Shown: positions 1 through 64,000 of the stretch, in pieces
How positions within the stretch are numbered: position 1 is the stretch's first letter
Layout of the letters: the number at the start of each line of letters is the position of its first letter
Source of the DNA: Patescibacteria group bacterium
GTDB lineage: Bacteria; Patescibacteriota; Patescibacteriia; JAHJFT01
Direction of reading: 5' to 3'
Length of the DNA stretch: 64,000 nucleotides
NCBI GenBank assembly: GCA_028710985.1
Contig: JAQTTB010000001.1
Coordinates: 231,397 to 295,396, forward strand
Notes under the pieces: generated by a model
Told to the model about the DNA's origin: nothing
The model's input: the letters and a program-made list of their open reading frames with translations, nothing else
The model's database searches: none
Program-made: the position numbers and the translations under genes

Positions 1-893
1 GCGGAATTCCTCAGCCGACTGCCAGCGGTCCTCCGGACGTTTGGCGAGCGCCTTCAGGATCACCGCGTCCAGCTCGGGCGAGATGTCGCTCCGGATCGAG
101 CTTGGCACGGGCGGCAGATTTTCGAGGTGCATGGCCACGATCCTCTGCCACCCCAGCTTTGAATCAAAGGGAACATCACCGGTCAGGAACTGGAACATGA
201 TAATGCCCGCGGAATAAATATCCGAACAGGCGCCCATGGCCTCGATGTCCCCGCGCGCCTGCTCGGGCGACATGTAGTGCGGTGAACCGAACACTATGCC
301 GGCACGCGTAAGCTTGGAGTCCTCCATCCCGTCGATGCCGAAGAGCCGCGAGATGCCGAAGTCCAGAATCTTGAGCCGCGGCGGCTGGCCGGCCGGATCA
401 ACGATCATCATGTTGCCGGGTTTCAGGTCCCGGTGCACCACGCCGACCGCGTGCGCCGCGGCTAGCCCCAAGAGAACCTGAGAGATGTAAGCGTAGGCCT
501 CTTTCGCCGGAAATGACGCTTGCTCATTCATGAGATCGTCAAGCGTCAGCCCGGTGAGGTACTCCATTACGAGATAGAACCATTTTGACCCGGCCATCAC
601 GTACTCGCCGCGGTCGTAGACCTCGATTATATTGGGGTGGTTTTTCACCCGCGTGATGGCGTATGCCTCGTTCGCGAAGCGCTGGATGAGCACGTCGCTT
701 CCGCAAAGTTCCCGGCGGAGTATCTTAATCGCCACGTCGCGCTGCAGGCGCGTATCGCGGCCGCGCAGCACGTATCCCATGCCGCCGATTCCCAGGACCT
801 CGGCCATCTCGTATCTCTTTTCTATTATCTTACCGACGAACTGCTTGGCAATCTCATAGTCTTCCTTCTCGTCCTTATCCGGTACGAACATGG
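1..893 (-). CDS. Hanks-type Ser/Thr protein kinase, N-terminal catalytic domain; the gene continues beyond the window start (C-terminus missing)
   Basis: The reverse-strand translation starts at the ATG at 893 and reads MFVPDKDEK...YEMAEVLGIGGMGYV (Gly-rich loop), VAIK, HRDLKPGNMM and DFGISR (DFG), then SPEQ. It is absent from the ORF track because there is no in-window stop. Confidence 0.8.
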
Positions 894-1071
894 CGTTCCT
901 CCTATTTCTTATGTTGTAAGGTTCATTTTATGCTAAATCTGGCGGACAAAACTAATCCGCAAGACCCTATATTTAACCACAAAATCGCGAATTTGTCAAG
1001 GGTTTAGCCAAAAAGCGGAGACGCCAGCCGCGGCTGACGTCTCCACCTTAAACGTTCTCTTGTCCGAATTC

Positions 1072-3990
1072 TTACTTCTTCTTTATTCCAATCCAGATAT
1101 CCTCCCCGTCTTTCTGCCAGATTTCGGCGTGCGCCAGCTCTTTTTTCTCGGCGCGAATATCGTCGGCCAGAACATCGGCCATAACTTCATTTTTCATATC
1201 GCGCAAAACATCAAGCGCCATGGCGAATTCTGTGTCGTAATATAAAGTGATCCGGTCGTTGATGGTGAGCCCGGCTTTCTTCCGGAGCGAATTTACATGC
1301 CGCACGATTTCGCGCGCCAGTCCCTTTTTGGCAAGCTCCGGGGTAATCACGGTATCGAGTTCAACCGCGATATCGTCCTTTCCTCCGGCTGCGATTTCAA
1401 CCGCTTCAACATTGAGTTCGTCGCGCACGAGATCAAGAAGTTCGATTTTCTTTTTTAATATGTCCGCGAGCTTCGCGTCATTAAGGCTTACCTTAACGCT
1501 TGCCAGAATCTGGCGCACCGGAATGCCGGCCACGGCGCGCGCCTCCAGGCCCCGGCTCGCGATCGCGCGCACGACTTCCATTTCAGCGAGCAATTTTTTA
1601 TCAATTAAATTCTTACGCGATTCGGGCCATGCCTCAAGATGCACGGAATCGGCGGCGCGTCCGGTCACACTTCTCCAAACCTCTTCAGCGATAAACGGAG
1701 TAAACGGCGCCATGACGAGCGCGAGCCGCACGAGCACTTCGCCGAGCGTGGCAACCGCTTTTTTCTTTTCATCCCTGTCTTCGCTCTTGAAACGGTCGCG
1801 GCTCCTGCGCACAAACCAGGTTGAAAGCTCATCAATGAATCCGACAATCGGACGACTCGCCTCTATTAAACTAAAATTGTCTAATGACGTCGTGACCTCG
1901 GCAATTAAATTTTCAAGACGCGCAATAATCCAGCGGTCAAGCACATTGTCAGAAGGCTCATCTACGCCTTGAGTATCTTCGGCCGCATAAAGTTCATAAA
2001 ACTTATAGACATTCCAGATGAGCATCAAGACCTTGCGTTCAATTTCCGCCACATCTCTTTCGCAAAAATTCAAATTTTCCGCTTCAATCGCCGGAGAAGA
2101 AAAAAGATAATAGCGCATTGAATCAACGCCATACGAATTAAAGAGAATCCACGGGTCCGGATAATTTTTAAGGCTCTTGCTCATCTTTTTACCGTCCTCG
2201 GCAAGCACAATGCCGTTCACGATCACGTTCTTGAAAGCATTTTTATTAAAAAGCGCGGTCGCGAGCACGTGCAGTTTGTTAAACCAGCCGCGCGTCTGAT
2301 CCTGCCCCTCGGCGATGAAATCCGCCGGAAAATTATCATCAAACCATTTTTTATTTTCAAAAGGATAATGCGCCTGGCCGTAAGGCATTGAGCCGGATTC
2401 AAACCAACAGTCAAAAACTTCGCGGATACGATTCATTTCTCCGCCGCAGGAACATTTAATTTTTATTTCATCAATAAACGGCCGGTGCAAATCCGTACCT
2501 TCGCGAAAATTCTCCGCCTTTTCGCCGAGTTCGGCCACGCTCCCGATTACCTCGCGCGCTCCGCAGGCCGCGCATTCCCAGACCGGAATCGGCGCGCCCC
2601 AGTAACGCGTCCGTGAAACGCACCAGTCCGGCGAAGTCTCGAGCGTCTTTCCGAAACGACCCTTCTTAATATGCTCCGGCCGCCAGTTTATATGCTCGTT
2701 ATTTTTAAGAAGCTTGGCTTTTAGGCTCGTCACATTCACGAACCAGGCATTTTGGGCTTTATAAATAAGCGGTGTTTTACAGCGCCAGCAATGTGGATAA
2801 CTGTGCACACATGTCTCGCGCTTAAAAAGCGCGCCGCGCGTTTCAAGCTCTTTCATGATATCTTCGTCCGCGTCTTTAACGAACCGTCCGGCCCACGGCG
2901 TAATTTCTGGCAAGAATTTTGCCTGATCATCGACTGTTACAATCACCGGAAGATCCGCTTTTTTACCGGCTTCCATATCTACTTCACCGAATCCGGGCGC
3001 CACATGCACAATGCCCGTACCTTCATCTGCGGTCACGAAATCGCCGGCAATCACGAAATGTGCCTTTTTATCAAGTTTAATAAAATTATAAAGAGGCTCA
3101 TACTCTAAGCCCAATAATTTTTTGCCCTTCACGATTCCCAAAAATTCAACTTTCATTTCTTCTTCATCCTCATCTTCAATCGGATAAACAATGTCTTTCA
3201 GAACTTCATTTTTTCGCGATTCAGAAAAAATATATGTTTCATTGTTTGATTTGATTCTTACCCGGAGATAATTCATCTCCGGATCAACCGCGAGAGCGGC
3301 GTTTGCCGGCAACGTCCACGGCGTCGTCGTCCAAGCAAGAAGATACGTATTAGATTCATTTTTAAGTTTAAACTTTACAATAATCGCCGGATCCTCAACG
3401 TCCTTATACGTATCAACTCCGACTTCGGTATTGGAGAGCGGCGTGGCGCAGCGCGGGCAATAATGCGACACGCGCCGATCCTTGTACACCAGTTCTTTTT
3501 TGTTTAATTCCGAAAAAACCCACCACACGGATTCAATAAATGGATTATCCATTGTCCGGTAGGTATTTTCCATATCAACCCAGCGGCCGGTGCGGCGCAC
3601 GATGCGCTTCCATTCTTCGGCATAGCGCATCACCGAATCGCGGCACGCCTTGCAGAATTTATCAATTCCCAGACTTTCAATCTCGTCTTTGGAATTCAAA
3701 CCCAGTTCTTTTTCAATCATTGTCTCAATCGGCAGGCCATGGCAGTCCCAGCCCCAGACGCGGCGCACGCGAAATCCGCGCATGGTCTTGTACCGCGGAA
3801 AAACATCCTTGATCAGGCCGGCGAGCAGATTGCCGTAGTGCGGCAAACCCGTGGCAAACGGCGGACCGTCGTAAAAAACAAACTGGCGGTCTTCCGGCCG
3901 CTCGTTGACTGAACGCTCAAAAAATTTTCCCTTATCCCAAAAATCCAGGGTCGCTTCCTCCATTTCCGCGAACTTTGACTTCTTGTCCAT
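1072..3990 (-). CDS. ileS: isoleucyl-tRNA synthetase
   Basis: A 1012-aa ORF with class I aaRS motifs (PPFATGLPHYGN HIGH-like, KMSKS), GWDCHGLP, and an editing-domain region. I moved the start to the MDKKSKF ATG at 3990 so that the gene does not overlap the divergent rpiB start. Confidence 0.9.
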   Translation of the reverse strand: MDKKSKFAEMEEATLDFWDKGKFFERSVNERPEDRQFVFYDGPPFATGLPHYGNLLAGLIKDVFPRYKTMRGFRVRRVWGWDCHGLPIETMIEKELGLNSKDEIESLGIDKFCKACRDSVMRYAEEWKRIVRRTGRWVDMENTYRTMDNPFIESVWWVFSELNKKELVYKDRRVSHYCPRCATPLSNTEVGVDTYKDVEDPAIIVKFKLKNESNTYLLAWTTTPWTLPANAALAVDPEMNYLRVRIKSNNETYIFSESRKNEVLKDIVYPIEDEDEEEMKVEFLGIVKGKKLLGLEYEPLYNFIKLDKKAHFVIAGDFVTADEGTGIVHVAPGFGEVDMEAGKKADLPVIVTVDDQAKFLPEITPWAGRFVKDADEDIMKELETRGALFKRETCVHSYPHCWRCKTPLIYKAQNAWFVNVTSLKAKLLKNNEHINWRPEHIKKGRFGKTLETSPDWCVSRTRYWGAPIPVWECAACGAREVIGSVAELGEKAENFREGTDLHRPFIDEIKIKCSCGGEMNRIREVFDCWFESGSMPYGQAHYPFENKKWFDDNFPADFIAEGQDQTRGWFNKLHVLATALFNKNAFKNVIVNGIVLAEDGKKMSKSLKNYPDPWILFNSYGVDSMRYYLFSSPAIEAENLNFCERDVAEIERKVLMLIWNVYKFYELYAAEDTQGVDEPSDNVLDRWIIARLENLIAEVTTSLDNFSLIEASRPIVGFIDELSTWFVRRSRDRFKSEDRDEKKKAVATLGEVLVRLALVMAPFTPFIAEEVWRSVTGRAADSVHLEAWPESRKNLIDKKLLAEMEVVRAIASRGLEARAVAGIPVRQILASVKVSLNDAKLADILKKKIELLDLVRDELNVEAVEIAAGGKDDIAVELDTVITPELAKKGLAREIVRHVNSLRKKAGLTINDRITLYYDTEFAMALDVLRDMKNEVMADVLADDIRAEKKELAHAEIWQKDGEDIWIGIKKK

Positions 3991-4083
3991 AACTAGCAAA
4001 ATTTTACCTGATTTATACAGGGATTTTAACAAAATCCCCTCTTTCTGTAAAGTCAGCCGCGTATCTGCTATAATAATAACACT

Positions 4084-5214
4084 ATGAAAATTTTCCTTGG
4101 TGCCGACCACGCCGGCTTCCGCCTCAAAGAGGAGATTAAAAAATATTTATCCCGCGCCAAATACGATGTCCATGACCTCGGCGCCTTTAAGCTGGAAAAG
4201 AATGATGATTACCCCGCTTATGCCGCGCGCGTCGGCCGGGCGGCGCGCCGCGACCCCGCGTCGCGCGGCCTTGTGCTTTGCGGCAACGCCGAAGGCGTCT
4301 GCATCACGGCGAATAAAATCCGCGGCGTGCGCGCCGCCCTGGGCTATTCAACCTACGCGGCAAAAACCTCCCGTACCGACGACGACGCCAACGTGCTCTG
4401 CCTCGCCGGGCGCGTCCTGAAATCCGCGGAAGCGAAAAAAATTACGGCCGCTTTTCTCAAGACAAAATTCTCCGACGCAAAGCGCCACGCACGCCGCATT
4501 AAGCAAATTAAAAAATTAGAAAAAAATGCCTGCCTCGCCGAAGCTCCGACCGAGCGAAGCGAGCGTCGGGACAAAGGCGGGCCGAAAATAATCCCCGCTA
4601 TCCTCGCGAAAAACGCGATTGATTTCGCGCAAAAGCTGCGCTTGGTTGAAGGCGCGGCTTCGCGCGTGCAGATTGACGTGATTGACGGCAAATTTGTTTC
4701 GCCAAAAAACTGGGCTGATCCGGAAATTATTAAAACCATACCCACGCCCATAAAATACGAACTCCATCTCATGGTTGCCGATCCGGCGGCGGAAATTAAA
4801 AAATGGAAAAAAATAAAAAATGTAAAAAAAGTTATTTTTCACATTGAAGTGAAACGAAATCCCGCGAGCATCATTAAAGCAATCAAGCGGTTCGGCTGGC
4901 AGGCCGGCACGGCCCTGAATCCCGCGACACCAATTACCCGCCTCCGGCCGGTTATTCAAAAAATCAACACTGTTCTTTTTCTTGGCGTCACCCCTGGCCG
5001 TTCGGGCCAAAAATTCCAGCCGCGCATTTTAAAAAAAATGCGGAACTTGAAAAAAATCGCCCCGCGGGTTACAATCCAGGTTGACGGCGGCGTAAATCTT
5101 AAAAACGCGCGCGAGATATTGAGAGCCGGCGCCGATACTCTCTGCGCCGCAAACGCGATTTACAAAACCGCTAAACCCAAAAAAATAATTAACGAATTTA
5201 AAAAAATTAATTAA
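4084..5214 (+). CDS. bifunctional ribose-5-phosphate isomerase B / ribulose-phosphate 3-epimerase fusion
   Basis: The N-terminus (MKIFLGADHAGFRLKEE...) is RpiB/LacAB-like. The C-terminus (VQIDVIDGKFV, HLMV, FHIEV, LFLGVTPGRSGQKF, VDGGVN) is Rpe-like. Such fusions are known in CPR bacteria. Confidence 0.8.
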   Translation: MKIFLGADHAGFRLKEEIKKYLSRAKYDVHDLGAFKLEKNDDYPAYAARVGRAARRDPASRGLVLCGNAEGVCITANKIRGVRAALGYSTYAAKTSRTDDDANVLCLAGRVLKSAEAKKITAAFLKTKFSDAKRHARRIKQIKKLEKNACLAEAPTERSERRDKGGPKIIPAILAKNAIDFAQKLRLVEGAASRVQIDVIDGKFVSPKNWADPEIIKTIPTPIKYELHLMVADPAAEIKKWKKIKNVKKVIFHIEVKRNPASIIKAIKRFGWQAGTALNPATPITRLRPVIQKINTVLFLGVTPGRSGQKFQPRILKKMRNLKKIAPRVTIQVDGGVNLKNAREILRAGADTLCAANAIYKTAKPKKIINEFKKIN

Positions 5215-5226
5215 TAATATCCAACT

Positions 5227-5766
5227 ATGCGCAAATTTATTTTTGCCGGAATATTGTTCGCCATGACGCTCGCCATGACCGGCGCGATTGCCCTGCCCGG
5301 CGACGCGGCAACTCTCGTTTCCGGCGATCTCATTAAAGGACAAAGCTTCTCCTCGGTCTACTACTATGCCGAAAACGGCAAACGCTATGTCTTCCCCAAC
5401 GAAAAGACATATTTTACCTGGTATACGGATTTTAGCGAAGTTAAAATAATCACCGATGCCGAGCTCGCCGCGATTCAAATTGGCGGCAATGTCACCTACA
5501 AGCCGGGATACAAAATGATTAAAATCACTACCGCGGACAAGGTCTATGCCGTTGAAGGCGGTGGAGTTATCCGCTGGGTCAAAACCGAGGAAGCGGCCGA
5601 AACCCTTTACGGACTCAACTGGAACGACTGGATTGACGACGTACCGGACGGATTTTTCACCAACTACCGCGAAGGCCAGTCAATCGAATTCGCCTCGGAT
5701 TACAGCAAGACCCAGCAGTCAACTCTGTATTACACCATCAACCACGACAAAGGATTCGTCTATTAA
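5227..5766 (+). CDS. hypothetical secreted protein
   Basis: There is an N-terminal signal peptide (MRKFIFAGILFAMTLAMTGAIALP). I found no recognisable domain. Confidence 0.5.
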   Translation: MRKFIFAGILFAMTLAMTGAIALPGDAATLVSGDLIKGQSFSSVYYYAENGKRYVFPNEKTYFTWYTDFSEVKIITDAELAAIQIGGNVTYKPGYKMIKITTADKVYAVEGGGVIRWVKTEEAAETLYGLNWNDWIDDVPDGFFTNYREGQSIEFASDYSKTQQSTLYYTINHDKGFVY

Positions 5767-5770
5767 AAAC

Positions 5771-5806
5771 AAAAGTACGGGTCGCAGATCTGCGACCCGT
5801 ACTTTT
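5771..5806. terminator. bidirectional rho-independent terminator between convergent genes
   Basis: The sequence aaaaGTACGGGTCGCAGATCTGCGACCCGTACtttttt forms a perfect 13-bp stem flanked by an A-run and a T-run. Confidence 0.75.
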
Positions 5807-5812
5807 TTAATT

Positions 5813-7744
5813 TTACCAAAGTTTTTTCAATACAATGCCGCTGTAATAATATTTCACTATCTCATCCCAGCCACGTCCTGCATTTGCCATGCCAATAGCA
5901 TCGGTACAGGCCATGCCGACTCCATGGCCCCAAAGAGTGTTATTCGCCGCGGCGTCATATGGTGCCGGAACCGACTGCAGCCAGCCATAATCAATGCCAT
6001 TTGAACCGCCCCAGACTTCTTTGTAGCTCCGCGTCCGTCCGTCGGAACGCGAGTAATATGGGGTGAAAACCGGCTCATTGTCATAATGCACAATCATGCC
6101 GCGCGTCTGCTCCACCGCGTTCGCGAGCCGCGGCACGCGGATTTCGTTTCCGTATCCGCGGTAAACCTGATCATAGGTCGCATCAAGAATAAAATGCCCT
6201 TTTGCATGCTTGGTCGGATATGAATAATGAAAATATGCGTACGAACGCGCCGCAGTCACAAGCGCTTTCTGAAATTCAGTCGGCGAATAATTTGAAGTCT
6301 CAGCCAAACCCTTGAGATAATCCTCCATCGGAAGTTCGTTGATTACCCAGGGATAATTTGTTTCCGATACCCGAAGTTCAATCACTCCGCGAAAGCGATT
6401 GTCGTTATAGGCGCGGTTCCATGCCGGCCGCTGCTCAAGACTTGTAAGTTCAAAAATATTCTGTCCCGCCCCGGCCGGCTCAAAACGCAGATAGCACGCG
6501 CCGGTATAATTTTTCGCGTCTTTGAAAAAAGAATACTGATACGTTGATTTATTATAACTCGCGGTCACTACTACCCCGGCCGCGTATGTACCCAAATCCT
6601 GGCCACAGGATGTTTTAACCACAAACGATTTATCCGCCGTAAGCGTCAAATCTCCTTCGAGATCGTAAAGCCCGATGCGCATCAGCGATTCCTGCATCAA
6701 TCCAATTGTCGGCGCCGGACTAGTTCCTTCGGACGGAATATCTCCTGAATCGTCAGTTACGGTAATCGGAATATCTAATTCGCCGCCCGAAATGTCAGTT
6801 CCGTCAGTTTGCAATTTTAAATTCACCTGATAAACACCAGCCGACGCGGCCTTAAGAGTAAAGGTAAAAAATTGCAGTGCTCCGGGCGCAGTCGGAGACG
6901 CCGATTCAGCAAGCACGGACCGTGATTTCCAGGAAATATCATAAAAATTATCCAAACCGGTTGATGCGGCTGCCACATCCGGCAAAACTATTTTTGCACT
7001 TAACCAAGTCGCTCTGCCGTAATTCTTAAAACCAGCTGTAAATTTTATCGCCTCGCCGGCGCGCATTGTAATTTGCTGGTGGCTGCGCAGAAGAAGCTTT
7101 GCCTCATAGCCCGCCGATGCCGTTGGAATTGAGGCCGCGGTTGGAGTCGGAATCGATGTTGCCACCGGCGTTGATATCGGGGTCGTGCTTCCGGATGTAT
7201 CGATTAAAATCGATACGGTAAATTCGCCGCCCGGTATCCACAAAAGATCTTCCGCGGCTAAATAAAATTTTTCTTCATAAACTCCGGATGCGATATCCGC
7301 CGGCGCGCGCAATTTAAAAACAACGTATCCGACTTGGCCGGGCGCAACGCGACTGTCTTTCATCGCCGCCGGCTGTTCGCGCAGCTTCCAGGTCGTATCC
7401 TGGAAACGGCTGGTGCGGTATTTCGGCGACCAGGTATAAATTGAAATATAATTTTTTTCCGTGTTTGTCCAGGTATTGCTTCCCGTATTCTTGAAACCGA
7501 CGGTGAATTCTTTTGTTTCACCCGGCCGCATGGTGAGGGTTTTCGCGGTCTCAATCATCTTCACGGCTTCCCACTCTGCCGCTCGAGCCTCGTGCACTGC
7601 AAAAATTTGCGTTTCCACGAGTGAAAGCATCCAGGAAAACACGACCACGATTAAAAAAACCACGGAAACGCTTGCAAAAACGCTGCCCCAGCTTTCCGTG
7701 GGCTTTAAATCACAATTATCGATTTTTAAGCCGTAATTTGGCAT
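5813..7744 (-). CDS. SpoIID/LytB-domain protein with an N-terminal TM segment and repeated Ig-like domains
   Basis: The C-terminal ~200 aa carry SpoIID-like motifs (EDYLKGLAETS, AARSYA, DQVYRGYG, QTRGMIVHY, YYSRSDGRTRS). Upstream are a Thr/Pro-rich linker and duplicated beta-rich modules. Confidence 0.7.
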   Translation of the reverse strand: MPNYGLKIDNCDLKPTESWGSVFASVSVVFLIVVVFSWMLSLVETQIFAVHEARAAEWEAVKMIETAKTLTMRPGETKEFTVGFKNTGSNTWTNTEKNYISIYTWSPKYRTSRFQDTTWKLREQPAAMKDSRVAPGQVGYVVFKLRAPADIASGVYEEKFYLAAEDLLWIPGGEFTVSILIDTSGSTTPISTPVATSIPTPTAASIPTASAGYEAKLLLRSHQQITMRAGEAIKFTAGFKNYGRATWLSAKIVLPDVAAASTGLDNFYDISWKSRSVLAESASPTAPGALQFFTFTLKAASAGVYQVNLKLQTDGTDISGGELDIPITVTDDSGDIPSEGTSPAPTIGLMQESLMRIGLYDLEGDLTLTADKSFVVKTSCGQDLGTYAAGVVVTASYNKSTYQYSFFKDAKNYTGACYLRFEPAGAGQNIFELTSLEQRPAWNRAYNDNRFRGVIELRVSETNYPWVINELPMEDYLKGLAETSNYSPTEFQKALVTAARSYAYFHYSYPTKHAKGHFILDATYDQVYRGYGNEIRVPRLANAVEQTRGMIVHYDNEPVFTPYYSRSDGRTRSYKEVWGGSNGIDYGWLQSVPAPYDAAANNTLWGHGVGMACTDAIGMANAGRGWDEIVKYYYSGIVLKKLW

Positions 7745-7859
7745 TTTCTTTTTATTTTTTCGCCCGAAGACAATAAAACCGCCTTGTCCTTTCTTCCTAA
7801 GTTAGAACGTTGGCGGATAGTCTCATTTACACTATATATAATAACATAAAAAACGCCGT

Positions 7860-7888
7860 TTGTCAAGTCTGAAAAAAAAATATATACT
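7860..7888 (+). promoter_or_regulatory. putative sigma70-like promoter for the flippase / O-antigen ligase operon
   Basis: TTGTCA, a 17-nt spacer, then TATACT, about 10 nt upstream of the ATG at 7899. Confidence 0.4.
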
Positions 7889-7898
7889 TAATTAAAAT

Positions 7899-9341
7899 AT
7901 GTCACTCACTCGCGCCATTGCCTGGAATACGATTTCGCAGGTTTCCGGAAAAATTTTAAGCACCGTTGTCGGTCTTGTTACCGTTGCTTTGATGACCCGC
8001 TACCTTGGCCGGGATGGTTTTGGCGGCTACACAACCATCACTGCTTTTTTGCAGGTCTTTGGCATTTTGGTTGATTTCGGCTTGACGCTCATGACCGTGC
8101 AGATGATTTCCGAACACGGCGACGACCGAAAATTAAACGATAAAATATTAAGTAATATTTTTACATTGCGGCTTGTTTCCGCAATTTTATTTTTGGGCGC
8201 CGCGCCGCTCATCGCGCTTTTATTCCCCTATCCGGCAATGTTGAAGTGGGGCATCGCACTTACTACTTTTTCATTTTTATTCATATCCTTAAATCAACTT
8301 CTTACCGGCGTCTTCCAAAAGCATCTTCGCATGGAACGCGTGGTAATTTCCGAGATTATCGGCCGGCTAGTTCTCCTTAGCGGCGTCGCTGGCTTTATTT
8401 TTCTTAATCTCAACTTGCTTTGGATCATGCTTGCCGTGGTTCTCGGAAGCTTTGCGAATTTTGTCGCCAACTGGATTTTTGCCAAGCCGTTCGCCGCGAT
8501 CCGCCTTTCTTTTGAATGGCCCCTCTGGCGCGAAGCCCTGGCGCGCTCCTGGCCGATCGGCATCTCCATCGCTTTCAATCTTCTTTATTTTAAAGCCGAT
8601 ACCGTAATTTTGTCCGTATTCCGCTCTCAGGCCGAAGTCGGGCTTTACGGCGCGCCTTATCGCGTGCTTGAGGTACTCATTACTCTACCGTTTATGTTCA
8701 TCGGCGTGCTGATGCCGTTTTTTGCCCGCTGGTTTGCGGAAAAAAAGCTTGAAGATTTTACCCGCCTCGCCCAGCGCGGTTTTGATTTTCTCGCTATTAT
8801 CGCCTGGCCCATGGTTTTTGGCGCCCTGATCCTTGCGACTCCAATCATGGTATTTATCGCCGGCCCGGATTTTAGCGCCTCGGGTCCAATTCTCCAAATC
8901 TTGATTATCGCGACCGGTGTAATTTATCTTTCTGTTCTTTTTTCGCACCTCATTGTTGCGATCGGCTGCCAGCGCCGGATGATCTGGGGCTATGTCGCGA
9001 CCGCCGTGGCCGCTCTCATATTTTATCTGGTTTTTATTCCCCGCTTCGGCATGCCGGCCGCCGCCTGGGGCACAGTCGCCTCCGAAGCAATGATCGCGCT
9101 TCTCACCTTTATTGTTGTTTACCGCGCAATCCGATGGCGACCGGCGCTTGGCGTCTGCAACCGCGCCTTAGCCGCGAGCCTTCTCATGGCTGCCGCGATT
9201 TATTTTATTGAACCGTATTTCTCAAATCTTCTTGTTCTGATTACTGGTGGTGCCGCAATATATGCCGCAATACTCTATGCCCTTGGCGGCGTAAAAAAAG
9301 AATTGATCATGGAAATATTTAAAATCCCCCGCAACCCATGA
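7899..9341 (+). CDS. polysaccharide biosynthesis protein / Wzx-like MOP-family flippase
   Basis: A 480-aa polytopic membrane protein (~12-14 TM) with the typical oligosaccharide flippase layout. It overlaps the next gene by 4 bp. Confidence 0.7.
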   Translation: MSLTRAIAWNTISQVSGKILSTVVGLVTVALMTRYLGRDGFGGYTTITAFLQVFGILVDFGLTLMTVQMISEHGDDRKLNDKILSNIFTLRLVSAILFLGAAPLIALLFPYPAMLKWGIALTTFSFLFISLNQLLTGVFQKHLRMERVVISEIIGRLVLLSGVAGFIFLNLNLLWIMLAVVLGSFANFVANWIFAKPFAAIRLSFEWPLWREALARSWPIGISIAFNLLYFKADTVILSVFRSQAEVGLYGAPYRVLEVLITLPFMFIGVLMPFFARWFAEKKLEDFTRLAQRGFDFLAIIAWPMVFGALILATPIMVFIAGPDFSASGPILQILIIATGVIYLSVLFSHLIVAIGCQRRMIWGYVATAVAALIFYLVFIPRFGMPAAAWGTVASEAMIALLTFIVVYRAIRWRPALGVCNRALAASLLMAAAIYFIEPYFSNLLVLITGGAAIYAAILYALGGVKKELIMEIFKIPRNP

Positions 9342-10585
9342 ATTATTTTATTCTGATAATTTTCCTCGGCCTGTTCGGATACCTCGCCTGGCGCAACTTC
9401 CGTCTTGGACTTGCGCTTCTTGTTTTTCTTTTACCTACTTACTTCATCCGTTTCCAGATCGGCCCATTGCCAACCACGCTTCTTGAACTCTACTTTGTCG
9501 TCATTGCCTTGATCTGGATAACCAAAGAGCGCGGCCTCTCCTACCGCAATCAAAATTTGATAAAATGGCGGCTGCCGATTTTTCTTTTCTTAGCGGCCGC
9601 GACAATCGGCGTCATTGTTTCTCCGGATAAAACCGCCGCTCTCGGCATCTGGAAAGCATATTTTATTGAGCCCATATTATTTTTCTTGATTCTCATCTCC
9701 AGCCTCAAGACACGGGAAGACTGGAAATTAATCTTGAATGCCCTTCTTGCTTCGGCGGCCGCGATATCGCTTTTCGCGATTTTCCAGAAAGCAACCGGCG
9801 TCGCCATTCCCCCGGCCTGGCTCGCCGAGCGCCGCGTCACTTCGGTTTTCGGCTACCCGAACGCCGTCGGCTTGTACCTTGCGCCGCTCATTATCCTGGC
9901 TTTTTCTTTATTCTACGATTCGCTACGTGAGAAAAAATATATTTACTCAACATTATATTTTCTCTCGCTCGCCTCTTCCGCGCTTGCCATATTTTTTTCC
10001 AAAACCGAAGCCGGCTGGATTGCCGCGGCGGCCGGAATTTTTATTTTTTGCGTTTTCAAAAAAAATCTCCGCGTCCCGGCCATTGCCGCAGCCGCGATTC
10101 TGATCCTCTTGATCGGTCTCACGCCCGCGCTCCGAAGTCCGGTGATTGAAAAAATCACGCTTCAGGACTGGTCCGGCCATGTCCGCCTTGTCACCTGGAG
10201 TGAATCGCTTGAAATGCTGAAATCCAACGCGATCTTCGGCGCCGGACTCTCTGGCTATCCTTTAAAAATGATCAAATTCCATCAAGCCGAATATCTGGAA
10301 ATCTTCCAATATCCTCATAATATTGTTTTGAATTTCTGGTCCGAAACCGGCCCGGTTGGGCTCATTGCGTTTCTCTGGCTCATGGCGCTCGGCATTGTCG
10401 CGTCATTAAAAAAAGCGCGCCAGTCTAGCCTCGCGCTCGCCATGCTCTGCATATTTTTTGCCATCCTGATCCACGGTTTGGTTGACGTACCCTATTTTAA
10501 AAATGATTTATCAATGATGTTCTGGCTCTTTCTCGCAGTGGCCTTTATTTTAGAGAAAAAAAACGAGACGCTTTCGCGCCTCTAA
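9338..10585 (+). CDS. O-antigen ligase / polymerase (WaaL/Wzy_C-like) membrane protein
   Basis: A 415-aa multi-TM protein with a large periplasmic loop. It is translationally coupled to the flippase. Confidence 0.65.
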   Translation: MNYFILIIFLGLFGYLAWRNFRLGLALLVFLLPTYFIRFQIGPLPTTLLELYFVVIALIWITKERGLSYRNQNLIKWRLPIFLFLAAATIGVIVSPDKTAALGIWKAYFIEPILFFLILISSLKTREDWKLILNALLASAAAISLFAIFQKATGVAIPPAWLAERRVTSVFGYPNAVGLYLAPLIILAFSLFYDSLREKKYIYSTLYFLSLASSALAIFFSKTEAGWIAAAAGIFIFCVFKKNLRVPAIAAAAILILLIGLTPALRSPVIEKITLQDWSGHVRLVTWSESLEMLKSNAIFGAGLSGYPLKMIKFHQAEYLEIFQYPHNIVLNFWSETGPVGLIAFLWLMALGIVASLKKARQSSLALAMLCIFFAILIHGLVDVPYFKNDLSMMFWLFLAVAFILEKKNETLSRL

Positions 10586-10594
10586 GATGAGCTG

Positions 10595-10891
10595 TCAGAG
10601 CGGACTGTTTGGAAAAAAGCAAATCCACTCGTTCCAGATTTGCACATCCACCGCCGACCCGCCGCAGTCGCGGATCGCGCGGACAATGCCCGGCTTATAG
10701 GACTTAAGATTCTCCAGGAATTCTTCCTTGTTGTTCACCACGCCAAATTCATCGCAGTCCGGCTTGATGAAATGGAGAAAAGTCTCCCAGTCGCTCTCGG
10801 CGATGAACATAAGTGGAGTTATCCCTTTTCCCATCGCGTGTCCCATCGGATACTTCACGGCCAAAAGCCTCGCCCTCCTGGTTTCCGACAT
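10595..10891 (-). CDS. hypothetical protein
   Basis: The start is placed at MSETRR, which is preceded by GGAGGTG. The ORF track shows a longer 10595..10951 version. Confidence 0.4.
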   Translation of the reverse strand: MSETRRARLLAVKYPMGHAMGKGITPLMFIAESDWETFLHFIKPDCDEFGVVNNKEEFLENLKSYKPGIVRAIRDCGGSAVDVQIWNEWICFFPNSPL

Positions 10892-11019
10892 CTCGCCACC
10901 TCCTAAAAAAAGACCTGCTAAAAATTTAGCTGATTTCCCCGTCCTTGTCAAGCACCCCCAATCATGTTAAACTCTGTTTTAATCATTAAAAATTTATCAT
11001 TTAAAATTGAATTAAAATT

Positions 11020-11039
11020 CCTGCCTGCCGGCAGGCAGG
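11020..11039. repeat. 20-bp perfect palindrome CCTGCCTGCCGGCAGGCAGG (copy 1 of 4)
   Basis: Exact copies lie at 22348-22367 and 60981-61000, and a variant at 47295-47315. All are intergenic or at gene 3' ends. Confidence 0.85.
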
Positions 11040-11068
11040 TAAAACTTAAAATTTAAAATTTTTAATTT

Positions 11069-11129
11069 GGAGGAGTGGCCGACCCCGCGCAGCGGGGCCC
11101 TGCTTCGCGGGGGTGGCTGAAAGCGCCGC
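11069..11129 (+). pseudogene. degenerate tRNA-Ser 5' fragment (nt 1-14 plus a D-loop/anticodon-stem remnant) interrupted by a 32-bp GC hairpin
   Basis: GGAGGAGTGGCCGA is identical to the first 14 nt of the intact tRNA-Ser at 11387. GGCTGAAAGCGCCGC differs by 2 nt from GGTTGAAGGCGCCGC. The insertion ccccgcgcagcggggccctgcttcgcgggggt lies between them. Confidence 0.5.
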
Positions 11130-11139
11130 AATTATAAAA

Positions 11140-11385
11140 ATGTTCACAACCTATATCTTAAAAAGTTTAAAAAATGGTAAACATTACATTGGGCATACTA
11201 ATGATATGCCGGCGCGATTAGAACGGCATAACCAGGGAAGGGTTAAGTCAACAAAAAATGGACGCCCCTGGGAATTAATTTATTCAGAAATATTTAAAAC
11301 AAAATCGGAAGCTAATCGTCGGGAATTTGAAATAAAGAGTTATAAAGGCGGGATATTATTTAAAAAACTTTTCAAACTCATTTAA
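11140..11385 (+). CDS. GIY-YIG nuclease family protein (UPF0213-like)
   Basis: YILKSLKNGKHYIGHTNDMPARLERHNQG...KSEANRREFEIKSYKGG carries the GIY-YIG core with conserved Arg/Glu/Asn residues. The ORF ends 1 nt before the tRNA-Ser. Confidence 0.85.
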   Translation: MFTTYILKSLKNGKHYIGHTNDMPARLERHNQGRVKSTKNGRPWELIYSEIFKTKSEANRREFEIKSYKGGILFKKLFKLI

Positions 11386-11386
11386 C

Positions 11387-11476
11387 GGAGGAGTGGCCGA
11401 GTGGTTGAAGGCGCCGCTCTCGAAAAGCGGTATGCCCGAAAGGGTATCGTGAGTTCAAATCTCACCTCCTCCGCCA
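11387..11476 (+). tRNA. tRNA-Ser (anticodon CGA), long variable arm, CCA encoded
   Basis: GGAGGAG-TG-GCC-GAGTGGTTGAA-GGC-G-CCGCT-CTCGAAA-AGCGG-(18-nt variable arm)-GTGAG-TTCAAAT-CTCAC-CTCCTCC-G-CCA. Confidence 0.9.
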
Positions 11477-11487
11477 ACCAAAATATT

Positions 11488-11931
11488 ATGCAAATTTCAA
11501 AAAATGATGTCCAATACAATATATTGAATGAAGAATTTTTGCTTGCACAGCGGCAAATGGACAAATACGACCAGCTTTCAACTACCATTAAAACCTGGGC
11601 AGTTACGCTGTGGGTAGCCGCGTCCGGCTGGGTGTTCCAAACGGAAACGAAACAGGTCGCCCTCTTAGGAGCGCTGCTAGTACTCATCTTCTGGTTCTTT
11701 GACAGCTACAATAAAGTTTATCGTACCAACTACAAGAAACGCCGTGACGAAATCCAAAATGGCTTACAAATTCTTTTTTTCGGCCGTCCCTTACCCACGG
11801 ATTTTTTATCCCCCAACCTTCCGATTCATGACGAAAAAAATGTCGTTCGAAGCATGTTTCTTCTACACGTTGGATTGCCTTACGCAATACTTATCATCAT
11901 TTCACTTCTGATCTATGCTAATTTCAATTAA
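11488..11931 (+). CDS. small hypothetical membrane protein (3 predicted TM helices)
   Basis: The start is placed at MQISKNDV, just after the tRNA. The ORF-track version (11401) overlaps the tRNA. It is bounded by copies of the tRNA-Ser 3' end. Confidence 0.45.
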   Translation: MQISKNDVQYNILNEEFLLAQRQMDKYDQLSTTIKTWAVTLWVAASGWVFQTETKQVALLGALLVLIFWFFDSYNKVYRTNYKKRRDEIQNGLQILFFGRPLPTDFLSPNLPIHDEKNVVRSMFLLHVGLPYAILIIISLLIYANFN

Positions 11932-11954
11932 AGACGACGGGGACAAAATCGCTT

Positions 11955-12033
11955 TCACCTCCTCCGCCAACCAAAATATTCAAAATTTTAAGTCGACGTA
12001 GCGGAGCGAAGTCGCTCTCACCTCCTCCGCCAA
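11955..12033 (+). repeat. two extra copies of the tRNA-Ser 3' end plus flank (att-like direct repeats)
   Basis: TCACCTCCTCCGCCAACCAAAATATT at 11955-11980 equals 11462-11487 (tRNA 3' end + CCA + 11 nt flank). A shorter copy, TCACCTCCTCCGCCAA, lies at 12018-12033. Confidence 0.75.
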
Positions 12034-12167
12034 ATTAACAAGTTAGAACCTAAGTAAAATAAGGGTATTTGGACAGCGAAAAGCCGATTTCGTCAGGAAG
12101 TCGGTTTTTTGTATTATTTTTTAACAGGGTGTACAATATAATCAATATATTTTAGTAAAGATAAATT

Positions 12168-12365
12168 ATGCCTACAATCAGTAAAAACATTCGCAAATTA
12201 AGAGAACAAAAAGGTATATCGCAAGATAGGCTTTCAAAACTGGCAAATATCTCTTTGAATACAATCGCAAAACTGGAACTCGACGAAACTCAAAATCCAA
12301 CCATTGAAACTTTGCAGAAAATTGCAAAAGCCCTAGATGTCAAAGTTGAGGATTTAATAAAATAA
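12168..12365 (+). CDS. XRE-family helix-turn-helix transcriptional regulator
   Basis: A 65-aa protein, IRKLREQKGISQDRLSKLANISLNTIAKLE, with a classic Cro/C1-type HTH. Confidence 0.75.
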   Translation: MPTISKNIRKLREQKGISQDRLSKLANISLNTIAKLELDETQNPTIETLQKIAKALDVKVEDLIK

Positions 12366-12369
12366 ATTT

Positions 12370-13488
12370 ATGGCCAGAGAAGCATCAATTAAAAATCTTA
12401 CAAATGCGAAAAGGGCAAAGAACGATGAGTTTTATACTCAGTACATCGATATTCAGAAAGAAATTGAAAAGTATTTAGATTACAACCCTAATACATTCCG
12501 AGCTAAGGTGGTGTATTGCAACTGCGACGATCCGTTCGAGAGCAATTTTTTTCGTTATTTTGTACTCAATTTCAACAAGCTTGGATTGCAACAGCTAATT
12601 ACAACGAGCTACAAACCATCGCCCGTCGCCAACACGCAACTGGGATTATTCGGTGATGACAAAACACTTGCAAAAACAAAAGGCCGTTCAAAGGTAACTG
12701 CCAATAAATTTATTATCAATGAAGTGAAAGATATAGACGGCGATGGAGAGTTCAATCTAAAAGATGTTGCCAAACAGTTAAAGGCAAACAAAAACAACGA
12801 ATGGATGCCCCTTGAGAAAGATGGTGACTTCAGAAGTCCCGAATGCATAGCATTACTGGAACAGTCTGATATCGCGGTAACCAATCCGCCGTTTAGTTTG
12901 TTTCGTGAGTATGTTAAACAACTTTTTGATTACCAAAAAAAGTTTTTGATTATTGGCAATATTAATTGCATAACTTACAAGGAGGTATTTCAAAAAATTA
13001 AAAATAATGAAATATGGCTTGGTAATGGAATGGGAAGATGGATTTCTGGTTTTATTGTACCTGAATCCTACAACTTGTACGGAACGGAGGCTCGGATAGA
13101 TGAAGATGGAAATAGAATTGTTGCCACCAATAATTGTTTGTGGCTTACCAATCTTGACCATGGTCGCCGTCACCAACCGTTGCCACTTATGACAATGAAA
13201 GAAAATTTGAAATACAGCAGACACAAAGAAATCAAAGGCAAAAAAGCGTATGAAAAATACGATAATTATGATGCGATAGAAGTATCTTTTACCGATGCGA
13301 TTCCAAGCGATTATAAAGGTGCAATGGGTGTGCCAATAAGTTTTTTGGATAAGTACAATCCTGAACAATTTGAGATATTAGGAATGGACGATCACAGGAT
13401 GCAATATCCTAATTGGAGAGGCAGAGGCCCTGACTTGAATGGAAAGCCCGCTTATAGAAGAGTTATCATCAGGCATAAGAAAAAATAA
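12370..13488 (+). CDS. N6-adenine DNA methyltransferase (NPPF motif IV; tentatively EcoRI-methylase-like family)
   Basis: DIAVTNPPF is the (D/N)PP(F/Y) catalytic motif. The N-terminal NDEFYTQ and [15 protein letters not shown] resemble the M.EcoRI family, but I am recalling this from memory and have not verified it. Confidence 0.75.
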
Positions 13489-13489
13489 T

Positions 13490-14659
13490 ATGAATACAAC
13501 TTTAAAAACCAATATCACTGTTAAAGAAATCTGCGACGGCTTTGTCTATAACGAACTTGAAGGCAAGGGTTTGTTTGGCTTGTCTGGCAAGCTCACTATT
13601 CAGCCGGAATATCAGCGAAATTATATTTATGCATCCGATGGCGGCAAAAGAGAGATGGCTGTAATTGAATCAGTCCTAAAAGAATATCCAATAGGATTGA
13701 TTTATTTCAATAAAGTTTCTACCGAAAACCTAGAAGTTTTAGACGGACAGCAACGCATCACAAGTCTCGGACGATTTATCACCGACAAATTTGCCATCAA
13801 GGACGAAAATGGCATGGAGCAATATTTTGGCGGTATGGCAAAAGACAAGCAAACCAAAATTTTGGAAACGAAACTTCTCATTTACGAGTGCGAGGGCACA
13901 GAAAGCCAGATAAAAGAATGGTTTAGGACCATAAATATTGCCGGCGTTCCGCTCAATAATCAAGAATTACTCAATGCCGTGTATTCTGGCCCATTCGTGA
14001 CTAGGGCTAAAGAGGAATTCAGTAATAGCCAAAACGCCAATATTCAAAAATGGAGTGCATATGTATCGGGTAGTGCAAACAGGCAGGAATTTTTGGAATG
14101 TGCTCTTGATTGGGTAAGCAGAGGCAATATCGGCGACTACATGAGCAAGCATCGCAAAGACAAAAACATCGATGTGTTGAAAAAATATTTCAACACAGTC
14201 ATTCATTGGGTATCTAGCGTATTTACCGATGTAGAAAGCGAAATGCGCGGGCTTAAATGGGGACGATTGTACGAGGAATATCACAAAGAGAAATATAATC
14301 CAACCAAAGTATCCGCTGAGGTGCGTGAGCTCTATGGTGACTTTTTTGTTAAAGATAAAAAGGGAATTTTTGAGTACATTTTAGGTGGTAAAAACGATAC
14401 AAAATTGCTTAATATTCACATTTTTGACGAACCAACTAAAAGAGCTATTTACGCAAAACAAACTAAGGAAGCTGAAACCAAAGAGAAATCAAACTGTCCA
14501 CATTGCGCTATTGGGCACGACGCTAATAAGGAAAAGATTTGGAGTTTCGGCGAAATGGAAGCGGATCATGTATCAGCGTGGAGCAAGAGTGGCGCGACTT
14601 CAGCGAAGAATTGTGAGATGTTGTGCAAAACCCACAATCGAGCGAAGGGAAATCGATAA
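13490..14659 (+). CDS. DUF262 (ParB-like, DGQQR) N-terminal domain fused to a C-terminal HNH (DUF1524-like) nuclease; GmrSD/SspE-like architecture
   Basis: [17 protein letters not shown] is the DUF262 signature. The C-terminus (CPHCAIGHD...[32 protein letters not shown]) is an HNH motif. The start is set at MNTTLK, 2 nt after the MTase stop. Confidence 0.8.
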
Positions 14660-14665
14660 AATAAT

Positions 14666-14860
14666 ATGGCAAATCAAACAGACAATAAAATAATGAGTGT
14701 GCCAGAGCAAATATTCGACCAGTTTCTAACGGAATTGGGAGAACAAAAAATACCGGAAGAAGTTATCGCTCGCTTAAGAAAAACTCTTGTAGACAATGGG
14801 CAGATCTCGGTTGATGCTCTCAAACAAGCATTGTTTTACAGTGATAGCACAGATGTATGA
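14666..14860 (+). CDS. small hypothetical protein (64 aa), translationally coupled to the downstream ATPase
   Basis: Its stop overlaps the ATG of the next gene (ATGA at 14857-14860). It is acidic with no known domain. Confidence 0.4.
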   Translation: MANQTDNKIMSVPEQIFDQFLTELGEQKIPEEVIARLRKTLVDNGQISVDALKQALFYSDSTDV

Positions 14861-17331
14861 TTAAGATTGACACAATAAAAATTGAAGAGTTTCGTGGCAT
14901 ACGCAACTTGACACTGGAGTTTAACGGAAAAAATTACGCTGTATGCGGACCAAACGGAACAGGTAAAAGTGGAGTGGTCGATGCTCTAGAGTTTGCTCTT
15001 ACAGGGAATATATCGCGCTTGTCTGGCGAAGGTATGGGTAATGTTTCCGTCAAAGAACACGCACCACATGTCGATAGTAAAAATAATCCCGAAAAAGCTC
15101 GCATAAACATTACATTTAAAATACCAACACTTGAAAATAAGCAAGTGACGCTCGCGAGGACAGTCAAAAATTCTACAACGCCAAGTATAAATCCATCATC
15201 ACCGGAAATACTTGAGATACTTTCACAATTTGATGGGCATCCTGAGTTTGTATTATCTCGACGCGAGATTATTCGGTATGTCATTTCAAAACCGGGCGAC
15301 AGATCAGCGGAAGTTCAGGCACTATTGCGTCTCGATAAAATTGGCGATTTACGGAGCAGTCTACTGACCATATCAAACACATACAGCAAAGAGTCAAAGG
15401 ATTCAAAAAAAGTTCAGGATCAAGCAAGCGAAAGTTTAGCACAAGGTTTGGAAATAACTGATTTGGTTAAAGCAAAGATTTTAGAAGCGGTAAATACAAG
15501 ACGCACTGTTCTCGGCTTAACGTCACTTACGGATTTAACAGCCACGACAGCTTTAAATGATGGATTAGAAACAAGTGTAAAATCTCCGGCTGTGCCGAAA
15601 GTGAATAAGGTTTCGGCAACAGCTGATCTAAAGACTTGGCGAGAGGTATCGCAAAAAATGACGGCTGAAAGTGTGCGGTCGGAGTGTTCAGAGTTGAAAG
15701 ATCAATTAACTGTTTTGAGTAGTAATCCTATTGTTACTGAGAGTGTAACGCGCGAGAAATTTTTACGCTCGGCGATAGATTTTGTAACGGAAGAAGCTTG
15801 TCCCGTTTGTGATACAAAATGGGACATATCTACATTGCAGGGTATTATCCGCTCGAAACTTGAAGGATTTGAAGAAATCACAAAGATGCGCGCTAGCCTT
15901 GAAAATCGGTTGGAACCAATTATAACTCTTGTCGACTCGCTTGATAACGCAACCGCTTTAGCTGAAAAATTAACGAAAGTCTTGACAACTGAACATACGG
16001 CAGGTCTTGCAGCTTATCGAGCAACATTATCGTCATACCGCAAGGCATTGAAAGATTTTTTGCCATTGACGGAAGCTATACCAGCAATTGTAAATATCAC
16101 AGAAATTCCTGCTGACGTAACATCTGCAATTGAAGCGATAGAAAAAGCTGTCGCAATTATTCCAGAGCCAACACAACAAGATGCGGCACGAGATTTTATT
16201 GTGCGAGCACAAGATCGCCTTGAGGCATACAGAAAAGTAGCTCGCGAAGCAGATAAGGCAAAGCAGCGGGCTGATTTATCAAAGAAGGTTTACGACACAT
16301 ATGTAGATATCAGCACCAAAGCGTTGGAGGGTGTTTATAAAGATGTAGAAGGCGAGTTCTCTAAACTGTATCGCTCGGTGAACGGCGAAGACGAGAATAG
16401 TTTTACAGCAAAGCTGGTTCCGTCTATTGGCAAATTAGGTTTTGATGTTGATTTTTATGGACGAGGGCATTTCCCTCCTGGCGCGTATCACAGTGAGGGA
16501 CACCAAGACGCGATGGGGCTTTGTTTGTATCTAGCACTAATGAGAAAACTCCAAGGCACTAATTTCAGATTTGCCGTACTCGACGATGTGCTCATGTCTG
16601 TTGATTCGAATCACCGCCGAGAAGTGTGTAATCTTCTTAAGCAACAATTTCAAGACACTCAATTTATCCTTACAACGCATGATGAAGTATGGTTAAAACA
16701 AATGACGACTGTTGGGCTTATCGCATCAGGAAACGCAACACGCTTTAGCAATTGGACTCCCGACCATGGTCCTGCGGAATGGAAAACGCGCGACGTGTGG
16801 ACTGAAATAGACACTGCTTTGAATGCAAACGATGTTCAATCAGCGGCCAGTCGCCTTCGGTATTATCTGGAGTATGTTTTTAGAGAAGTATGTGACAGCT
16901 TGCGAGCACAAGTTGAGTTTAAGGGTGATGGACGCTATGGGCTTGGGGATACCCTAGCTCCGGCCGTGGCACGCTTTCGTAAGCTTATGGTTGAAGGTAA
17001 AGAGGTTGCGGAATCACGGAGCCAAACTGATGTTGCAAAAGCTCTCCAATTGCAAGAAAAGAACCTTGCAGATTCTTTAGTCGCGACCAACGCTGAACAA
17101 TGGCAGGTTAATCCGGCTATTCACTATAACGAATGGGCGAATCTTTCGGTTAATGATTTTAATCCCGTGGTTGCTACTTTTCGTAATTTGGTGCAAAAAT
17201 TCTTTTGTGAAAAGCCAGAGTGTAGTAGTTTTGTATATTTAACTACGACGCCACCAAAAACGCCGGATGCAGTTCGCTGTAATTGTGGATTGATAAATAT
17301 AAACCTAAAGAAACCGGCGCAGAAAGATTAA
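14857..17331 (+). CDS. SMC/Rad50-like ABC ATPase (AAA_15/AAA_23-type head, long coiled coil, putative CxxC zinc hook)
   Basis: The N-terminal Walker A is GPNGTGKSGVVDALEFAL. The C-terminal Walker B and D-loop are FAVLDDVLMSVD and ILTTHDE. About 450 aa of predicted coiled coil lie between them, carrying CPVCDTKW near the middle. A C-terminal Cys cluster (CEKPECSS...VRCNCG) follows. Confidence 0.8.
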   Translation: MIKIDTIKIEEFRGIRNLTLEFNGKNYAVCGPNGTGKSGVVDALEFALTGNISRLSGEGMGNVSVKEHAPHVDSKNNPEKARINITFKIPTLENKQVTLARTVKNSTTPSINPSSPEILEILSQFDGHPEFVLSRREIIRYVISKPGDRSAEVQALLRLDKIGDLRSSLLTISNTYSKESKDSKKVQDQASESLAQGLEITDLVKAKILEAVNTRRTVLGLTSLTDLTATTALNDGLETSVKSPAVPKVNKVSATADLKTWREVSQKMTAESVRSECSELKDQLTVLSSNPIVTESVTREKFLRSAIDFVTEEACPVCDTKWDISTLQGIIRSKLEGFEEITKMRASLENRLEPIITLVDSLDNATALAEKLTKVLTTEHTAGLAAYRATLSSYRKALKDFLPLTEAIPAIVNITEIPADVTSAIEAIEKAVAIIPEPTQQDAARDFIVRAQDRLEAYRKVAREADKAKQRADLSKKVYDTYVDISTKALEGVYKDVEGEFSKLYRSVNGEDENSFTAKLVPSIGKLGFDVDFYGRGHFPPGAYHSEGHQDAMGLCLYLALMRKLQGTNFRFAVLDDVLMSVDSNHRREVCNLLKQQFQDTQFILTTHDEVWLKQMTTVGLIASGNATRFSNWTPDHGPAEWKTRDVWTEIDTALNANDVQSAASRLRYYLEYVFREVCDSLRAQVEFKGDGRYGLGDTLAPAVARFRKLMVEGKEVAESRSQTDVAKALQLQEKNLADSLVATNAEQWQVNPAIHYNEWANLSVNDFNPVVATFRNLVQKFFCEKPECSSFVYLTTTPPKTPDAVRCNCGLININLKKPAQKD

Positions 17332-17441
17332 ATCTGCTCGGATAAACCTAGCAATTGTTGTTTACTAAAAAGAGAGCCGCCCGCGTCAGCGGACGGGCTT
17401 GTATGCGCGCTAATAGGGATTTTATATAGAATAATCCACCT

Positions 17442-17612
17442 CATCTTTGCCTTTGACCGACTTAGGTTTAGGCGTCTCAAACCACTCCGGATGAACTTCG
17501 TAGATAGCCCTTAATTCCTGTATACTTTTATCAAGATCCTCGAATTTGAGCCATTTTCTTGGTTCAAAGTTCCGGAGATCGTGCCCGCCAAATTATAAAA
17601 AACTAATTACCA
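17442..17612 (-). pseudogene. start-less ORF remnant (...RNFEPRKWLKFEDLDKSIQELRAIYEVHPEWFETPKPKSVKGKDEVDYSI*), a possible gene fragment at the island boundary
   Basis: The open reading frame on the minus strand has no start codon and runs into the 5' region of the 17616 gene. It is too short for the ORF track. Confidence 0.3.
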
Positions 17613-17615
17613 AAT

Positions 17616-18101
17616 ATGTCAGATCAAGAAATTAAATCAACCGGCTGTTGCGAGCCGTTCAATCCCGAACCGTGGCATGAAAAAGAAATTGTCTGGAAAG
17701 ATAAAATTTTTGTCAAAGACTATGTTACGAGTTTTTTGCACATTCCGCTCAATATGGGGAAAAAAATCATAAAAAATATAGCGCTGATTGAAAAAGCCGG
17801 CGCTAAATCCCCGTATCAGCTCATGCTCTGCGACGAAAAATCTCTTTGGGGTTCTGACATTTATATTGATGTTGCGAAAGATGTCCCCGGCGCGCAGATG
17901 GCAAAAATTTCCGGCACTTTCCTAACGAAAGTTTTTGAAGGTCCGTATCAAAACGCCGGCAAATGGGCGGTTGAAATGAATGAATATGTGAAAAACAAAG
18001 ACAAAGAAATTAAAAAATTATATTTTTCTTACACCACCTGCCCAAAGTGCGCCAAGGCTTACGGCAAAAACTACGTGGTGCTCTTCGCGCAGATTGACTA
18101 A
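17616..18101 (+). CDS. hypothetical protein with N-terminal CC and C-terminal CPKC Cys pairs
   Basis: A 161-aa ORF with no confident family assignment. Confidence 0.5.
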   Translation: MSDQEIKSTGCCEPFNPEPWHEKEIVWKDKIFVKDYVTSFLHIPLNMGKKIIKNIALIEKAGAKSPYQLMLCDEKSLWGSDIYIDVAKDVPGAQMAKISGTFLTKVFEGPYQNAGKWAVEMNEYVKNKDKEIKKLYFSYTTCPKCAKAYGKNYVVLFAQID

Positions 18102-18182
18102 AGAACATACAGGACAGCATGCAAATGCAGGAATTTATTCGTCTTTTATCGGACGATTTTTTATTTGCGCTAAACCACGCCC

Positions 18183-18220
18183 TTGACAATATGTAAGGTA
18201 TACATTACAATAAGTAATGT
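18183..18220 (+). promoter_or_regulatory. sigma70-type promoter with an overlapping palindromic operator (ACATTAC-N5-GTAATGT)
   Basis: TTGACA, a 17-nt spacer, then TACAAT. The inverted repeat acattacAATAAgtaatgt overlaps the -10 and sits upstream of the DUF2178-XRE pair. Confidence 0.5.
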
Positions 18221-18238
18221 AAACTTAACTTAATCAAT

Positions 18239-18640
18239 ATGAACTACAAACAATTCAAAAGAATGCGCCTATTAACCGCCTCGTTTGTTTCGGCCACGGT
18301 GGCGATTGCGGTTGTTTATAATAACATTGTCTTGGCCCTGGCCGGAGTCGTAATCGGCCTGCTTTTTCTCCTCCTGGTCAGAAAAAAAACAAATGCGGTT
18401 ATAATTGACGAGAGAATTCAAAAAATTGGCGACCGCGCGGCTCGCCTTACTTACACGACTTTAACCCTCGCCACTGCTTTTCTTTCTTTGATTTTCATCG
18501 TGATCGGCCGGCGGATCGGCGAGGCAAATTACGAAACCCTGGGAATAATATTAAGTTATATTACCCTGTTCAGCCTTGCCCTTTATTCGCTTTCATACAA
18601 ATATTTCAGCAAAAAATATGGAGAAACAGACGACGAATAA
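18239..18640 (+). CDS. DUF2178-like small membrane protein (4 TM), usual partner of an XRE regulator
   Basis: A 133-aa protein with four hydrophobic helices, followed immediately by an HTH gene. This is a conserved two-gene arrangement. Confidence 0.55.
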   Translation: MNYKQFKRMRLLTASFVSATVAIAVVYNNIVLALAGVVIGLLFLLLVRKKTNAVIIDERIQKIGDRAARLTYTTLTLATAFLSLIFIVIGRRIGEANYETLGIILSYITLFSLALYSLSYKYFSKKYGETDDE

Positions 18641-18818
18641 AATTAAAGTTTTCCGAGCAATGCGCGAAATGACTCAGGAACAACTGGCTGATAAAGTTGG
18701 CGTTACTCGTCAAACCATAATCGCGATTGAAAAAAATAAATACGTTCCGTCCCTGGAGCTGGCATTTAAAATCGCCGGAGTTTTTGGCGAGACGATTGAG
18801 AACGTCTTTCAACGTTAA
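18618..18818 (+). CDS. XRE-family HTH transcriptional regulator
   Basis: MEKQTTNKIKVFRAMREMTQEQLADKVGVTRQTIIAIEKNKYVPSLELAFKIAGVF. The start is moved to the internal ATG. Confidence 0.8.
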   Translation: MEKQTTNKIKVFRAMREMTQEQLADKVGVTRQTIIAIEKNKYVPSLELAFKIAGVFGETIENVFQR

Positions 18819-18884
18819 GTATTCTTACCTCTATTGAAAAATTTTTTGCCCTCTGATAACATCCCCGTAGAGAAGGAGGATGCC

Positions 18885-19643
18885 ATGACAACGTCCGCAA
18901 ATCTTGTTCTTATCCCCGGCATCGACACCTATACCCTGCTTGACCTTTTAAAGTTAGCCGCACGTCATAAGGGCCTCGAGCTTTGGTGGAACGCTTCAAA
19001 AACCTTTTTCAAGCCGATCAAAAAATATACGCTCGATGACCGGCTCCTCGATATTCTTGAATCGCGCAACATCAAGCGAGAGCCCCGCCCCGATCTTTCC
19101 TTCACCTTGGTCGACCAGAACCCCCAGGAGATAACTCCCGGACACCGCCCGAGCAACTACTGGAGCTTTAAGCTACTCAAGGGCAGTAACTACAACTATG
19201 ATCTCCTGATCAGTCTGAGCGTCCGCTACGAAGTCAGCACCAAAAAACAGGGCATTATCCTTTTGCCCCTAGCGATTGGAACTGTCCTTTCTCCGGCAGA
19301 CCACTTGCCAAACCTCCGCATGTTCCAAGCGCTGGTCGAAAGCGACAGGGACGCACCAGCCATCGCTAAAGAAATCGCCGGAAACGCGAGCGGCCTAATC
19401 GTCACCTGGAGCGATCTTGGTCTCGGGGGCATTCGTCGGCTCACTGAGCTCTTCCACGAGTTCACGAATCGGAACGTCGCTATCGAAAACCTCAGTCGGC
19501 AGGATGGTGTTTTCAGCCCCACCCCGCACCCCTACCAACAACAACTTACGGATGAACTGTTTATTACCGAACTGGCGCAACTCAGAATTCTTAAAGCATG
19601 GCGGAATCAACTCGAAGCCTATCGCAACAGCCACGCCCCATAA
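18885..19643 (+). CDS. hypothetical protein
   Basis: GAAGGAGG precedes the ATG at 18885 (MTTSANLVLIPG...). There is no known domain. Confidence 0.45.
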   Translation: MTTSANLVLIPGIDTYTLLDLLKLAARHKGLELWWNASKTFFKPIKKYTLDDRLLDILESRNIKREPRPDLSFTLVDQNPQEITPGHRPSNYWSFKLLKGSNYNYDLLISLSVRYEVSTKKQGIILLPLAIGTVLSPADHLPNLRMFQALVESDRDAPAIAKEIAGNASGLIVTWSDLGLGGIRRLTELFHEFTNRNVAIENLSRQDGVFSPTPHPYQQQLTDELFITELAQLRILKAWRNQLEAYRNSHAP

Positions 19644-19743
19644 GACACGCTTGCTCAAGGGAGTTCGTGAAAACGACTCCTTTTTTTTATGATATAATCA
19701 CTGCAGAGCTTTTTCAGCCATATTAATAATAATTAATTAACGC

Positions 19744-20880
19744 ATGAAAATTCGCCCTGCACATCTCATTATTGGTTCAATAGTTTTGTTTATATTGGAT
19801 TTTTTAACCTTAGCCAATGACACTATTTTTCCAAACCGTGAACCGAAAGGAATTGCAACAGTTATCGTCTTTGGCTGCGCATTAACTTTTATCGCGGGGA
19901 CCGCGTGGGCAATATTTAGGCTGATCTTTAAAGGGAAAAGGTCGCGCAAGGCAACCACCGCGGCCGCTCCGCCAGCGATCGCGCCGGAAAAAAGCCGATT
20001 CTCTTTAACCACATTGGAAATTGTATTTAATCGAATTTTTGCGGTCTTGTTAATCCTCTCCGCCCCGTTGTTGTTATTTAATCCTTTCACTGTCCCGACG
20101 GTGGTGATCTTTGTCGTGTTTGCCTTGTTTCTTTTTTTCGCTAAAAGATACCATCCGGTAATCAACGCCATCTTCGCGCTAATCGCCCTCGGCGTATATT
20201 TTATTCCCTTGCCGATCGATTGGGGATTTTTTCTCGGCCTAAAAGAATGGCGGATGGGCGGTTTTGTTTTTCACCCAATCATTATCTTTTTTTACCTTTC
20301 CCCATTAATTTTTATTTCTCTTTCTGCCAGAAATATTTTAGGAAATATCCTGTCATTTTTTAAGCCAAACACACGCTGGCGTAATCTTTTATTTTTCCTT
20401 TCTCTAATAACCGCGATAATAGTAATCCTGGCCTATCCGTTGCTAAGCAGTATTAAATTACGTGAACGAGCAATGGAAGATGATGATGGTAGTAGCCAAT
20501 TGTCCTATGCCCTGACAAAACAAGAACTTAAAATAGAACCGGGAAAGAGCGGCTCTAGTAGTAGTGCTCTCGCCCGGCGGTATTACACGGCCCGTTTTGA
20601 TCCGGCCACGAAAAAATATATCTATCGCTTGAATCTTGCGGATCCGCTTTCCGCGTCTATTGAATTCACGGCGGTTGAAACCGACGGTGAAAAAATTAAT
20701 TTTACAACCGACTCTCGAATACAGTGTTTGAATTGCCAGAAAGATACAAGCGATCCTTACGGCTTGGTTTTCCCCGCCGGCAAAAATATTGATTTCACCT
20801 TGACTAGCGACAAGCTAATTATGGCGATAAAATTCACTGAGCCCGGAGACAAGGTGGCTAAGTTTATTTTTTGGAAATAA
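19744..20880 (+). CDS. hypothetical polytopic membrane protein with a C-terminal soluble domain
   Basis: A 378-aa protein with about 8 hydrophobic segments followed by a ~130-aa hydrophilic domain. Confidence 0.5.
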   Translation: MKIRPAHLIIGSIVLFILDFLTLANDTIFPNREPKGIATVIVFGCALTFIAGTAWAIFRLIFKGKRSRKATTAAAPPAIAPEKSRFSLTTLEIVFNRIFAVLLILSAPLLLFNPFTVPTVVIFVVFALFLFFAKRYHPVINAIFALIALGVYFIPLPIDWGFFLGLKEWRMGGFVFHPIIIFFYLSPLIFISLSARNILGNILSFFKPNTRWRNLLFFLSLITAIIVILAYPLLSSIKLRERAMEDDDGSSQLSYALTKQELKIEPGKSGSSSSALARRYYTARFDPATKKYIYRLNLADPLSASIEFTAVETDGEKINFTTDSRIQCLNCQKDTSDPYGLVFPAGKNIDFTLTSDKLIMAIKFTEPGDKVAKFIFWK

Positions 20881-21012
20881 ATTTTCCGCATGTGCCATAT
20901 TCAAAAAAATAATACCTGACAAGGCGCTTTGATATTAGATAAAATAAGCACCAAATAGCGGGCCTCCCCCGCTTTTTTAGTTATACGCCAATGATGGTAT
21001 AATAATATCGTT

Positions 21013-22347
21013 ATGCCCAAACGCGACATCCAAAAATCATTTTACAAATACCATCAGCCGGTTGATTTCCGGAACACCTGGCGCATTTTTAAAATCATGT
21101 CCGAGTTCGTTGAAGGATACCACCTGCTCTCCGGCCTGAAGCGCGAAGTCACATTCTTCGGCTCGGCGCGCGCCAAACCCTCAAGCCGGCATTACCGCGA
21201 AACCGAAAAATTGGCAAAAATACTTGGAAAAAATGGCCACGCCATTATCACCGGCGGCGGACCCGGCATCATGGAGGCCGCGAACAAGGGCGCGGCCGCG
21301 GTCGGCGCCGAATCCATTGGCCTCAACATCCAGTTGCCAAGCGAACAGATTCTAAACCCCTACTGCAAAAAATCCCAGGGTTTTTATTATTTCTTCACCC
21401 GCAAGGTCATGCTCACCTCCCCGTCGCAGGCATTTTTCTTTCTGCCCGGCGGCTTTGGCACCCTGGATGAATTCTTTGAAGTTATTGACCTCATCGAAAT
21501 CAACCGCATGCCCCCCGTGCCCGTGGTGGCCATGATGAGCGATTTTTGGAAAGAACTTTATAATTTTCTGAGCGAATATTCGCTAAAACGCATCGGTGCC
21601 ATCAAACCGAAAAACCTTGAATGCATCCATATCGTTGACACGGCCGAGGAGGCCGCCGAGTTCGCGCGCGGCGTCAAAGAACGGCCGTTCTTTGGAGATA
21701 TTAATCCGACCGGCAATCCGTCAAACATTGACTGGAAAGTCTTCCGCATCATGGCCGAACTGGTAGAGGGCTTTGAATTCGTAAACCGCCTAAAAAACGA
21801 CGTTACCATTCTCGGCACCGGCAAACTCGGGCCCGGAACTCCCTATTACCAGGCCGCCGAAGAACTCGGCCGCGTGCTTGGCCATGACGGCTACACCATT
21901 GTGACCGGCGGCGGGCCCGGCATCATGGAGGCCGCGAACAAAGGCGCTTTTGAGGCCGGCGCCGATTCCGTGGGCCTGAATATCAGTTTTGACGGCACGG
22001 TGCGCGCCAACCCCTACGTCAAGCGCTCCATGGGCTTCTTCTTTCCCTTCACCCGCAAGCTCATTATCACCGCGCCGTCGCTTGCCTTTGTCTGCTTCCC
22101 CGGCGGCTTCGGCACCCTGCACCAGCTTTTTGAGCTCCTCGTGCTCATGCAAACCGGCAAAATGGGCCGCATGCCCATCATTCTTTTCGGCCGGGAATTC
22201 TGGAAGCCGCTTGCCGATTACCTCGGCCGAGTCGCCTGCCGGCTCTATAGCGCCCTGGATCCCGGGGATCTCAAACTGTTTGATATCGTGGATTCGGTGG
22301 AAGAAGCCGTTCTTATCATCAAGAAAGTCCCAAAAACAAAATCCTGA
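21013..22347 (+). CDS. tandem-duplicated LOG-family (TIGR00730 Rossmann-fold, cytokinin riboside 5'-monophosphate phosphoribohydrolase-like) protein
   Basis: Two complete LOG modules, each with GGGPGIMEAANKGA and PGGFGT(L)(D/H)(E/Q) motifs, lie at residues ~30-220 and ~235-440. An extended -10 (TGgTATAAT) sits at 20994-21002. Confidence 0.75.
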   Translation: MPKRDIQKSFYKYHQPVDFRNTWRIFKIMSEFVEGYHLLSGLKREVTFFGSARAKPSSRHYRETEKLAKILGKNGHAIITGGGPGIMEAANKGAAAVGAESIGLNIQLPSEQILNPYCKKSQGFYYFFTRKVMLTSPSQAFFFLPGGFGTLDEFFEVIDLIEINRMPPVPVVAMMSDFWKELYNFLSEYSLKRIGAIKPKNLECIHIVDTAEEAAEFARGVKERPFFGDINPTGNPSNIDWKVFRIMAELVEGFEFVNRLKNDVTILGTGKLGPGTPYYQAAEELGRVLGHDGYTIVTGGGPGIMEAANKGAFEAGADSVGLNISFDGTVRANPYVKRSMGFFFPFTRKLIITAPSLAFVCFPGGFGTLHQLFELLVLMQTGKMGRMPIILFGREFWKPLADYLGRVACRLYSALDPGDLKLFDIVDSVEEAVLIIKKVPKTKS

Positions 22348-22440
22348 CCTGCCTGCCGGCAGGCAGGTTCCATTATTCATGATTCCTGATTCTCGTGTTG
22401 CTGGAATCATGTTTTTTTATTATAATAGTAGTGTATTTTT

Positions 22441-23310
22441 ATGAACAAGATAACAAAAGTCGTCATCCCGGTCGCCGGTTTCGGCACGCGCTTTCTGCCC
22501 GCCACCAAGGCAATGCCCAAAGAGATGCTTACCGTGGTAGATAAACCCGTAATTCAGTACGTGGTGGAGGAAGCCGTCGCCGCGGGCATCACCGATGTAA
22601 TTCTGGTCACCGGCGCCTCAAAGCGCGCGGTTGAGGATCATTTTGATTACAACCACGAATTGCAGAACTGGCTCAAGAAACAGGGAAAAAACGATCTGCG
22701 GGAGGAAATAAAAAAAATTGCCGACATGGCAAATTTTATTTATATCCGGCAGAAGGGACCGTACGGCAACGGTACGCCGATCCTCTGCGCCGAGAAGATA
22801 ATCGGCGACGAGCCGTTCGCCGTTCTCTGGGGAGATGAATTTTTTTACGGCAAAAAAAACCGCCTGTCCCAGCTTATCCGCGTTTTTGAGAAATACGGCG
22901 ACCCCGTTCTCACCGCCTACGGAGTAAAATCCGCGGACACCGTGCGATACGGCATGCTTGACGCGGTTAAGATTGAAAAAAACATTTACCAGGTAAAAAA
23001 AATCATTGAAAAACCCGGACCGAAAAAATCGCCCTCTCTCCTCGCCTCCCTCGGCGGCTTTATCCTGACTCCGGACATCTTTCACGCGCTCCGCAATACC
23101 AAGCGCGGAAAAGGCGGCGAGCTCTGGCTCACCGACGCGATTCATAATCTTTCCAAGCGCCGGCCTCTTTACGCCTGCGAGGTGAGTGACGCGACGTATT
23201 ACGACACCGGCTCCAAGCTCGGCTATCTCAAGGCAAATGTTGATTTTGCCCTGCGCCGGCCGGATCTAAAAAAAGATTTTATCAAATATCTCAAATCTTT
23301 GAAAATATGA
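22441..23310 (+). CDS. galU: UTP--glucose-1-phosphate uridylyltransferase
   Basis: KVVIPVAGFGTRFLPATKAMPKEMLTVVDKPVIQYVVEEA matches the GalU N-terminus. A TTGCTG-17-TATAAT promoter lies at 22398-22426. Confidence 0.85.
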   Translation: MNKITKVVIPVAGFGTRFLPATKAMPKEMLTVVDKPVIQYVVEEAVAAGITDVILVTGASKRAVEDHFDYNHELQNWLKKQGKNDLREEIKKIADMANFIYIRQKGPYGNGTPILCAEKIIGDEPFAVLWGDEFFYGKKNRLSQLIRVFEKYGDPVLTAYGVKSADTVRYGMLDAVKIEKNIYQVKKIIEKPGPKKSPSLLASLGGFILTPDIFHALRNTKRGKGGELWLTDAIHNLSKRRPLYACEVSDATYYDTGSKLGYLKANVDFALRRPDLKKDFIKYLKSLKI

Positions 23311-24701
23311 AAAAAATATTTTTTTCTTTTGTCATCCTTTCTCTGATCGCCACCGCCGGCTTCGGCTGCAAAACCCAATCTGAAGCCGAAAAAGAAGCCA
23401 CCAAACCTGTCACTCTGAATTTTTGGGGAGTTTTTGACGAATCCGACGCCATCCAGCCGCTTATCACCGCCTACCGCGCCAAGCATCCCAATGTCACCAT
23501 CAACTACAAGATGTACCGGTTTGACGAATACGAAGACGAGCTGCTGAACGCCCTGGCCGAAGACCGCGGACCGGATATCTTTATGGTGCACAACCACTGG
23601 ATGCGCGGCTATCTCGCCAAAATCCTGCCCCTTCCGGCCGAACTCACCATCGCCTATGTCACGCAGTCCGGAGGCGCTCTGGGAAGCGAAACCAAAGCCA
23701 CCCTGGCAAAAGAAAAAACCATGACCCTGCGCGCGCTTCAGGACAGCTTTGTGCAGGTCGTGGCCGATGACGCCGTGGCGCCGGTCTGGAACGCGACCGA
23801 CGAAGTGAATGAAAATAAAATCGTCGGACTGCCGCTTTCCGTGGACACGCTCGCGCTTTATTATAACCGCGACATTTTGAACGCCGCCGGCATCGCCGAG
23901 CCGCCGACCACCTGGACCGATTTTCTGGAACAGGTAAAAACCATCACCAAACTCAACGCCGACGGCGGCATCGCCCAGTCCGCGGCCGCGATCGGCACAT
24001 CTTCCAACATTGAACGGTTCAGCGACATCGTTTCCGCGCTCATGATGCAAAACGGCACCGAAATGACCAATGAATCCGGATTCGCCACGTTCAATAAAAT
24101 CCCCAAAGCCCTTACCGGCCGCAGCGAACCCCCGGGATTCGGCGCGGTCCGTTTTTACACCGACTTTGCCAACTCCGGAAAAGAAGTCTACACCTGGAAT
24201 GACGACTTTCCGAATTCACTGGACGCTTTTTCCACCGGCCAGACCGCGTTCTTTTTTGGCTACTCGTATCATCTTTCCCAAATCCGCACCAAGGCGCCCA
24301 AGCTCAATCTCGGCATCGCCCGGCTCCCCCAGCTTGAGGGCAATCCGGAAGTAAATTATGCCAACTACTGGCTGAACTCGGTTTCCGCAAAGAGCAAGAG
24401 TTCAAATTACGCCTGGGACTTTGTGCAGTTTGCCGCAAGCGAAGCCAACGTCAAGGCCTATCTTGACGCCGCCAAGCGCCCGACCGCTCTGCGCTCGCTC
24501 CGCGACAGCCAGCTTGAAGATGTGGACCTTTCGGTTTTCGCTTCCCAGCTTCTCACGGCCAAAGACTGGTACCGCGGCAAAAACTGGGCCGCGGTTGAGC
24601 AGACCTTTGCCGACATGATTGATTCACAGGTCTACGGCACCATGGAGCTTAAAGACGCAATTAATCTTGCGGTGAGTAAAGTAAATCAGACCATTCAATG
24701 A
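23307..24701 (+). CDS. extracellular solute-binding lipoprotein (ABC transporter SBP family 1-like)
   Basis: There is a signal peptide with a lipobox-like AGFGC, and the size and composition are typical of a sugar-binding SBP. No permease or ATPase lies adjacent. Confidence 0.55.
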   Translation: MKKIFFSFVILSLIATAGFGCKTQSEAEKEATKPVTLNFWGVFDESDAIQPLITAYRAKHPNVTINYKMYRFDEYEDELLNALAEDRGPDIFMVHNHWMRGYLAKILPLPAELTIAYVTQSGGALGSETKATLAKEKTMTLRALQDSFVQVVADDAVAPVWNATDEVNENKIVGLPLSVDTLALYYNRDILNAAGIAEPPTTWTDFLEQVKTITKLNADGGIAQSAAAIGTSSNIERFSDIVSALMMQNGTEMTNESGFATFNKIPKALTGRSEPPGFGAVRFYTDFANSGKEVYTWNDDFPNSLDAFSTGQTAFFFGYSYHLSQIRTKAPKLNLGIARLPQLEGNPEVNYANYWLNSVSAKSKSSNYAWDFVQFAASEANVKAYLDAAKRPTALRSLRDSQLEDVDLSVFASQLLTAKDWYRGKNWAAVEQTFADMIDSQVYGTMELKDAINLAVSKVNQTIQ

Positions 24702-25576
24702 AAAAATACATAACAATTATTCTCGCGATAATCATCGTGCTTGCTCCGATTCCGGTTTTGGCGTTTCAGCTTATTCCTTCCGGCTGTACCGGGCAGAATG
24801 TCACGACCCAAAACTGCGGTCTTACGGAAATTTTTCAGACGTTCATTAATTTCGCGAACTTTCTCCTTAGCATCGCCGGCTCGGTCACGCTGCTCATGTT
24901 CATCTATGGCGGTTTTGTCTGGCTCACTTCGGGCGGGGCTTCGGATAAAATAAAAAAAGGCAAAGACATCATGGTGAACACGACCATCGGGCTTGTGATC
25001 ATGCTTGCCGCCGCGACCGTAATTTATTCGGTCGGCACTTTTCTCTGCGGCGGCGACCAATCATGCCTCCGCCAGCTTAATATATACGGCGCGGCCGAGG
25101 GCCAGGAAGGCGGCATGGACTGCCGCAAGCAGGAAAATGACGGCAAAACCTGCGGCACGGAAAAAAACTATGTCTGCTCGTACGAGGCGCGAAAATGCGT
25201 CACCCGCTGTGAAGCCGACCAAAATCTCGCGAGCCGCGGCTACGCCTGTCAGACCGTTCCGCTCGCGAGCAAAGACAAAGCCTCGGCAAGCCTTTACGCC
25301 GAATCCTACAGCTGCAAATTAAATCTCTGCCCCGGCGATTGGGACACCCTCTGCTGCCCGGCGCACGAAGCCGCCACCACCTGCTGCAAGTGTGAAATCA
25401 ACGATGCCTCTGCCACTACTTATTATTTTCCGTCCGATTCGGGCGCTGACTGCATCACTGCCTGCGAATCGGCGCGCGATCTCATAGGAGCAACCACGAT
25501 TCCTGAAATAACGCCCGGCATTGAGCGCACCGAAGACCCGGGCTGCGAGGAAGCGCTTTCTCGAAGAGGGATATAA
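24698..25576 (+). CDS. TrbC/VirB2-like pilin domain with a C-terminal Cys-rich extension (paralog 1 of 6)
   Basis: The N-terminal ~110 aa are homologous to the downstream pilin paralogs (SVTLLMFIYGGFVWLTSGG...KGKDIMV..IGLVIML). The C-terminal ~170 aa carry 22 Cys. Confidence 0.6.
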   Translation: MKKYITIILAIIIVLAPIPVLAFQLIPSGCTGQNVTTQNCGLTEIFQTFINFANFLLSIAGSVTLLMFIYGGFVWLTSGGASDKIKKGKDIMVNTTIGLVIMLAAATVIYSVGTFLCGGDQSCLRQLNIYGAAEGQEGGMDCRKQENDGKTCGTEKNYVCSYEARKCVTRCEADQNLASRGYACQTVPLASKDKASASLYAESYSCKLNLCPGDWDTLCCPAHEAATTCCKCEINDASATTYYFPSDSGADCITACESARDLIGATTIPEITPGIERTEDPGCEEALSRRGI

Positions 25577-25578
25577 AT

Positions 25579-26214
25579 ATGAAAATTTTTTCAATTATTA
25601 CAATCGCCATTCTCATCTTTGCCGCCGTTCCGGCTTTGGCCGAGGATGTTGGCTCCTGCGTCTGCGACTTTACCATGAGCGGGATTCTTATTACCGGCCC
25701 GACCGGCTGCTCCGGGATTCCCGAAGCGCAATGCAACTGGAACAGCGGCGCTTCAAATTGCGGATGCATGGGCGAAATTCGCCGCAGTGTCACGCAAGAA
25801 GATTGTTTTCCCGACGCCGCCGGCATGATTAGCGCAACCTATGGTATCACCTCTCCCACCTATATAATTACCGGATCCTGCTCCTGGACCCCTGCGCCTT
25901 CGACCGGTGAAGAAACCGGCGAAACTCCTTCAACCGGCGCCGGCACTCCGCCGCGCCTGGAATTTGAGCCGCCCCTCGGCACCACGGACGTGAATGAGCT
26001 CATCGGCTATATCATCCGCGCCGTCACCGGCATTGTCGGCAGTATCGCGCTTCTCATGTTCGTAGCCGGCGGATTCGTCTGGATGACCGCTGCCGGAAAC
26101 GAAGAGCGCGTCAAGCTCGGAAAAAATATCCTGATCTGGTCAACCCTCGGCCTCGTCGTCATCTTCTCGGCCTATGCCGTCACGCGCTATATCTTAACCG
26201 CCTTACTGGAATAA
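25579..26214 (+). CDS. Cys-rich N-terminal domain fused to a TrbC/VirB2-like pilin (paralog 2)
   Basis: The C-terminus GSIALLMFVAGGFVWMTAAGNEERVKLGKNILIWSTLGLVVIFSAYAV matches the family motif. Confidence 0.6.
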   Translation: MKIFSIITIAILIFAAVPALAEDVGSCVCDFTMSGILITGPTGCSGIPEAQCNWNSGASNCGCMGEIRRSVTQEDCFPDAAGMISATYGITSPTYIITGSCSWTPAPSTGEETGETPSTGAGTPPRLEFEPPLGTTDVNELIGYIIRAVTGIVGSIALLMFVAGGFVWMTAAGNEERVKLGKNILIWSTLGLVVIFSAYAVTRYILTALLE

Positions 26215-26215
26215 T

Positions 26216-26602
26216 ATGAAATCATTTTTTATTGTTTCAATCGCTCTCTTCGCGCTCACCCTGCTTATCCCAACCGCTTTAGCTATTACGACCCCCACTT
26301 CCACCGATACCGGCGTTCCGCAAAAAGTTGAGCTCAATCCGCCGTTCGGCCAAGCGGCAGCGGCGCCGGATGTCTTTATCCAGACCATGATCGGCCGCAT
26401 CATCCAGTACGCCCTGGGCATTGTCGGCTCAATTGCGCTTCTTATATTCGTGGCCGGCGGCTTTATTTGGTTGACCTCAGCCGGCAATGCTGATAGAATT
26501 AAGTCAGGCAAAAACATGATTGTTTGGGCGGTAATCGGCCTCGCGGTAATTTTTTCCGCCTACGCAATTACAAAATTTATTTTAACCGCCCTATTGGGCT
26601 GA
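26216..26602 (+). CDS. TrbC/VirB2-like pilin (paralog 3)
   Basis: A signal peptide is followed by GSIALLIFVAGGFIWLTSAGNADRIKSGKNMIVWAVIGLAVIFSAYAI. Confidence 0.65.
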   Translation: MKSFFIVSIALFALTLLIPTALAITTPTSTDTGVPQKVELNPPFGQAAAAPDVFIQTMIGRIIQYALGIVGSIALLIFVAGGFIWLTSAGNADRIKSGKNMIVWAVIGLAVIFSAYAITKFILTALLG

Positions 26603-26631
26603 ATTTAATAATTAATTACTTAATAAAAAGT

Positions 26632-27015
26632 ATGCGTAATTTAATGAAGAATACTGTTGCGCGCAATATCTGCGCTTTCGCAATTCTCTCCCTCATCTTC
26701 GTTCCGCTTTCAGCCGCTTTGGCCCTGGAAGTCGGCATTGAAGAGGTTGAGTCCGAGATTGAGCTCGGCAAACGCGATATCCGCGCCACCGTCGCTTCAA
26801 TCATCAACGTGGCCATGGGCCTCCTCGGCATCGTCGCCGTGGGCATAATCCTCATCGGCGGCTTTCAGTGGATGACCGCCGGCGGCAACGAGGAAAACGT
26901 AACTAAAGCAAAACAAAGAATTATTCAGGGCATTATCGGACTTGCCATCATTTTGGCTTCATGGGCAATCGCCCGCTTCGTGCTCGAGAGCCTGGTTACC
27001 GCAACTCAGGACTAA
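26632..27015 (+). CDS. TrbC/VirB2-like pilin (paralog 4)
   Basis: The start is at MRNLMKN. The motif is GIVAVGIILIGGFQWMTAGGNEENVTKAKQRIIQGIIGLAIILASWAI. Confidence 0.65.
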   Translation: MRNLMKNTVARNICAFAILSLIFVPLSAALALEVGIEEVESEIELGKRDIRATVASIINVAMGLLGIVAVGIILIGGFQWMTAGGNEENVTKAKQRIIQGIIGLAIILASWAIARFVLESLVTATQD

Positions 27016-27022
27016 ATAAATT

Positions 27023-27424
27023 ATGAAACTCACCCGGGCGCGCAAATTGTTATTGATTCTGCCGCTTCTTGCGTGGGTTTTAATTTCCGCAAACGCGGTT
27101 CTCGCGCTCACGGTTTCCGAAACCGGCCTTGAAACCACGGCCGAAGCCTCCGAGCTTCCCAAGGGCGAACTTACCGCCACTGTCGGACGCGTCATCTCCA
27201 TTTTTCTCTCGCTCGTTGGTGTAATCTTCTTTGTCCTCCTAATTTACGGCGGAATCCTCTGGATGACTGCCATGGGAAATGAAGAAACCGTCAAGCGCGC
27301 AAAGAATCTGATCACGAGCGCCATTCTCGGCCTGATTATTATCTTTGCCGCCTACGCCATCGCCCAGTTCGTGATTTCCATGCTTCTCGGCGCCGAAGTC
27401 CAGCCCACTGCCCCAACCCCATAA
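27023..27424 (+). CDS. TrbC/VirB2-like pilin (paralog 5)
   Basis: GVIFFVLLIYGGILWMTAMGNEETVKRAKNLITSAILGLIIIFAAYAI. Confidence 0.65.
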   Translation: MKLTRARKLLLILPLLAWVLISANAVLALTVSETGLETTAEASELPKGELTATVGRVISIFLSLVGVIFFVLLIYGGILWMTAMGNEETVKRAKNLITSAILGLIIIFAAYAIAQFVISMLLGAEVQPTAPTP

Positions 27425-27452
27425 AAATCACATAATCCTTAATTAATAAATT

Positions 27453-27854
27453 ATGTTCAAGAATAAAATATTCTTTACGCTAAGCGTCATCACGCTTGTT
27501 TCGCTTGTATTCGCTCCTTGCCTCGCGCTTGCAGAAGGCACCGATCCGAATCCGGAAACCCTGCTTCAGCAAGCCGGTGAAAGCGCGGGATTCAGCGCCG
27601 GCACAGGCCAAGAACAGTTCCTGGAAATCGTCGGAAATATTATCACCGTGCTTCTCTCACTCCTCGGCGTCATCTTCTTTGTGCTCTTAATCTACGGCGG
27701 CTTCCTCTGGATGACCTCCCAAGGCAAGGAAGAAACAGTGAAAAAAGCCAAGCAATTAATTACCGACGCAATTATCGGCTTAGTTATCATCCTCGCGGCT
27801 TACGCGATTTCCGCATTCGTTATCGACGCTTTGGTCACCGCGACACTGGATTAA
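27453..27854 (+). CDS. TrbC/VirB2-like pilin (paralog 6)
   Basis: GVIFFVLLIYGGFLWMTSQGKEETVKKAKQLITDAIIGLVIILAAYAI. Confidence 0.65.
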   Translation: MFKNKIFFTLSVITLVSLVFAPCLALAEGTDPNPETLLQQAGESAGFSAGTGQEQFLEIVGNIITVLLSLLGVIFFVLLIYGGFLWMTSQGKEETVKKAKQLITDAIIGLVIILAAYAISAFVIDALVTATLD

Positions 27855-27861
27855 ACAATTT

Positions 27862-27897
27862 AAAAACCACCCCGTTCGCTATCGGGGTGGTTTTTTT
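27862..27897 (+). terminator. rho-independent terminator after the pilin array
   Basis: aaaaACCACCCCGttcgctatCGGGGTGGttttttt. Confidence 0.8.
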
Positions 27898-27985
27898 ATA
27901 AAAAAAATGAGCCCGCCAAAGTTTCGATTTCTCGATAACCTTGACGGGCCGTGCTGTAGGAGCGACCCTCGCGGTCGCCCAGCGG

Positions 27986-28852
27986 TCAGTCGTACTCGTG
28001 GAGGATGACGGTCCGATTGGACACGTCTTTGATGGACGCGGCCTTTTTCTTGTCGCCCTTGAGCACGCACTTGCCGCCGGTCATGTAGCAGACCTGGACA
28101 AGCACCTCGAAGGGGCCGAAAGACTCAACCGGAACGTAGCCATCGGCCTGGGGCGGAAGCAATGGGAGCATAACGATGCCGCCATCTTCCAGAACCGGCA
28201 GCACCATCTCTCCAGCCCAGATCACCTCCTTGCCGTTCACCCAGACCCGGAAGTAGGCGCCATCCTTGACGTCTTCGCCCGAGATGTGGATGTTGAGGTT
28301 AGAGCCAGCCGGCGGAGCATAGGTATAACCCGTGATTCCGGCCGGGAATGGCTGGTACGGCATCATGGATGCGCCGAACGGCGCGGGCGAGATGCCGTAG
28401 CCGTAGATGGGCGGGACCGGCTGGAGAACCGGCTTGGGCGGGGGCGGGAGTAGCGTCGGCTTGGCCTCGGCCTCCAACTTGGCGTTGATTGCCTCGGCCT
28501 GGGCGATGAGGTCCGTGAGCTCAGCGACCTTCTTCTCGTTGATCGCTTCGTTCTCGGAGATGGATTCCATTTCCACTTCCGCGACCACGGTCTTGGAAAC
28601 CGCGGCCGGCTCGCTTCCGAGCATGCTCTCGAGCTCGGCGTTCTTGGTCTCGTAGCTGAGCGCGAGATCGTACATCTCGTCGCCCCGCGCCTGGGCGTCC
28701 GCGAGCTCGGCCTCCAGGTCATTCACCTCGGACTGCAGACTCGCGAGGTCGCTCGTCGCGCTCGCGAAGTCGTCGGAACTCACCGGACACTTGGGAGCCG
28801 CGGCGCACGCCGCAAGAACCACCATCACGAACAGAGTTAGGTACGTCTTCAT
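27986..28852 (-). CDS. hypothetical secreted protein with a coiled-coil N-terminal half, a Pro-rich linker and a C-terminal beta-rich domain (first gene of the high-GC island)
   Basis: A signal peptide (MKTYLTLFVMVVLAACAAAP) with a GGAGGA RBS. The segment LLPPPPKPVLQPVPPIYGYG is Pro-rich. GC is about 65%. Confidence 0.5.
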   Translation of the reverse strand: MKTYLTLFVMVVLAACAAAPKCPVSSDDFASATSDLASLQSEVNDLEAELADAQARGDEMYDLALSYETKNAELESMLGSEPAAVSKTVVAEVEMESISENEAINEKKVAELTDLIAQAEAINAKLEAEAKPTLLPPPPKPVLQPVPPIYGYGISPAPFGASMMPYQPFPAGITGYTYAPPAGSNLNIHISGEDVKDGAYFRVWVNGKEVIWAGEMVLPVLEDGGIVMLPLLPPQADGYVPVESFGPFEVLVQVCYMTGGKCVLKGDKKKAASIKDVSNRTVILHEYD

Positions 28853-28972
28853 CTCGTTATCCTCCGCTGTTGATTGTTGTTCAAAGGATCAATCCAAAAG
28901 ACAAATTATTTTATCTTCTTGATAGATCCGCGCAGAGATGAGAAGCACCTCTGCGCGAGAACTGAAAGAGCG

Positions 28973-29584
28973 TCAGGGCGAGGGCGTCGTCGCGGCGAGC
29001 GCTTCCTCGGTCTCCTCGATCTCCAAGTCCAGGATCTTTTCGGCGATCGCCTTGAGTTCCGCGATCTTGGCCGAGTAATCCGGACTCGCTGACGGCGTTG
29101 ACCAGACACTCGCAGCTGCAGATGCGTACTGGCTGTACGCCTGTTGCTGCGCGGTCATGACCTGCGCCATTTGGATGCCGGCCTGGGTCTTGACCCAGGT
29201 GTCGCACCAGTTGGCGCTCATGTACGGACAGCCGGGATATCCCATCATGGGAGAACCCCAGCCAGACATGCCGTAGCCGCCGCCGTAGCCCATGCCCATA
29301 CCCATGTAGTAGGGGTATCCGCCGTGAATCTCACGGCAGGTCTCAGCGTCGTACGATCCCAGACATGCTTCCCACGCCTGCTGGAGCTTGAACTGGTAGT
29401 TCACGAGCTCGGCCTGCATGGAGTACTGGTAGGCCATCTGTTTATCTTGGAGCACGAGCGAACCGTAAGCCGGACTCGGCAGATAGGGGCTGACGCCGTC
29501 GGCCGTCATGCCCGGGGACTGCACGGATGCATGGTAGCAACCAGCGAGCGCGAACGCGAAAAGAACGCAAACCAGCTTCTTCAT
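28973..29584 (-). CDS. hypothetical lipoprotein, Gly/Met/Tyr-rich
   Basis: The start is at MKKLVCVLFAFALAGC (lipobox) with a GGAGGA RBS. The segment YYMGMGMGYGGGYGMSGWGSPMMGYPGCPYM is low-complexity. High GC. Confidence 0.5.
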   Translation of the reverse strand: MKKLVCVLFAFALAGCYHASVQSPGMTADGVSPYLPSPAYGSLVLQDKQMAYQYSMQAELVNYQFKLQQAWEACLGSYDAETCREIHGGYPYYMGMGMGYGGGYGMSGWGSPMMGYPGCPYMSANWCDTWVKTQAGIQMAQVMTAQQQAYSQYASAAASVWSTPSASPDYSAKIAELKAIAEKILDLEIEETEEALAATTPSP

Positions 29585-29726
29585 GGCTATTTCCTCCTTG
29601 GTGATTGGCTGATTTTGAACTCTCAAATATACCATATTTTCACGATTTTGTCAATGCCCATGGGCAATTTTTTGGCTAAAAATCATCATAATTATGACAA
29701 AATATCCGGCCGTGAATATCGGATGT

Positions 29727-29838
29727 AGGGGCGGACCCCTGTGTCCGCCCCGTCACGGTTGGCTGGGGGCTGGCATAATCCTTATCCGGGCAGACACGGG
29801 GCATAATCCTTATCCGGGCAGACACGGGGGTCTGCCCC
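29727..29838. repeat. GC-rich hairpin and tandem-repeat cluster (a 30-bp unit GCATAATCCTTATCCGGGCAGACACGGGG x2, flanked by ggggcggac-cctgt-gtccgcccc and cagac-acggg-ggtctg hairpins)
   Basis: Direct repeat units lie at about 29772-29801 and 29802-29831. The flanking stems are self-complementary. The cluster is intergenic, between the lipoprotein gene and the small membrane protein gene. Confidence 0.6.
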
Positions 29839-29996
29839 TACCCGCTTCGCTCTAACGGTGCCACCCTTGACAAAGCCGCCAATTTTTGGCATGATTAAGC
29901 CACTAAAAAGACGAAAAATGCGTTTTCCCGAAAAGAGGCGCATTTTTGCGTAAAAGTCGGTCTTTTTACCAAAAAGCGCTTAATTAACCTAAACCA

Positions 29997-30302
29997 TTGC
30001 CCATGATTCTCTTTTTCATCGGTTTCCTGGAAATGATTATCGCCACTGCCTGGACCCGCGTGGTCACCAAGGCGCAAATCATGGCAAGCGGGTTTGTCAC
30101 CCTGGTCAATATCTTTATCTGGTACTACGTGCTCCAGCGCATAATTTCCGATATCAGCAACACCCAGCTGATTGTTATCTACGCGCTCGGATGCGCCATC
30201 GGCACCATGTTCTGCACCGCGTATTTTCATTATTTTGACAAAATATGCCGGCGCAAAAATAAAGTACGGTCAGCCCAGCCCGTTCTTCAGGAGAATAAAT
30301 AA
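29997..30302 (+). CDS. small hypothetical membrane protein (3 TM)
   Basis: A 101-aa ORF with three hydrophobic helices. Confidence 0.45.
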   Translation: MPMILFFIGFLEMIIATAWTRVVTKAQIMASGFVTLVNIFIWYYVLQRIISDISNTQLIVIYALGCAIGTMFCTAYFHYFDKICRRKNKVRSAQPVLQENK

Positions 30303-30340
30303 TATGGCACAAGATACAGAGCCCGTCCCCCGTGATTACT

Positions 30341-30380
30341 AAAAGCATCCTTTATACAAATAGAGGATGCTTTTGTTTTT
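30341..30380 (+). terminator. rho-independent terminator
   Basis: aaaAGCATCCtttatacaaatagaGGATGCTtttgttttt. Confidence 0.7.
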
Positions 30381-30403
30381 AAAAAATCCAAATGCTTAAA
30401 TCG

Positions 30404-30474
30404 AGAATCAAGAATTATGAATCAGGAATCAGGGTCTTTTAAAGCGACTTCTCCTGATTCATGATTCCTAATTC
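30404..30474. repeat. inverted repeat built from TGATTC/GAATCA heptamers (gaatcaagaattatgaatcaggaatcagg ... cctgattcatgattcctaattc)
   Basis: The arms lie at 30404-30432 and 30453-30474 in a convergent intergenic region. It is related to 22375-22412 and 46669-46747. Confidence 0.55.
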
Positions 30475-30538
30475 GCGTAAAAAAAGACGCCCGTCAACAG
30501 TGAACCTGTCAACGAGCGTCGGAAGAACAATGAAAGAA

Positions 30539-31954
30539 CTACTCGATCGCCTGAACCCGGACCTTGAGTGCCCGGAGCTCGGCGAGCTTGGCCTCGAGCT
30601 TGGCCCGCCCCTCGTCCGAGAGCGCGGGCGGTGGCTCGACCGGATCAGCTGCCGAAATGATCAGTGTAGACTGAGTCTTGGCAGGCGCGGCGGGAGTGAC
30701 GAGTGCGGACGTCGTTGTCGGCACGGTTGGCGTTTTCGCCACGACCGCGAAACCTTTCCTGGTTCTCAGCTCCTTAAGCTCGGCCTTGGCTTTGGCATAG
30801 CCCACGCCCATGACGCTCATCCCGTAGTTCCAGAACTCGATCGGCGTCCCGGGACGGAGCTTGGCGTCAAGCTTGGCGAGTCGTCCGAGCTCTTCGCGGT
30901 AGTCCAGCCGCGCATTGTTGAGGTAGAGCTCGTCGCGCGCCTTGAGGCACTCTCGGGTCGTGCAGGAAGAGCTAAATGTCATTCCTGGAATCGGGAGCTT
31001 GCAGTCGCAGACGATGTTGCGCATCCCGTCGACGCACTGGTCACAGCGCGTTGAAGGATCCTGCCGCACGACCGGCGACGGCTGGTCTTCGATGCCGATG
31101 CCCCACCTGTCCACGTACCCCTCGACCGCCATCGCGTACTTGTCGTACAAGTCCGCATAAACGATCTGGGTCCGCAGATGATGGTTGTACTGCTTGCCAC
31201 GAAGCAGGCTCTGGCCGAAATTGATGGTTGTTGCAAGGAGCACGAACCCGACAAAGGCAAGCGCGACGCGCCTTGACCACGGGCTCTTGAGCTCCCACCC
31301 AACCGTCGCAAACCCGATGAACAACGCAATGAGCAGTACCACGAGGAAAGCGAACGGATTGGTGTAGACCGGAAACACGCTTGCGTAAATGCCGAGCACT
31401 GCGAGCCAGGCCATGACGCTCATGAGCTGACGCAACAGTTTCCCGGCTTTGGCCTGACCGATCCCGGTCTGCACATGCGTCCAGTCGAAGGTAAACCGCT
31501 CGCTGGAGCAGATGAGCAGCTTATCGCCTTCTCTCGACAGCTTGATGCCGGGGAAAGAAAGCTTGGGGAGCGGGATCTTCTCGATGGCGCCGGCGAGTAT
31601 CACCAGCACCTCCGCGAATATCGCGGTTCTGAACCAGAGGTAGGCGAGCATGGCGGCGAAGCCAAGACTGCCGAACGCGATGATGATCCGGCCCAGATTC
31701 ATGAGCCAGATCACGCCCCAAACGTGACCGAGGTAACCCGTGACCACGCCGAGCGTCCAGAGAATCACGAGCCTCCACACCGTGCGGAAAAGCACGCGAC
31801 GGAGCTCGCGCGCCTCGGCGATGCCGCGCGAAACGAGTTCCACGACAATGGTCTCCACGTCGTCGTGAAGAATCGTGAAGAGAGCGCTCGCATCGGTGAA
31901 GAAGTGTGTTACGAGCTTGGTTATGGATGTCCATATGCTAGAGGACTTTTTCAT
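30539..31954 (-). CDS. hypothetical polytopic membrane protein with a C-terminal Cys-cluster/coiled-coil cytoplasmic domain (high-GC island)
   Basis: A 471-aa protein with about 8 TM segments in the N-terminal 270 aa. CDQCVDGMRNIVCDCK...SSSCTTREC is a Cys cluster. It ends AKLAELRALKVRVQAIE. Confidence 0.45.
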   Translation of the reverse strand: MKKSSSIWTSITKLVTHFFTDASALFTILHDDVETIVVELVSRGIAEARELRRVLFRTVWRLVILWTLGVVTGYLGHVWGVIWLMNLGRIIIAFGSLGFAAMLAYLWFRTAIFAEVLVILAGAIEKIPLPKLSFPGIKLSREGDKLLICSSERFTFDWTHVQTGIGQAKAGKLLRQLMSVMAWLAVLGIYASVFPVYTNPFAFLVVLLIALFIGFATVGWELKSPWSRRVALAFVGFVLLATTINFGQSLLRGKQYNHHLRTQIVYADLYDKYAMAVEGYVDRWGIGIEDQPSPVVRQDPSTRCDQCVDGMRNIVCDCKLPIPGMTFSSSCTTRECLKARDELYLNNARLDYREELGRLAKLDAKLRPGTPIEFWNYGMSVMGVGYAKAKAELKELRTRKGFAVVAKTPTVPTTTSALVTPAAPAKTQSTLIISAADPVEPPPALSDEGRAKLEAKLAELRALKVRVQAIE

Positions 31955-31967
31955 GCCAGACTCCTTT

Positions 31968-33191
31968 CTATATTCCCAGCAGGTTACGGAGAATGCCTAC
32001 GAAGCCACGCCTCGGCGGTGGAGGCGCAAGACGCGCCCTCGCGCGCGCGTAGGCTGCGTAGCAGCCCTCGCTCGCTCGATTTGCTACGTCGCGCAGTGGC
32101 GTGCTCACTCTCTGCTCCAGACCCTCGTCGATCTGCTCCAGACCCGTGGCGATGCCCTCCTCCTTGTCTTCCACGCATTTCTTCGCCCGCTTATACAAAC
32201 CAGAAACGTGTTTCTTGGAGAAGAACTTCTCCTTCTTCGGCTCCGAAAGCTTGATGATCGTACCGAGCGCGAGCACCATCTCCTCGGTTTGTGAATCAAG
32301 AAGCGCCGCGGCTTCCGCGTCCGGATCCACTTCTTCACCGGCCGTGAGCCTCGTAGTTATCTGATTGTGGAGTTCCCGGTACTCGTCGCGCTGGCGCCGA
32401 ATCTTACGCATCAAAAGCCTCAGCTCTGCCGTCCTGGTGATTGCCATCACATACGGCTTGATGCGCTTGGCGCGCCCCGCGTCCAGCTCGGAAAGCCACC
32501 GCTGGAACTCCTCGGCCTCGATCGGATCGACATCCATCAGGACCGTCGCGAGGGTGCCGGTATGTTCCGCACGCGCTTCCTCGTCCTTCGTCGCGAACCA
32601 TCTCCAGCAACAGTCAGCCGGAGAACGACCGGCGATTTCCGCATCCAATCGTTCACCCATAAGCACCTGCGACTGCTGTTGCTGTTTTCCACGCCCTCCG
32701 CGTTGTATCTGTCTCGCGATCGGACACATGGGCTGATGATAATGCAGACCGTTACGATCGAGTGCCACCTCACAGTTGATCCCGTTCATGCGTGCGTTGA
32801 ATGCGTGCTGGAATTTCTTCTCGTCGAATTTACCTTTCCCGTCCTCCCATGGCTCAGTGAGCCCCTCGCCGATTCCGGAGAACAGGGCATCCACGAGCTC
32901 GTTTGCCAGGCGATAACTTGATTCCTTCTTGAACCAGCTTCTCTGAAGCAGAATGTAGCCGCCTAGGCTTCGCACGCCGAGCTCTAAGAAGTTTCGCACT
33001 CCTTCATCCAACTGATCGGTCATGGGCTTGACGTAGGAGTTGTGAATCAAGAGCTTGCCCAGCCGTTCCGCTTGTCTCTCTAAATGCGGCTTTAGCGTCC
33101 TCATGACCGCATTCATATCGTCAGTTGGTGTCGCTCCTGAAACAGAAACCTGAGCCGGATTGGCTACCGACTCTTTCCTACTGTTCGCCAT
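31968..33191 (-). CDS. hypothetical soluble protein (407 aa), co-directional with 30539..31954 across a 13-bp gap
   Basis: There is no recognisable domain. It lies in a high-GC context. A GGAGGAT-like RBS sits upstream. Confidence 0.45.
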   Translation of the reverse strand: MANSRKESVANPAQVSVSGATPTDDMNAVMRTLKPHLERQAERLGKLLIHNSYVKPMTDQLDEGVRNFLELGVRSLGGYILLQRSWFKKESSYRLANELVDALFSGIGEGLTEPWEDGKGKFDEKKFQHAFNARMNGINCEVALDRNGLHYHQPMCPIARQIQRGGRGKQQQQSQVLMGERLDAEIAGRSPADCCWRWFATKDEEARAEHTGTLATVLMDVDPIEAEEFQRWLSELDAGRAKRIKPYVMAITRTAELRLLMRKIRRQRDEYRELHNQITTRLTAGEEVDPDAEAAALLDSQTEEMVLALGTIIKLSEPKKEKFFSKKHVSGLYKRAKKCVEDKEEGIATGLEQIDEGLEQRVSTPLRDVANRASEGCYAAYARARARLAPPPPRRGFVGILRNLLGI

Positions 33192-33338
33192 GTTTCCTAT
33201 CCTCTCTTTCTATTTTTTTCCGCTGTTTAATTGTTAACGAACCTAAGAAAACGCCACCCGAGCGCAACCCAGGTAACAGCGCATTTTAGCACAAAAAATG
33301 CAAAATGTCAAGGCGCGCGGACAAATTTTGCCCGACCC

Positions 33339-33367
33339 TTGACAAAAACCCAAAAATGCTCTATGAT
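33339..33367 (+). promoter_or_regulatory. consensus sigma70 promoter (TTGACA-17-TATGAT) driving 33394..33831
   Basis: TTGACAaaaacccaaaaatgctcTATGAT, followed by GGGAGGA and the ATG at 33394. Confidence 0.55.
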
Positions 33368-33393
33368 TGAATGTTTTCTGAAGGGAGGAAACC

Positions 33394-33831
33394 ATGAAGG
33401 AACCCCCTACGAATCGCGGCATTATGTTCGTGGAATATTTGGAACACAACAATCCGGCCATTCTTGAGCACATTTTCCGCCCGGCCGACCGCGCCCTGCG
33501 CCAGACGAATCCCACAATTGAGGAGCTGCTTCGCGCCTTCAATCTGATGATTGATTTCATCGACCGGAAAATTCAGCTATTCCCCCGCGTCTCGGATAAG
33601 ATTGCGCGCGCCGTGGCTGACGAAATCGCCAAAACGCCGAACGAGATGCGCAAGCGGGAAGCGGCGCTTGCCTCCACGAGCGACGACCCGGCCGTCAAGG
33701 AATGGGGCGAGCTGGTCATCTGCCAGGAAGTCACCGCTTCGCTCGTCATTACCGAGAACGATAAAGTTCTCGAGGTTCTAAGCAGATTCTTCTGGGGAGT
33801 CTTCGCCTGCCTGCGGCGATCTCCACACTAA
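33394..33831 (+). CDS. hypothetical protein
   Basis: A 145-aa ORF with a strong RBS and no known domain. Confidence 0.45.
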   Translation: MKEPPTNRGIMFVEYLEHNNPAILEHIFRPADRALRQTNPTIEELLRAFNLMIDFIDRKIQLFPRVSDKIARAVADEIAKTPNEMRKREAALASTSDDPAVKEWGELVICQEVTASLVITENDKVLEVLSRFFWGVFACLRRSPH

Positions 33832-33878
33832 AAAAGGCACCTGACGCTCTTCCTTGCGCCAGGTGCAACTTTTTTTAT
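33831..33878 (+). terminator. rho-independent terminator closing the high-GC island
   Basis: aaaaaGGCACCTGacgctcttccttgcgcCAGGTGCaactttttttat. Confidence 0.6.
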
Positions 33879-33886
33879 TAACTGTT

Positions 33887-34252
33887 TTATGCCGCCGGAC
33901 CTATCGTCTTGCCGTAGCGCGTCAACATTTGACCAACCTGTTTATTCAGAGCGGCCTGAAGCTCATCCGGAGGCACGCCGGTTTTCTTAAGATTTTTGAT
34001 TGATGCAAAAATCTGCTCAAAGGAGTCGCCCCTACCCTCAAAAATTCCGTGCGACTTGATATTCTCAACAATCGCGCGATGCGCCTTGTCCTGCGAAGCT
34101 ACTTTTTCGAACGCGTCAATTACCTCCTGCTGTTCGAGTGTATAATCCCCCTTTTTTGGTTTCCCTTTACTCGCGTCAACCGTCGCGCCCTCCAGCATTT
34201 CGCGCTCGGCCTCCGACAACTTCTCCATTGGTATAGATTTTTCTGGTATCAT
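33887..34252 (-). CDS. hypothetical protein
   Basis: A 121-aa hydrophilic ORF. Confidence 0.4.
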   Translation of the reverse strand: MIPEKSIPMEKLSEAEREMLEGATVDASKGKPKKGDYTLEQQEVIDAFEKVASQDKAHRAIVENIKSHGIFEGRGDSFEQIFASIKNLKKTGVPPDELQAALNKQVGQMLTRYGKTIGPAA

Positions 34253-34263
34253 ATTATTTATAA

Positions 34264-35298
34264 TTAATTACTCAGTTTTTTCTTAAGAAAATTAACCCAT
34301 GGGATATCCGAAGGATCTTTGCCATTCATGATGCCGAGATAAAAACTCAAATATGCTCCGAGCATCAGCGCCTCGGACGCCTGCGCGAGCTTCGCGGTTT
34401 CGGAAAAACGATAAGTCAGGGTTTTAATCTTATTTCTTTCAATAATCTGCCGCGTGAGCGCGTACCGCCGCTGGACTTGGGGATGATACTTTTTGGATTC
34501 AAAAAATACGAATCTCATATCGCGCTTCGGCCGCTCGGGAAAAGAAAGCCCCTCAAGCAAATGATGGTTGATTTCCGGAATCAGAAAATATGTCGCGAAC
34601 TGCTTTGATGTTTCGTTGATTTGATTTGCCGCGATGTGCATGTTGCCTTCCAAAAATTCCGAACCAATTAAAATCACCTGTTTCCCCTTGAGCTGGCGCG
34701 CCAAATTCTTTGCCGGATTTGTGCCGTTTGCGGCAAACCGCTTTGCCTGCCGAGCAAGCGCGCGGATCATTGCCTCGCCTTCGCTCTCCGAAACGCGCGC
34801 CAGACCGGCGCGCGAGAGAAGCGCGAGTGTCCCGAATATCGCGTATCCAAGCCCGAGCCGCGGCTGGCCGCACGGATTCCACTTCGGCGTAAATTCATAC
34901 ATCGGCCAGGAATATTTTTTTGCCATCTCCGCAAGCACACCGCCTGCGGCAATTACCATAATTTTCGCGCGCTTTGCCCGGGCCTCGCGCGCACACGAAA
35001 TTACTTCTTCGGTCGTGCCCGAATATGAAGATAATAAAACCAAAGTATTTTCATCCACGTAAGCCGGCAGATTATAACTGTTTATAATCTGCATCGGCGC
35101 ATCAATCTTGTCGTAAAAAATTGAACGCACCGCGTGCGGTCCGATTGCCGAACCGCCCATGCCGCAAACCAAAATACGCGAAACCCTCGAATAATTTTTC
35201 GGGATCTTAATCCGCCGCGCTTCGCTCCAGGCCTGAGCCGCCTGTTTGGGAATAAAGCCGATTGAACCAAAAACATCGCGTGAATCAAGTTTTTTCAT
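34264..35298 (-). CDS. SIS-domain sugar-phosphate isomerase (bifunctional phosphoglucose/phosphomannose isomerase-like)
   Basis: ILVCGMGGSAIGPHAV and LLSSYSGTTEE are SIS motifs. The start is at MKKLDSRD (35298). An alternative start at 35319 would overlap the upstream stop. Confidence 0.6.
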   Translation of the reverse strand: MKKLDSRDVFGSIGFIPKQAAQAWSEARRIKIPKNYSRVSRILVCGMGGSAIGPHAVRSIFYDKIDAPMQIINSYNLPAYVDENTLVLLSSYSGTTEEVISCAREARAKRAKIMVIAAGGVLAEMAKKYSWPMYEFTPKWNPCGQPRLGLGYAIFGTLALLSRAGLARVSESEGEAMIRALARQAKRFAANGTNPAKNLARQLKGKQVILIGSEFLEGNMHIAANQINETSKQFATYFLIPEINHHLLEGLSFPERPKRDMRFVFFESKKYHPQVQRRYALTRQIIERNKIKTLTYRFSETAKLAQASEALMLGAYLSFYLGIMNGKDPSDIPWVNFLKKKLSN

Positions 35299-35308
35299 GA
35301 TTTTTACA

Positions 35309-36457
35309 CTAATTTCCATAAATTTTTGATATACCCATTTTATCTTTAATTGCGGCCTCAAGCAAGCCCCGCTCCGAAGCGTCGCCCGCGAGCGCCGCCC
35401 CGCGGATTTTACCGTCTTTTACAAATATTTCTTTCACCGCGTCCGCGCCGGACATCTTCTCAACCACTTCGTCCGCCGCCTCGCGCCGCGTGTCTCCTAA
35501 AAAAACCACCGGCAATCCAAAAATATCCAAAGCGTTCACCGTCACTTCGCAAAATTCTTCGTTCGCGCCGGCCATATTCGCTCCGGCGATCCGGCCCTGG
35601 CGCGCCGCGTTCGCCCAGTTGCCCTGCCGGCGATATTCTTCAGCCGCCGCGTCAAAAAATTTCACCACATCACCGGCCGCATATACGTCCCGGGCACTCG
35701 TCTCCATGCGCTCATTCACCCTGACTCCGTCGTCCGTCTCCACACCCGAACCGGCAAGCCATTCAATATTCGGTTTCATGCCCACGCCCGCGAAAACAAT
35801 ATCCCCTTTTATTTCTTCTCCCGCCGCCTCAAAACTCTTATGCAAAATAATGCCCTGCTCAATAAATTTTTTATTGATTAATTCGCCGGCGACTTTTCCC
35901 AATATCTTTGACCAGTAGTATTCGCCCCGCATATAAAGATGCGTCTCCAGTCCCCTCGCCCGGCAAATCTTAAGAAATGCCTGGCCGATAAATCCGCCGC
36001 CCACAACCGCGGCTCGCCGCGGTTTTATTTCCCGAAAGGCCTGCAGAATTTTTTCCGCATCTTCAAGGTTCCAAAGATAAAAAATATCAGCTCCATTCTC
36101 ACGGGCTGACAGCAAACGAGGCCGCACGCCGGACGCGATTAACAATTTTCCGTATTCAATTTCGTCTCCGGACTCGGTTGTGACAATTTTTTTCTCCGCA
36201 TCAAGCAATTCCGCGCGCGATTCCGTCACGAATATTATTTTCTGTTCATCAAACCATTTTTTATCACGCAAAAACAACTTTTGTTTTTCAATCCCGCCTT
36301 CTAAATATTTTGTAAGTAAAATACGCGAGTAACCCGGCTCTTTCTCGTCACTCAAAACCGCAATTCCGGCATTCGCGTCGCGTTGCCTCAGCTCTTCGGC
36401 CGCGGCCATGCCCGCGGCGCTCGCGCCCACAATTAAATATTCGGCCTGTCTTTTCAT
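35309..36457 (-). CDS. FAD-dependent pyridine nucleotide-disulfide oxidoreductase (NADH oxidase / CoA-disulfide reductase-like)
   Basis: EYLIVGASAAGMAAAEEL is the N-terminal FAD Rossmann fold. AAVVGGGFIGQAF is the second NAD(P) site. YAAGD is the C-terminal FAD motif. Confidence 0.7.
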   Translation of the reverse strand: MKRQAEYLIVGASAAGMAAAEELRQRDANAGIAVLSDEKEPGYSRILLTKYLEGGIEKQKLFLRDKKWFDEQKIIFVTESRAELLDAEKKIVTTESGDEIEYGKLLIASGVRPRLLSARENGADIFYLWNLEDAEKILQAFREIKPRRAAVVGGGFIGQAFLKICRARGLETHLYMRGEYYWSKILGKVAGELINKKFIEQGIILHKSFEAAGEEIKGDIVFAGVGMKPNIEWLAGSGVETDDGVRVNERMETSARDVYAAGDVVKFFDAAAEEYRRQGNWANAARQGRIAGANMAGANEEFCEVTVNALDIFGLPVVFLGDTRREAADEVVEKMSGADAVKEIFVKDGKIRGAALAGDASERGLLEAAIKDKMGISKIYGN

Positions 36458-36459
36458 AA

Positions 36460-36903
36460 TCAATGATTTTTCCTCTTTTCCCAATCCGCGATCGCCGCCC
36501 GGAGCGCCTGGTCGCCGAGCACTGAGCAGTGAACTTTGATTTGCGGCAGTCCGCCAAGCTGCTTGATAATATCCTCCGGTGTTATTTTTTTCGCTTCATC
36601 CACCGTCATGCCGATGGCCATTTCCGAGAGCGCCGAGGTTGAGGCGATCGCCGAAGCGCATCCGAAAGTGCGCCACTTGCAGTCCGTAATCTTGCGGGTT
36701 ACGGGATCAACCTTTATCCAAACGCGCATCATGTCGCCGCACGCCGGTGACCCGACTTCCCCGATTCCATCGGCCTGATAATTATTTAGCAAATCCTCGG
36801 TCATCACGTTGCGGGGATTAAAAAAATGATCCTTTACTCGTTCGGAGTAAAGCCACACTTCTTCGCCGCGCACGAGATCCGATTTATTATTATTTTTTTT
36901 CAT
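36460..36903 (-). CDS. Fe-S cluster assembly scaffold NifU/IscU
   Basis: GSPACGDMMRVWIKV...CKWRTFGCASAIASTSA matches the IscU/NifU N-terminal domain with its three conserved Cys. The start is moved to MKKNNNK. Confidence 0.8.
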   Translation of the reverse strand: MKKNNNKSDLVRGEEVWLYSERVKDHFFNPRNVMTEDLLNNYQADGIGEVGSPACGDMMRVWIKVDPVTRKITDCKWRTFGCASAIASTSALSEMAIGMTVDEAKKITPEDIIKQLGGLPQIKVHCSVLGDQALRAAIADWEKRKNH

Positions 36904-38086
36904 AAATAAACTTAGTTGGTGACATTGATCGTATTTTTTGGACAACCGACGGCAAAATCTTGAGCACATAATCAAGATCCGCCTTTTTTGTCTCCCGGCC
37001 GAGCGTAAAGCGCACCGAAGAATGTGCCACTTCGTGCGGCGCGCCGCAGGCAAGTATCACGTGCGAGGGATCAAGCGACCGCGAAGTGCACGCCGACCCG
37101 GATGAAACCGACACGCCTTTGGCATCAAGGTACAAAATCATCGCCTCCCCCTCGGCGTTCAAGAAAGAAAAATTTATATTGTTTGGCAACCTCTCCGTCG
37201 CATGGCCGTTGAGATAAGCGTCCGGAATTATTTTTAGAACTTTTTTTATAAAATAATCTCTGAGCGCCACGAGCCGCTTATTTTCCCGCGCGCGCCCGGC
37301 CGAAGCAATTTCCAACGCCTTGGCGAGGCCGACGATTGCCGAAACATTTTCCGTGCCCGGGCGGCGACCCGCTTCTTGCCCGCCGCCGAAGGTAAGGGAT
37401 TCAAATTTTGCCCCGGCCCGCGTGTAGAGCAGCCCCGCGCCCTTGGGCCCGTAAACCTTGCTGCCGTTTAATGTTAAAAAATCAACGTGTAATTTTTCCA
37501 CATTTAAATCCACGGCGCCGGCCGCCTGGCACGCATCGGTATGAAAAAGCGGATACCCCGTACCGTGCGCCTTGCGCCATTTTAAAATTCGCTTGCCGAT
37601 TTCCGCGATTGGCTGAATGGTGCCGATTTCATTGTTCGCCGCCATCACGGAAACCAAAATCGTATTTTTGGTAATTAACCTCTCCACTTCGTCCGGATCA
37701 ACGATTCCAAACTTATCAACCCCGGCTTCGGTGACGCGGAAACCTTCTTTTTCGCGGAGATGGTGCATTGGCTCAAGCACGGCATGGTGTTCAATCGCCG
37801 AGGCCACAAGATGGTTGCCGGCCGCCCGGTTCGCCCGCGCCGCGCCCAAAACCGCCATGTTATCCGACTCCGTACCGCCCGAGCAAAAAATAATCTCCCG
37901 GGGGCGGCAATTTAAAAATCCGGCCGCGCTCCGCCGTGCCGCCTCAACTGCATTCTGGGCTTCTTTACCCACGGAATGGAAACTTGAAGGATTGCCAAAA
38001 CGTTCACCCAGATATGGCATCATTTCGGCCATGACACGCCGGTCAAGCCGGGTCGTTGCCGCATTGTCCAAGTATATTTTTTTCAT
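36890..38086 (-). CDS. cysteine desulfurase (NifS/IscS, class V aminotransferase)
   Basis: MKKIYLDNAATTRLD and FLTLNGSKVYGPKGAG (PLP Lys region) are present, and SSGSACTS is the active-site Cys loop. Confidence 0.85.
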   Translation of the reverse strand: MKKIYLDNAATTRLDRRVMAEMMPYLGERFGNPSSFHSVGKEAQNAVEAARRSAAGFLNCRPREIIFCSGGTESDNMAVLGAARANRAAGNHLVASAIEHHAVLEPMHHLREKEGFRVTEAGVDKFGIVDPDEVERLITKNTILVSVMAANNEIGTIQPIAEIGKRILKWRKAHGTGYPLFHTDACQAAGAVDLNVEKLHVDFLTLNGSKVYGPKGAGLLYTRAGAKFESLTFGGGQEAGRRPGTENVSAIVGLAKALEIASAGRARENKRLVALRDYFIKKVLKIIPDAYLNGHATERLPNNINFSFLNAEGEAMILYLDAKGVSVSSGSACTSRSLDPSHVILACGAPHEVAHSSVRFTLGRETKKADLDYVLKILPSVVQKIRSMSPTKFIYEKK

Positions 38087-38140
38087 AATAATAGAATATC
38101 AGAAAACCCTAAAATTTGCTATAATATACGCATCAAACTT

Positions 38141-39121
38141 ATGTCTAAACAAATTACCATCATCGGCTGCGGCAATATGGGCACCGCCATGGCGCAGATG
38201 CTCGCAAAGGGCGGACATCGCGTCGCGATTTGGTGCGTTGAACCCGCCGTTCTTCGGGAAATCGGCAAAAAAAGACAAAATAAGAAATATCTCCCCGACG
38301 TAAAACTTGACCGCAAGATTTGGCCGGCTTCAAGCCTCTCCGCAGCGCAGAGAGGCGCCGACGCCGTTCTCTTGGCCGTCCCATCCCGGGTTGTTTTGGA
38401 CGTTCTTCATCGCGCTCTCCGATCCATCGGCAAAAAAACCTTAATCATTTCTGTCATCAAGGGCCTTGATCCTAAAAGCCTGCGCCCGGTTGCCGAAGAA
38501 ATCCTGCACTTCCTTCCCAAGGATTTAAAAAATAACTTTGTAAGCATGACTGGTCCGGCCATGGCCGGTGAAATCGCCCGCGGATTTCCGACCACCGTGG
38601 AAATCGCATCATTGAGTCCGGCATCCAGCCACGAAGCGAAAAAAATTCTTCAAACTCCGGAATTCAAAGTGCACATTATCCGCGACCTACGCGGCGCCGC
38701 GCTCTGCGCTTCACTCAAAAATGTTTATGCCATCCTTTTCGGCATGGCCGGCGCGCTCGGCCAAGAGCTCAACGCCAAATCCGAACTTTTGAAACAAATT
38801 ATTGAGGAGATGCGCCGCATTCTCCCTCCGCTCGGCGGCAAATCCAAAACCGCCCTCTCGCTCTCCGGTCTAGGCGATCTTCTGGTGACAGTCATGAGTT
38901 CAAAAAGCCGCAACGTCACCTACGGCCGGCTGGCGGTCGGACGGCGGAGAATCCTCTCCCCGGCCGCGCTCGGCATGAAACAAACCGCCGAAGGCTACTT
39001 CGCCGCCCCGCTTTTTGCCAAACTTTTCCGGAAGAAAAAAATCCGCGCCCCGCTCGCGATCCTGGTAAACGACATCCTGCAAAACAAAATCAGCCCGAAA
39101 AAGGGGCTGCAAAAAATATAA
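38141..39121 (+). CDS. gpsA: NAD(P)H-dependent glycerol-3-phosphate dehydrogenase
   Basis: IIGCGNMGTAMAQML is the N-terminal Rossmann fold. The conserved GpsA core and length are present. Confidence 0.85.
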   Translation: MSKQITIIGCGNMGTAMAQMLAKGGHRVAIWCVEPAVLREIGKKRQNKKYLPDVKLDRKIWPASSLSAAQRGADAVLLAVPSRVVLDVLHRALRSIGKKTLIISVIKGLDPKSLRPVAEEILHFLPKDLKNNFVSMTGPAMAGEIARGFPTTVEIASLSPASSHEAKKILQTPEFKVHIIRDLRGAALCASLKNVYAILFGMAGALGQELNAKSELLKQIIEEMRRILPPLGGKSKTALSLSGLGDLLVTVMSSKSRNVTYGRLAVGRRRILSPAALGMKQTAEGYFAAPLFAKLFRKKKIRAPLAILVNDILQNKISPKKGLQKI

Positions 39122-39126
39122 TATTT

Positions 39127-39174
39127 CATGTACGGGGCGCATATATGCGAAATGTACGGGGCGCATATATGCGA
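39127..39174. repeat. tandem direct repeat (ATGTACGGGGCGCATATATGCGA x2) with a terminal inverted complement cccgtacat; a probable bidirectional terminator
   Basis: It lies between the convergent genes gpsA and the VIT-family gene. Confidence 0.7.
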
Positions 39175-39183
39175 CCCGTACAT

Positions 39184-39741
39184 TTATTTCAAATATTCTC
39201 CCGCCATCCGGCCAACGGCATAACCCACTACGATTGCCGCAAAACAAAGCACCGCAATCTCCAACCCGCTCTTCCACCACAATTTGCCCGTGAATTTCGT
39301 CTTCAGCGCGCCGAGCAAAAAAAGCGCAACAATTGTGAACAGAATGGACGGAAAAATTGCCGCCATGACCGGCATGAAAAAAAACGGCAGAAGAGGCAGG
39401 AAACCGCCGATGACATAAGACACAAACATCACGAGCCCGCGCCTCGCGTCAAGCGCCTCGGCCGATTGCTCGGTCCGCGCAAAAAACCGGCGGCGCGGAT
39501 ACATGCCCTCTTTTACCTCGCGTTCGGATTTTGAAGAAATATAAGTCCCAAGACCCATAGAAAGGGATTCCACAAAAATAATCACCAGACCGGAGAGGAT
39601 TACCACGAACCGATCACGGCTTCCTTCAGCGATGCCAATTATTGCGCCAAGCGTTGAGACCAGACTGTCCTGAAAACCGAATACAACCTGATAAATGTAC
39701 CTCCCAACGATTTCGCGTATTTTTTTGGATGACTCGGCCAT
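39184..39741 (-). CDS. VIT1/CCC1-family iron/manganese transporter-like membrane protein
   Basis: FGFQDSLVSTLGAIIGIAEG and SMGLGTYISSKSE match the VIT-family N-terminal region. There are 5 TM segments. Confidence 0.6.
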   Translation of the reverse strand: MAESSKKIREIVGRYIYQVVFGFQDSLVSTLGAIIGIAEGSRDRFVVILSGLVIIFVESLSMGLGTYISSKSEREVKEGMYPRRRFFARTEQSAEALDARRGLVMFVSYVIGGFLPLLPFFFMPVMAAIFPSILFTIVALFLLGALKTKFTGKLWWKSGLEIAVLCFAAIVVGYAVGRMAGEYLK

Positions 39742-39807
39742 ATATTTTAGTTTATCAGAAATTTCAAGTATAATATAGTGTAGATATTAAGAATTAGAAT
39801 TTTATCT

Positions 39808-40272
39808 ATGCGCATTCCTCAAGACCTGCAGCAGCCCGGCGAGAACACCCTTCTGGTCGTTGCCAACACGCAGACAGCTTTAATATACGCGAATGACGGC
39901 GAAAACATCGTGCTCGCCAAAAAAATATTTTTTGAAAAAGAACGCGCGAGCGATAAAGAAGGCTGCGCGATGAGGTCTGCCCGCGGCCCGAGCGGCGGCC
40001 GTCAAATCCAGGGACTCGACAACGTCGCACCCATCGCCGATGACGATCACCTACTCATCGACCATCTCTGCAAAACCCTGGACAATGAGCTCTTTACCCG
40101 CTTCAAAAATAAAGAATTTGAAAAATGGTATCTTGTCGCGCCGGATTATATAATAAAAATCGTCAAAAACCAGATGCATCCGTATCTTAAAAAATCGCTT
40201 TCAAAAACTCTTCCGCAAAATCTGGTGCGGCGCGGTGCCCTTGAAATCCTAAAAAAAATTCGTGAAAAATAA
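39808..40272 (+). CDS. hypothetical protein
   Basis: A 154-aa ORF with no confident family. Confidence 0.4.
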   Translation: MRIPQDLQQPGENTLLVVANTQTALIYANDGENIVLAKKIFFEKERASDKEGCAMRSARGPSGGRQIQGLDNVAPIADDDHLLIDHLCKTLDNELFTRFKNKEFEKWYLVAPDYIIKIVKNQMHPYLKKSLSKTLPQNLVRRGALEILKKIREK

Positions 40273-40340
40273 AAAAAGCCCCGGCGACCGGATGAACCGG
40301 GCGGGGCGAGAACCAGACTCAGGGCAAGAACCTTAGCGCG

Positions 40341-40562
40341 TCAGCTGATGGACGACGAAACCTTGTCCTTCGGCTCGGGCAAAACGAGAGACATCTGCCT
40401 CTCTCCCCCGAGGTTCAGCCGGACCTGGGTCGGATCGATTGGGCGCAGTGGCAACTCGCGCTCGAGACCGCGATAGTCCACGCCGTCATCACCCATGCCG
40501 CAGGGACAAATACCTCCCTCGTCAAAATAATTGCCGCAATGTGTGCACCTGATCTGCATCAT
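40341..40562 (-). CDS. small zinc-ribbon protein (CxxC...CPCG)
   Basis: MMQIRCTHCGNYFDEGGICPCG. Confidence 0.4.
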   Translation of the reverse strand: MMQIRCTHCGNYFDEGGICPCGMGDDGVDYRGLERELPLRPIDPTQVRLNLGGERQMSLVLPEPKDKVSSSIS

Positions 40563-40629
40563 CTCCTCCTTGTCGAAAACCTAAAACGATTATAAATCAA
40601 CGTTAAAAATAAATCAAGTAAAAAATTTT

Positions 40630-41334
40630 ATGAAAAAATTTTTCATCCTGCCAATAATATTCGCGCTCCTGCTCCTTGGCGCCGGCTGTGGCAAAGATTC
40701 TGGCACGACCGAAACATCTCCGACTCCATCCGACTCACTTGAGGAAATCACTTCCAAGGCCGAAAAAATCCAAGAAATGAGTTGCGACCTCGTGGTAACC
40801 AGTGGCGAAGAGCCGGAATATACCGCAAAAATGTATATGAAGGGCACGCGCATGCGCCAAGAATTTGAACTCCAGGGACAAAAAATCGTTATGCTCGGTG
40901 ATATGGCAACCGCGCTTTATATGTATTATCCGGACAAAAATACCGCAATCAAAACGGATCTCAGTGAAAGCCAAGATAAAACCAAAAATAATCCCTATGA
41001 ATATATTGATGAATCCGCGGATTCAACGACCATTATCGGCCACGAAACCATTGATAACAAAAAATGCGTTGTCACTGAAACCAAAACCGGGGTCGGCGAA
41101 AATCTGATTATCAAAAAAATGTGGATTTGGGAAAAGTATGACATGCCGATTAAAATCGTAAGCACGAGCGGAAATCAAGTAACCACCACGGAATACAAAA
41201 ATATTGAAATCGGCAACCAGTCCGACGCCCTGTTCGAACTTCCGGCTGGCGTACAAATAATCGACATGGGTGCGCTTATGCAGGGCAACCTTGATGCCGA
41301 CGCCCTCAAGACGCTTGAAGGTCTTGGACAATAA
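40630..41334 (+). CDS. hypothetical lipoprotein
   Basis: The signal peptide carries the lipobox LLGAGCG. The protein is 234 aa. Confidence 0.5.
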   Translation: MKKFFILPIIFALLLLGAGCGKDSGTTETSPTPSDSLEEITSKAEKIQEMSCDLVVTSGEEPEYTAKMYMKGTRMRQEFELQGQKIVMLGDMATALYMYYPDKNTAIKTDLSESQDKTKNNPYEYIDESADSTTIIGHETIDNKKCVVTETKTGVGENLIIKKMWIWEKYDMPIKIVSTSGNQVTTTEYKNIEIGNQSDALFELPAGVQIIDMGALMQGNLDADALKTLEGLGQ

Positions 41335-41341
41335 AAGAATT

Positions 41342-41377
41342 AAAAAACGCCCGCAGATGGGGTGACCAGAGGGAATT
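41342..41377. repeat. 36-bp duplicate of the tRNA-His 3' end plus downstream flank (identical to 41535-41570)
   Basis: aaaaaacgcccgcagatggggtgaccagagggaatt occurs twice, 193 bp apart. The first copy is not part of a tRNA. Confidence 0.7.
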
Positions 41378-41550
41378 TCACATCGTCCCCCGCACCGCGG
41401 GGGACTCTTGCGGGAACCTTCAGGTTCCCGCAGGCCCTCCTCCGAATGTAAGAGGGCTCCGCCCCCTTACCATCCCCTGGTTCAATTCCCATTCCGAAAG
41501 TGCACCTTCTCGACAAAAAAATATTTCGCAAAATAAAAAACGCCCGCAGA

Positions 41551-41625
41551 TGGGGTGACCAGAGGGAATTGAACCCTCGTCATCGGAGCCACAATCCGAT
41601 GCTCTACCATTGAGCTATGGCCACC
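41551..41625 (-). tRNA. tRNA-His (anticodon GTG) with G-1, CCA encoded
   Basis: The minus-strand read is G-GTGGCCA-TA-GCTC-AATGGTA-GAGC-A-TCGGA-TTGTGGC-TCCGA-TGAC-GAGGG-TTCAATT-CCCTC-TGGTCAC-C-CCA. Confidence 0.85.
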
Positions 41626-41655
41626 CAACCACGGACGTTTTTATTTTTAATTAGT

Positions 41656-42417
41656 TTACTCCGCTTTTTTATTTTTATCGTTGTATGTTTCAAACGCACG
41701 CAGGACTTCAAGCGGAATCGCAAAGACAATTGTGTTTGACTGGTCCGAAGAAACATCGTTGATCGTGGAAAGCGTCCGGAGATGAAGCGCGCCCGGACTT
41801 TTGGCGAGCGTCTCCGCCGCCTTGCGCAGATTCTCCGAGGCGGATACTTCACCCTCGGCCTTGATGACCACCGCGCGCCGCTCCCGTTCGGCTTCGGCTT
41901 GCTTGGCGATCACTCTCTGCATGTTCTCCGGCAGGGTGATATCTTTGAGATCGACCGACTGCACTTCAATGCCCCACGGATCAGTTAGCTTTTCAACAAT
42001 GTCCCTGATTTTTTGCGATGCCTCTTCGCGCTTTGAAAGAAGCTCGTCCAAATCCATCTGGCCGCAGACATTTCTCATCGTGGTCTGCGCGAGCTGCGAC
42101 GTGGCGTAGCGGAAATCTTCAACTTCAATAATGGCCTTTTGCGCTTCTTTAACTTTGTAATATATAACCGCGTTTATCTTGGTGGATACATTATCACGGG
42201 TAATGGCTTCCTGAAAAGGCACGTCCGTGGCTTTGACGCGGATATCGACTTTTTGCATGCCCTGAAAAATCGGAAAAACCAGCCGCCATCCCGGCTCCAG
42301 GACTTTTTTATACTTGCCAAGCTGAAATTTCACTCCGCGCTCATACTGCTTTATCTGCCGGATTGAAATCAGAATCACGAAAAGAACTACGCCGACTATC
42401 CAATATAATATATCCAT
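41656..42417 (-). CDS. SPFH/band-7 (stomatin/prohibitin-like) membrane protein
   Basis: An N-terminal TM segment is followed by the SPFH core (VDIRVKATDVPFQEAITRDNVSTKINAVIYYKV) and a C-terminal coiled coil. Confidence 0.8.
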   Translation of the reverse strand: MDILYWIVGVVLFVILISIRQIKQYERGVKFQLGKYKKVLEPGWRLVFPIFQGMQKVDIRVKATDVPFQEAITRDNVSTKINAVIYYKVKEAQKAIIEVEDFRYATSQLAQTTMRNVCGQMDLDELLSKREEASQKIRDIVEKLTDPWGIEVQSVDLKDITLPENMQRVIAKQAEAERERRAVVIKAEGEVSASENLRKAAETLAKSPGALHLRTLSTINDVSSDQSNTIVFAIPLEVLRAFETYNDKNKKAE

Positions 42418-42511
42418 ACATTTAAAATTTAAAATTGAATTAAAATATTATTGAAAAATTTTCCGCCCGAGGCGGATGCGCCTCTGGCGCAAAAATTGCC
42501 CGAAGGGCTGG

Positions 42512-42621
42512 TACGCCCAGTAGGAATCGAACCTACATATCCAGCTTACCTGCCCGCCAGTGCCTCTACCCCCAGTAGGAATCGAACCTACATATCCAGC
42601 TTACCTGCCCGCCAGTGCCTC
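42512..42621 (-). repeat. two tandem 55-bp units, each a tRNA-Arg 3' half (anticodon-stem 3' strand to acceptor end) plus a 24-nt flank (CCTGCCCGCCAGTGCCTCTAC-containing)
   Basis: cccagtaggaatcgaacctacatatccagcttacctgcccgccagtgcctctac is repeated. The outermost copy ends in the acceptor TGGGCGT rather than TGGGGGT. Confidence 0.7.
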
Positions 42622-42693
42622 TACCCCCAGTAGGAATCGAACCTACATATCCAGCTTAGAAGGCTGGTGTTCTATCCATTGAACTATAGGGGC
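42622..42693 (-). tRNA. tRNA-Arg (anticodon TCT)
   Basis: The minus-strand read is GCCCCTA-TA-GTTC-AATGGATA-GAAC-A-CCAGC-CTTCTAA-GCTGG-ATAT-GTAGG-TTCGATT-CCTAC-TGGGGGT-A. The acceptor stem has two G-U pairs. Confidence 0.7.
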
Positions 42694-42712
42694 ACAGGCC
42701 ATGGCAGGCGGG

Positions 42713-42747
42713 GAAGGCTGGTGTTCTATCCATTGAACTATGGGCGC
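42713..42747 (-). pseudogene. isolated tRNA-Arg 5' half (acceptor GCGCCCA through the anticodon loop CTTC), complementary to the outermost 3' half at 42512-42545
   Basis: GCGCCCATAGTTCAATGGATAGAACACCAGCCTTC is followed by the linker CCCGCCTGCCATGGCCTGT (revcomp CCATGGCAGGCGGG, also seen at 52420). Confidence 0.5.
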
Positions 42748-42758
42748 ATAAATTTTTT

Positions 42759-42830
42759 TGCCCCCGAGAGGAATTGAACCTCTATTTAGAGCTTAGGAGT
42801 CTCCCGTTCTATCCGTTGAACTACAGGGGC
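42759..42830 (-). tRNA. tRNA-Arg (anticodon CCT)
   Basis: The minus-strand read is GCCCCTG-TA-GTTC-AACGGATA-GAAC-G-GGAGA-CTCCTAA-GCTCT-AAAT-AGAGG-TTCAATT-CCTCT-CGGGGGC-A. There is one A-G mismatch at the base of the anticodon stem. Confidence 0.6.
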
Positions 42831-42839
42831 ATGATTCAA

Positions 42840-43070
42840 CTATCGCCTTGACAATCTTTTTACTTTTCTTTTTTTAATAAACCTTTCTCTGCGATAGGCC
42901 TCTTCAATACTATCAAATTCTTCGATTCTGGCAATCTTCCATGGCTTAAATGCCGAAGTATATCGGGATAATCCATTATTATGCTGAGCCAATCTTCTTT
43001 TTATATTATTTGTAACTCCAACATAATAACTGCCATTTTTTAAACTTTCTAGAATATATAGAAAATGCAT
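42840..43070 (-). CDS. GIY-YIG nuclease family protein (UPF0213-like)
   Basis: MHFLYILESLKNGSYYVGVTNNIKRRLAQHNNG...EEAYRRERFIKK. The ORF ends 9 nt before the tRNA-Arg(CCT) 5' end, on the same strand. Confidence 0.8.
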   Translation of the reverse strand: MHFLYILESLKNGSYYVGVTNNIKRRLAQHNNGLSRYTSAFKPWKIARIEEFDSIEEAYRRERFIKKRKVKRLSRR

Positions 43071-43083
43071 CTTTAAAATATTA

Positions 43084-43190
43084 GAAGACCTCTATTGTAT
43101 CCATTGAATCCCGACGTTCCGCCGCAGGCGGAAGTCGGGATCCCGACCCCCCGACCCCGCGGGCGTCGGGGCGTCGGGACTACAGGGGCG
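43084..43190 (-). pseudogene. degenerate tRNA-Arg 5' fragment (GCCCCTGTAGT ... TTCAATGGATA ... CTTCTAA) split by a ~70-bp GC hairpin insertion, immediately upstream of the GIY-YIG start
   Basis: The minus-strand read is CGCCCCTGTAGT-[cccgacgcc...gtcggga hairpins]-TTCAATGGATACAATAGAGGTCTTCTAATATTTTAAAG-ATG(GIY-YIG). This is the same layout as at 11069-11140. Confidence 0.45.
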
Positions 43191-43228
43191 AAAAAACGCT
43201 CTAAATATAGCACAAAATTAATACACTG

Positions 43229-44179
43229 TCAATCATCGCGCCGCTGTTTTCCGTGGAATGCCTGATGGACCTCGCGGAGCTGCTTATTCGTGATATGGGT
43301 ATATATCTGCGTCGTGGTGATTGACGAATGCCCGAGCATTGACTGCACCGAACGGATGTCCGCTCCGTTCATCAAGAGATCCGTGGCGAACGAATGGCGC
43401 AGAGTATGCGGCGATACATGCTTGGTAATGCCGGCGGCTTTGCTGTAGCGCTCAATCAGTCGCTGGATGCTCCGCGGCGTGAGCCGCGCGTCTTTTTCGG
43501 ACGCGGCCGCTGCGCCCTTGGCCCGGTCGTGACGCACAAAAAACGCCGGATGCGCGTCATTTCGTTTTTTCAGATATTCATGGAGCCAAAATTTCGCCTG
43601 ATTGGATAAAAACACCACGCGCGTCTTTGAACCCTTGCCGCGAACCGTGAATTCATCGCGGTCAAGATTCACGTCTTCAATATCCAGGCCCACGAGCTCG
43701 GAAACGCGCATGCCGGTTGAAAATAAAAGTTCAAGAATGGCGCGGTCGCGTTTGGCGATGATCTCCGGCTGTTTTAATTTCTGCGGCTGCTCAATCAGGC
43801 GGTCCAAATCTCCGCCTTCCAAAAAATCAACCTGCCGGTCCGGCATTTTCGCGAGCTCAATCTTTTCCGCCGGCATGGTCTTGATGTCCCGCTTGGCCAG
43901 ATACTTGAGCCAGGCGCGGAGCGCGATGAGATGATAATTCTGCGTTGATTTGGAAAGCGGCTGTTTAAATTTGTCTTCCATCCGGTTGAGATAAAGCCGG
44001 AAATCGCGCACCCGGTCGGCGGTGATCTCCTCGGGCTTGGCGATCTTGGCCCAATCCAAAAATCTCTGAAGATAAAATTCGTAATTCGCCCGCGTCCGCC
44101 GGCTCCGGCCTTTTTCAATTTCAAGATAATCAAGAAAATCACCAAGCAGCTGCTGAATTTTTGTTGTCGGCTTTGCCAT
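43229..44179 (-). CDS. tyrosine recombinase, XerC/XerD family (could also be an integrase for the adjacent tRNA-linked repeats)
   Basis: The N-terminal core-binding domain is followed by C-terminal HTLRHSFATDLLMNGADIRSVQSMLGHSSITTTQIYTH, which carries the R...HxxR...Y catalytic motifs. Confidence 0.85.
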   Translation of the reverse strand: MAKPTTKIQQLLGDFLDYLEIEKGRSRRTRANYEFYLQRFLDWAKIAKPEEITADRVRDFRLYLNRMEDKFKQPLSKSTQNYHLIALRAWLKYLAKRDIKTMPAEKIELAKMPDRQVDFLEGGDLDRLIEQPQKLKQPEIIAKRDRAILELLFSTGMRVSELVGLDIEDVNLDRDEFTVRGKGSKTRVVFLSNQAKFWLHEYLKKRNDAHPAFFVRHDRAKGAAAASEKDARLTPRSIQRLIERYSKAAGITKHVSPHTLRHSFATDLLMNGADIRSVQSMLGHSSITTTQIYTHITNKQLREVHQAFHGKQRRDD

Positions 44180-44241
44180 ATTGACAAAAATCGTTTTTTA
44201 TTGTATTGTTCCTGGTCCCTTTGATTGAAAAAGGAGAAGCC

Positions 44242-44649
44242 ATGGCCAATGAGAAAAGCATCTCCGTGAGCGCGACCCCGGCACAGCTTAGGCTCATGAT
44301 CGCGAGCGCGATTGATGCCCTGCTTTCCGACCTCGGGGATTCCGAGGAAACCGTGACCATCACCCTCACCCCCGGTCCGATCGGAGCAAGACGTGCTCTC
44401 GAGCTCCCCTACGATCCGTCGGCTCTTCGGGATCTGCTCATCCAGATCGCGAAAAGCGCCGGAATAACCGAGCCCACTAACAAGGTTCTCGCTCAAGCCT
44501 TGAACATCGATCCCGGGTTTCTTTCAAGAGTTATGAACGGCAAAGGCCGCCTCACCAAAAAGCGCGCCCGCGCCATCTACGATCGAATGGCGCACAAAGG
44601 CGCGAGCAGCAAGCTGCTCGACAAGCTGCTCATCCTGATCGACAGTTGA
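44242..44649 (+). CDS. hypothetical protein (possible HTH near the C-terminus)
   Basis: The start is at MANEKS, preceded by AAAGGAG. Confidence 0.4.
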   Translation: MANEKSISVSATPAQLRLMIASAIDALLSDLGDSEETVTITLTPGPIGARRALELPYDPSALRDLLIQIAKSAGITEPTNKVLAQALNIDPGFLSRVMNGKGRLTKKRARAIYDRMAHKGASSKLLDKLLILIDS

Positions 44650-44869
44650 TTACCTGCCGGTTTCCCCCTGCCCTGCCTATCTCGCCCCCGCCTCGGGAGT
44701 GAGATTTTTTTATCTGTTTTAAAGGGCCAGTCTTGACAAAAGTGCTAATTTATGATATAATTTCCCGTTAAATTGGAGGAGTGCTTTACCTGGGCAGATT
44801 AAAGATTTGAAGCCTTCTTCCAATCTTTAATTCGCCCTTTTTTATTAACTTCCACAAGGAGAGGATATA

Positions 44870-45583
44870 ATGGCCTACACCGAAGAGCACGCCCGCGCCG
44901 AAAACCTTGGTCTTGCGACCGGACTCGGTATCATCGGGCTCGTGATTCTCCTCGGCATCGTCTGGGGTGTCGGCAGCCTATACGCCGCCTCCCAGGAGTG
45001 GAAGCACTCATTCAAGACCCCGACCCGTCAGCAGACCGCGGCTCCCCGGATCGCCATCGCTCCCCCCGCCTCGACCGCCACCAGTGCTTTCCAGGATTCC
45101 CGTTGCATCGGCAACCCCTGGAGCCAGCCCGCCGCCGACGCATTCGGCGTCCCCGAGCCGCTCCTCGGATGCATGCACTACGCGGAGACCCGTTGCGGCA
45201 CCGGCGGCCTAGTAGAAGGCGGCTATCAGGCAGTGACGGCCGTCAAGAATCTCCCCCGGCCCGTAACGAACGCTCAAGCGCTCGCCAAGATCGCGACTCA
45301 CATCGGTGTTCCGATCGAAGACATGCGCTCCAACCGCGTCGGCGCCATGGGCCCGTTCCAATTCGTTCCCGCCACCTGGCTCGCTTACGCGGCCGACGGC
45401 GACCGCGACGGCATCGCGAGCCCCTACGATCTGGCGGATGCGACGTTCACCACCGCGAATCATCTTGCCCAAGCCCATGCCAAACGCGGCAACTGGGCCA
45501 AGGTGCTCCACGGCTGGAACCGGAGCCACAGTCCGCAGGTCAAGAAGAACATCCGTAACATTCTCGCCTGCGCCGGCCTCTAA
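44870..45583 (+). CDS. lytic transglycosylase-like (SLT/lysozyme-like domain) membrane-anchored protein
   Basis: An N-terminal TM segment and a Pro/Ala-rich linker are followed by GAMGPFQFVPATW...DGDRDGIASPYDLADATFT, which is the transglycosylase motif. Confidence 0.6.
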   Translation: MAYTEEHARAENLGLATGLGIIGLVILLGIVWGVGSLYAASQEWKHSFKTPTRQQTAAPRIAIAPPASTATSAFQDSRCIGNPWSQPAADAFGVPEPLLGCMHYAETRCGTGGLVEGGYQAVTAVKNLPRPVTNAQALAKIATHIGVPIEDMRSNRVGAMGPFQFVPATWLAYAADGDRDGIASPYDLADATFTTANHLAQAHAKRGNWAKVLHGWNRSHSPQVKKNIRNILACAGL

Positions 45584-45689
45584 ACCCACCACAAAAACCT
45601 ACCTCGCCCCGACCACTGCTCTGCATTGGCCGGGGTTCTTCATATATTACGGTAAGAGATCCCTCGCCCCCGCACTGCGGGGGACTCGG

Positions 45690-45727
45690 GATGAAATCAG
45701 GCGTCGTTGCGCCTGATTTCATTTTAC
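45690..45727 (+). terminator. rho-independent terminator
   Basis: gatGAAATCAGGCGtcgttgCGCCTGATTTCatttt. It is preceded by a cccccgcactgcggggg hairpin. Confidence 0.6.
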
Positions 45728-45789
45728 GACACTTTTGAATTTTTGACTAGAAACGAATATATGATACTATCAAATTAGAGGAGGACACC

Positions 45790-46134
45790 ATGGACCCAAA
45801 CAACGATGCGTGGAAATACGGCCTGTTCTTTTGGGGCGGGCTCTTTGTCCTGATTGCCGCAAGCACGTTCATTCGGTCGCCCGGTCCGGATAATGGCGCA
45901 AGGGCGTGCGTCGCGAATCAAGATACCCTGGTCTTTACCATGCAGATGGACGTATCAGACGCCATCATCTACACGCCGCGCGCCATTCGTGTCGGCAGCA
46001 AGGGCAATATGTTCGAACGCCTCACCTCAATCAAGGCCGGGCCAAACGGCACTTGGCTTGCCACCTTTCACAACACCCTCACCGGCCGCACCGGTACCAA
46101 GATCCTTCCAGCCTGTCCCAAGGACAACAAGTAG
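45790..46134 (+). CDS. hypothetical protein with an N-terminal TM/signal segment
   Basis: A strong RBS (GAGGAGG) and a 114-aa ORF. Confidence 0.45.
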   Translation: MDPNNDAWKYGLFFWGGLFVLIAASTFIRSPGPDNGARACVANQDTLVFTMQMDVSDAIIYTPRAIRVGSKGNMFERLTSIKAGPNGTWLATFHNTLTGRTGTKILPACPKDNK

Positions 46135-46151
46135 CCCCCCCCCCTCCGCTC

Positions 46152-46186
46152 GCGCCCGATCTCTGATCCGGCGCTTTTTTATTTTT
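46152..46186 (+). terminator. rho-independent terminator
   Basis: GCGCCCGATCtctGATCCGGCGCttttttattttt. Confidence 0.55.
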
Positions 46187-46359
46187 CAAGCCCTATCATT
46201 TGACAAACCCGAGCCTATTTGATACACTCTCATCAATTCCCTTAACAATTAATGCGCTTAGGGCGGCCTCGGCTCCCCTTTGTCGTGCAGCGAGCTGGTT
46301 TAGAAGCTTCACAAAACCCAAAATTTTTGGGGCCCATAAACCGGCTCGAGAAAATAAAT

Positions 46360-46620
46360 ATGCTTGATAAAAAGAAAAAAGAGAAAATCATTGAGAAATT
46401 TAAAACTCATGAGACCGACACCGGTTCTCCGCAGGTGCAAATCGCCATCCTCACCGAGGAAATCAGCGAGCTCACCGAGCATCTCCGGGACCATAAGAAG
46501 GATTTTTCTTCCCGCCGCGGCCTGATCCGCAAGGTCGGCGAGCGCCGGAGACTTCTCAAATATCTTCACCGCGAAGACCCGAAAGCATACGAAAAATTAG
46601 CTGAAGCGTTAAAAATATAG
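46360..46620 (+). CDS. rpsO: 30S ribosomal protein S15
   Basis: [49 protein letters not shown]. The start is at the internal ATG, MLDKKKK. Confidence 0.9.
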
Positions 46621-46621
46621 T

Positions 46622-46652
46622 AAAGGCCCCGAATTGTCGGGGCTTTTGTTTT
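46622..46652 (+). terminator. rho-independent terminator after rpsO
   Basis: aaaGGCCCCGaattgtCGGGGCttttgtttt. Confidence 0.75.
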
Positions 46653-46668
46653 AGATAATAAACTATCG

Positions 46669-46747
46669 GTGAATCAGTTAATCAGTGAATCGGGCAAAAC
46701 GCCTTAATATAAACCTGATTAACCGATTACCTGATTCACTGATTAAC
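46669..46747. repeat. imperfect inverted repeat of TGAATC/GATTCA units (ggtgaatcagttaatcagtgaatcgg ... ccgattacctgattcactgattaac) upstream of the NYN gene
   Basis: The arms share the 15-nt core GTTAATCAGTGAATC in inverted orientation, about 30 nt apart. Confidence 0.55.
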
Positions 46748-46756
46748 ATTAAACAT

Positions 46757-47347
46757 ATGATTATACGACCAGATCAGCGAATCGGCGTTTTCATTGATGT
46801 GCAGAATCTTTATTACTCGGCGCGCAATCTTTTCGGCGCCAAAGTGAATTTTGGAAATATCGTTACCACCGCGGTCGGCGGACGCAAACTCATCCGGGCA
46901 ATCGCCTATGTGGTGAGCACGCCGTCCGGCGAAGAAAAACCATTCTTTGAAGCCTTATATCATCTGGGCATTGAAACCCGCGAAAAAGAATTGCAGGAAT
47001 TTTTCGGCGGCGCGAAAAAAGCCGACTGGGATGTCGGCCTCGCGGTTGACGCCATCCGCATCGCCGAACTTCTTGACGTCGTGGTGCTGGTTTCCGGCGA
47101 CGGCGATTACTGCCCGCTCGTGGAATATCTCAAGGGCCGCGGCCGCCAGGTTGAAATCGCGGCTTTCGGCGAAACAACTTCATCCCGCCTCAAAGAAATG
47201 GCCGACGAATTCATTGACTTGAGCAAAGACCCCGGCAACTTCCTGATCCGCCCGAAATCCGCAAATCGTCGCAATCAAAATCCAAAATCCAAAACCTGCC
47301 TGCCGGCAGGCAAGGTCCAAAATCCAAAATTTAATAATAAATATTAA
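46757..47347 (+). CDS. NYN-domain (LabA/DUF88-like, PIN-related) protein
   Basis: RIGVFIDVQNLYYSAR...VVLVSGDGDYCPLVEYL carries the GDGDY signature. The start is set at MIIRPDQ. The C-terminal tail reads through the CCTGCC palindrome. Confidence 0.75.
   Translation: MIIRPDQRIGVFIDVQNLYYSARNLFGAKVNFGNIVTTAVGGRKLIRAIAYVVSTPSGEEKPFFEALYHLGIETREKELQEFFGGAKKADWDVGLAVDAIRIAELLDVVVLVSGDGDYCPLVEYLKGRGRQVEIAAFGETTSSRLKEMADEFIDLSKDPGNFLIRPKSANRRNQNPKSKTCLPAGKVQNPKFNNKY
47295..47315. repeat. variant copy of the 20-bp palindrome (CCTGCCTGCCGGCAGGCAAGG), flanked by direct repeats TCCAAAATCCAAAA
   Basis: The 14-bp direct repeats lie at 47281-47294 and 47316-47329. Confidence 0.8.
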
Positions 47348-47350
47348 TCT

Positions 47351-49612
47351 ATGTCGCAAAAGTTCAACATCGATTGGGCCGGACACAATATGGAAATTGA
47401 GATCGGCCGATTAGCAGGACAAGCCAACGGCAGCTGCACCGTGCGCTACGGCGACGCGGTCGTGCTCGGCACCGCCGTCATGGCGCATCAGCCGCGCGAG
47501 GGCATTGATTTTTTGCCCCTCACGGTTGAATACGAAGAACGCCTTTATGCCGCCGGCAAAATCAAAGGCTCGCGCTTCATCAAGCGCGAAGGCCGTCCGT
47601 CCGACGAGGCGGTTCTCACCGGCCGTTTTATTGACCGCGCCATCCGGCCGCTTTTTGATAAAAAAATACGCAATGAAATCCAGGTCATCGTGACCGTGCT
47701 TTCGGTTGACGGAGAGAACGACCCTGATGTCCCGGCCATGGTTGCCGCCTCCACCGCGCTCATGATTTCCGACATTCCCTGGAATGGTCCGGTTGCCTTT
47801 ATCCGCGTCGGACAGATTGAAGGCGAATGGGTTTTGAACCCGACCTACGAAGCGCGCGAAAAAAGCCTTCTGGATCTCGCCGTCGCCGGCACGCCGGAGC
47901 GGGTCATCATGCTTGAGGCCGGCGCCAATCAGGTTGACGAAGAAACCGCGATTAAGGCTATTGAATTCGGGCAGAAGCATCTTAAAGACGTCATCGGCCT
48001 GATTTCCAAAGTCGCCGAAGCCGTGGGCAAACCGAAAATTAAAATTTCCCAAGAGCCGGAAGACGAAGAAGCCCGGCTCGCCCTTGAAGAACAGAAAAAA
48101 ATCATCAGCTTAGCTGAAGAATTTCTGAAAGAAAAAATTCAAACCGCGCTGTTTGATATTCCAAAAGCAAGTAAAGTCGAGCGCAAAGAATCCATAAAAA
48201 TTCTTGAGGATGAGCTGGACGAGCATCTCAAGGCCCAGCAAATCGGCAAAGACAAGAGAAAAATCGGACTCGCGCATGTGTACGAATTCGTGGAACAAGA
48301 AGTGTCGCGCGCCATTCTGGAGCAGGAAAAACGCGTTGACGGCCGCACGCTCACTGAAATCCGACCGCTTTCCGCCGAAGTCTCCATTCTGCCGCGCACT
48401 CATGGCTCGGCGCTTTTCCAGCGCGGCGCGACCCAGTCGCTTTCGGTTGTCACTCTCGGCGCTCCGGGCGATGAACAAACCCTTGAAGGCATGGAAATAA
48501 ACGGAAAAAAACACTACATGCACCATTATAATTTTCCGCCCTATTGCGTCGGTGAAACCGGCCGCATGGGTTCGCCGGGTCGCCGCGAAATCGGCCATGG
48601 CGCACTCGCGGAAAAAGCCCTGGTGCCGGTTCTGCCGACCCGCGAAGAATTTCCTTACACCATCCGCGTGGTCTCCGAAACCCTTTCATCCAACGGCTCG
48701 AGCTCCATGGCCGCGACCTGCGGCTCAACGCTCGCTTTGATGGACGCCGGCGTTCCGCTTAAAGAACCCGTCGCCGGAATCGCCATGGGCCTTGCGGCAA
48801 ACGAAAACGGAGACTTTAAAATCCTTACCGATCTTCAGGACCTGGAAGATTCGCCCGGCGGCATGGACTTTAAAATCGCCGGCACGCGTAACGGCATCAC
48901 CGCAATTCAGATGGATACCAAGACCAAAGGCTTGTCACCCGACATTATCCGTAAGACAATCACGCAGGCCCGCGACGCCCGCCTCAAGATTCTTGATGTC
49001 ATGCTTGCCGCCATTCCCGAACCGCGTAAAGAGCTCTCGCCGTTTGCGCCGCGCATTATCACAATCCATATCAACCCGGATAAAATCCGCGACGTCATCG
49101 GTCCGGGCGGAAAAATCATCAATGAAATCATTGACAAAACCGGCGTCCAGATTGATATTGAACAGGACGGCTCGGTATTTATCACCTCGGCCGACGAAGA
49201 CGGCGCCAGGCGCGCGATTGAATGGATTGAAGGCCTCACCGCCGAACCGGAAATCGGCAAAACCTACAAAGGCAAAGTCGTGCGCCTGCTTGATTTCGGC
49301 GCCTTTGTCCAGTTTATGCCCAACACCGACGGCTTGATTCATGTTTCTGAACTCGCGCCGTGGCGCGTAGAACGGGTCACCGACGTAGTGAACATCGGCG
49401 ACGAAGTAACAGTAAAAGTAATTGAAATCGATGACCAGGGACGCGTGAATCTTTCGCTCCGCCAGGCTGAGGGCTATACTGCTCCGCCCAAACCCGAAGG
49501 CGCGATCGATCACCCAACCGGCGGATTCTCCCACCGCAGTGACCGACCGGATCGCGGCAGTCGTGACCGCAACGGACGAAGCGGCGGACGCGGCTTCTTC
49601 AAGCGAAGATAA
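47351..49612 (+). CDS. pnp: polynucleotide phosphorylase / polyadenylase
   Basis: There are two RNase PH domains (GSSSMAATCGSTLALMDAGVP), KH and S1 domains (GKVVRLLDFGAFVQF), and a C-terminal Arg/Gly-rich tail. Confidence 0.92.
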   Translation: MSQKFNIDWAGHNMEIEIGRLAGQANGSCTVRYGDAVVLGTAVMAHQPREGIDFLPLTVEYEERLYAAGKIKGSRFIKREGRPSDEAVLTGRFIDRAIRPLFDKKIRNEIQVIVTVLSVDGENDPDVPAMVAASTALMISDIPWNGPVAFIRVGQIEGEWVLNPTYEAREKSLLDLAVAGTPERVIMLEAGANQVDEETAIKAIEFGQKHLKDVIGLISKVAEAVGKPKIKISQEPEDEEARLALEEQKKIISLAEEFLKEKIQTALFDIPKASKVERKESIKILEDELDEHLKAQQIGKDKRKIGLAHVYEFVEQEVSRAILEQEKRVDGRTLTEIRPLSAEVSILPRTHGSALFQRGATQSLSVVTLGAPGDEQTLEGMEINGKKHYMHHYNFPPYCVGETGRMGSPGRREIGHGALAEKALVPVLPTREEFPYTIRVVSETLSSNGSSSMAATCGSTLALMDAGVPLKEPVAGIAMGLAANENGDFKILTDLQDLEDSPGGMDFKIAGTRNGITAIQMDTKTKGLSPDIIRKTITQARDARLKILDVMLAAIPEPRKELSPFAPRIITIHINPDKIRDVIGPGGKIINEIIDKTGVQIDIEQDGSVFITSADEDGARRAIEWIEGLTAEPEIGKTYKGKVVRLLDFGAFVQFMPNTDGLIHVSELAPWRVERVTDVVNIGDEVTVKVIEIDDQGRVNLSLRQAEGYTAPPKPEGAIDHPTGGFSHRSDRPDRGSRDRNGRSGGRGFFKRR

Positions 49613-49623
49613 GCATTCCCAAA

Positions 49624-51006
49624 ATGCAAAAATTAAAAAACTCCCTCTTGCTTGCCATTGGATATTTGAAAAACAAAAATCCGAGGCATCAATTTGCCGT
49701 AGGGAGTTTTTTAATTATCGCCCTGATCGGAATACTGAGCATCCGCGCGCTTGCGCCCGGCGACCGGCTCATTGACTGGGTTCCGCCTAATTCTGAAATA
49801 TATTTGCATCTCCGCCTCCCGGCCGCCGAAAAAATTCTTAACAAAATCGGCTCCCTTGAACCGTTCGGTGATAATGGAATTTCTCTCAGCCGAGTTATTC
49901 CGCCGAATGCCGAGCAAATTGGCATCTTCCAAAATAGCAACCGCGTCGGAGTTCTGATTTTCTCCAAAAATAATCCACCAGCCGTTGAAAATTTATTGAT
50001 TAAAAAAATTGACGAAAATATTTTCATTATTTCATCCGTCGATTTCGGTGAATTTACAAAAAACGAAAATCAAAACCTCGCGCGCCGCAATAACGCTCCC
50101 GAAGAGCCGCTCATGAATCCGGGGTATATTTTTCTGAATCAGCCCTCTCTTCCGAGCTACGTTCCCCTGGCCGACGGCTGGAGCGATTATTCCGAAATAG
50201 CCACTCAGCCGTCTGCTTGGTCGCTCGACCTAAAATCAGATGCCATTATCTGGAAGAATCTGACCTCGCCCGTGATCACGCCAACCGTTGGACTCAAAAC
50301 CTCCGCCCTGCCGCAGAATGCCATATTCTGGACCCACGGCGATAGCTGGCAAAAATCCTGGCAGGAAAGCCTTTCGGCAATCCCCTCGGGCAAAAACTCG
50401 CTTACCGCGGCCGCCACGGCGCTCAAGCGCGAATTTGAAAACATCAACCAGCCCGACGAAACATTCCAGCCGCTCCTTGCCGCGGCTTTTGATCTTTTCA
50501 TCGTACAAAAAGAAGATTATTCATTTATATTAAAATTGGAAAAATCCACGGATGAGAATCCGCTCTGGCGTAATAATTTTGAGAAATACTGGATGGACTA
50601 TTTAAGCGAATCCGCGCCTGAGCGCATCGCACGCCGCCTGCCTGACGGAAGTACTGCCGCCGAAATCGTGAAAAACTCTTCTCTCACCTGGAAAGAACAG
50701 CGTATGGACGATGAGAGTCTGCGCTGGATCGAGAACAAAGACCACGATTTTCTGCTTGGATACTTTGAAACCCCGGATAGCGTAATTTTAAGCAATAACT
50801 ACGGTAATCTGATCGATTTTCTCTATGCCAAAGACATGGCCGGCTGGACCAACCTCCCGGCGCTTGCCGAACGGTGCAATTTTAACCAAAATCAACTAGC
50901 TTCCCTGTTTTCTCCTCGGGAAGATATAGCTAATTTTAGCGAATTTTTCCCACTTTTCGGCCCCTGGCTCGTCAATGCCTCGGGTGACCTCTGCCATTTT
51001 GAGTAA
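49624..51006 (+). CDS. hypothetical protein with an N-terminal TM anchor
   Basis: A 460-aa ORF with no recognisable domain. Confidence 0.5.
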   Translation: MQKLKNSLLLAIGYLKNKNPRHQFAVGSFLIIALIGILSIRALAPGDRLIDWVPPNSEIYLHLRLPAAEKILNKIGSLEPFGDNGISLSRVIPPNAEQIGIFQNSNRVGVLIFSKNNPPAVENLLIKKIDENIFIISSVDFGEFTKNENQNLARRNNAPEEPLMNPGYIFLNQPSLPSYVPLADGWSDYSEIATQPSAWSLDLKSDAIIWKNLTSPVITPTVGLKTSALPQNAIFWTHGDSWQKSWQESLSAIPSGKNSLTAAATALKREFENINQPDETFQPLLAAAFDLFIVQKEDYSFILKLEKSTDENPLWRNNFEKYWMDYLSESAPERIARRLPDGSTAAEIVKNSSLTWKEQRMDDESLRWIENKDHDFLLGYFETPDSVILSNNYGNLIDFLYAKDMAGWTNLPALAERCNFNQNQLASLFSPREDIANFSEFFPLFGPWLVNASGDLCHFE

Positions 51007-51149
51007 TCCAAAGGCAAAACAACTTTTTTTCGCTAAAAATATAGGCGCAGTGGATAACTCTGTGTATATAAACAGGCTTATCCACACCCCCAGGATTTTG
51101 CCAAAACCCTGACAACGCAAAAATGCCATTTTTTGGCTAAGTTAAGCGC

Positions 51150-51178
51150 TTGACAACTGAACAAAAATGTGATACAAT
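51150..51178 (+). promoter_or_regulatory. consensus sigma70 promoter (TTGACA-17-TACAAT) with no ORF downstream for ~430 bp
   Basis: TTGACAactgaacaaaaatgtgaTACAAT. Confidence 0.55.
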
Positions 51179-51184
51179 AATAGT

Positions 51185-51525
51185 ACAGAATAGTACTTTA
51201 CCATCTATCCCTGGAGGTAAATCTGTCTCGAGACAGGATAGTCTCCTCTCTATAGCTGATCTATAACGCACAATAAAACAAAAATAAAAGAAGCCTTTCG
51301 TGGTAACCCTGGGGTATTTCCGGGGCAATGCCTCTAGATCGGCAATAGAGTTCTTTCTAGACGTCGGTTGATTATCCTCCGTCGGGAGTCGGTTTTTGGC
51401 GCCAATGCCTGTTTGCGCTAAAAAGTGGCTCCCGAACCGGAGGTATATCGTCGTCTCCGGAGCATGGAGCCACTACAAATCATTCAACATTGATAATAGG
51501 GCCTCACCATGCTCCGTTTTATTTT
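51185..51525 (+). ncRNA. candidate structured non-coding RNA of unknown class (~340 nt, promoter-to-terminator unit, no ORF on this strand)
   Basis: It is bounded by the promoter at 51150-51178 and a 3' hairpin (GGAGCATGG...CCATGCTCC) plus gTTTTaTTTT at 51459-51525. Several internal hairpins are visible (tatagCTGATctata, ccggagGTATATCGTCGTctccgg, ctctaGATCGGCAAtagag). Confidence 0.4.
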
Positions 51526-51612
51526 GCCAAAATTACCAAAAAAAGCCTCATCCCGTGCCTTGACTAATCAAACCCGGGCTTGTATAATTTCCTGTATAAT
51601 ATAAATTAGAAT

Positions 51613-51984
51613 ATGGACCAGGAATTTATAAAACAAATCAAGAAAAACCTTGAAACCGAGCGCACCCGTCTCGAAGAAGAGCTCAAGGAATTCACCACCA
51701 AGAACAAGCACAATCCCGAGGATTATAACGCTGAATTTCCCCAGCTCGGCGACAAGGAAGATGAAAACGCGAACGAAGTCGCTCTATACAGCGATAATTT
51801 GACGCTGGAACGCACTTTGGAAAAGTCGCTCCGCGACGTTGTTAAGTCCCTGGAACGCATTGAAAAGGGCGAATACGGCATCTGCAAATACTGCGGCAAG
51901 GAAATATCTAAAGAGCGGCTGCTCGCCCGGCCGACTTCTAGCGCATGCATCGAATGCAAAAAAGTCCTGACCCAAGAACTCTAA
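51613..51984 (+). CDS. DksA/TraR-family C4-type zinc-finger protein
   Basis: An N-terminal coiled coil is followed by CKYCGKEISKERLLARPTSSACIECK, which supplies the four Cys. Confidence 0.7.
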   Translation: MDQEFIKQIKKNLETERTRLEEELKEFTTKNKHNPEDYNAEFPQLGDKEDENANEVALYSDNLTLERTLEKSLRDVVKSLERIEKGEYGICKYCGKEISKERLLARPTSSACIECKKVLTQEL

Positions 51985-52466
51985 GGCTAATCTATGCCGC
52001 TTTCCTTGGTCTGGGTTTTTTGCTCGATCGGGCATTAAAATATCTGGCAATGCGAGGGCTCCCACAAGAGGAGCTTTTTATTATCCCAAAAATCTTGAGC
52101 TTTACTCTTTATGAAAACCGCGGCATGGCATTCGGCATCGCGGTGCCACATCTGCCGCTCGTCGCCACCGGCGCCGTACTTCTCGTCCTTCTCTTTGCCA
52201 TGATTATTTATTCTGTAAAAATGAACCGCTCGATCTGGCTCTACGCTTCGTGCGCCATCTTCGCTGGCGGCTTAAGCAACTTCATTGACCGCGCTCTCTG
52301 TGACGCGACTATTGACTATCTCTACCTCCGGCCGTACTCTTTTATCAATATCGCAGATATAATGATCGTGGGCGGCTGCCTCATTTCTATTGCCGCCTGC
52401 CCGCCAGGCCTTGCCAGGCATGGCAGGCGGGCTCTGCATAATGGCAAAAAATTACATGTCCAATAA
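51945..52466 (+). CDS. lspA: lipoprotein signal peptidase II
   Basis: ENRGMAFGI and FINIADIMIVGG match the LspA conserved boxes. The start is uncertain (a non-ATG start is possible). The C-terminal end reads through a GC palindrome. Confidence 0.6.
   Translation: MHRMQKSPDPRTLRLIYAAFLGLGFLLDRALKYLAMRGLPQEELFIIPKILSFTLYENRGMAFGIAVPHLPLVATGAVLLVLLFAMIIYSVKMNRSIWLYASCAIFAGGLSNFIDRALCDATIDYLYLRPYSFINIADIMIVGGCLISIAACPPGLARHGRRALHNGKKLHVQ
52397..52432. repeat. GC-rich near-palindrome CCTGCCCGCCAGG...CATGGCAGGCGGG, related to the tRNA-Arg flank motifs and to the CCTGCC palindrome family
   Basis: CCTGCCCGCCAG also occurs 3x in the tRNA-Arg repeat units. CATGGCAGGCGGG also occurs at 42700-42712. 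Confidence 0.65.
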
Positions 52467-53979
52467 AATTTACTCCATGGCCGTCATCGGCCTGGAATCC
52501 GAACCCGTTGAAGTTGAAGCCGACACCTCGCAAGGCATTCATTTTTTAATTGTCGGCCTGCCGGATACCGCGGTTCAGGAATCGAAAGAGCGCGTGCGCT
52601 CGGCCATCAAAAATTCTGGATTTGAATTTCCGCGCGGCAAGGTCGTGGTTAATCTCGCGCCCGCAGACATCAAAAAACAAGGCCCGAGCTTTGATCTTCC
52701 GATCGCCGTGAGCATTCTTAAAAAAACCGGCCAGATTCCCGATACCTTTGCCGAATCGCCCAAGGAGATCTTCGCCGGAGAACTTTCTCTTGAAGGTGGC
52801 CTTCGCCCCATCACCGGCGTGCTCGCCATGGCAATTTCCGCCAAGGCGCTCGGCGCCGAATCTTTTTATGTGCCCGCGGCCAATGCCGCCGAGGCGGCGC
52901 TCGTGCCCGGCCCAAAAATTTTTGCCGTGGAAAATCTTGAACAACTCGCGCGCCACCTGCGCGGCGAACAGATTATTGAACCTTATGAAAAAACTTTTAA
53001 TTCCCTGCCGCCGCCGAGCGCGGAAACGGCTTATGACTTTGCCTACGTCAAAGGGCAAGAGCATGTAAAGCGCGCTCTAGAAATCGCCGCCGCCGGAGCG
53101 CACAATGTTCTCATGTCCGGTCCGCCCGGCTCGGGTAAAACGCTCCTCGCGCGCGCCCTGCCGAGCATCCTGCCCGACCTCACGATTGAGGAAGCCCTGG
53201 AAATTACCAAAATCTACAGCGTTGCCGGCCAGCTCCCCACCGATAAACCAATCATTTCCGAGCGTCCGTTCCGCTCGCCGCACCATACCGCGAGCGGCGT
53301 CTCCCTCGTGGGCGGCGGCGCCTGGCCCAAGCCCGGCGAGGTGAGCCTTGCCCACCGCGGCGTTCTTTTCCTGGATGAATTTCCGGAATTTACGCGCCAG
53401 GTTCTGGAAAATCTACGCCAGCCCCTGGAAGACGGCTCAATCACCGTTTCGCGCGCCGCCGGCACTCTCCAGTTTCCGGCAAAATTCATGCTCGTGGCCG
53501 CGCGCAATCCCTGCCCCTGCGGCTATGCGAGCGACCCACTGACCGCCTGCTCCTGCAGTCCGATCAACATCATAAATTATAATAAAAAAATATCCGGCCC
53601 ATTGCTTGATCGCATCGATCTTCATGTCGACGTGCCGAAAATTAAATTTGAAAAATTGGAAACCGACACTCTCTCCGAACCGTCATCGATAATCAAAGCG
53701 CGCGTACAGGCCGCTCGCGACATCCAGGCCAAGCGCTTCCGCGGACTGAATATCCTGACCAACGCGGAAATGAACAACCAAATGATAAAATCATTCTGCC
53801 AATTGGATCAAGAATCGCGCGAGCTCATGCGCCAGGCGGTTGAACAAATTCATCTTTCGGCACGCGGTTATTTCCGCATGCTAAAAATCAGCCGCACTAT
53901 CGCCGACCTCGAAGCCGCGGAAGCAATCACAAGCCGCCACGTCGCCGAAGCGTTGCAATATAGACCAAGAGTTGAATAG
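52441..53979 (+). CDS. comM: Mg-chelatase-like AAA+ ATPase YifB/ComM
   Basis: AVIGLESEPVEVEADTSQGIHFLIVGLPD is the N-terminal Lon-like domain. GPPGSGKT is the Walker A and VLFLDEFPEF the Walker B. There is a C-terminal Mg-chelatase domain. An alternative start lies at 52456. Confidence 0.85.
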   Translation: MAKNYMSNKIYSMAVIGLESEPVEVEADTSQGIHFLIVGLPDTAVQESKERVRSAIKNSGFEFPRGKVVVNLAPADIKKQGPSFDLPIAVSILKKTGQIPDTFAESPKEIFAGELSLEGGLRPITGVLAMAISAKALGAESFYVPAANAAEAALVPGPKIFAVENLEQLARHLRGEQIIEPYEKTFNSLPPPSAETAYDFAYVKGQEHVKRALEIAAAGAHNVLMSGPPGSGKTLLARALPSILPDLTIEEALEITKIYSVAGQLPTDKPIISERPFRSPHHTASGVSLVGGGAWPKPGEVSLAHRGVLFLDEFPEFTRQVLENLRQPLEDGSITVSRAAGTLQFPAKFMLVAARNPCPCGYASDPLTACSCSPINIINYNKKISGPLLDRIDLHVDVPKIKFEKLETDTLSEPSSIIKARVQAARDIQAKRFRGLNILTNAEMNNQMIKSFCQLDQESRELMRQAVEQIHLSARGYFRMLKISRTIADLEAAEAITSRHVAEALQYRPRVE

Positions 53980-53999
53980 GTGTTAGGTTTTAGGTATCA

Positions 54000-54039
54000 G
54001 GTATTAGGTACTTGGTATAAAATCGTAAAATTTTTATTA
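54000..54039. repeat. left arm of an imperfect ~35-bp inverted repeat flanking the four-helix-bundle gene
   Basis: ggtgttaggttttaggtatcaggtattaggtacttggtat. Confidence 0.6.
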
Positions 54040-54428
54040 TGGAGGAAAATAAAATAGTATCATATAAAGATCTGATTATTTGGCAAAAATCGATTGAACT
54101 AGTCGTTGAGATATATAAAATAACCGCCAGTTTTCCCAAAAATGAAACTTTTGGGCTCGTATCGCAAATGCGCAGAAACGCGGTTTCTATTCCTTCCAAT
54201 ATTGCCGAGGGACGCAGCCGCGGAACAAGAAAAGACTTTCGTCAATTTTTAATAATTGCATACGGATCAGCCGCTGAGATGGAAACGCAAATTATTATTG
54301 TAAAAAAATTAGCTTTTGGAAAGGAAATAAATTTCGAGCATTCGGAAAAACTTCTAAATGAGATCGTCAGAATGCTAAATCGGGCAATCCACACCCTCAA
54401 AACCCAATACCTAGTACCTAAAACCTAG
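54039..54428 (+). CDS. four-helix-bundle protein (TIGR02436 / 23S rRNA intervening-sequence protein family)
   Basis: YKDLIIWQKSIELVVEIYKITASFPKNETFGLVSQMRRNAVSIPSNIAEG is the characteristic N-terminal helix pair. Confidence 0.7.
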   Translation: MEENKIVSYKDLIIWQKSIELVVEIYKITASFPKNETFGLVSQMRRNAVSIPSNIAEGRSRGTRKDFRQFLIIAYGSAAEMETQIIIVKKLAFGKEINFEHSEKLLNEIVRMLNRAIHTLKTQYLVPKT

Positions 54429-54437
54429 CACCTAACC
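54404..54437. repeat. right arm of the inverted repeat (reverse complement ggttaggtgctaggttttaggtactaggtattgggt)
   Basis: It shares AGGTTTTAGGTA and TAGGTATTGG-like blocks with the left arm. Confidence 0.6.
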
Positions 54438-54445
54438 CGCCCCGT

Positions 54446-55264
54446 ATGATTTCAATAATCATTCCAACATTCAACGAAGAGCGTCTTCTCCCCAAGCTGC
54501 TTGATTCAATCAAGCGGCAGACTTATCGCGATTATGAAGTGATCGTTGCCGATGCCGCCTCCCGCGACCGCACCCACGAGATTGCGGAAGCCTGGGGCGC
54601 ACGCGTGGTCGAAGGCGGCACGCCGGCCGCCGGACGAAATGCCGGCGCCCGCGCGGCCCGCGGGCAGTATCTCTTATTCCTGGACGCCGACGTTATTCTG
54701 CCCGTAAATTTCCTGCGCACCGCTCTTTCTGAATTCAATACAAATTATTTTGAAATCGCCACACCGACCCTCTTCCCCATCTCTGATCTGAATATTGATA
54801 AAATAATTTTCTTTTTCGCAAATCTCATCATTGAATCGACGCAGGATTTTTATTCCTTCGCCCCGGGCGCCGGGATTCTGGTTACCCGCCGCCTCCACGA
54901 GCGCATTCGCGGCTTCAATGAAACTCTTAAAATGTCCGAAGACCACGATTATGTCGAGCGCGCGCGCGAATTCGCCAAATACGGCGTGCTCAAAAATGCC
55001 TACCTCTTCTTAAGTGTCCGCCGACTCGACCATGAAGGCCGTCTGAATCTTTTAAGAAAATATTTTTTGCTCGATGTCTACCGCTTTATAAATAAAAAAG
55101 TCGACAAGCAAATGGTCCAATACGAATTTGGCGATTTTCACAAAGTCAAAGGATTGAATGCCGTGGAAAAAACCCTGGAACAAACCATCACCGGCGCGCA
55201 AAAACTCTCCAAGGCGTTCAAAAAATTCGCCGACAAAATGAAGCAATTCGTTGAAGAGGAATAA
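54446..55264 (+). CDS. family 2 glycosyltransferase
   Basis: ISIIIPTFNEERLLPKLLDSIKRQTYRDYEVIVADAASRD...LFLDADV is the GT-A fold with the DxD motif. Confidence 0.75.
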   Translation: MISIIIPTFNEERLLPKLLDSIKRQTYRDYEVIVADAASRDRTHEIAEAWGARVVEGGTPAAGRNAGARAARGQYLLFLDADVILPVNFLRTALSEFNTNYFEIATPTLFPISDLNIDKIIFFFANLIIESTQDFYSFAPGAGILVTRRLHERIRGFNETLKMSEDHDYVERAREFAKYGVLKNAYLFLSVRRLDHEGRLNLLRKYFLLDVYRFINKKVDKQMVQYEFGDFHKVKGLNAVEKTLEQTITGAQKLSKAFKKFADKMKQFVEEE

Positions 55265-56108
55265 TGACATGAAACCAATCATCCCGGATCCACAAAAATT
55301 TGAAAGAATAATGCAGGAAATTAAAAAATCCGGCTATGGGAACTTGCATATTTTAACCGATTTCGACCGCACTTTAACCTACGGTTGCATAGATGGAATT
55401 AAAACGCCTTCAATTATTGCCATGCTCCGAGACGGAAATCATCTGACCCCGGAATATACGGAAAAAGCACGATCGTTCGCCGATAAATATCATACCATTG
55501 AGATTGACCCCGACATTCCGATTGAGGAAAAGAAAATATCGATGAGGGAGTGGTGGGCGCAACACACCGAACTGCTTATCCAATCCGGACTGTCAAAGGC
55601 CGATCTAGAAGACATCGTGCAGAATGGACCCGTAAAACTAAGGCGGGGCGTTACCGAATTTCTGGACATTCTGCAAAAAAACAACATCCCCCTCGTAATC
55701 ATCTCGTCAAGCGGCTGTGGCGATGCAATCCGGATGTATTTTGAAAAAAACAAAAGCGATTATGAAAATATATTTTACGTGACAAACCAATTTGTTTGGG
55801 ATGAAGCCGGCAAGGCCATTTCCGCCAAACAGCCAATTATTAATTGCATGAACAAGGACGAAACAATCCTTCAAAATATACCCGAAGTTTATCGCGCCAT
55901 CAAAAACAGAAAAAACGTTATTTTGCTCGGCGACAGTCCTGGTGATCTTGGCATGATTGAAGGTTTCAATTATGCCAATCTTCTCAAGATCGGATTTCAA
56001 AATTGCGAATATAATTCAGAGGAAGAATTTAAAAAATATTTTGACATCATTCTTCAAGGCGACGAAACTTTTGACTACATAAATTCACTGGTAAAAACTA
56101 TTAAATAA
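55251..56108 (+). CDS. HAD-superfamily hydrolase, pyrimidine 5'-nucleotidase-like (tentative)
   Basis: ILTDFDRTLT carries the DxDxT catalytic motif near the N-terminus. A C-terminal GDSPGDL is present. An alternative start lies at 55269. Confidence 0.5.
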   Translation: MKRNNDMKPIIPDPQKFERIMQEIKKSGYGNLHILTDFDRTLTYGCIDGIKTPSIIAMLRDGNHLTPEYTEKARSFADKYHTIEIDPDIPIEEKKISMREWWAQHTELLIQSGLSKADLEDIVQNGPVKLRRGVTEFLDILQKNNIPLVIISSSGCGDAIRMYFEKNKSDYENIFYVTNQFVWDEAGKAISAKQPIINCMNKDETILQNIPEVYRAIKNRKNVILLGDSPGDLGMIEGFNYANLLKIGFQNCEYNSEEEFKKYFDIILQGDETFDYINSLVKTIK

Positions 56109-56128
56109 ACCGTTTGTACCAATAAATC

Positions 56129-56161
56129 AAAAACGTCCGCATTACTCGCGGACGTTTTTTG
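56129..56161. terminator. bidirectional rho-independent terminator
   Basis: aaaaACGTCCGCattactcGCGGACGTtttttg. Confidence 0.8.
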
Positions 56162-56194
56162 TTCTATTGTTCTCTTGCTCCATTGTTCCATTGA

Positions 56195-57295
56195 TTATCT
56201 GATATACGAGAGCGGATTGTATTTCGCGCCGTTGATGATTACCTCAAGATGAATATGCGGACCGGTTGACCGGCCGGTTGAACCAACAAGCCCGACGGTC
56301 TGGCCGCGCGAAACCTTGTCGCCCGGCTTTACATATATTTTGGACGCGTGGCCGTAGCGCGTCATCATGCCGTTGCCGTGATTAATGTCAATGCAATTGC
56401 CATAACCAACATACCAGCCGGCGCGCGTTACGGTACCAGCTTCAGCCGCGTAAATCGGTTCGCCGAGCGGCACCGCGATATCCAAGCCGCTGTGGCCCCA
56501 ATGATAATATTGCGAGATGCGGTGGCCGATCGTCGGCCAGAGCAGGCGCGTCCTTGATTGCGAAGTGCTCCCGGGCGGCGGGTTGCTGCCAAAAATCGTG
56601 CTGACCGGCGCGGTATAGCTCGGCCGCGGAGCAGCCGGCATGATTCCGCCGGGCACCACAATCTTTTCACTCACGCGCAAATCACTCGCGCTCGCGAGCT
56701 TATTGAATTCAATAATCTTCTCGGACTCGGATTTATATTTCTTCGCGATGCCGGCGACCGTCTCCCCGCTCTTCACGGTATGCAAAACGCCGGACGTCGG
56801 CAAGATCGTTAACTTGCCGCCCGGATGAATGAAGCTGCCGGCCGAAAGGCTGTTCGCCCAAAGCAGGGTATTCAAACTGATGTTAAACTTTTCGGCAATC
56901 AAATTCAGGGTGTCTCCATCTTCAACTATATATTCTTCCACACTCGTGCGCGGCGCGACCGATTCTCCGCCCTCTGGAATTGACGGCTGAATCACCGCGT
57001 TGCCTTCGCCCACGGTCTGAATCAAGCCGTAGTCCGGCTCTTCGTTATAATCAACCTGCGGCAGAACCGCAAGCGCATCGCCGGCGCCGTAACTTTTTTC
57101 CTGCTGTATGAGCTCGAGATCCAGGGTTTCTTCGGTAAGCTCCAAATCCTCATTGCCAACAATAGAATATAATAGGCTGCCCTCGCCGAATGTTTCGGTA
57201 CGAACCTCATACGCGTTCAGGCTACTCACGCTCGTAAAAATCGCAATAAGCGCCACCGCTATATGGATTGTATAGCGATTGGTAAAAATATACAT
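56195..57295 (-). CDS. LysM-domain M23-family metallopeptidase (LytM-like)
   Basis: Two LysM repeats (YIVEDGDTLNLIAEKFNISLNTLLWAN and HTVKSGETVAGIAKKY) are followed by the M23 core HWGHSGLDIA...GNCIDINHG...GSTGRSTGPHIHLEV. The start is moved to MYIFTNRY, which precedes a signal peptide. Confidence 0.8.
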   Translation of the reverse strand: MYIFTNRYTIHIAVALIAIFTSVSSLNAYEVRTETFGEGSLLYSIVGNEDLELTEETLDLELIQQEKSYGAGDALAVLPQVDYNEEPDYGLIQTVGEGNAVIQPSIPEGGESVAPRTSVEEYIVEDGDTLNLIAEKFNISLNTLLWANSLSAGSFIHPGGKLTILPTSGVLHTVKSGETVAGIAKKYKSESEKIIEFNKLASASDLRVSEKIVVPGGIMPAAPRPSYTAPVSTIFGSNPPPGSTSQSRTRLLWPTIGHRISQYYHWGHSGLDIAVPLGEPIYAAEAGTVTRAGWYVGYGNCIDINHGNGMMTRYGHASKIYVKPGDKVSRGQTVGLVGSTGRSTGPHIHLEVIINGAKYNPLSYIR

Positions 57296-57794
57296 GAAGG
57301 TATTCTTGGCCGGAAGCGCCAGTCCGCCGGCAAAAGAACGCGACTGCCGAAATGCGCGAAAACCGAGCAAAATAAAAACCCTGAGGATTTTTTGTCCAAT
57401 GATGCGAATCGGCGCGAACGCGGCTCTTGCAATGCCTCCCATGCCGCAAAGCGCGATTCCGACAACCTTGTACAACCCCAGGAATGTCTGAACAGTGAAT
57501 TTTTTTATTGCTATTTTTATATGGACCTCGAATTTTTCCGCACTCCAAGCAATTTTCCCTAGAATTAGCCAAAAAATCGTAAAAATTGCTCTAAAAGCCG
57601 GAAAATTAGCTCAAATGAGCTTAATTATTCTTACATTCAAAAACCTTATTTGACGTTCAAGATAATACCATATTTTGGGAAAATTGTCAACCCTCCGGCC
57701 GACTTCTGTGCAAACGCCGGATTGACAAAACCGCACCAAAAAACTATGATATATTTCGCTAAGATTTAATAAATTTCTCTTTAATTATACACCT

Positions 57795-59798
57795 ATGTCT
57801 GTCCCACTCCTAGTTTCGATTCTCGCGCCAATTGTCGCCATTATCTACGGCTGCATTCTCATCGGCTGGATCCTTAAACTCCCCCAAGGCGACGGTAAAA
57901 TGAAGGGTATTGCCCTGGCAATCCAGGAAGGCGCCCGCGCCTATTTAAACCGCCAATATAAGGTAATCGCCGCCATTGGCGCGGTGATTTTTGTCCTGCT
58001 CTGGATCGGGCTCGGCGCCAAGGTCGCGCTCGGCTTCATGGTCGGCGCCGCGCTTTCGGCCGCTGCCGGCTATATCGGCATGAACGTTTCGGTTCGCGCC
58101 AATGTCCGCACCGCCGAAGCCGCGAAGCGCGGCATGTCCGCCGCCCTTCAGGTAGCGGTCCGCGGTGGCTCAGTCACCGGCCTTCTCGTAGTCGGGCTCG
58201 CGCTTTTGGGCGTTGCCGTATTTTTTGCCGCAACCGGCGATCTCAAGGCCCTGATTGGGCTCGGATTTGGCGGCAGTTTAATTTCCGTGTTTGCCCGCCT
58301 CGGCGGCGGCATCTATACAAAAGCCGCGGATGTGGGCGCCGACTTAGTGGGAAAAGTTGAAGCCGGCATACCGGAAGACGATCCCCGAAATCCGGCCGTG
58401 ATTGCCGACAACGTCGGCGATAATGTCGGCGACTGCGCCGGCATGGCGGCCGATCTTTTTGAAACTTACGCCGTTACCGCGGTTGCCGCCATGCTTCTCG
58501 GCTCCTTGCTTTTCCCCACCTCGCCGAACATTGTTCTCTATCCGCTTGTGATCGGCGCGGTTTCCATCATCGCCTCAATCATCGGCACATTCGCCATCCG
58601 CCTCGGCAAAAGCCAGAACATCATGGCCGCGCTTTATCGCGGGCTCGCGGTTGCCGGAGTCGTTGCCGCCGCTGCTTTCTACCCGGTCACCCGCTGGATG
58701 CTTGCCTCAAGCTTCAACGATCCGGCGGAAATCAATAATATATTTTTCGCTTCGCTCATCGGGCTTGCAGTGACCGCGCTCATGGTTATCATTACCGATT
58801 ATTACACATCAACAAAATATAATCCCGTGAAAAAAATCGCCAAGGCAAGCGAGACCGGCCATGGCACAAACATCATCGCCGGACTCGGCATCGGCATGAA
58901 ATCAACCGCCCTGCCGGTGATTGTCATCGCCCTGGGCATCTGGGCTGCTTTTGCCTTTGCCGGGCTCTACGGCATCGCCATTGCCGCGATGAGCATGCTT
59001 TCCCTCACCGGAATTATTATTGCAATTGATGCCTACGGCCCGATTACGGATAATGCCGGCGGCATCGCCGAAATGGCCGAACTGCCGGAAGAGGTTCGCA
59101 ATATCACCGATCCGCTTGATGCGGTCGGCAACACCACCAAGGCCGTGACCAAGGGATACGCCATTGGTTCGGCCGGACTGGCCGCGCTCGTGCTCTTTGC
59201 CGCATACGCCGAAGAGCTCACCACCGGCGGACGCGAATTCCTGTTCCAGCTCTCCGATTACCGCGTGATCATCGGCCTCTTTATCGGCGGACTCCTGCCG
59301 TATCTTTTCGGCGCCTTTGCCATGGAGGCCGTGGGTAAAACCGCGGGCAAGGTAGTTGAAGAAGTTCGCCGCCAGTTCCGCGAAATCAAAGGCATTATGG
59401 AAGGAACGGCCAAACCCGATTACGCAAAATGCGTTGATATCGTGACCCGCGGCGCCCTGCGCCAGATGATTGTGCCGGCTCTGATTCCGGTTCTCGCGCC
59501 GATTGTCATCGGATTTGTTCTCGGACCCGAAGCCTTGGGCGGACTCTTGATCGGCTCAATCGTCACCGGCCTTTTTATCGCCATTTCCATGACCACCGGC
59601 GGCGCGGCCTGGGACAACGCAAAAAAATATATTGAAAAAGGAAACTACGGCGGCAAAGGCTCGCTCGCCCATCAGGCGGCCGTCACCGGCGACACGGTCG
59701 GCGACCCGTACAAAGACACCGCCGGCCCGGCCATCAACCCGATGATTAAGATACTGAACATCGTCGCGCTTCTCATCATCGGATTCATGGTGAAATAA
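57795..59798 (+). CDS. hppA: membrane-bound proton-translocating pyrophosphatase (V-type H+-PPase)
   Basis: [20 protein letters not shown] and [21 protein letters not shown] are the H+-PPase signature motifs. There are about 16 TM segments. Confidence 0.9.
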
Positions 59799-59810
59799 AA
59801 ATAATAAAAA

Positions 59811-59842
59811 TAACCGCTCCATAATACCGGGGCGGTTTTTTG
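59811..59842 (+). terminator. rho-independent terminator after hppA
   Basis: AACCGCtccataataccggGGCGGTTtttt. Confidence 0.6.
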
Positions 59843-59884
59843 TTAATCGTGTACTTTCATAAAACAAGCTTTTAGTGTTAAAAT

Positions 59885-60151
59885 ATGGCTGTATTCCATA
59901 AATTAATACAAATGAAAAACAGACTTATATTCATAATTAAACTGGTTTTATCAGCATTTCTTTCCCTGATATGGTTTTTTCTCATTCAGGGAGAATATGA
60001 AATGATTACAAAACCCGAGCTGCAAAATGATTTCCCGATCATTAAGGGTGTTTATGCGGTTTACTTTCTTGGCTTTATTTTATTCGCCATCGGCGGAATT
60101 ATTGTTTATTTATTATTTTCAATCAAAAAAAATAAAATATGGAAGAAATAA
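59885..60151 (+). CDS. small hypothetical membrane protein (2 TM)
   Basis: An 88-aa ORF. Confidence 0.4.
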   Translation: MAVFHKLIQMKNRLIFIIKLVLSAFLSLIWFFLIQGEYEMITKPELQNDFPIIKGVYAVYFLGFILFAIGGIIVYLLFSIKKNKIWKK

Positions 60152-60825
60152 TTTTTCAAAAATTAAAAGACGCGGCGGAAAAAGAAATCTCAAATATGAC
60201 GGACCCTTCGCACGACATGGGCCATGTCCTGCGAGTATATAATCTCGCCCTGACTATCGCGAAAAATGAAAGTGCGGTTGACTTGGACGTTTTGCAAGCC
60301 GCGGCGCTCCTGCACGATATCGGCGGATACAAAGAGCTCAACGACCCGAGCGGCAATACCGATCACGCAATAGTCAGCGCGGAAATGGCCGTACCGATTC
60401 TAAAAAACCTGAGTTTTTCCGCCGAAAAAATCAAGCATGCGCAGGACTGCATTATTTCCCATCGCTACAAAACCGAACACAAACCCCAAACCATTGAAGC
60501 CAAAATACTATTTGACGCCGACAAACTTGATGCCACCGGCGCGATCGGCATGGCGCGCGGATTTACCTGGGTTGGAAAAAATAATGCAAATATTTTTAAA
60601 AAAGTTGATATCAACGAATATATTAAAGAAAACATGGGCGGCAAAATAAACGGCCGGATTCATGACAAAACCAAACACAGTCCGCAGATTGAATTTGAAA
60701 CAAAACATAAATTTTTAATTGACAAACTATTCACTCAAACCGCGAAAAATATCTGCAGTGAGAGAATAACATATATGAAAAATTTTTATGGCCGCCTGGA
60801 ACGTGAAATAAACGGCGAGCTGTAG
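60139..60825 (+). CDS. HD-domain phosphohydrolase
   Basis: HDMGHVLRV is the H...HD start. LLHDIGG and FDADKLD supply the conserved D. Confidence 0.7.
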   Translation: MEEIIFQKLKDAAEKEISNMTDPSHDMGHVLRVYNLALTIAKNESAVDLDVLQAAALLHDIGGYKELNDPSGNTDHAIVSAEMAVPILKNLSFSAEKIKHAQDCIISHRYKTEHKPQTIEAKILFDADKLDATGAIGMARGFTWVGKNNANIFKKVDINEYIKENMGGKINGRIHDKTKHSPQIEFETKHKFLIDKLFTQTAKNICSERITYMKNFYGRLEREINGEL

Positions 60826-60980
60826 AAATATTGTTTCGCTAACAACATTTCTACCCGCGCCTCCTCCAATGGATCCGCCTCCGGCGGAAAAGCCGCGGGT
60901 TTTATTTTATTAGAAGCCCGCTTACCCTGTAATCTTGTCTCGGGGTAAGCGGGCAATATGAATAAATATGTCGGCGGAGC

Positions 60981-61000
60981 CCTGCCTGCCGGCAGGCAGG
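60981..61000. repeat. 20-bp perfect palindrome CCTGCCTGCCGGCAGGCAGG (copy 4)
   Basis: An exact copy, downstream of the HD gene. Confidence 0.85.
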
Positions 61001-61128
61001 CGACTCTTCTTCTAAAAAACCCGCCCAGATGCCCTGCACTAAAAGCGCAGGGTCGGGTTTATGGCTTGACGCTCAATAAGAATAGTTGATATATTATTAG
61101 CATAACAAAGCTAAATTTAACCAAATAT

Positions 61129-62634
61129 ATGGCATTTTCAGAACGACTTGCCGCCATGAAATCCAAACAAGAAGCCGCCGATCAAGCCAAGGCGGAAGCC
61201 GAACAGGCTAAAAAACAGGAGGCCGAACGCGCCGCTCAAGCGGAAAAAGAATCAAAAAAGGGCGAACTCTCGGCCGATCGTGAACGCGTTGGCGCCGAAC
61301 TTGCGAGTGCCGAAGTCGAAGCCCAAGGAGCTGACACCGCCGTGGCTGAAGCCGAAACATTTGCCGCCGAGCAGGGCGAGAACTTGGATGCCGAAGCCAA
61401 GGCGGAAATTGACGCCATCAAGCAAGAAGCCGCCGCGGCCAAAGAAAAATTTGAAAATCTCAAAGCCGAAGCTGCGCGGATTGACGCCGAACTTTCGACG
61501 CTTGAAAGCGGCGAACCCGTACCGGCCGAAACCGTGACCGAAACCCCAGCCGCCGAAGCATCCGTCGAGGCACCGGTCGAAGCGCCAGCCGCAGAAAAAC
61601 CCTTGGAAACACCCGCTGAAGCGCAAAAAACGGAAAAATTTTTTGGTGCAGATGATATTAAAGAATACCTCGCAAAATTTTCGCTTGATGAAGTCTACGG
61701 TGTTGAATCCATGGCGCGAGGATTAGAGAATATACCCAAAAAACAAAAGGCTAAAATAACGACTGAAGGTCTTACGGAGTTGCAGAATGTACAGGCCAAA
61801 ATGGCAGAGAATCCAAAATTTCAAGAACAGAGTAAACGGCTTAGCGAGGTTATCAACGGAATGGAACATTACTTGAACCTGCGGGACAATCCCAAATATT
61901 TAAAGGAAGCGGCGCAGATTGTTATTGAAAAAATGAAGACCGGGAATGTATCTATGCAGCGCGATGGTCGTAGAAATCTAAGTAGACTTATTGATGATTC
62001 TCAAGCCGTCGGACCGGTAGCAATGGCGCGTTTGACCGAAGCGCTCGAAACGCAACCTCTTGACATAGTCAAGGAAAAGAAAACAGAAAAACAAAAACAG
62101 CGCGACGAAGTGTCTAAAATACGAGGGGAAGCGCTTCCCAAGGTTGACTATTTTCAAACTGAAGGATTCCATGACATCCCAAAATTAGCCGCGGCCATTG
62201 AAACCGTGGACCCACAAAAAGCTGATAAGTATCATGAATTTTTTGTTAATGGCTTAGTGGATTCGTTAAAAGACAAAAAGCCGGCCGAGGTGCGCGTAGA
62301 TTTATTCGCTCGAGGAGATAGGGATTCGGTCGTAGAAGAACTTGGCACTTTGCTTAAGCGCATGGATAAAGGGGAGGGATTTTCACCGGATCTTGAAAAA
62401 GCTATCGCGCAACTCCTACCAATATTAGAGGCTAGCGACAAGATTGAAGAGGTAAAATTTCCTCAAAGCGGAAAATGGGCAAAAGTTAAAGGCACATCCG
62501 AATTTCTAACTGATCCTTTTCTTTTTCGCTCGCTAGACCGCGGCGGTACCGAAGAAGATGAAATGAATAAACAAGCGATAGATAGGGTCCGAAAAACTCT
62601 GAACGAAATAAAAGCGAAGAATGGAACGGCATAA
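61129..62634 (+). CDS. hypothetical protein, N-terminal Ala/Glu/Lys-rich coiled coil
   Basis: KAEAEQAKKQEAERAAQAEKE... is low-complexity. The C-terminal ~300 aa are unannotated. Confidence 0.5.
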   Translation: MAFSERLAAMKSKQEAADQAKAEAEQAKKQEAERAAQAEKESKKGELSADRERVGAELASAEVEAQGADTAVAEAETFAAEQGENLDAEAKAEIDAIKQEAAAAKEKFENLKAEAARIDAELSTLESGEPVPAETVTETPAAEASVEAPVEAPAAEKPLETPAEAQKTEKFFGADDIKEYLAKFSLDEVYGVESMARGLENIPKKQKAKITTEGLTELQNVQAKMAENPKFQEQSKRLSEVINGMEHYLNLRDNPKYLKEAAQIVIEKMKTGNVSMQRDGRRNLSRLIDDSQAVGPVAMARLTEALETQPLDIVKEKKTEKQKQRDEVSKIRGEALPKVDYFQTEGFHDIPKLAAAIETVDPQKADKYHEFFVNGLVDSLKDKKPAEVRVDLFARGDRDSVVEELGTLLKRMDKGEGFSPDLEKAIAQLLPILEASDKIEEVKFPQSGKWAKVKGTSEFLTDPFLFRSLDRGGTEEDEMNKQAIDRVRKTLNEIKAKNGTA

Positions 62635-62648
62635 TAACTAAAATATTA

Positions 62649-62682
62649 AAAAAACTTAGAAGAATTTTTCTAAGTTTTTTTA
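62649..62682. terminator. bidirectional rho-independent terminator
   Basis: aaaaaaaCTTAGAAgaatttTTCTAAGttttttt. Confidence 0.7.
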
Positions 62683-62688
62683 ATATAG

Positions 62689-62880
62689 TTATGTCAGGCC
62701 GATCTGCTTCCTGATCTTTTCAATCTCCCGCTGGTCGCGGCTTGCCATACCGTCTTCCCTCACTTTTCGCGATCTTTTCTTGAGGTCGCGTAACTTTGCC
62801 TGAAGCGAGATTAACTCCGTCTCTATTCCTAGAAGTCTTTTGCGGTATTCTTCGCGTTTTTTCGCGGTCATTTTTGCCAT
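62689..62880 (-). CDS. small hypothetical coiled-coil protein
   Basis: A 63-aa basic ORF. Confidence 0.35.
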   Translation of the reverse strand: MAKMTAKKREEYRKRLLGIETELISLQAKLRDLKKRSRKVREDGMASRDQREIEKIRKQIGLT

Positions 62881-62960
62881 ATACGCCTAGTATATCATAT
62901 TTTCCGAATTTCCGGACAGCAATTGACGGTTTTCGTATTTTCGGCTATACTCCACCCAAT

Positions 62961-64000
62961 ATGCCATACACATTTCAAAAACTTCCAAAATCATGCGCTG
63001 AATTTTCATTCACCATTCCGGTTGACGAAATCCAGCCGTTTTTAATACAGGCGGCCGAACGGCTCTCGCAAAAATCAACCATCCCCGGCTTCCGCCCGGG
63101 CAAAGCGCCCTACGACATGATCATGAAGCGCTTTGGCGAAATGGCGATCTGGGAAGAGGCGCTTGAACACATCGTGCGCAAACATTACGCCAACGCGCTC
63201 GCGGCCGAAAGCCTGGAGACCATCGGTTCGCCGGAAATCAACGTGGAAAAGCTCGCGCCCGGCAATCCGCTTGCCTTCAAAATTAAAACTTCCCTCGTCC
63301 CGGAGATTGATAAGCTCGCGGACTATTCCGTAAAAAAATTTGACCGCAAAACCCCGGAGATTGAGGACAAAAAAATTGATAAAGTGATTGAAGACGTCCG
63401 TAAAATGCAGACCAAGGAAAAATTGGTTGACCGCCCGGCCACCGCCGCCGACAAAGTCGTGATTGAAATGGAAATGACGCAGAACGGCGTCATTATGGAG
63501 GGCGGCAAGAGCCCGAATTTCCAGGTCTACCTCGCCGAGGAAAATTACATACCCGGCCTGACCCGGGAACTTGTGGGATTAAAATCCGGCGATGAAAAAA
63601 AATTCACCTTAAAATTTCCGGACCAGCATTTTCAAAAAAGCATGCAGGGAAAAAATGTTGATTTCCGCGTCAAAGCGACTGGAGTATACGAACTCGAACC
63701 CCCGGAGATTAACGACGAATTCGCAAAAACCATGGGCCAGCCCGATCTCGCGGCAATGAAAAAACTCATCCGCGAGAATCTCGTGAACGAAGCCGCGGAA
63801 GAAGAAGAGCGCCGGCTTGAACGCGCCATCTTTGACGATCTGATCTCCGCGAGCCGCTTCGGCGACATGCCCGACTTGCTGGTGAACGAGGAAATCAACA
63901 AAATGCTTCACGAGCTTGAACACAATGCCGAGCACCAGGGCATGAAGTTTGAAGACTATCTCGCGAGCATCAAAAAAACCGTCGCCGACCTCAAAATTGA
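62961..64000 (+). CDS. tig: trigger factor (partial; the C-terminus lies beyond the window)
   Basis: MPYTFQKLPKSCAEFSFTIP...GFRPGKAPYDMIMKRFG is the trigger-factor N-terminal ribosome-binding signature. The frame stays open to the window end. Confidence 0.85.
   Translation, partial: MPYTFQKLPKSCAEFSFTIPVDEIQPFLIQAAERLSQKSTIPGFRPGKAPYDMIMKRFGEMAIWEEALEHIVRKHYANALAAESLETIGSPEINVEKLAPGNPLAFKIKTSLVPEIDKLADYSVKKFDRKTPEIEDKKIDKVIEDVRKMQTKEKLVDRPATAADKVVIEMEMTQNGVIMEGGKSPNFQVYLAEENYIPGLTRELVGLKSGDEKKFTLKFPDQHFQKSMQGKNVDFRVKATGVYELEPPEINDEFAKTMGQPDLAAMKKLIRENLVNEAAEEEERRLERAIFDDLISASRFGDMPDLLVNEEINKMLHELEHNAEHQGMKFEDYLASIKKTVADLKI

Follow-up and report, generated by a model that had tools for sequence, protein, structure and literature searches.

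A Type II restriction–modification cassette adjoining a candidate two-gene conflict module with a Rad50-like ATPase in a Patescibacteria genome

A compact five-gene cluster beside tRNA-Ser

Positions 12168–17331 of the window, by which we mean the whole 64,000-nucleotide stretch of Patescibacteria DNA analysed here, hold five co-directional, tightly packed open reading frames (ORFs) on the plus strand, encoding in order a helix-turn-helix (HTH) protein, a DNA methyltransferase (MTase), a DUF262-HNH nuclease, a 64-aa protein, and an ATPase. This arrangement had been proposed in a first-pass annotation made from the sequence alone, and Pfam and PADLOC profile searches bear out its domain calls (XRE HTH, N6-adenine MTase, DUF262 plus HNH, Rad50/SMC-like ATPase); the NPPF, DGQQR, HNH, and CPVC motifs and the C-terminal cysteine cluster that it named are all visible in the translations. 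Of the two gene junctions it described, the four-nucleotide ATGA overlap between the 64-aa ORF and the ATPase gene is as given, while the spacer between the MTase stop and the nuclease start measures 1 nt (TAA-T-ATG) rather than 2 nt. Six nucleotides separate the nuclease stop codon from the ATG of the small ORF.

GC content is 0.36–0.45 across ~11.5–18.5 kb of the window, as against ~0.47–0.57 in the flanks, in keeping with the lower GC content noted earlier; the low-GC tract outruns the five genes, reaching ~18.5 kb. Upstream lies a tRNA-Ser(CGA) gene (11387–11476, plus strand; ARAGORN; Rfam tRNA, 60.7 bits), which is the probable integration target. ARAGORN and a repeat search likewise confirmed that the 3' end of this gene is repeated upstream of the island, with three direct copies on the plus strand (11462–11487, 11955–11980, and 12018–12043; repeat family D1). 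Their shared 16-mer, TCACCTCCTCCGCCAA, occurs three times (at 11462, 11955, and 12018) where 0.05 occurrences are expected by chance, a count reached in none of 100 shuffles. The copies look like att-like scars from integration events. They do not bracket the cluster, since all three lie upstream and none was found downstream of it. A horizontal origin of the cluster is plausible.

Two hairpins delimit the five genes, each called from a consensus match only. Directly 5' of the HTH gene, a terminator-like hairpin (12076–12112, plus strand), with a 16-pair stem followed by the T-run ATTATTTTTT, probably insulates the cluster against upstream transcription. A GC-rich hairpin 3' of the ATPase stop (17377–17396) probably marks where the transcription unit ends, and it may act in both directions, because its T-run is on the minus strand.

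The first three genes form a Type II restriction–modification cassette

The first gene (12168–12365) encodes a 65-aa XRE-type HTH protein (Pfam HTH_3, 8.6e-17; PADLOC Control_protein, 3.1e-8), the probable controller (C) protein of a restriction–modification (RM) cassette. Homologous HTH genes precede the MTase in loci L086 and L087 and in 11 of 63 metagenome loci. The second gene (12370–13488) encodes an EcoRI-family N6-adenine DNA methyltransferase of 372 aa with an NPPF motif, which aligns at full length with the Pfam EcoRI_methylase model (residues 9–370 on model positions 1–345 of 345; 4.5e-127) and also matches PADLOC MTase_II (1.8e-115). The third (13490–14659) encodes the endonuclease, in which a ParB-like DUF262 domain with the DGQQR motif (Pfam GmrSD_N, 6.6e-20) is joined to an HNH domain (1.5e-5), and which is a full-length match to the PADLOC REase_II model PDLC03418 (model positions 7–371 of 372; 3.9e-81). 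The first-pass annotation had described this DUF262-HNH domain content correctly and assigned the protein 406 aa, the length obtained from an alternative upstream ATG at 13439; the start is most likely M18, giving 389 aa, because nearly all homologs have this length.

Among 80 metagenome loci with the nuclease, the MTase gene lies directly 5' of it in 69 of the 71 that could be evaluated, and three further contexts (L081–L091) show the same pairing with variable genes downstream. Because of this linkage, the full-length REase_II match, and the lack of linkage to the ATPase gene (0/40), genes 1–3 (12168–14659) are identified at the sequence level as a C-M-R Type II RM cassette, hereafter unit 1. 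As in Type II RM systems with a controller protein, the genes follow C-M-R order with spacers of 1–4 nt, the MTase is a full-length EcoRI-family enzyme, and the R subunit matches a REBASE-derived REase model over its full length. The nuclease would be expected to cut DNA that lacks the methylation; depletion of GAATTC was not found in the window. The N-terminal domain is shared with GmrSD, but GmrSD is a modification-dependent Type IV system, whereas the nuclease described here is strictly methylase-paired and ends in a classical HNH domain (PF01844) instead of DUF1524. Unit 1 is very abundant, and near-identical in many Patescibacteria lineages.

A Rad50-like ATPase with an obligate small partner

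The last gene (14857–17331) encodes an 824-aa Rad50/SMC-like ABC ATPase (Pfam SMC_N, 2.7e-22; AAA_23, 8.2e-18). It is built from the N-lobe of the head, an antiparallel coiled coil that carries a CPxC zinc hook, the C-lobe of the head, and a C-terminal region with a helical domain and a zinc ribbon. In an alignment of 95 sequences, the invariant or nearly invariant positions comprise the Walker A motif (G31–S38, GPNGTGKS; 14947–14970), Q154, S546–G548, D576–D577, H608, the hook, and four C-terminal cysteines. The mid-coil zinc hook suggested earlier (C315-P-V-C318; 15799–15810) is borne out at the tip of the coiled coil: C315, P316, and C318 are invariant, and in the AF2 model, short bridging strands at residues 314 and 321 lie between the two long helical arms. 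The family-specific C-terminal domain (aa 640–824; 16774–17328) consists of a helical bundle, with R668, E672, D691, W749, N752, H756, and W760 invariant, followed by a zinc ribbon formed by C784, C789, C808, and C810. The three invariant tryptophans and the Asn/His loop could equally well constitute a binding pocket or an active site.

Given its Rad50/SMC/SbcC/RecF fold, the ATPase might be taken for a housekeeping DNA repair protein akin to SbcC, RecN, or RecF, its position beside an RM cassette being incidental. Source annotations call it "RecF" or "SbcCD ATPase subunit", PGAP assigns the GO term double-strand break repair, and the protein has a DD Walker B motif, which presumably resembles that of RecF. 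This explanation is nevertheless highly unlikely. Scores against the NCBIfam equivalogs for RecF, RecN, SbcC, and Rad50 all lie far under the cut-offs (45 versus 172 bits for RecF), and there is no conserved SbcD/Mre11 neighbor, metallophosphoesterases making up only 2 of 78 operonic neighbors. Moreover, the family is patchily distributed (346 matches among 185,579 species genomes), and its members are also carried on plasmids and have RM genes, recombinases, and IS elements as neighbors. In contrast to Rad50/Mre11 and SbcCD, the ATPase is sporadic and mobile in its distribution, lacks the Mre11/SbcD nuclease partner, and combines shorter coiled coils with an extra C-terminal domain.

The gene overlapping the ATPase start (14666–14860) encodes a 64-aa acidic helical protein. 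Searches of ATPase loci from many phyla recovered it by tblastn in at least 44 of 80 and by iterated HMM in 73 of 80, of which 67 have the identical four-nucleotide overlap; manual inspection raised this to a small ORF in all 77 evaluable loci. The family comprises 137 clusters with lengths of 50–107 aa throughout, and the 64-aa protein has no match in Pfam, PADLOC, PHROG, or NCBIfam. From this conservation of gene order and overlap, we infer that it is an obligate, translationally coupled partner of the ATPase. We read the pair (14666–17331), hereafter unit 2, as an uncharacterised two-gene candidate conflict module.

The two units are evolutionarily separate

At the 80 ATPase loci, neither the MTase nor the DUF262-HNH nuclease was detected (0/80 each, tblastn, many phyla), with the exception of one weak match (1.8e-4) downstream in L007. 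Conversely, the ATPase and small ORF were found beside the nuclease in none of the 40 evaluable loci among the 80 metagenome loci carrying it. By these sequence comparisons, units 1 and 2 are evolutionarily separate.

These counts bear on the proposal, put forward in the first-pass annotation along with the co-occurrence survey as a check on it, that the five genes constitute one Lamassu- or Septu-like system, to which a Menshen-like variant can be added. On this reading, the effector role would fall to the DUF262-HNH protein, the LmuC-like middle position to the 64-aa protein, and the LmuB role to the ATPase, with the attached methylase providing self-protection. The tightly spaced order of nuclease, small protein, and SMC-like ATPase mimics LmuA-LmuC-LmuB (also known as DdmABC or ABC-3C), and Lamassu likewise pairs a Rad50-related zinc-hook ATPase, to which LmuC binds at the hook, with a small protein whose gene immediately precedes that of the ATPase, and it likely senses DNA ends. 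PADLOC LmuB gives a partial match to the ATPase (1.1e-26, aa 153–610), PtuA models match its N-terminal P-loop region, and the NsnA model matches the DUF262 domain (2.7e-25). Against this stand the nil co-occurrence in both directions and the strict pairing of the nuclease, a full-length Type II REase match, with the MTase. The 64-aa protein shows no match to LmuC models even at E <= 10, no conserved LmuA effector accompanies the ATPase, which has a C-terminal domain of its own, and the ATPase head is structurally closer to Rad50/SMC than to LmuB. Menshen (NsnABC) shares the DUF262 and ABC ATPase domains, but its required NsnB has DUF3696 and no coiled coil, and a downstream NsnC is needed as well; neither of these proteins is present. 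Septu (PtuAB) similarly combines an ABC ATPase with an HNH nuclease, whereas here the PtuA similarity is limited to approximately the first 100 residues, the PtuB HNH partner is absent beside the ATPase in other loci, and, as with Menshen, nuclease and ATPase are evolutionarily unlinked. A common five-gene system is therefore extremely improbable, and the absent co-occurrence and the MTase-nuclease pairing rule out one Lamassu- or Septu-like module in which the DUF262-HNH protein is the effector.

Instead, we consider the cluster to be a mosaic of an RM cassette and an autonomous small-protein/ATPase module with the mechanism inferred below, both independently mobile, and assign this reading a probability of roughly 80%. 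In the window, the two units lie in one tightly packed array beside tRNA-Ser and are probably co-transcribed. They may cooperate locally, as the pair is only 6 nt from the nuclease gene.

The pair recurs with restriction systems and mobile elements

The pair is widespread but has no name, and it recurs attached to differing restriction systems. It adjoins Type II, IIS, and III RM operons at their 3' end, for example 5–20 nt past the Type III res gene (L006, L007, L012, L016) or, in an 88%-identical relative (L095), 2 nt past an AlwI-type RM system, and it is embedded in Type I operons between hsdM and hsdS (L004, L005). In two loci (L003, L096), it follows a Ymh (HEPN-family) gene, and ~80% of loci have no adjoining RM gene. 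Since the recurrent attachment involves RM operons of four different types, it speaks for a generic link to restriction and not for a partnership peculiar to the DUF262-HNH nuclease. The suggestion of an ATPase-assisted RM system thus survives in weakened form, its general association with RM systems standing and the partnership with this nuclease not.

Large serine recombinases flank the pair in nine loci, 41 plasmids carry it (10 of them conjugative), T4SS genes adjoin it in L093, and none of the phage records searched contains it. In Legionella, it directly follows genes for SSB and the anti-restriction protein ArdA on a mobile element that also encodes integrases and a MobA/TraI relaxase. 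This setting near a relaxase gene would fit a role in mobile-element establishment or against host defence as well, and, like the many loci with no RM neighbor and the absence from phage records, it means that defence is one possible role among others. Overall, the settings in which the pair occurs are those of mobile elements and of conflict systems.

An alternative is that the pair serves the mobile element itself, either through toxin-antitoxin-like addiction or through establishment or anti-defence functions that guard incoming DNA ends. Besides the plasmid, Legionella, T4SS, and recombinase contexts, the small acidic partner with its four-nucleotide overlap resembles an antitoxin/toxin gene layout. 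We regard this as unlikely: the recurrent position within or 3' of host-type RM operons suits a defence accessory better, the pair has no recognisable toxin domain, and mobile elements also commonly transport defence genes, which leaves such contexts unable to separate the two readings.

Relation to RloC and PrrC

By analogy, the closest counterpart of the pair is RloC/PrrC. RloC joins a Rad50-like ABC ATPase to an anticodon nuclease, and PrrC is its shorter relative. In its single polypeptide of ~800 aa, RloC combines an ABC head, an inserted coiled coil whose CxxC zinc hook lies near residue 300, and a helical effector domain at the C terminus; an R-x3-E and, further along, a His are invariant in RloC and PrrC. 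Both are sometimes located in Type I hsd operons, as a "restriction-linked ORF", and sometimes linked to anti-restriction genes.

The ATPase might accordingly be a true, divergent RloC-family member whose C-terminal HEPN anticodon nuclease cleaves tRNA upon DNA damage or failed restriction. Its size and layout, its hook position, the occurrence of the pair inside hsd operons, and a weak Pfam AAA_13 match would agree with this, and the R668-x3-E672 ... H756 arrangement resembles the RloC/PrrC triad, a likeness that is suggestive only. We nonetheless find membership doubtful. The AAA_13 score (23.5 bits) is below the 36-bit cut-off, with an alignment that ends before the nuclease part of the model, and the PADLOC PrrC match (E 0.003) is confined to the ATPase C-lobe. 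The ATPase has neither the RloC motif nor a HEPN motif, lacks Rx4-6H, and was negative in a Foldseek comparison; the gap from its R-x3-E to the His spans 83 residues, compared with 36–52 in RloC. It also differs in its extra four-Cys zinc ribbon and its obligate, translationally coupled 64-aa partner, the consulted part of the RloC description mentioning neither a terminal zinc ribbon nor an obligate small partner.

A candidate restriction-linked defence layer

Within the mosaic reading, we propose that the ATPase dimerises via its zinc hook and ATP-engaged heads and, like Rad50, SbcC, and LmuB, would sense DNA ends or breaks. The signal would be passed to the family-specific helical/zinc-ribbon domain, which might be a non-canonical HEPN-like nuclease comparable to that of RloC/PrrC or a nucleic-acid-binding output domain, with the small acidic protein restraining the complex or serving as an adaptor. 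The association with RM operons of Type I, II, IIS, and III alike makes it probable that the pair answers a trigger common to these types, such as restriction-generated DNA ends or restriction failure. If so, the pair would represent a second-line or abortive defence layer rather than the partner of any one nuclease.

Two independent units in one tightly packed cluster

Five co-directional open reading frames span positions 12168–17331, as the first-pass annotation had described, and the domains that it named are all borne out by Pfam, PADLOC, and NCBIfam. They encode an XRE-HTH protein (12168–12365), a methyltransferase (MTase; 12370–13488), a DUF262-HNH nuclease (13490–14659), a 64-aa protein (14666–14860), and an 824-aa Rad50-like ATPase (14857–17331). 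The junction between the MTase and nuclease genes is as tight as reported but reads TAA-T-ATG rather than leaving a gap of 2 nt; 6 nt separate the nuclease stop codon from the ATG of the small ORF, which, again as reported, overlaps the ATPase gene by ATGA. Because a promoter scan gave no excess over chance (15 found versus 13.8 expected), the operon structure is deduced from spacing alone.

The five genes had been read as one Lamassu- or Septu-like system with a DUF262-HNH effector, a reading that does not survive a survey of related loci. Scanning one genome per species, we found 346 relatives of the ATPase and kept 80 loci. In tblastn searches with the window proteins, neither the MTase nor the DUF262-HNH nuclease was found beside the ATPase (0/80 each), save for one weak match (1.8e-4) elsewhere in a single locus (L007). 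Conversely, the ATPase and the small ORF are absent downstream of the nuclease in all 40 metagenome loci with at least 2.8 kb of downstream sequence. There is thus no conserved triad of nuclease, small protein, and ATPase; instead, the cluster splits into a restriction-modification (RM) cassette formed by the first three genes (12168–14659) and a pair consisting of the 64-aa protein and the ATPase (14666–17331), and these data show the two to be evolutionarily independent. The gene order mimics Lamassu because two units are placed side by side.

The members of the pair, on the other hand, are inseparable. By tblastn, the ATPase gene is immediately preceded by that of the 64-aa protein in 44 or more of the 80 loci, and an iterated HMM recovers the small protein in 73, with the identical 4-nt overlap in 67. 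Four of the seven loci missed by the HMM carry a recognisable homolog, and in the remaining three the locus runs off the contig or the ATPase itself is truncated, so that the small ORF is present in 77/77 evaluable loci. These counts show an obligate unit whose two genes are translationally coupled. A third conserved partner was not found: after clustering of 778 neighbour proteins, no family occurs in more than 9 of the 80 loci, the largest cluster being large serine recombinases and the rest RM subunits.

An abundant and highly conserved RM cassette

The 65-aa product of the first gene matches Pfam HTH_3, and the 372-aa MTase is a full-length match to Pfam EcoRI_methylase (4.5e-127) and to PADLOC MTase_II (1.8e-115). 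The nuclease combines GmrSD_N (DUF262) and HNH domains and matches PADLOC REase_II over model positions 7–371 of 372 (3.9e-81). Its length had been given as 406 aa; since nearly all homologs comprise 389 aa, translation most likely starts at M18 (13490), yielding a protein of 389 aa. An AT-rich inverted repeat, AATATA-N5-TATATT, noticed by eye in low-complexity sequence at 12137–12153, approximately 15–30 nt before the HTH start codon, is a putative C-box, lying where the operator of a controller protein is expected.

In three independent contexts (nuclease loci L081–L091), the nuclease gene directly follows an EcoRI-family methylase gene, sometimes with an HTH gene upstream, and is followed by differing genes (DUF5655, UvrD helicase, and unknowns). 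Among 80 metagenome loci, a methylase lies directly upstream of the nuclease in 69 of the 71 with enough sequence. Proposed as a Lamassu effector, the nuclease is instead the R subunit paired with the MTase, an outcome that the first-pass annotation had itself named as contradicting its proposal. Because of this co-occurrence and the full-length REase_II match, the first three genes can be assigned, by sequence, to a controller-methylase-endonuclease (C-M-R) Type II cassette. As a system the cassette is of an ordinary kind, though extremely conserved and equipped with an unusual ParB-like-HNH nuclease. Enzymes assigned to Type II do not usually carry a ParB-like NTPase-type domain.

More than 8000 homologs of the nuclease were found, and in each of the top 120 clusters (at 90% identity) the protein shares at least 86% identity with that of the window. 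These come from Staskawicz-, Yanofsky-, Curtiss-, Magasanik-, Andersen-, and Taylorbacteria, from Kazan, and from one actinobacterial MAG. A metagenome scan returned at least 600 matching stretches, at least 584 of them encoding a relative. This pattern suggests recent, rampant horizontal spread of the MTase/DUF262-HNH cassette among CPR bacteria, and marks it as a mobile RM system of exceptional conservation and abundance in Patescibacteria.

The window shows no avoidance of GAATTC (26 observed versus 20.5 expected), which suggests that this EcoRI-family cassette either has another specificity or arrived recently. TCGA is strongly depleted there (141 observed versus 257 expected, z = −7.2), and GGCC (z = −4.6) and GATC (z = −3.7) are depleted too, which may reflect long-standing contact with RM systems of TCGA, GGCC, or GATC specificity.

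Surroundings of the cluster

The reported drop in GC content holds, with values of 0.36–0.45 over approximately 11.5–18.5 kb compared with about 0.5 in the flanks, and the low-GC tract extends past the five genes to about 18.5 kb. Upstream lies tRNA-Ser(CGA) (11387–11476). Repeated copies of its 3′ end are indeed present (three versus 0.05 expected), but all are upstream (11462, 11955, and 12018) and do not bracket the cluster. A search for an att repeat 3′ of the cluster found none, and the right-hand edge of the island is not fixed by repeats.

Several further genes occupy this region. An ORF of about 147 aa (MQISKNDVQ...; 11489–11931) sits precisely in the interval between the 3′ end of tRNA-Ser and its first perfect 26-nt repeat at 11955; hydrophobic stretches suggest that its product is a membrane protein, and the ORF could be a very small remnant of an integration, flanked by att-like repeats. 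Pfam gives no match for it (scanned as a longer ORF of 176 aa). On the other side of the tRNA, a 90-aa ORF consisting of a stand-alone GIY-YIG nuclease domain (1e-16; 11113–11385) ends 1 nt before the tRNA gene. Small GIY-YIG genes beside tRNAs can be homing-endonuclease-like mobile elements. Downstream of the cluster, the low-GC segment 17616–18818 contains a Bact_hydrolase (PF20603) gene and then a DUF2178 membrane-protein gene overlapping an XRE-type HTH gene, and may be part of the same acquired region.

A Rad50-like ATPase with a private C-terminal domain

The ATPase family (~820 aa) comprises 1345 clusters at E ≤ 1e-5, at approximately 50% identity, and is found in Patescibacteria, Bacteroidota, Proteobacteria, Actinobacteria, Spirochaetes, and others. 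The window protein carries SMC_N and AAA_23 domains. Its AF2 model (pLDDT 82) displays the predicted Rad50-type head and zinc hook: the N-lobe of an ABC head is followed by an antiparallel coiled coil of ~350 residues, in which short strands at 314 and 321 surround the invariant C315-P-x-C318 hook; the C-lobe of the head extends to about residue 641 and leads into a helical domain (647–780) and a small beta zinc ribbon with C784, C789, C808, and C810. Across 95 sequences, the ATPase motifs are intact and do not vary. Walker B reads hhhhDD (D576-D577) instead of the usual hhhhDE, and is likewise invariant across the family. This form resembles that of RecF, and may indicate slow ATP hydrolysis, or an ATPase that is switch-like rather than motor-like. 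The protein therefore combines a Rad50-type head and hook and intact catalytic motifs with a C-terminal domain of its own.

The C-terminal domain has no match in Pfam, PADLOC, PHROGs, NCBIfam, or PDB sequences. A profile of it, searched against 1.84 billion representatives, recovered 823 representative clusters. Among the best 150 of these, the domain is specific to this ATPase family, since each hit either has the ~820-aa architecture or is a fragment starting from a conserved internal Met (M616). R668-x3-E672, on the first long helix, and D691 are invariant, as is the loop motif W749-Q-x-N752-P-x-x-H756-x-N-x-W760 that closes the penultimate helix. In HEPN domains, helix 3 ends in an Rx4-6H motif (PMC3710099); this motif is not found in the C-terminal domain, where the W749–W760 loop occupies its position but lacks the Arg. 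A HEPN-like nuclease is possible rather than established. Foldseek returned no informative match in the PDB.

The partner protein (~64–69 aa) is helical and acidic (net charge about −4.4), with almost no Cys, His, or Trp and a conserved core of VPxxxFxxFLxxL...RLRKxL...ALKxALF. Its family comprises 137 clusters, all of them stand-alone small proteins that lack any Pfam domain.

Comparison with known systems

Unlike in Lamassu, no LmuA effector is conserved beside the ATPase in the 80 loci, where the 64-aa ORF is the sole conserved partner. The small ORF takes the position equivalent to LmuC, but has no match in Pfam or in PADLOC (E ≤ 10), nor in PHROGs, NCBIfam, or PDB sequences. Septu fits no better: PtuA models cover mainly the N-terminal ~110 residues of the ATPase, with weak matches in the C-lobe, the NCBIfam PtuA model scores 39 bits against a cut-off of 500, and there is no conserved HNH gene beside the ATPase that would correspond to PtuB. 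Menshen consists of NsnA (DUF262 + ParBDB), NsnB (an OLD-type ABC ATPase with DUF3696 and no coiled coil), and a downstream NsnC effector (PMC12065111). Only the DUF262 domain of the nuclease matches NsnA (2.7e-25); the ATPase has a long coiled coil and lacks DUF3696, and no NsnC-like gene lies downstream.

Of the known systems, RloC comes nearest in both architecture and context. The ATPase shares the ABC head with RloC and PrrC, contains an RloC-type coiled-coil insert with a CxxC zinc hook, and could be a true, divergent RloC-type tRNase. The C-terminal anticodon nuclease (ACNase) triad of RloC is Arg-x3-Glu-x36–52-His (PMC2610378). Set against this spacing, R668-x3-E672 is invariant but the sole invariant His (H756) follows 83 residues further on, and the aligned family has no conserved His at x36–52 from E672. 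In addition, AAA_13 reaches 23.5 bits against a cut-off of 36, its alignment stopping at model position 579 of 713, and PADLOC PrrC matches the ATPase lobe only (E 0.003). Triad spacing, AAA_13, and PrrC thus all speak against the RloC-type reading.

A housekeeping repair function is the least likely explanation. The NCBIfam equivalogs score far below their cut-offs (RecF 45 bits versus 172, Rad50 41 versus 1000, RecN 18 versus 408, and SbcC 17 versus 478), and no SbcD/Mre11 neighbour is conserved at the ATPase loci. The pair has no name in Pfam, PADLOC 2023, PHROGs, or NCBIfam 2026. It is best described as new within the Rad50-like ABC ATPase conflict systems; an earlier description under another name is possible.

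Genomic settings of the pair

The pair repeatedly accompanies restriction systems of different types. In the ATPase loci L004 and L005, it lies inside a Type I operon with the order RadC-HsdR-HsdM-[small+ATPase]-HsdS, whereas in L006, L007, L012, and L016 it follows Type III mod-res genes by 5–20 nt. In L095 (88% identical), the pair is located 2 nt after another Type II system comprising a D12-class MTase, an AlwI-type REase, and an N4/N6 MTase. In L003 and L096, two Patescibacteria-type loci which encode ATPases 74–75% identical to that of the window, it stands between a Ymh (HEPN-family) gene and an SF1 helicase gene, a four-gene arrangement that recurs and could represent a composite system of its own. 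Genes found directly beside the pair elsewhere encode, among others, PIN, Schlafen/AlbA_2, AAA_27 with a metallophosphoesterase, and a giant DUF4011 helicase-nuclease.

Some of these loci have further features. In the Type I operons (L004, 1845–12905; L005, 58–9157), RadC-like JAB genes precede the operon and the pair is inserted between hsdM and hsdS; the L005 operon is also preceded by an HTH gene whose product is 58% identical to the window controller protein. RadC recurs with RM genes and is fused to a D12 MTase in L095. The Ymh gene appears split or frameshifted in L003 (6983–13204; a Saccharibacteria MAG) and L096 (3824–10043).

Large serine recombinases flank the pair in nine loci, and the pair is present on 41 plasmids, where it is annotated only as 'AAA family ATPase | hypothetical protein'. 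Phage records contained no homolog of the ATPase. Its carriers include the pathogens Legionella pneumophila and Leptospira interrogans. In L. pneumophila (L177–L179, 5820–9648), the genes of the small protein and an 817-aa ATPase come directly after SSB and the anti-restriction gene ArdA; integrase genes precede them, and L177 also has a MobA/TraI relaxase gene a few kb further downstream. This setting resembles the leading region of a conjugative element, so that a role in establishment or anti-defence, as opposed to host defence, is conceivable; more generally, the pair could be an addiction or establishment function of mobile elements. Overall, it behaves as a mobile conflict-system module whose attachment to restriction systems is recurrent but non-specific.

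Proposed function and implications

Based on the biology of Rad50, SbcC, and LmuB and on the precedent of RloC and PrrC, a hook-linked ATPase dimer would sense DNA ends or damage, ATP-driven engagement of the heads would control the C-terminal output domain, and the small acidic protein would restrain or adapt the complex. Candidate triggers would be restriction-generated ends or the failure of restriction. Given the variety of adjoining RM types, a common signal is likelier than a specific protein–protein partnership. The most far-reaching reading, given a chance of roughly three in ten, is that the pair constitutes an undescribed, widespread two-gene immune module backing up any RM type. On this view, DNA ends, or restriction that has stalled or failed, would be recognised by a dimer of the zinc-hook ATPase. 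The dimer would then activate a C-terminal effector of a new kind, a HEPN-like but non-canonical bundle that bears a zinc ribbon and a Trp/Asn/His loop, and the small acidic protein would serve as built-in inhibitor or adaptor.

In the window, the pair is a well-delimited, unnamed two-gene candidate defence module beside an RM cassette of known type, and illustrates that defence genes packed tightly in one genome need not be one system. Found repeatedly on Type I, II, IIS, and III RM operons, it offers a clean, testable unit. If a role as generic restriction back-up is true, the guarding idea developed for PrrC and RloC would extend to a new protein family with a new effector domain.

Follow-up and report, generated by a model that had tools for sequence, protein, structure and literature searches.

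A large part of bacterial diversity falls within the Patescibacteria, bacteria that live attached to the cells of their hosts. Arrays of VirB2-like pilin genes have been described in this phylum together with a T4SS that is essential for epibiotic growth (PMC12102498, PMC10633639, PMC12857230). In total 441 such arrays of 2-11 genes have been published (PMC12102498), and they have been the subject of a review (PMC12857230). Southlakia epibionticum has an essential six-pilin array (Wang et al. 2023, PMC10633639), and the patescibacterial T4SS and pilins were essential in the one species tested (PMC10633639). In Saccharibacteria, arrays of the same family sit inside an essential T4SS cluster (PMC10633639). 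The Mollicutes have the MPF-FATA class, which is thought to be the origin of the T4SS of Patescibacteria (PMC12102498). In Paceibacterales cultures, T4SS pilins were among the highest-expressed genes of unknown function (PMC10936435), and the role of the T4SS and pilins of Patescibacteria has been stated to be unknown (PMC11665869). As tandem divergent VirB2-like arrays have already been published for Patescibacteria, a tandem pilin array as such is not new. The first-pass annotation of the locus studied here was made unaware of the published arrays (PMC12102498, PMC10633639, PMC12857230), and its statement that such CPR pilins are implicated in attachment and DNA uptake was found to rest on T4P and competence work, which concerns a different family.

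The window, by which we mean the whole 64-kb stretch of DNA that was analysed, comes from a Patescibacteria MAG; its origin from a CPR/Patescibacteria genome was confirmed and the host bacterium is ABY1-like. Six paralogs (P1 to P6) were found on one strand at 24698-27854 (+), behind an SBP lipoprotein gene (23307..24701, +) identified by PF01547 and PF13416 matches and a lipobox. They are P1 (24698..25576, +, 292 aa), P2 (25579..26214, +, 211 aa), P3 (26216..26602, +, 128 aa, no Cys), P4 (26644..27015, +, 123 aa, following the gene call on the public contig, with an alternative ATG at 26632), P5 (27023..27424, +, 133 aa) and P6 (27453..27854, +, 133 aa). The SBP gene and P1 overlap by 4 bp (ATGA), through which the two genes are predicted to be translationally coupled. 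The spacing from P1 to P6 was 2, 1, 41, 7 and 28 bp; the gaps, earlier put at 1-30 bp, were thus measured as 1-41 bp, and the earlier range holds if P4 starts at 26632, where 41 becomes 29. A bidirectional intrinsic terminator (27862..27897) with a 13-bp stem between an A-run and a U-run (dG -22.3 kcal/mol, z = -5.0, with 0 of 200 shuffles folding as well) separates the array from the convergent gene at 27986-28852(-). The six consecutive same-strand genes, the 4-bp overlap with the SBP lipoprotein gene and the single strong terminator at the array end had all been described in the first-pass annotation and were confirmed. Upstream of the SBP gene lies a GalU-like NTP_transferase gene (22441..23310, +), seen as an ORF and labelled PF00483 on the identical public contig and in the locus of a relative (L051). 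As its stop and the start of the SBP gene overlap by 4 bp, the transcription unit may begin with this gene. This linkage is restricted to the closest relatives, with ComM/SMC or typA found upstream elsewhere.

All six proteins matched PF18895 (T4SS_pilin) above its gathering cut-off of 26.6 bits (34.8-45.6 bits, E 7.5e-12 to 1.8e-8), with P1 at 34.8, P2 at 45.6, P3 at 35.8, P4 at 44.2, P5 at 35.6 and P6 at 34.8 bits. A match to pilin-family HMMs was what the first-pass annotation had let its reading depend on. The Pfam labels already computed for the identical public contig agreed with these assignments, and the NCBI name of the identical protein is 'MAG: pilin [Patescibacteria group bacterium]'. 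The TrbC/VirB2-like identity proposed before was upheld in that the proteins are T4SS pilins (VirB2-like) by PF18895, but the PF04956 (TrbC/VirB2) cut-off of 27.9 bits was missed, with P2 at 22.9, P3 at 19.4, P4 at 17.1 and P6 at 19.9 bits and no match for P1 and P5. P2-P6 aligned nearly end to end with NF045849, the Mycoplasma ICE pilin model (positions 7-80 of 80 residues), with scores of 24.8-38.5 bits (E 7e-10 to 1e-5) under the curated cut-off of 40 bits, and P1 gave no match. With a 56-sequence profile no solved pilin was matched by sequence. Pairwise identity among P1-P6 was 30-59% at the amino acid level and at most about 70% at the DNA level; the nearest paralog of P3 was P2 (59% over the core), and P5 and P6 were 51% identical. 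The columns G61, G71, G72, W75, T77, G80, K89, G98, L99 and L116 were invariant across P1-P6. The shared core motif reported earlier is real in these columns, but P1 deviates from parts of the motif as it was quoted. The six VirB2-like (PF18895) pilin-family proteins probably diverged long ago.

Each of the six proteins has a basic and hydrophobic N-terminal segment ending in VLA or ALA, followed by two long hydrophobic helices. The N-termini are putative Sec-type signal peptides (basic n-region, h-region, AxA), and the PF18895 architecture of a putative signal peptide, two hydrophobic helices and a short loop was found by hydropathy, cleavage-like motifs and AF2. The AF2 model of P6 (56 sequences) had a signal helix and long helices at 52-88 and 93-131 with pLDDT 88-96. 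The loop between the helices was basic in all six proteins and contains the invariant K89. P3-P6 consist of little more than the hairpin, with about 25-30 residues exposed. Among PDB structures, the best pilin-like neighbour was 8dfu, the conjugation pilus of Aeropyrum pernix (prob 0.96 and 0.72, TM 0.60-0.65, not significant), and ATP synthase subunit c scored close to the pilin in the fold comparison, the two-helix hairpin being a generic fold. T4P pilin identity was also considered and rejected, as the class III leader (G/F-T-L-I-E-like) was absent, the N-termini were of Sec type and two TM helices were present; T4P Pfam models gave no match in the six proteins. The T4P pilins of Patescibacteria are likewise small proteins, secreted or membrane-bound, that are believed to build host-contact surface filaments, but they belong to another family and machinery, and they have one N-terminal helix and a globular head where two TM helices are found here.

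In comparison to the Patescibacteria arrays of Quinonero-Coronel et al. 2025 (PMC12102498), the locus has the phylum, PF18895 and the tandem same-strand genes in common. With at least 2 tandem PF18895/PF04956 genes in a Patescibacteria genome and low pairwise identity, it falls under the definition of such an array. Its six genes compare with 2-11 in the published arrays, Sec-type signal peptides occur in both, and the pairwise identity of 30-59% compares with a mean of 25% and a maximum of 54% (PMC12102498). Unlike the published arrays, it has no T4SS cluster in or near it and an orphan SBP at its head, its subtype order is conserved, and two members end in a Cys-rich domain. In the main text of PMC12102498 the terms 'solute', 'substrate-binding' and 'ABC' are absent, and 'cysteine' is used for VirB1 only. 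The upstream orphan SBP, the absence of VirB4 from the loci, the conserved subtype order and the terminal Cys-rich domains go beyond the literature searched. VirB2/TrbC/TraA of diderm T4SSs and archaeal CedA1 (Ced, 8dfu) share the signal peptide, the two-helix hairpin and the short basic loop with the proteins described here, and the weak sub-threshold PF04956 matches and 8dfu as the best pilin-like fold neighbour add to the likeness. They differ in that the PF04956 cut-off was missed, no solved pilin was matched by sequence, the host is monoderm and no VirB5, VirB1 or VirB4 is near the array. The ICE context of the Mbov_0395 family of Mycoplasma ICEs (NF045849) is also missing, with no integrase, relaxase or VirB4 nearby.

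The layout of GalU, SBP and six pilins was repeated in the relative with 62% P1 identity (L051), and the subtype order SBP - P1 - P2/P3 group - P4 - P5/P6 group recurred across candidate phyla. P4 was the most conserved subtype among related arrays (44-85% identity), usually single-copy and mid-array. Such ordered pilin subtypes suggest a defined heteromeric assembly over interchangeable variants. No VirB4, VirB6, other T4SS or T4P assembly genes were found in the 64-kb window, so that the VirB4/VirB6-like or T4P assembly genes considered in the first-pass annotation are not encoded there. Among 133 related loci, no VirB4- or VirB6-like ORF or other T4SS gene was detected within 8-10 kb of the operon.

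The product of the SBP gene matched PF01547 (SBP_bac_1) with 99.6 bits (E 4.5e-28; gathering cut-off 26 bits) and PF13416 with E 3.3e-23, and is a predicted sugar/CUT1-like solute-binding lipoprotein. It shares full SBP_bac_1 and SBP_bac_8 domains and the conserved lipobox Cys with ABC-transporter SBPs of the CUT1 sugar type; in its lipobox G18 and C21 are invariant (Cys21 across 19 orthologs). Unlike for these SBPs, pilin-family genes take the place where permease genes normally follow. The linkage between the SBP and the pilins was examined from both ends, in pilin-selected and in SBP-selected loci. A pilin gene lay within 500 nt in 55 of the 65 SBP-selected metagenomic loci, arrays (median six genes) were found in 23 of the 24 with at least 6 kb downstream, and the 4-bp ATGA overlap occurred in 10 SBP-selected loci. 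In about 26 pilin-selected genomes or loci the SBP ortholog was directly upstream. Motif-based screens, which are not HMM searches, detected neither an ABC permease nor a transporter ATPase near the SBP in the 133 loci; there was no EAA-motif permease and the ABC-like ATPases were SMC or UvrA only. The surroundings of the SBP gene in the window and the Pfam tables of L001 and L051 likewise contained no cognate permease or ATPase. The outer neighbours varied by lineage (GalU/LOG, typA, or SMC-ComM) and the SBP-pilin junction persisted, and the orphan SBP is the array's most conserved partner. Earlier this gene had been treated as mere context.

The two longer paralogs carry additional domains. 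P1 has 20 Cys (earlier counted as 22), two of them ahead of helix 1 (C30, C40) and 18 from C117 onward, in a disulfide-rich domain at the C-terminus that spans about 175 aa and was modelled by AF2 with pLDDT 81-89. All 20 were invariant in 12 orthologs (51-63% identity). A profile of this domain, searched against 1.84 billion representatives, retrieved its own cluster and one marginal match only, and the 18-Cys domain appears to have no detectable relatives beyond its own subfamily. The additional domain of P2 is N-terminal, measures about 110 aa and contains 8 Cys, where about 14 had been reported; a Pro/Thr/Gly-rich linker joins it to the hairpin. The CxC motif that follows the signal peptide was invariant in 9 orthologs, as was C76, and the remainder was poorly conserved. 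The C-terminal position in P1 and the N-terminal position in P2 were as described before. To our knowledge, classical VirB2 pilins lack large Cys-rich domains at their termini. In 231 family ORFs extra domains were solely terminal (N-terminal in 45, C-terminal in 30, at both ends in 9), with none in the loop, and the hairpin spanned at most 79 residues. At least six Cys were found in the terminal domains of 75 of the 85 long members, and the members reach 2217 aa, many with ectodomains of 100 to over 2000 aa. The idea of adhesin or tip modules stands to the extent that the Cys-rich domains are terminal and would be outside by VirB2-type topology, and are thus compatible with an adhesin or decoration role.

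We moderately favour the view that the locus is a conserved chromosomal operon in which an SBP lipoprotein and six pilins give rise to a T4SS-assembled filament or conduit at the surface, decorated by P1 and P2 and with the SBP as a partner. This builds on the family membership, topology features, gene order, SBP linkage and terminal extra domains observed here, from which we infer polymerisation, T4SS dependence and the roles of the adhesin domains and the SBP. Each pilin would be exported by Sec, cleaved by signal peptidase I and inserted as a hairpin of two helices whose termini both face outward, with the short basic loop inside. The short paralogs P3-P6 would make up the body of a filament on the surface or of a conduit across the envelope, and an MPF-FATA-like T4SS (VirB4/VirB6/VirB3) with its genes elsewhere in the genome would assemble it. 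P1 and P2 may be minor or decorating subunits whose disulfide-rich terminal domains, lying outside, contact the host cell, and the co-translated SBP lipoprotein may cooperate with the pilins by binding a ligand or a glycan of the host. Some observations speak against a filament. A helical pilus could hardly accommodate ectodomains of 100 to over 2000 aa on each of its subunits, and no T4SS gene lies in the 64-kb window or near the operon in 133 loci. The missed PF04956 cut-off, the lack of a sequence match to solved pilins and the generic hairpin fold are further points against it. We know of no filament of the PF18895 family that has ever been imaged.

The PF18895 hairpin could instead be a two-helix membrane anchor for disulfide-rich ectodomains, forming with the SBP a T4SS-independent capture/import or host-recognition module. 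Such a role, possible if rather unlikely, would agree with the linkage of the operon to the SBP and not to virB4 in every locus examined, with the SBP without ABC permease or ATPase in 133 loci, which would thus have to act together with another partner, with the terminal Cys and large sizes of the long members and with the non-significant pilin fold matches. However, four of the six proteins are little more than hairpins and have nothing obvious to display, the family fits conjugation-linked models (PF18895, and below threshold the TrbC and Mycoplasma ICE pilin-like models), and Saccharibacteria arrays of the same family lie within an essential T4SS cluster (PMC10633639). It is also conceivable, but unlikely, that the SBP-led operon forms a module of its own, widely conserved in Patescibacteria and apart from the virB4 cluster. 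In it the sugar-type SBP would act directly with heteromeric VirB2-like hairpins and their disulfide-rich ectodomains to recognise host material or channel it into the epibiont, as a novel uptake or host-docking device and not a conjugation-type pilus.

The strong divergence of the paralogs (30-59% amino acid and at most about 70% DNA identity) could also reflect a variation cassette of interchangeable alternative major pilins for antigenicity or host range, as proposed for the VirB2 paralogs of Bartonella and Anaplasma and suggested for Patescibacteria arrays (PMC12102498). We consider this very unlikely, since positional orthologs with kept order occur in distant genomes (P1 51-63% in 12 clusters, P4 44-85%), which argues for old subfunctionalisation and not rapid turnover; moreover, the six genes are closely packed in one unit and share one terminator, and no long repeats or invertible segments were found. 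Just as improbable, in our opinion, is that the adjacency of the SBP is inherited synteny without functional meaning, with an ordinary VirB2-like array beside a transport-related gene. The housekeeping flanks (rpoB, typA, SMC, ComM) are partly syntenic in subsets of the loci and one broad lineage may underlie all of them, but the outer neighbours switch between lineages while the SBP-pilin junction stays, often with the ATGA overlap, and the SBP has no transporter partner nearby.

To the existence of pilin arrays in Patescibacteria the locus adds little. It offers the orphan SBP as a conserved partner gene for the array, and ordered pilin subtypes that point to a defined heteromeric assembly. 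For the family it gives a rule, namely that disulfide-rich domains are confined to the termini predicted to be external. If the coupling of the SBP and the pilins is functional, solute or glycan recognition would be linked to a T4SS-type surface structure.

Six co-directional open reading frames (P1 to P6) were found to span 24698-27854 on the plus strand, as the first-pass annotation had claimed: P1 at 24698-25576 (292 aa), P2 at 25579-26214 (211 aa), P3 at 26216-26602 (128 aa), P4 at 26644-27015 (123 aa; alternative ATG at 26632), P5 at 27023-27424 (133 aa) and P6 at 27453-27854 (133 aa). The successive intergenic distances are 2, 1, 41 (or 29), 7 and 28 bp. Directly upstream, on the same strand, lies a gene for a sugar-type solute-binding-protein (SBP) lipoprotein (SBP_bac_1; 23307-24701, 464 aa). 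Its stop shares 4 bp (ATGA) with the P1 start, the overlap reported earlier, and the stop of the preceding GalU-like gene (22441-23310, plus strand) overlaps the SBP start by 4 bp in the same way. The strong terminator proposed for the end of the array was supported by its folding (dG -22.3 kcal/mol, z = -5.0; 0 of 200 shuffles folded equally well). It is a 13-bp-stem hairpin between A- and U-runs (27862-27897), beginning eight bases past the P6 stop, and is bidirectional, serving both the array and the convergent downstream gene. No second terminator-like site stands out inside the array, and across 22-30 kb such sites are as numerous as expected from shuffles.

The convergent genes on the 3' side (27986-28852 and 28973-29635, both minus strand) encode lipoprotein-like products with a signal sequence followed by a Cys, one of them with a coiled-coil, Ala/Glu-rich region. 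No Pfam family was found for either product; similar-sized genes occupy the equivalent position in the related locus L051. Upstream of the GalU-SBP-pilin unit, a gene at 21013-22347 encodes two tandem LOG/SLOG (Lysine_decarbox/LDcluster4) domains, and a duplicated LOG gene is also found upstream in L051. It is preceded in the window by a gene (19744-20880) for a membrane protein of 378 aa that matches SLATT_5 weakly.

All six proteins exceeded the gathering score (26.6) of the Pfam T4SS_pilin family PF18895, with 34.8-45.6 bits, in agreement with the family assigned at first pass. Since six neighbouring genes each matched with E < 2e-8, chance is excluded, and on these profile matches membership of PF18895 is established. 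The older TrbC/VirB2 model PF04956 gave sub-threshold matches only, for four of the six, and the Mycoplasma ICE pilin-like model NF045849 aligned near end-to-end with P2-P6 at scores under its 40-bit cut-off. Alignment of the six proteins confirmed the core motif described previously, with invariant columns G61, G71, G72, W75, T77, G80, K89, G98, L99 and L116. At the N-terminus of each protein a basic, hydrophobic segment runs to VLA/ALA at about residue 22-29, and two long hydrophobic stretches follow. An AF2 model of P6 (56 homologs) placed helices at 52-88 and 93-131 with pLDDT 88-96. In fold searches the Aeropyrum pernix conjugation pilus (8dfu) came top or near top without reaching significance, and other helical hairpins scored alike. 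A profile of 56 pilin sequences retrieved no solved pilin from PDB sequences, only one chance haemagglutinin match. On these weak signals, homology to classical VirB2 is plausible. Type IV pilus pilins were ruled out: unlike them, P1-P6 have no class III leader, carrying instead a Sec-type signal peptide and two transmembrane helices. The function first suggested for the array, in cell-cell attachment and DNA uptake, was imprecise and borrowed from type IV pili; the observation itself was real, apart from the Cys counts.

P1 contains 20 Cys (22 had been counted): two precede helix 1, and the remaining 18 run from C117 to the end of the protein. All 20 are invariant among 12 orthologs with 51-63% identity. 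In the AF2 model residues ~140-292 form a compact alpha/beta domain (pLDDT 81-89); the hairpin was poorly modelled, and the alignment is shallow. No relatives of this Cys-rich domain were found in Pfam or NCBIfam, its profile gave only noise (Fab light chains) against PDB sequences, and Foldseek returned nothing significant from PDB or from the viral folds of BFVD. Against 1.84 billion cluster representatives the profile recovered only its own cluster and one marginal match, which has in common with several shorter P1-like proteins a smaller module ending ...C..LCPG....CC. In P2 there are eight Cys (about 14 had been counted) within an N-terminal domain of ~110 aa followed by a Pro/Thr/Gly-rich linker; among nine orthologs, invariance is limited to the CxC that follows the signal peptide and to one other Cys.

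A survey of the wider family covered 225 pilin-family ORFs from related genomic loci. Of the 85 ORFs at least 180 aa long, 75 have at least six Cys and 55 at least ten; Cys is rare in the short members. The 18 invariant C-terminal Cys of P1, predicted to be extracellular, and the many Cys of most long members imply that folding is oxidative and occurs outside the cell; no Dsb/VKOR-type gene came to light in the window ORFs scanned. Across 231 family ORFs, extra sequence was exclusively terminal (45 N-terminal, 30 C-terminal and 9 at both ends), and the hairpin spans at most 79 residues throughout, so there is no insertion in the loop. VirB2-type pilins form an N-out/C-out hairpin with a basic cytoplasmic loop. 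By analogy, the terminal placement fits this topology, in which N- and C-terminal fusions would both be extracellular. Outside SBP-led arrays, the same hairpin module was seen in a 2217-aa ORF with 80 Cys (L030, 9890-16543) and a 957-aa ORF with 28 Cys (L037, 3716-6589).

Orthologs of the SBP (280-812 bits) were found directly upstream of the array in ~26 genomes, often with a 4-bp overlap, among loci selected by P1-like patterns. In the reverse test, metagenome contigs were scanned with an SBP profile; this gave 531 relatives, and 80 of them were retained. A pilin gene starts at most 500 nt downstream in 55 of the 65 SBP-selected loci with at least 500 nt of downstream sequence, and pilin genes are present in 23 of the 24 with at least 6 kb (median six, range 0-9). 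The SBP is an orphan. Motif-based screens of 133 loci detected no EAA-motif permease and, as ABC-like ATPases, SMC or UvrA only, and the Pfam annotation of two loci (a window-identical contig and L051) lists no ABC permease or ATPase. A cryptic ABC transporter was considered because six two-helix proteins come after the SBP gene; it was rejected on the pilin HMM matches and the lack of nearby ATPase or permease motifs. A gene for a ComM/YifB-type Mg-chelatase-like ATPase (~505-540 aa) was observed upstream of the SBP-pilin unit in ~14 SBP-selected loci (L066, L074, L090, L093, L098-L100, L103, L105, L106, L116, L117, L119 and L121), directly so where coordinates were comparable, and SMC often precedes it. 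Lineage synteny or a competence link could account for it; in the window ComM lies at 52390-53979, 25 kb from the array.

The order of subtypes is conserved: SBP, P1-like, one to three P2/P3-like genes often bearing large ectodomains, a single P4-like gene, and two to five P5/P6-like genes. The P4-like subtype is the best conserved (44-85% identity), and the GalU-SBP-six-pilin layout is repeated in L051, the nearest relative for which a long contig is available. A marine-biofilm relative (L002) has two P4-like genes (4486-4869 and 6099-6482), each 127 aa long and matching window P4 at 75% identity and 176 bits, with a 320-aa Cys-rich pilin between them; the pair may have arisen by a recent local duplication, the array being otherwise stable.

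P1, P2 and P3 match NCBI proteins of a Patescibacteria MAG identically. A 17.7-kb Logan contig (SRR22315508) carries the array DNA as well, and the relatives' MAGs belong to Uhr-, Komeili-, Magasanik-, Falkow-, Kerfeld- and Buchananbacteria. A mobile element or ICE context was rejected, as no integrase, relaxase or VirB4 lies at the array and its neighbours are housekeeping genes. Elsewhere in the window, a low-GC island at 11387-18100 (GC 0.37-0.43 against ~0.50 elsewhere) starts directly after tRNA-Ser(cga) (11387-11476). Genes in it code for an EcoRI-like adenine methyltransferase (12370-13488; PF13651, E 4.5e-127), a nuclease of the GmrSD_N+HNH type (13439-14659) and an SMC_N/AAA_23 ATPase of 824 aa (14857-17331); the whole is probably an integrated defence island. 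Two small ORFs, GIY-YIG-like by eye, adjoin tRNA genes: 11113-11385 (plus strand) at tRNA-Ser, and 42840-43070 (minus strand) at two tRNA-Arg genes (42621-42831).

With moderate confidence we propose that P1-P6 would be exported via Sec as hairpin subunits and assembled by a T4SS encoded elsewhere into a heteromeric filament or conduit at the surface. Its body would consist of P3-P6, P1 and P2 would be decorated minor subunits, possibly with an adhesin function, and the SBP lipoprotein may be a partner binding a ligand or host glycan. T4SS and T4P genes, VirB4 and VirB6 included, were not found in the 64-kb window, nor was any VirB4-like ORF in the 133 related loci. In the main rival reading, which appears rather unlikely to us, the hairpin would anchor surface-displayed domains in the membrane and the operon would be a module for capture or docking that works independently of a T4SS. 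It would be quite surprising if the SBP adjacency were meaningless synteny: the outer neighbours vary between lineages (GalU/LOG, typA...rpoB or SMC-ComM), which marks the SBP-pilin junction as the conserved unit. A variation cassette, with phase or antigenic variation by recombination, is similarly improbable, as the array shows neither long DNA repeats nor invertible segments and the subtypes are kept by position. From sequence comparison, this conserved order without repeats indicates old subfunctionalisation and not interchangeable variants.

A scan of 3,035 Patescibacteria genomes with PF18895 has yielded 441 arrays of 2-11 VirB2-like genes, with a mean pairwise identity of 25% and a maximum of 54% (PMC12102498). 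In Southlakia epibionticum the T4SS cluster contains an essential series of pilin genes (Wang et al. 2023, PMC10633639), which a 2025 review describes as six VirB2-like pilins, conserved in structure and divergent in sequence (PMC12857230). In Paceibacterales cultures T4SS pilins rank with the genes of unknown function whose expression is highest (PMC10936435), and the function of the Patescibacteria system is explicitly called unknown (PMC11665869). A pilin array of six genes is thus a type of feature already known from Patescibacteria genomes; the first-pass annotation was unaware of this. The words 'solute', 'substrate-binding' and 'ABC' are absent from the main text of PMC12102498, and full-text searches of open-access papers and bioRxiv turned up none that ties an SBP or Cys-rich domains to these pilins. 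The SBP linkage, its orphan state, the VirB4-free loci and the conserved subtype order go beyond that literature. The main interest of the locus lies in the conserved coupling to an orphan SBP and in Cys-rich domains carried only on the termini predicted to be external.

Follow-up and report, generated by a model that had tools for sequence, protein, structure and literature searches.

The locus described here raises the question of how a complete tRNA gene comes to lie between the two halves of another tRNA gene with the same anticodon, and which of the two copies is in use. It is situated in a 64-kb window (the whole stretch of DNA analysed) of a metagenome-assembled genome and is read on the minus strand, where it features the following elements:

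43204-43232, minus strand: promoter-like TTGACA-17-TATATT with an extended -10 TG, 11/12 consensus matches
43189-43081, minus strand: fragment C, relic 5' part of the resident tRNA-Arg(CCU) (from sequence; nhmmer fragment match 43108-43081)
43070-42840, minus strand: gene for a 76-aa single-domain GIY-YIG nuclease (UPF0213 / prokaryotic Slx1-like; Pfam PF01541, E = 2.9e-18)
42830-42759, minus strand: complete tRNA-Arg(CCU), replacement copy downstream of the GIY-YIG ORF (ARAGORN; Rfam tRNA 62.4 bits)
42747-42713, minus strand: 5' half A of the shell tRNA-Arg(UCU), nt 1-35, 35 nt, GCGCCCA...CCAGCCTTC (from sequence)
42712-42694, minus strand: linker L1, 19 nt, CCCGCCTGCCATGGCCTGT, left arm of the putative clamp and 5' boundary of the cassette
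42693-42622, minus strand: inner complete tRNA-Arg(UCU) (ARAGORN; Rfam tRNA 73.3 bits)
42621-42604, minus strand: linker L2 copy 1, 18 nt, GAGGCACTGGCGGGCAGG, right arm of the putative clamp
42603-42567, minus strand: spare 3' half B', nt 36-73, acceptor TGGGGGT (nhmmer model 36-71, E = 1.6e-5)
42566-42549, minus strand: linker L2 copy 2 (from sequence; tandem repeat)
42548-42509, minus strand: 3' half A of the shell, nt 36-73, acceptor TGGGCGT, then A + CCA (from sequence)
42462-42491, minus strand: two GC hairpins (GCGCCAGAGGCGC, TCCGCCTCGGGCGGA) with a T-run behind them, resembling a terminator at the end of the composite transcription unit

The orphan 5' half, the 19-nt linker and the complete tRNA-Arg(TCT) listed in the initial annotation are all found on the minus strand by sequence, ARAGORN and Rfam. 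Shell 5' half A ends in the anticodon-loop CTTC (nhmmer model 3-35, E = 4.7e-7) and its cognate, shell 3' half A, matches model positions 36-72 (E = 2.9e-5), such that the fragments defined by the tRNA-Arg(TCT) profile HMM break exactly at model positions 35|36. When the outer halves are re-joined in silico, ARAGORN recognizes a tRNA-Arg(tct), in full agreement with the earlier view that they constitute one split tRNA gene enclosing a complete copy. Inner tRNA and shell are 94% identical in the window and are set apart by a compensatory pair, G3-C70 in the outer and C3-G70 in the inner copy. The inner tRNA-Arg(UCU) does not encode CCA and is presumed to be the functional gene. The cassette proper (42712-42604) is free of ORFs. 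L2 copy 1 abuts T36 of the following 3' half, and spare 3' half B' is identical to the 3' half of the inner tRNA. Two 55-bp units had been reported and are borne out by Tandem Repeats Finder in the assembled sequence (period 55, 2.7 copies, 98% matches), their number lying beyond the reach of the short-read unitigs L001-L003 from the same samples (SRR22315509, SRR22315508), which stop within the repeats. The promoter-like box is kept upstream of tRNA-Arg(CCT) in L118, L119, L121 and L123 and, judging from its sequence, probably drives the whole array. A 20-nt palindrome occurs four times in the window.

The tRNA-Arg(CCT), the GIY-YIG ORF and the upstream 5' fragment of the initial annotation are likewise present (ARAGORN, Pfam and sequence), the ORF being positioned between the tRNA-Arg(CCU) relic and the complete tRNA-Arg(CCU). 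The 76-aa protein matches PDB 1zg2 (E = 1.3e-8), and the catalytic Tyr/Tyr/Arg/Glu residues are invariant in GIY-YIG alignment A1. Fragment C consists of GCCCCTGTAGT, a 70-nt double GC hairpin (43178-43109) and TTCAATGGATACAATAGAGGTCTTCTAA; its hairpin pair is homologous to hairpins of L123 and L007. An origin of fragment C from tRNA-Arg(UCU), as had been implied, was rejected, as it occupies the place that is orthologous to the intact tRNA-Arg(CCT) of L119 and L121, with the same promoter-like box in front, and is a relic of the resident gene. A homologous arrangement exists in L123/L124, where a complete tRNA-CCT 5' half is followed by hairpins, a frameshifted GIY ORF and a complete tRNA. 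A tRNA-Ser elsewhere in the window is also split and accompanied by a small Slx1-like GIY-YIG gene. The window holds a paralog of the 76-aa GIY-YIG gene at 11140-11385.

Within the window's own clade, defined by the synteny SLT_2-Xer-tRNA-CCT-tRNA-TCT-Band_7, comparison of orthologous regions yields both plain and nested alleles. The close relative L119 has uninterrupted, back-to-back tRNA genes, while in L118 from an independent JGI metagenome the nest is present at the orthologous place, shell, L1 and L2 being the same. In L123/L124 there is only the GIY cassette in tRNA-CCT and in L121 only a 3' relic. Another pair of close relatives likewise includes an empty allele, in L005, and a nested one, in L004. 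Between window and L118, shell 5' half A differs by a single base at position 29 (A in the window, G in L118), the 29-41 pair has changed in concert in all copies, and the inner tRNA shows a compensatory 5-68 change (C-G versus T-A). Each linker exhibits one difference, both of them in the predicted internal loop, and L1 and L2 are conserved even though the shell acceptor strand of L118 is broken by a hairpin. We rejected L118 as confirmation of the 55-nt tandem unit, as the alignment reveals a cargo-less L1/L2 hairpin at that place; a hairpin of this kind also resides at the 35|36 site in L075. CCA is encoded in the resident tRNA-Arg(UCU) genes of the clade (L119, L121, L123 and shell A) but is missing from the inner copies.

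The filled and empty alleles define the junctions as CCTTC|CCCGCC on the left and GGCAGG|TAAGC on the right, the empty site in L119 reading CCTTC|TAAGC. There is no target-site duplication at these junctions, CTTC and TAAG re-joining into the intact loop CTTCTAA, nor does the target CCTTC|TAAGC share a crossover sequence with the ends of the element when these are joined (GGCAGG|CCCGCC). Such precise insertion at 35|36 without duplication is found in the window, L011, L029, L118 and 22 metagenome loci. Lack of both a target duplication and a common crossover sequence is neither integrase- nor transposase-like.

The nested design is not restricted to this clade but was found in more than 25 independent Patescibacteria assemblies from differing assemblers and projects, each time with a split exactly at 35|36, mutually pairing linkers and a same-anticodon tRNA inside. 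Breaks at 35|36 are reported by the profile HMM for the window, L011 and L029. A metagenome scan for the 3' junction GGGCRGG|TAAGC returned 29 contigs, 26 of which contain a complete tRNA just upstream of the junction (23 Arg-UCU, 3 Met-CAU), and in 22 of these 26 a 5' half plus CCCGCC... linker is present as well. Cargo and shell anticodons always agree: UCU resides in UCU, CAU in CAU and CCU in CCU. Inner tRNA and shell are only 61-88% identical in most loci, and the inner tRNAs of L073 and L082 are 99% identical while their shells share only 65%. Re-joined shells are still valid tRNAs in 13 of 22 non-redundant cases. Others have decayed by anticodon mutation (L082), loop indels, hairpin insertions or truncation (L029), and relics occur with hairpin pairs in the D and T loops or, in some shells, without an anticodon arm. 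L011 and L071 are multi-layer nests, and L076 and L094 differ solely in the number of L2 + 3'-half units. Neither junction pattern had a match in 2.9 million viral contigs searched for phage carriage.

L1 and L2 are imperfect inverted repeats of each other, of the form CCCGCC.../...GGCGGGCAGG. Their duplex is calculated at -25.3 kcal/mol in the window as compared to -15.7 for shuffles, and across 22 loci the mean is -20.1 kcal/mol versus -13.6 for shuffles, with covarying variable tails. The helix comprises a conserved 10 bp with a fixed C·A mismatch. The L1 core CCCGCCTGCC is common to most a-type metagenome loci, and the linker sequence sets CCCGCCTGCC/GGCGGGCAGG and CCCGCCCGACTCGCCTGAC/GACGAGTCAGGCGGGCGGG recur across genomes, including those with tRNA-Met loci, which contradicts the idea that linkers are unrelated between lineages. 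The genomes sharing linkers and the 35|36 break have Xer proteins that are only 55-68% identical. Comparison between loci shows the highest conservation in the linkers, ahead of inner tRNA and shell (0.93, 0.82 and 0.69, respectively, for L072 versus L095).

The probable explanation, in our view, is a cassette of the homing type with palindromic boundaries that breaks up an essential tRNA gene and provides the substitute itself, leaving the outer halves as relics. A cassette of about 110 bp, composed of L1, the complete tRNA-Arg(UCU) and L2, would have been inserted at the DNA level between nt 35 and 36, presumably through repair of a break in the gene, with a copy that already contained the cassette as template and the tRNA halves as homology arms. 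It would destroy the resident essential gene but deliver a working replacement, so that the insertion is viable and hard to lose, and as the cassette recreates its own target, repeated nesting becomes possible. The inner tRNA would be functional, the outer relic halves may be kept similar to it by gene conversion, and the extra 55-nt unit may stem from unequal crossing-over between the direct 3'-half repeats. The initial annotation had offered insertion into the anticodon loop with regeneration of the tRNA, or repeat-mediated duplication; the former and, for the extra 55-nt unit, the latter are supported, while the link to the nearby recombinase is not, as set out below. The upstream GIY-YIG ORF would belong to a sister event that split the resident tRNA-Arg(CCU), and the foremost candidate for an enzyme that introduces the break is a nuclease of its Slx1-like GIY-YIG family.

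The linkers call for an additional element in this proposal. If the nest of the window and L118 has been inherited vertically, selection would be needed to keep L1 and L2 nearly identical. This is not expected of a purely selfish element and is most likely explained by a clamp, an idea added for this reason: the L1:L2 helix, which appears to be under selection, would let the inner tRNA fold and be processed from a transcript that also holds competing half-tRNAs. The many intact shells would also fit a functional outer gene. The wider idea of an undescribed intron-like class that is palindrome-bounded, does not splice, carries a replacement tRNA in need of its own clamp and is spread by Slx1-like GIY-YIG nucleases is put forward tentatively and falls just short of what we would call probable. 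Its most radical version, which is not graded separately, would have the outer halves joined at the RNA level as well. Nested tRNA genes, these linkers and Slx1-like GIY-YIG genes linked to tRNAs are all absent from the literature searched.

GIY-YIG genes ride with shells in several further loci. L100 shows the order 5' fragment, tRNA-His, GIY, 3' fragment, the same arrangement is present for tRNA-Trp in L079, and L078, L082 and L123 are similar. Only two of 67 Xer-anchored genomes possess a GIY homolog, and both belong to the three with L1/L2 junctions. A GIY-YIG gene is found on only three of the 29 nested contigs, many of which are short, and most cassettes are devoid of an ORF. As a word-indexed search with the single 76-aa sequence gave two matches, a profile built from nine sequences was used instead and returned more than 7,900 relatives. 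All five homolog clusters picked regardless of tRNA adjoin a tRNA gene, one in Bradyrhizobium included. The proteins comprise 76-107 aa, are single-domain and have no DNA-binding domain; TIGR01453 aligns with residues 1-35 only (21 bits versus a cut-off of 56), and the best structure matches are UPF0213 1zg2 and 1ywl, followed by Slx1. A phylogenomic study regards such Slx1-like GIY-YIG proteins as vertically inherited repair enzymes and not as homing endonucleases (PMC1564403).

Could both tRNAs be in use? In an RNA-level nested gene, the outer halves would be exons of a working tRNA-Arg(UCU) and the insert a new, non-group-I intron. The L1:L2 helix would present the junctions, RNase P and RNase Z would release the inner tRNA, and a nuclease, perhaps the Slx1-like GIY-YIG protein, would act with an RNA ligase to join the halves, such that one transcript gives rise to two tRNAs. 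We regard this as unlikely. It would accommodate the conserved, covarying L1:L2 helix with its substitutions confined to the internal loop, the valid tRNAs obtained from 13 of the 22 re-joined shells and a predicted fold that resembles a cloverleaf within a cloverleaf (z = -4.0). The exact, invariant 35|36 position is also the site of group I introns in Patescibacteria tRNA-Asn and tRNA-Asp (PMC13011429), and a tRNA methyltransferase has been described that is fused to a prokaryotic Slx1-like GIY-YIG domain, a hint at a role on RNA (PMC1564403). However, splicing does not require the same anticodon in cargo and shell, which is constant, and multi-layer nests would be purposeless. Shells with anticodon mutations, loop indels, D/T-loop hairpins, truncations or missing anticodon arms speak against working exons, and L118 retains L1 and L2 despite its interrupted shell acceptor strand. 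Moreover, bulge-helix-bulge geometry is lacking, the last base of the 5' exon is C or A instead of U, and Rfam yields no intron or ribozyme match, even at E up to 5. Nor do we know of any bacterial enzyme set for RNA-level tRNA splicing of this kind.

It is also unlikely that the nests arose by local rearrangement without any mobile element, that is by slippage, tandem duplication, gene conversion and hairpin filler, independently in each lineage. The window itself would suit such a process rather well, considering the 94% identity of inner tRNA and shell, the 55-nt unit that is a perfect tandem copy and the concerted change of the 29-41 pair between window and L118, as would L076 and L094, which differ only in unit number. 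Yet the same linkers and the same 35|36 phosphodiester recur across diverged genomes and in tRNA-Met, the identity of inner copy and shell drops to 61-88% in most loci, and the CCA encoded by residents is missing from inner copies, all of which argues against a purely local origin.

A tyrosine recombinase gene of the Xer/integrase family ends 40 bp from the array and had led the initial annotation to connect it with the nest. Integrations by a Xer/phage-type enzyme would then have displaced parts of the tRNA, and the element bodies would have been deleted later. Anticodon loops of tRNA genes are classical attB cores, and L2 + 3'-half arrays without a 5' half, as in L076 and L094, resemble stacked attR sites. 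We nevertheless consider this explanation very unlikely. Xer followed by tRNA-Arg(TCT) is found in about 50 of 67 related genomes, most of which have a plain tRNA, and Xer is present on only four of the 29 contigs of the metagenome scan; the adjacent gene is a conserved housekeeping neighbour. The junctions lack a common overlap sequence, and while classical integration would duplicate only 3' parts and leave no 5' half, duplication affects 5' and 3' halves equally often here. At about 110 bp, the cassette would probably be too small for a circular recombination substrate, and the linkers are inverted repeats of each other, unlike att sites. Finally, that an assembler strung together strain variants of one tRNA gene is highly improbable: the window does stem from a metagenome-assembled genome, same-sample short-read unitigs end within the repeats and the number of identical 55-nt units is a typical assembler error (this number lies outside the exclusion of an artefact), but L1 and L2 are unique sequences that a mixture of strains cannot create, both shell halves are found in the independent unitigs L001 and L002, and the nest as such is secured by its ortholog in the unrelated JGI metagenome (L118) and by the more than 25 other assemblies.

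If the homing-type explanation is correct, selfish DNA would have a third way to inhabit an essential gene: self-splicing introns and inteins remove themselves, while the cassette element brings a spare copy. In the case of a tRNA this copy is small enough to be the whole gene, by which the target would be recreated and onion-like nesting result. It would also suggest that the tiny GIY-YIG proteins, which form a very large family, cut at specific sites or structures. If RNA-level joining were true, this would be the first case in bacteria of a tRNA intron outside groups I and II with another tRNA inside it. The nested design has consequences for tRNA annotation and pseudogene calls in Patescibacteria genomes and would explain contig breaks at tRNA loci. 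The cassettes could serve as precise markers of horizontal exchange in unculturable organisms, and the 10-bp clamp with its C·A mismatch offers a defined experimental target for studies of tRNA processing.

How does the cassette relate to known systems? The terminal inverted repeats of DDE transposons and MITEs have a counterpart in the L1/L2 pair, whereas the target-site duplication is absent. The lack of duplication fits IS200/IS605-type (HUH) elements, but the cassette ends pair with each other instead of forming their own subterminal hairpins. The insertion flanks differ on the 5' side, where such elements have a fixed target of 4-5 nt, CTTC being found for Arg versus TTCA for Met, and are constant on the 3' side (TAAGC). 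With tRNA-targeting integrative elements the cassette shares the tRNA target, the breakpoint in the anticodon loop, an element-borne regeneration and displaced 3' halves downstream; it deviates in that att overlap identity and an integrase within the cassette are missing, the 5' half is displaced as well, and a complete tRNA is carried by an element that is smaller by two orders of magnitude.

Split, tri-split and multi-intron tRNA genes with bulge-helix-bulge motifs occur in the archaea Nanoarchaeum and Caldivirga. There, too, the halves are separated by sequence whose ends pair next to the anticodon stem. The nests differ by their bacterial lineage, the redundant functional copy presumed to lie inside, the decaying halves and the lack of bulge-helix-bulge geometry, both junctions facing each other across one 4 x 3 internal loop beside the L1:L2 helix and not across two 3-nt bulges and a 4-bp helix. 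The processing stems formed by leader and trailer of bacterial rRNAs, which loop out the rRNAs for RNase III, resemble L1:L2 as a long imperfect helix of flanking sequences that encloses a structured RNA within a longer transcript. As far as the suggested clamp is concerned, they serve as an analogy only. Among small palindromic mobile repeats are the double-hairpin elements of fungal mitochondria (cited in PMC2800124 and PMC5910586). Such repeats, whether double-hairpin, REP or MITE-like, share with our locus the occurrence of GC-rich hairpin units at many sites, but in our case some of the units have a tRNA gene as cargo and are directed to a single phosphodiester of this same tRNA.

Group I introns have been described at position 35/36 of Patescibacteria tRNA-Asn and tRNA-Asp (Nakagawa et al., mSystems 2026; PMC13011429). 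They coincide with the cassette in phylum and phosphodiester, are inserted precisely and without duplication and mostly have no endonuclease gene (PMC13011429). The group I core (Rfam RF00028) is matched neither in the window at the gathering threshold nor in 42350-43300 with E values of up to 5; tRNA was the only family found in these two Rfam scans, which gave no intron or ribozyme. Further differences pertain to length, the insert comprising about 110 nt versus 184-894 nt, and to the 5' exon, which ends in C35 (Arg) or A35 (Met) and not in the U of the rule given for such introns (PMC13011429), although the insert does end in G. The host gene would be rescued by a second gene copy and not by splicing.

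Free-standing GIY-YIG homing endonuclease genes, which travel together with neighbouring gene segments, also insert in or next to a conserved gene without target duplication, exhibit presence/absence polymorphism and leave a decaying resident remnant beside a functional replacement. A mobile mitochondrial ORF in Allomyces atp6 is reported to bring a replacement 3' end of the gene it invades. A free-standing gene of this type residing in a tRNA gene cluster is phage T4 segB (PMC2330249). Some of our elements contain a GIY-YIG gene themselves (L100, L079, L123 and the window), and decay of the nuclease gene is seen as a frameshift in L123/L124. The nuclease is a single-domain Slx1-like protein without the C-terminal DNA-binding domain of I-TevI and Seg-type enzymes, and most cassettes are ORF-less, about 110 bp long and bounded by a conserved palindrome. 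Where the known homing genes replace a segment of their host gene, the cassette would replace the whole gene and nest it inside the remains of the old one.

The following features, all on the minus strand, make up a locus in which a complete tRNA-Arg(TCT) gene (the cargo) is nested within the halves of a second, split tRNA-Arg(TCT) (the shell). L1 and L2 are the linkers left and right of the inner gene and form a cassette of about 110 bp with it.

43232-43204, minus: promoter-like box TTGACA-17-TATATT
43189-43081, minus: 5' tRNA fragment, broken up by a 70-nt double hairpin
43070-42840, minus: GIY-YIG nuclease ORF, 76 codons (Pfam E = 2.9e-18)
42830-42759, minus: tRNA-Arg(CCT), complete
42747-42713, minus: tRNA-Arg(TCT) 5' half, 35 nt, with anticodon-loop CTTC at its end
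42712-42694, minus: L1, CCCGCCTGCCATGGCCTGT
42693-42622, minus: inner tRNA-Arg(TCT), complete
42621-42604, minus: L2, first copy, GAGGCACTGGCGGGCAGG
42603-42567, minus: 3' half, first base T36
42566-42549, minus: L2, second copy
42548-42509, minus: final 3' half, then A and CCA
42491-42462, minus: two GC hairpins and a T-run

The whole array, from promoter-like box to T-run, appears to be one transcription unit. The initial annotation had described nested, fragmented tRNA-Arg pieces, outer halves belonging to one split tRNA and a tandem repeat of 3' half plus flank, and all of this holds. Three fragments match the tRNA-Arg(TCT) gene profile with E = 4.7e-7 to 2.9e-5, the match breaking at model positions 35|36 in the anticodon loop, and the outer halves (GCGCCCA first, TGGGCGT last) share a compensatory G3-C70 pair where the inner gene has C3-G70 and are called tRNA-Arg(tct) by ARAGORN once joined in silico, so that the observation is correct far beyond chance. 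As assembled, the nest has a 55-nt period with 2.7 copies at 98% identity (Tandem Repeats Finder). The ends of short-read unitigs from SRR22315509 and SRR22315508 (L001, 2938-2969; L002; L003) fall within the tRNA repeats, with L001 breaking off 4 nt before the inner tRNA and the shell's 5' half cease to match. Since 29 shared nt would be too few to interrupt a graph with k=31, alleles may vary in the population.

Closer relatives with 75-80% identical Xer proteins have the common gene order SLT_2, Xer, tRNA-Arg(CCT), tRNA-Arg(TCT), Band_7. In locus L119, both tRNA genes stand back to back with zero fragments, while L121 has as its sole addition a 3' relic with two hairpins within its T loop. 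L123 and L124 feature a perfect tRNA-Arg(CCT) 5' half, two hairpins of the window's TCCCGAC...GTCGGGA family, a GIY-YIG ORF with a frameshift, complete tRNA-Arg(CCT) and plain tRNA-Arg(TCT). The comparison with orthologous regions proposed in the initial annotation thus yielded an empty site in L119 and also the same nest in an unrelated JGI metagenome, L118 (shell GCGCCCA.../...TGGGCGTACCA), in which L1 and L2 each depart from the window at one base and the inner tRNA has a compensatory 5-68 change. This allele series rules out an assembly artefact as the source of the nest, shows that the tRNA-CCT and tRNA-TCT insertions were independent and identifies the window's upstream 5' fragment as a relic of the resident tRNA-Arg(CCT). 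Empty (CCTTC|TAAGC) and filled (CCTTC|CCCGCC...GGCAGG|TAAGC) alleles precisely define the insertion ends, and their comparison revealed neither duplication nor shared bases at the break.

The nested design recurs elsewhere. Two of 67 Xer-anchored loci, L011 and L029, are built like the window's nest (5' half to nucleotide 35, linker starting with CCCGCC, complete tRNA-Arg(TCT), linker ending with GGCGGG(C[AG]GG), TAAG...), and its right-hand side is present in L007. Scanning public metagenome contigs for the right-junction pattern GGGCRGG|TAAGC...GGTTCRAWTCC returned 29 contigs. In 26 of them a complete tRNA (23 Arg-UCU, 3 Met-CAU) stops 12-50 nt short of the junction; the left junction was also seen in 22 of these 26. 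Cargo and shell have the same anticodon in all readable cases, including the tRNA-Arg(CCU) nest of L078. The linkers fall into two families, CCCGCCTGCC...GGCGGGCAGG (the window's type) and CCCGCCCGACTCGCCTGAC...GACGAGTCAGGCGGGCGGG. In L075 and L118 the 35|36 site is occupied by L1/L2 hairpins without cargo, L076 and L094 have arrays of L2 plus 3' half whose number of copies varies among contigs that are the same in all other respects, and L011 and L071 are multi-layer nests. In L071 (1429-1800 of the oriented copy), the outermost of three layers is a tRNA broken in the T arm by CCCCCCACCATT / AATGGTGGGGGG; it encloses a 35|36-split shell with a complete tRNA-Arg(TCT) innermost. The tRNA-Met(CAU) nests L097 and L092 have the same linkers and 35|36 break as the tRNA-Arg nests. 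In L097 the anticodon loop of the shell is 9 nt long (TTTTCA|TAA), and ARAGORN reads this shell as tRNA-SeC(tca), probably a product of decay.

At each locus L1 forms a duplex with L2, with a mean predicted energy of -20.1 kcal/mol versus -13.6 with shuffled partners (22 loci). Their 10-nt cores are conserved, with a fixed C·A mismatch and a U·G pair in one register, and the tails beside the inner tRNA vary by locus with complementarity kept (AAAUUUC / GAAAUUU, GUACAAA / UUUGUAC, GCUC / GAGC). Between loci, the linkers are more conserved than both inner tRNA and shell. When window and L118 are compared, the surrounding intergenic DNA is unalignable, the neighbouring tRNA-Arg(CCT) shows about 14 differences, and both linker changes lie within the predicted internal loop. 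With near-identical linkers amid diverged surroundings and changes so confined, the L1:L2 helix is under selection. As the array apparently forms one transcription unit containing competing half-tRNAs, the helix may clamp the inner tRNA ends and thereby allow correct folding and processing. It is equally conceivable that L1:L2 serves as a cruciform in the DNA that a nuclease recognises.

Re-joining the outer halves results in a valid tRNA for 13 of 22 non-redundant shells, and there is a slim chance that they are indeed joined at the RNA level. Other observations favour relics rather than exons, namely shell decay, gene conversion and inner copies that lack CCA together with the anticodon shared by cargo and shell. 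In the shells that do not re-join, decay takes the form of an anticodon mutation (C35 to T, L082), loop indels (L073), mismatched stems (L099), truncation (L029) and D-loop hairpin insertions (L072, L073, L092, L095). Older shells in L004, L025, L052 and L007 are without an anticodon arm and have two hairpins in the D loop and in the T loop; L005 shows the L004 shell in its ancestral, intact state. In L118 the shell acceptor strand is interrupted, the linkers nonetheless being conserved. The 29-41 pair is A-T across all window copies and G-C across all L118 copies, a uniformity within each locus that indicates gene conversion, which also explains why young shells look intact. CCA is absent from the inner copies of window and L118 and encoded by the clade's resident tRNA-Arg(UCU) genes, a difference that speaks for a cargo of foreign origin.

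The initial annotation had further pointed out a Xer/integrase-family tyrosine recombinase encoded 40 bp away, but a connection between it and the nest could not be upheld. Relatives of this 316-aa protein were found in Patescibacteria only (at most 68% identity among species representatives; Falkow-, Kerfeld-, Buchanan-, Uhr- and Magasanikbacteria plus unnamed groups), and in about 50 of 67 loci the gene is followed by a tRNA-Arg(TCT) that is mostly plain, often with tRNA-His next. Xer is therefore a conserved housekeeping neighbour outside any inserted element. Conservative site-specific recombinases require an identical overlap in both partners, which is absent at the nest junctions, and the target duplication that DDE transposases leave as their trace is likewise missing. 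Group I introns need a catalytic core and a U before the splice site (PMC13011429), and the locus has neither. With its two junctions opposed across a single 4 x 3 internal loop, the locus also leaves no way to draw a bulge-helix-bulge motif. It does not qualify as an integrase element, a group I intron, a bulge-helix-bulge intron or a DDE transposon. The signature of homing by double-strand-break repair is that a conserved gene is interrupted precisely and always at one site, that nothing is duplicated, and that the insertion is polymorphic for presence and absence; the junctions suggest that the nest arose in this way.

The protein encoded next to the nest is a single-domain GIY-YIG of the UPF0213/prokaryotic Slx1-like branch with intact catalytic residues. 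A second such gene occurs in the window:

11069-11476, plus: whole locus, in which a tRNA-Ser 5' relic upstream of the second GIY-YIG, consisting of GGAGGAGTGGCCGA, two GC hairpins (11083-11112) and GTGGCTGAAAGCGCCGC, is followed by
11140-11385, plus: second GIY-YIG ORF, 45% identical to the first
11387-11476, plus: tRNA-Ser(CGA), complete

This hairpin-interrupted relic, nuclease gene and complete tRNA repeat the layout at the window's tRNA-Arg(CCT). L100 has the order 5' fragment, tRNA-His, GIY, 3' fragment, L079 is its tRNA-Trp version, and in L078, L082 and L123 the nuclease gene similarly lies inside or beside shells with a replacement tRNA. Only two of the 67 Xer-anchored genomes, L011 and L029, contain a homolog, and both belong to the three loci with L1/L2 junctions. 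Each of the five homolog clusters picked by protein similarity alone has a tRNA gene no more than about 150 nt away. Among them is Bradyrhizobium, by which the tRNA link of the family reaches beyond Patescibacteria: the gene for a 78-aa GIY-YIG follows tRNA-Ala(GGC) at a distance of about 140 nt in L109-L114 (Bradyrhizobium and relatives, about 1240-1737), a chromosomal place conserved in several Bradyrhizobium genomes. In L102 (2400-2830) and L104 (1075-1505), an ORF by tRNA-Ala(CGC) is flanked on both sides by direct repeats of about 70 nt of post-tRNA sequence, so this insertion came with a long duplication. Four contigs, L105-L108, are 100% identical from the last ~20 nt of tRNA-Tyr through a 79-aa GIY-YIG to the next gene and unrelated upstream, the breakpoint falling within the T arm. 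As nested contigs mostly have no GIY-YIG gene and the Slx1-like branch is regarded as vertically inherited repair enzymes (PMC1564403), the protein is a candidate for the nuclease behind the insertion and not a finding.

GC-rich hairpin pairs also occur in relics (window 43109-43178; L007 5016-5085; L123 3564-3627; L004, L025, L052, L121) at two recurring places, the D arm after TAGT(T) and the T loop between GGTTC and GATTCC. Their sequences have homologs in distant genomes, and they may represent a double-hairpin element with site specificity or belong to the relic-creating event. For tRNA-His (minus strand), 40 nt of 3' end and downstream flank are directly repeated 193 nt on (41338-41432 and 41531-41624), preceded on that strand by two GC hairpins (41385-41432). 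This repeat is a 3' relic of the type with two hairpins in the T loop; added to the others, it means that none of the window's four tRNA genes is free of relic pieces. A perfect 20-nt palindrome, CCTGCCTGCCGGCAGGCAGG, resides in intergenic spacers (11020-11039, 22348-22367, 60981-61000; shorter copy 47295-47310). It looks like a fused L1/L2 core, has a near-identical copy in the D loop of the L072 shell and may be a cargo-less form of the nest element family. Another L1/L2-like palindrome, CCTGCCCGCCAGGCCTTGCCAGGCATGGCAGGCGGG (52396-52431), sits at the overlap of ORFs 51945-52466 and 52390-53979.

Everything about the mechanism beyond the DNA anatomy we infer. From an L119-like ancestral state, tRNA-Arg(CCU) would have been split by a hairpin and GIY-YIG cassette bringing a replacement tRNA, its relic then decaying (loop CTCCTAA now CTTCTAA). 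The L1-tRNA-L2 cassette would have inserted into tRNA-Arg(UCU) at 35|36, an event that L118 probably owes to the same ancestor. The last and least certain step might have been unequal crossing-over of the directly repeated 3' halves, by which one 55-nt unit was added.

In its proposed mode of action, the locus resembles a homing element that brings along a substitute for the gene it disrupts. Full-text literature searches yielded no description of nested tRNA genes, L1/L2 linkers or tRNA-linked Slx1-like nucleases. Some mitochondrial free-standing endonuclease genes also carry a replacement for the invaded sequence. The same principle is common to the nest and the free-standing endonuclease gene segB of phage T4 (PMC2330249), and group I introns of Patescibacteria occupy the same insertion site (PMC13011429).
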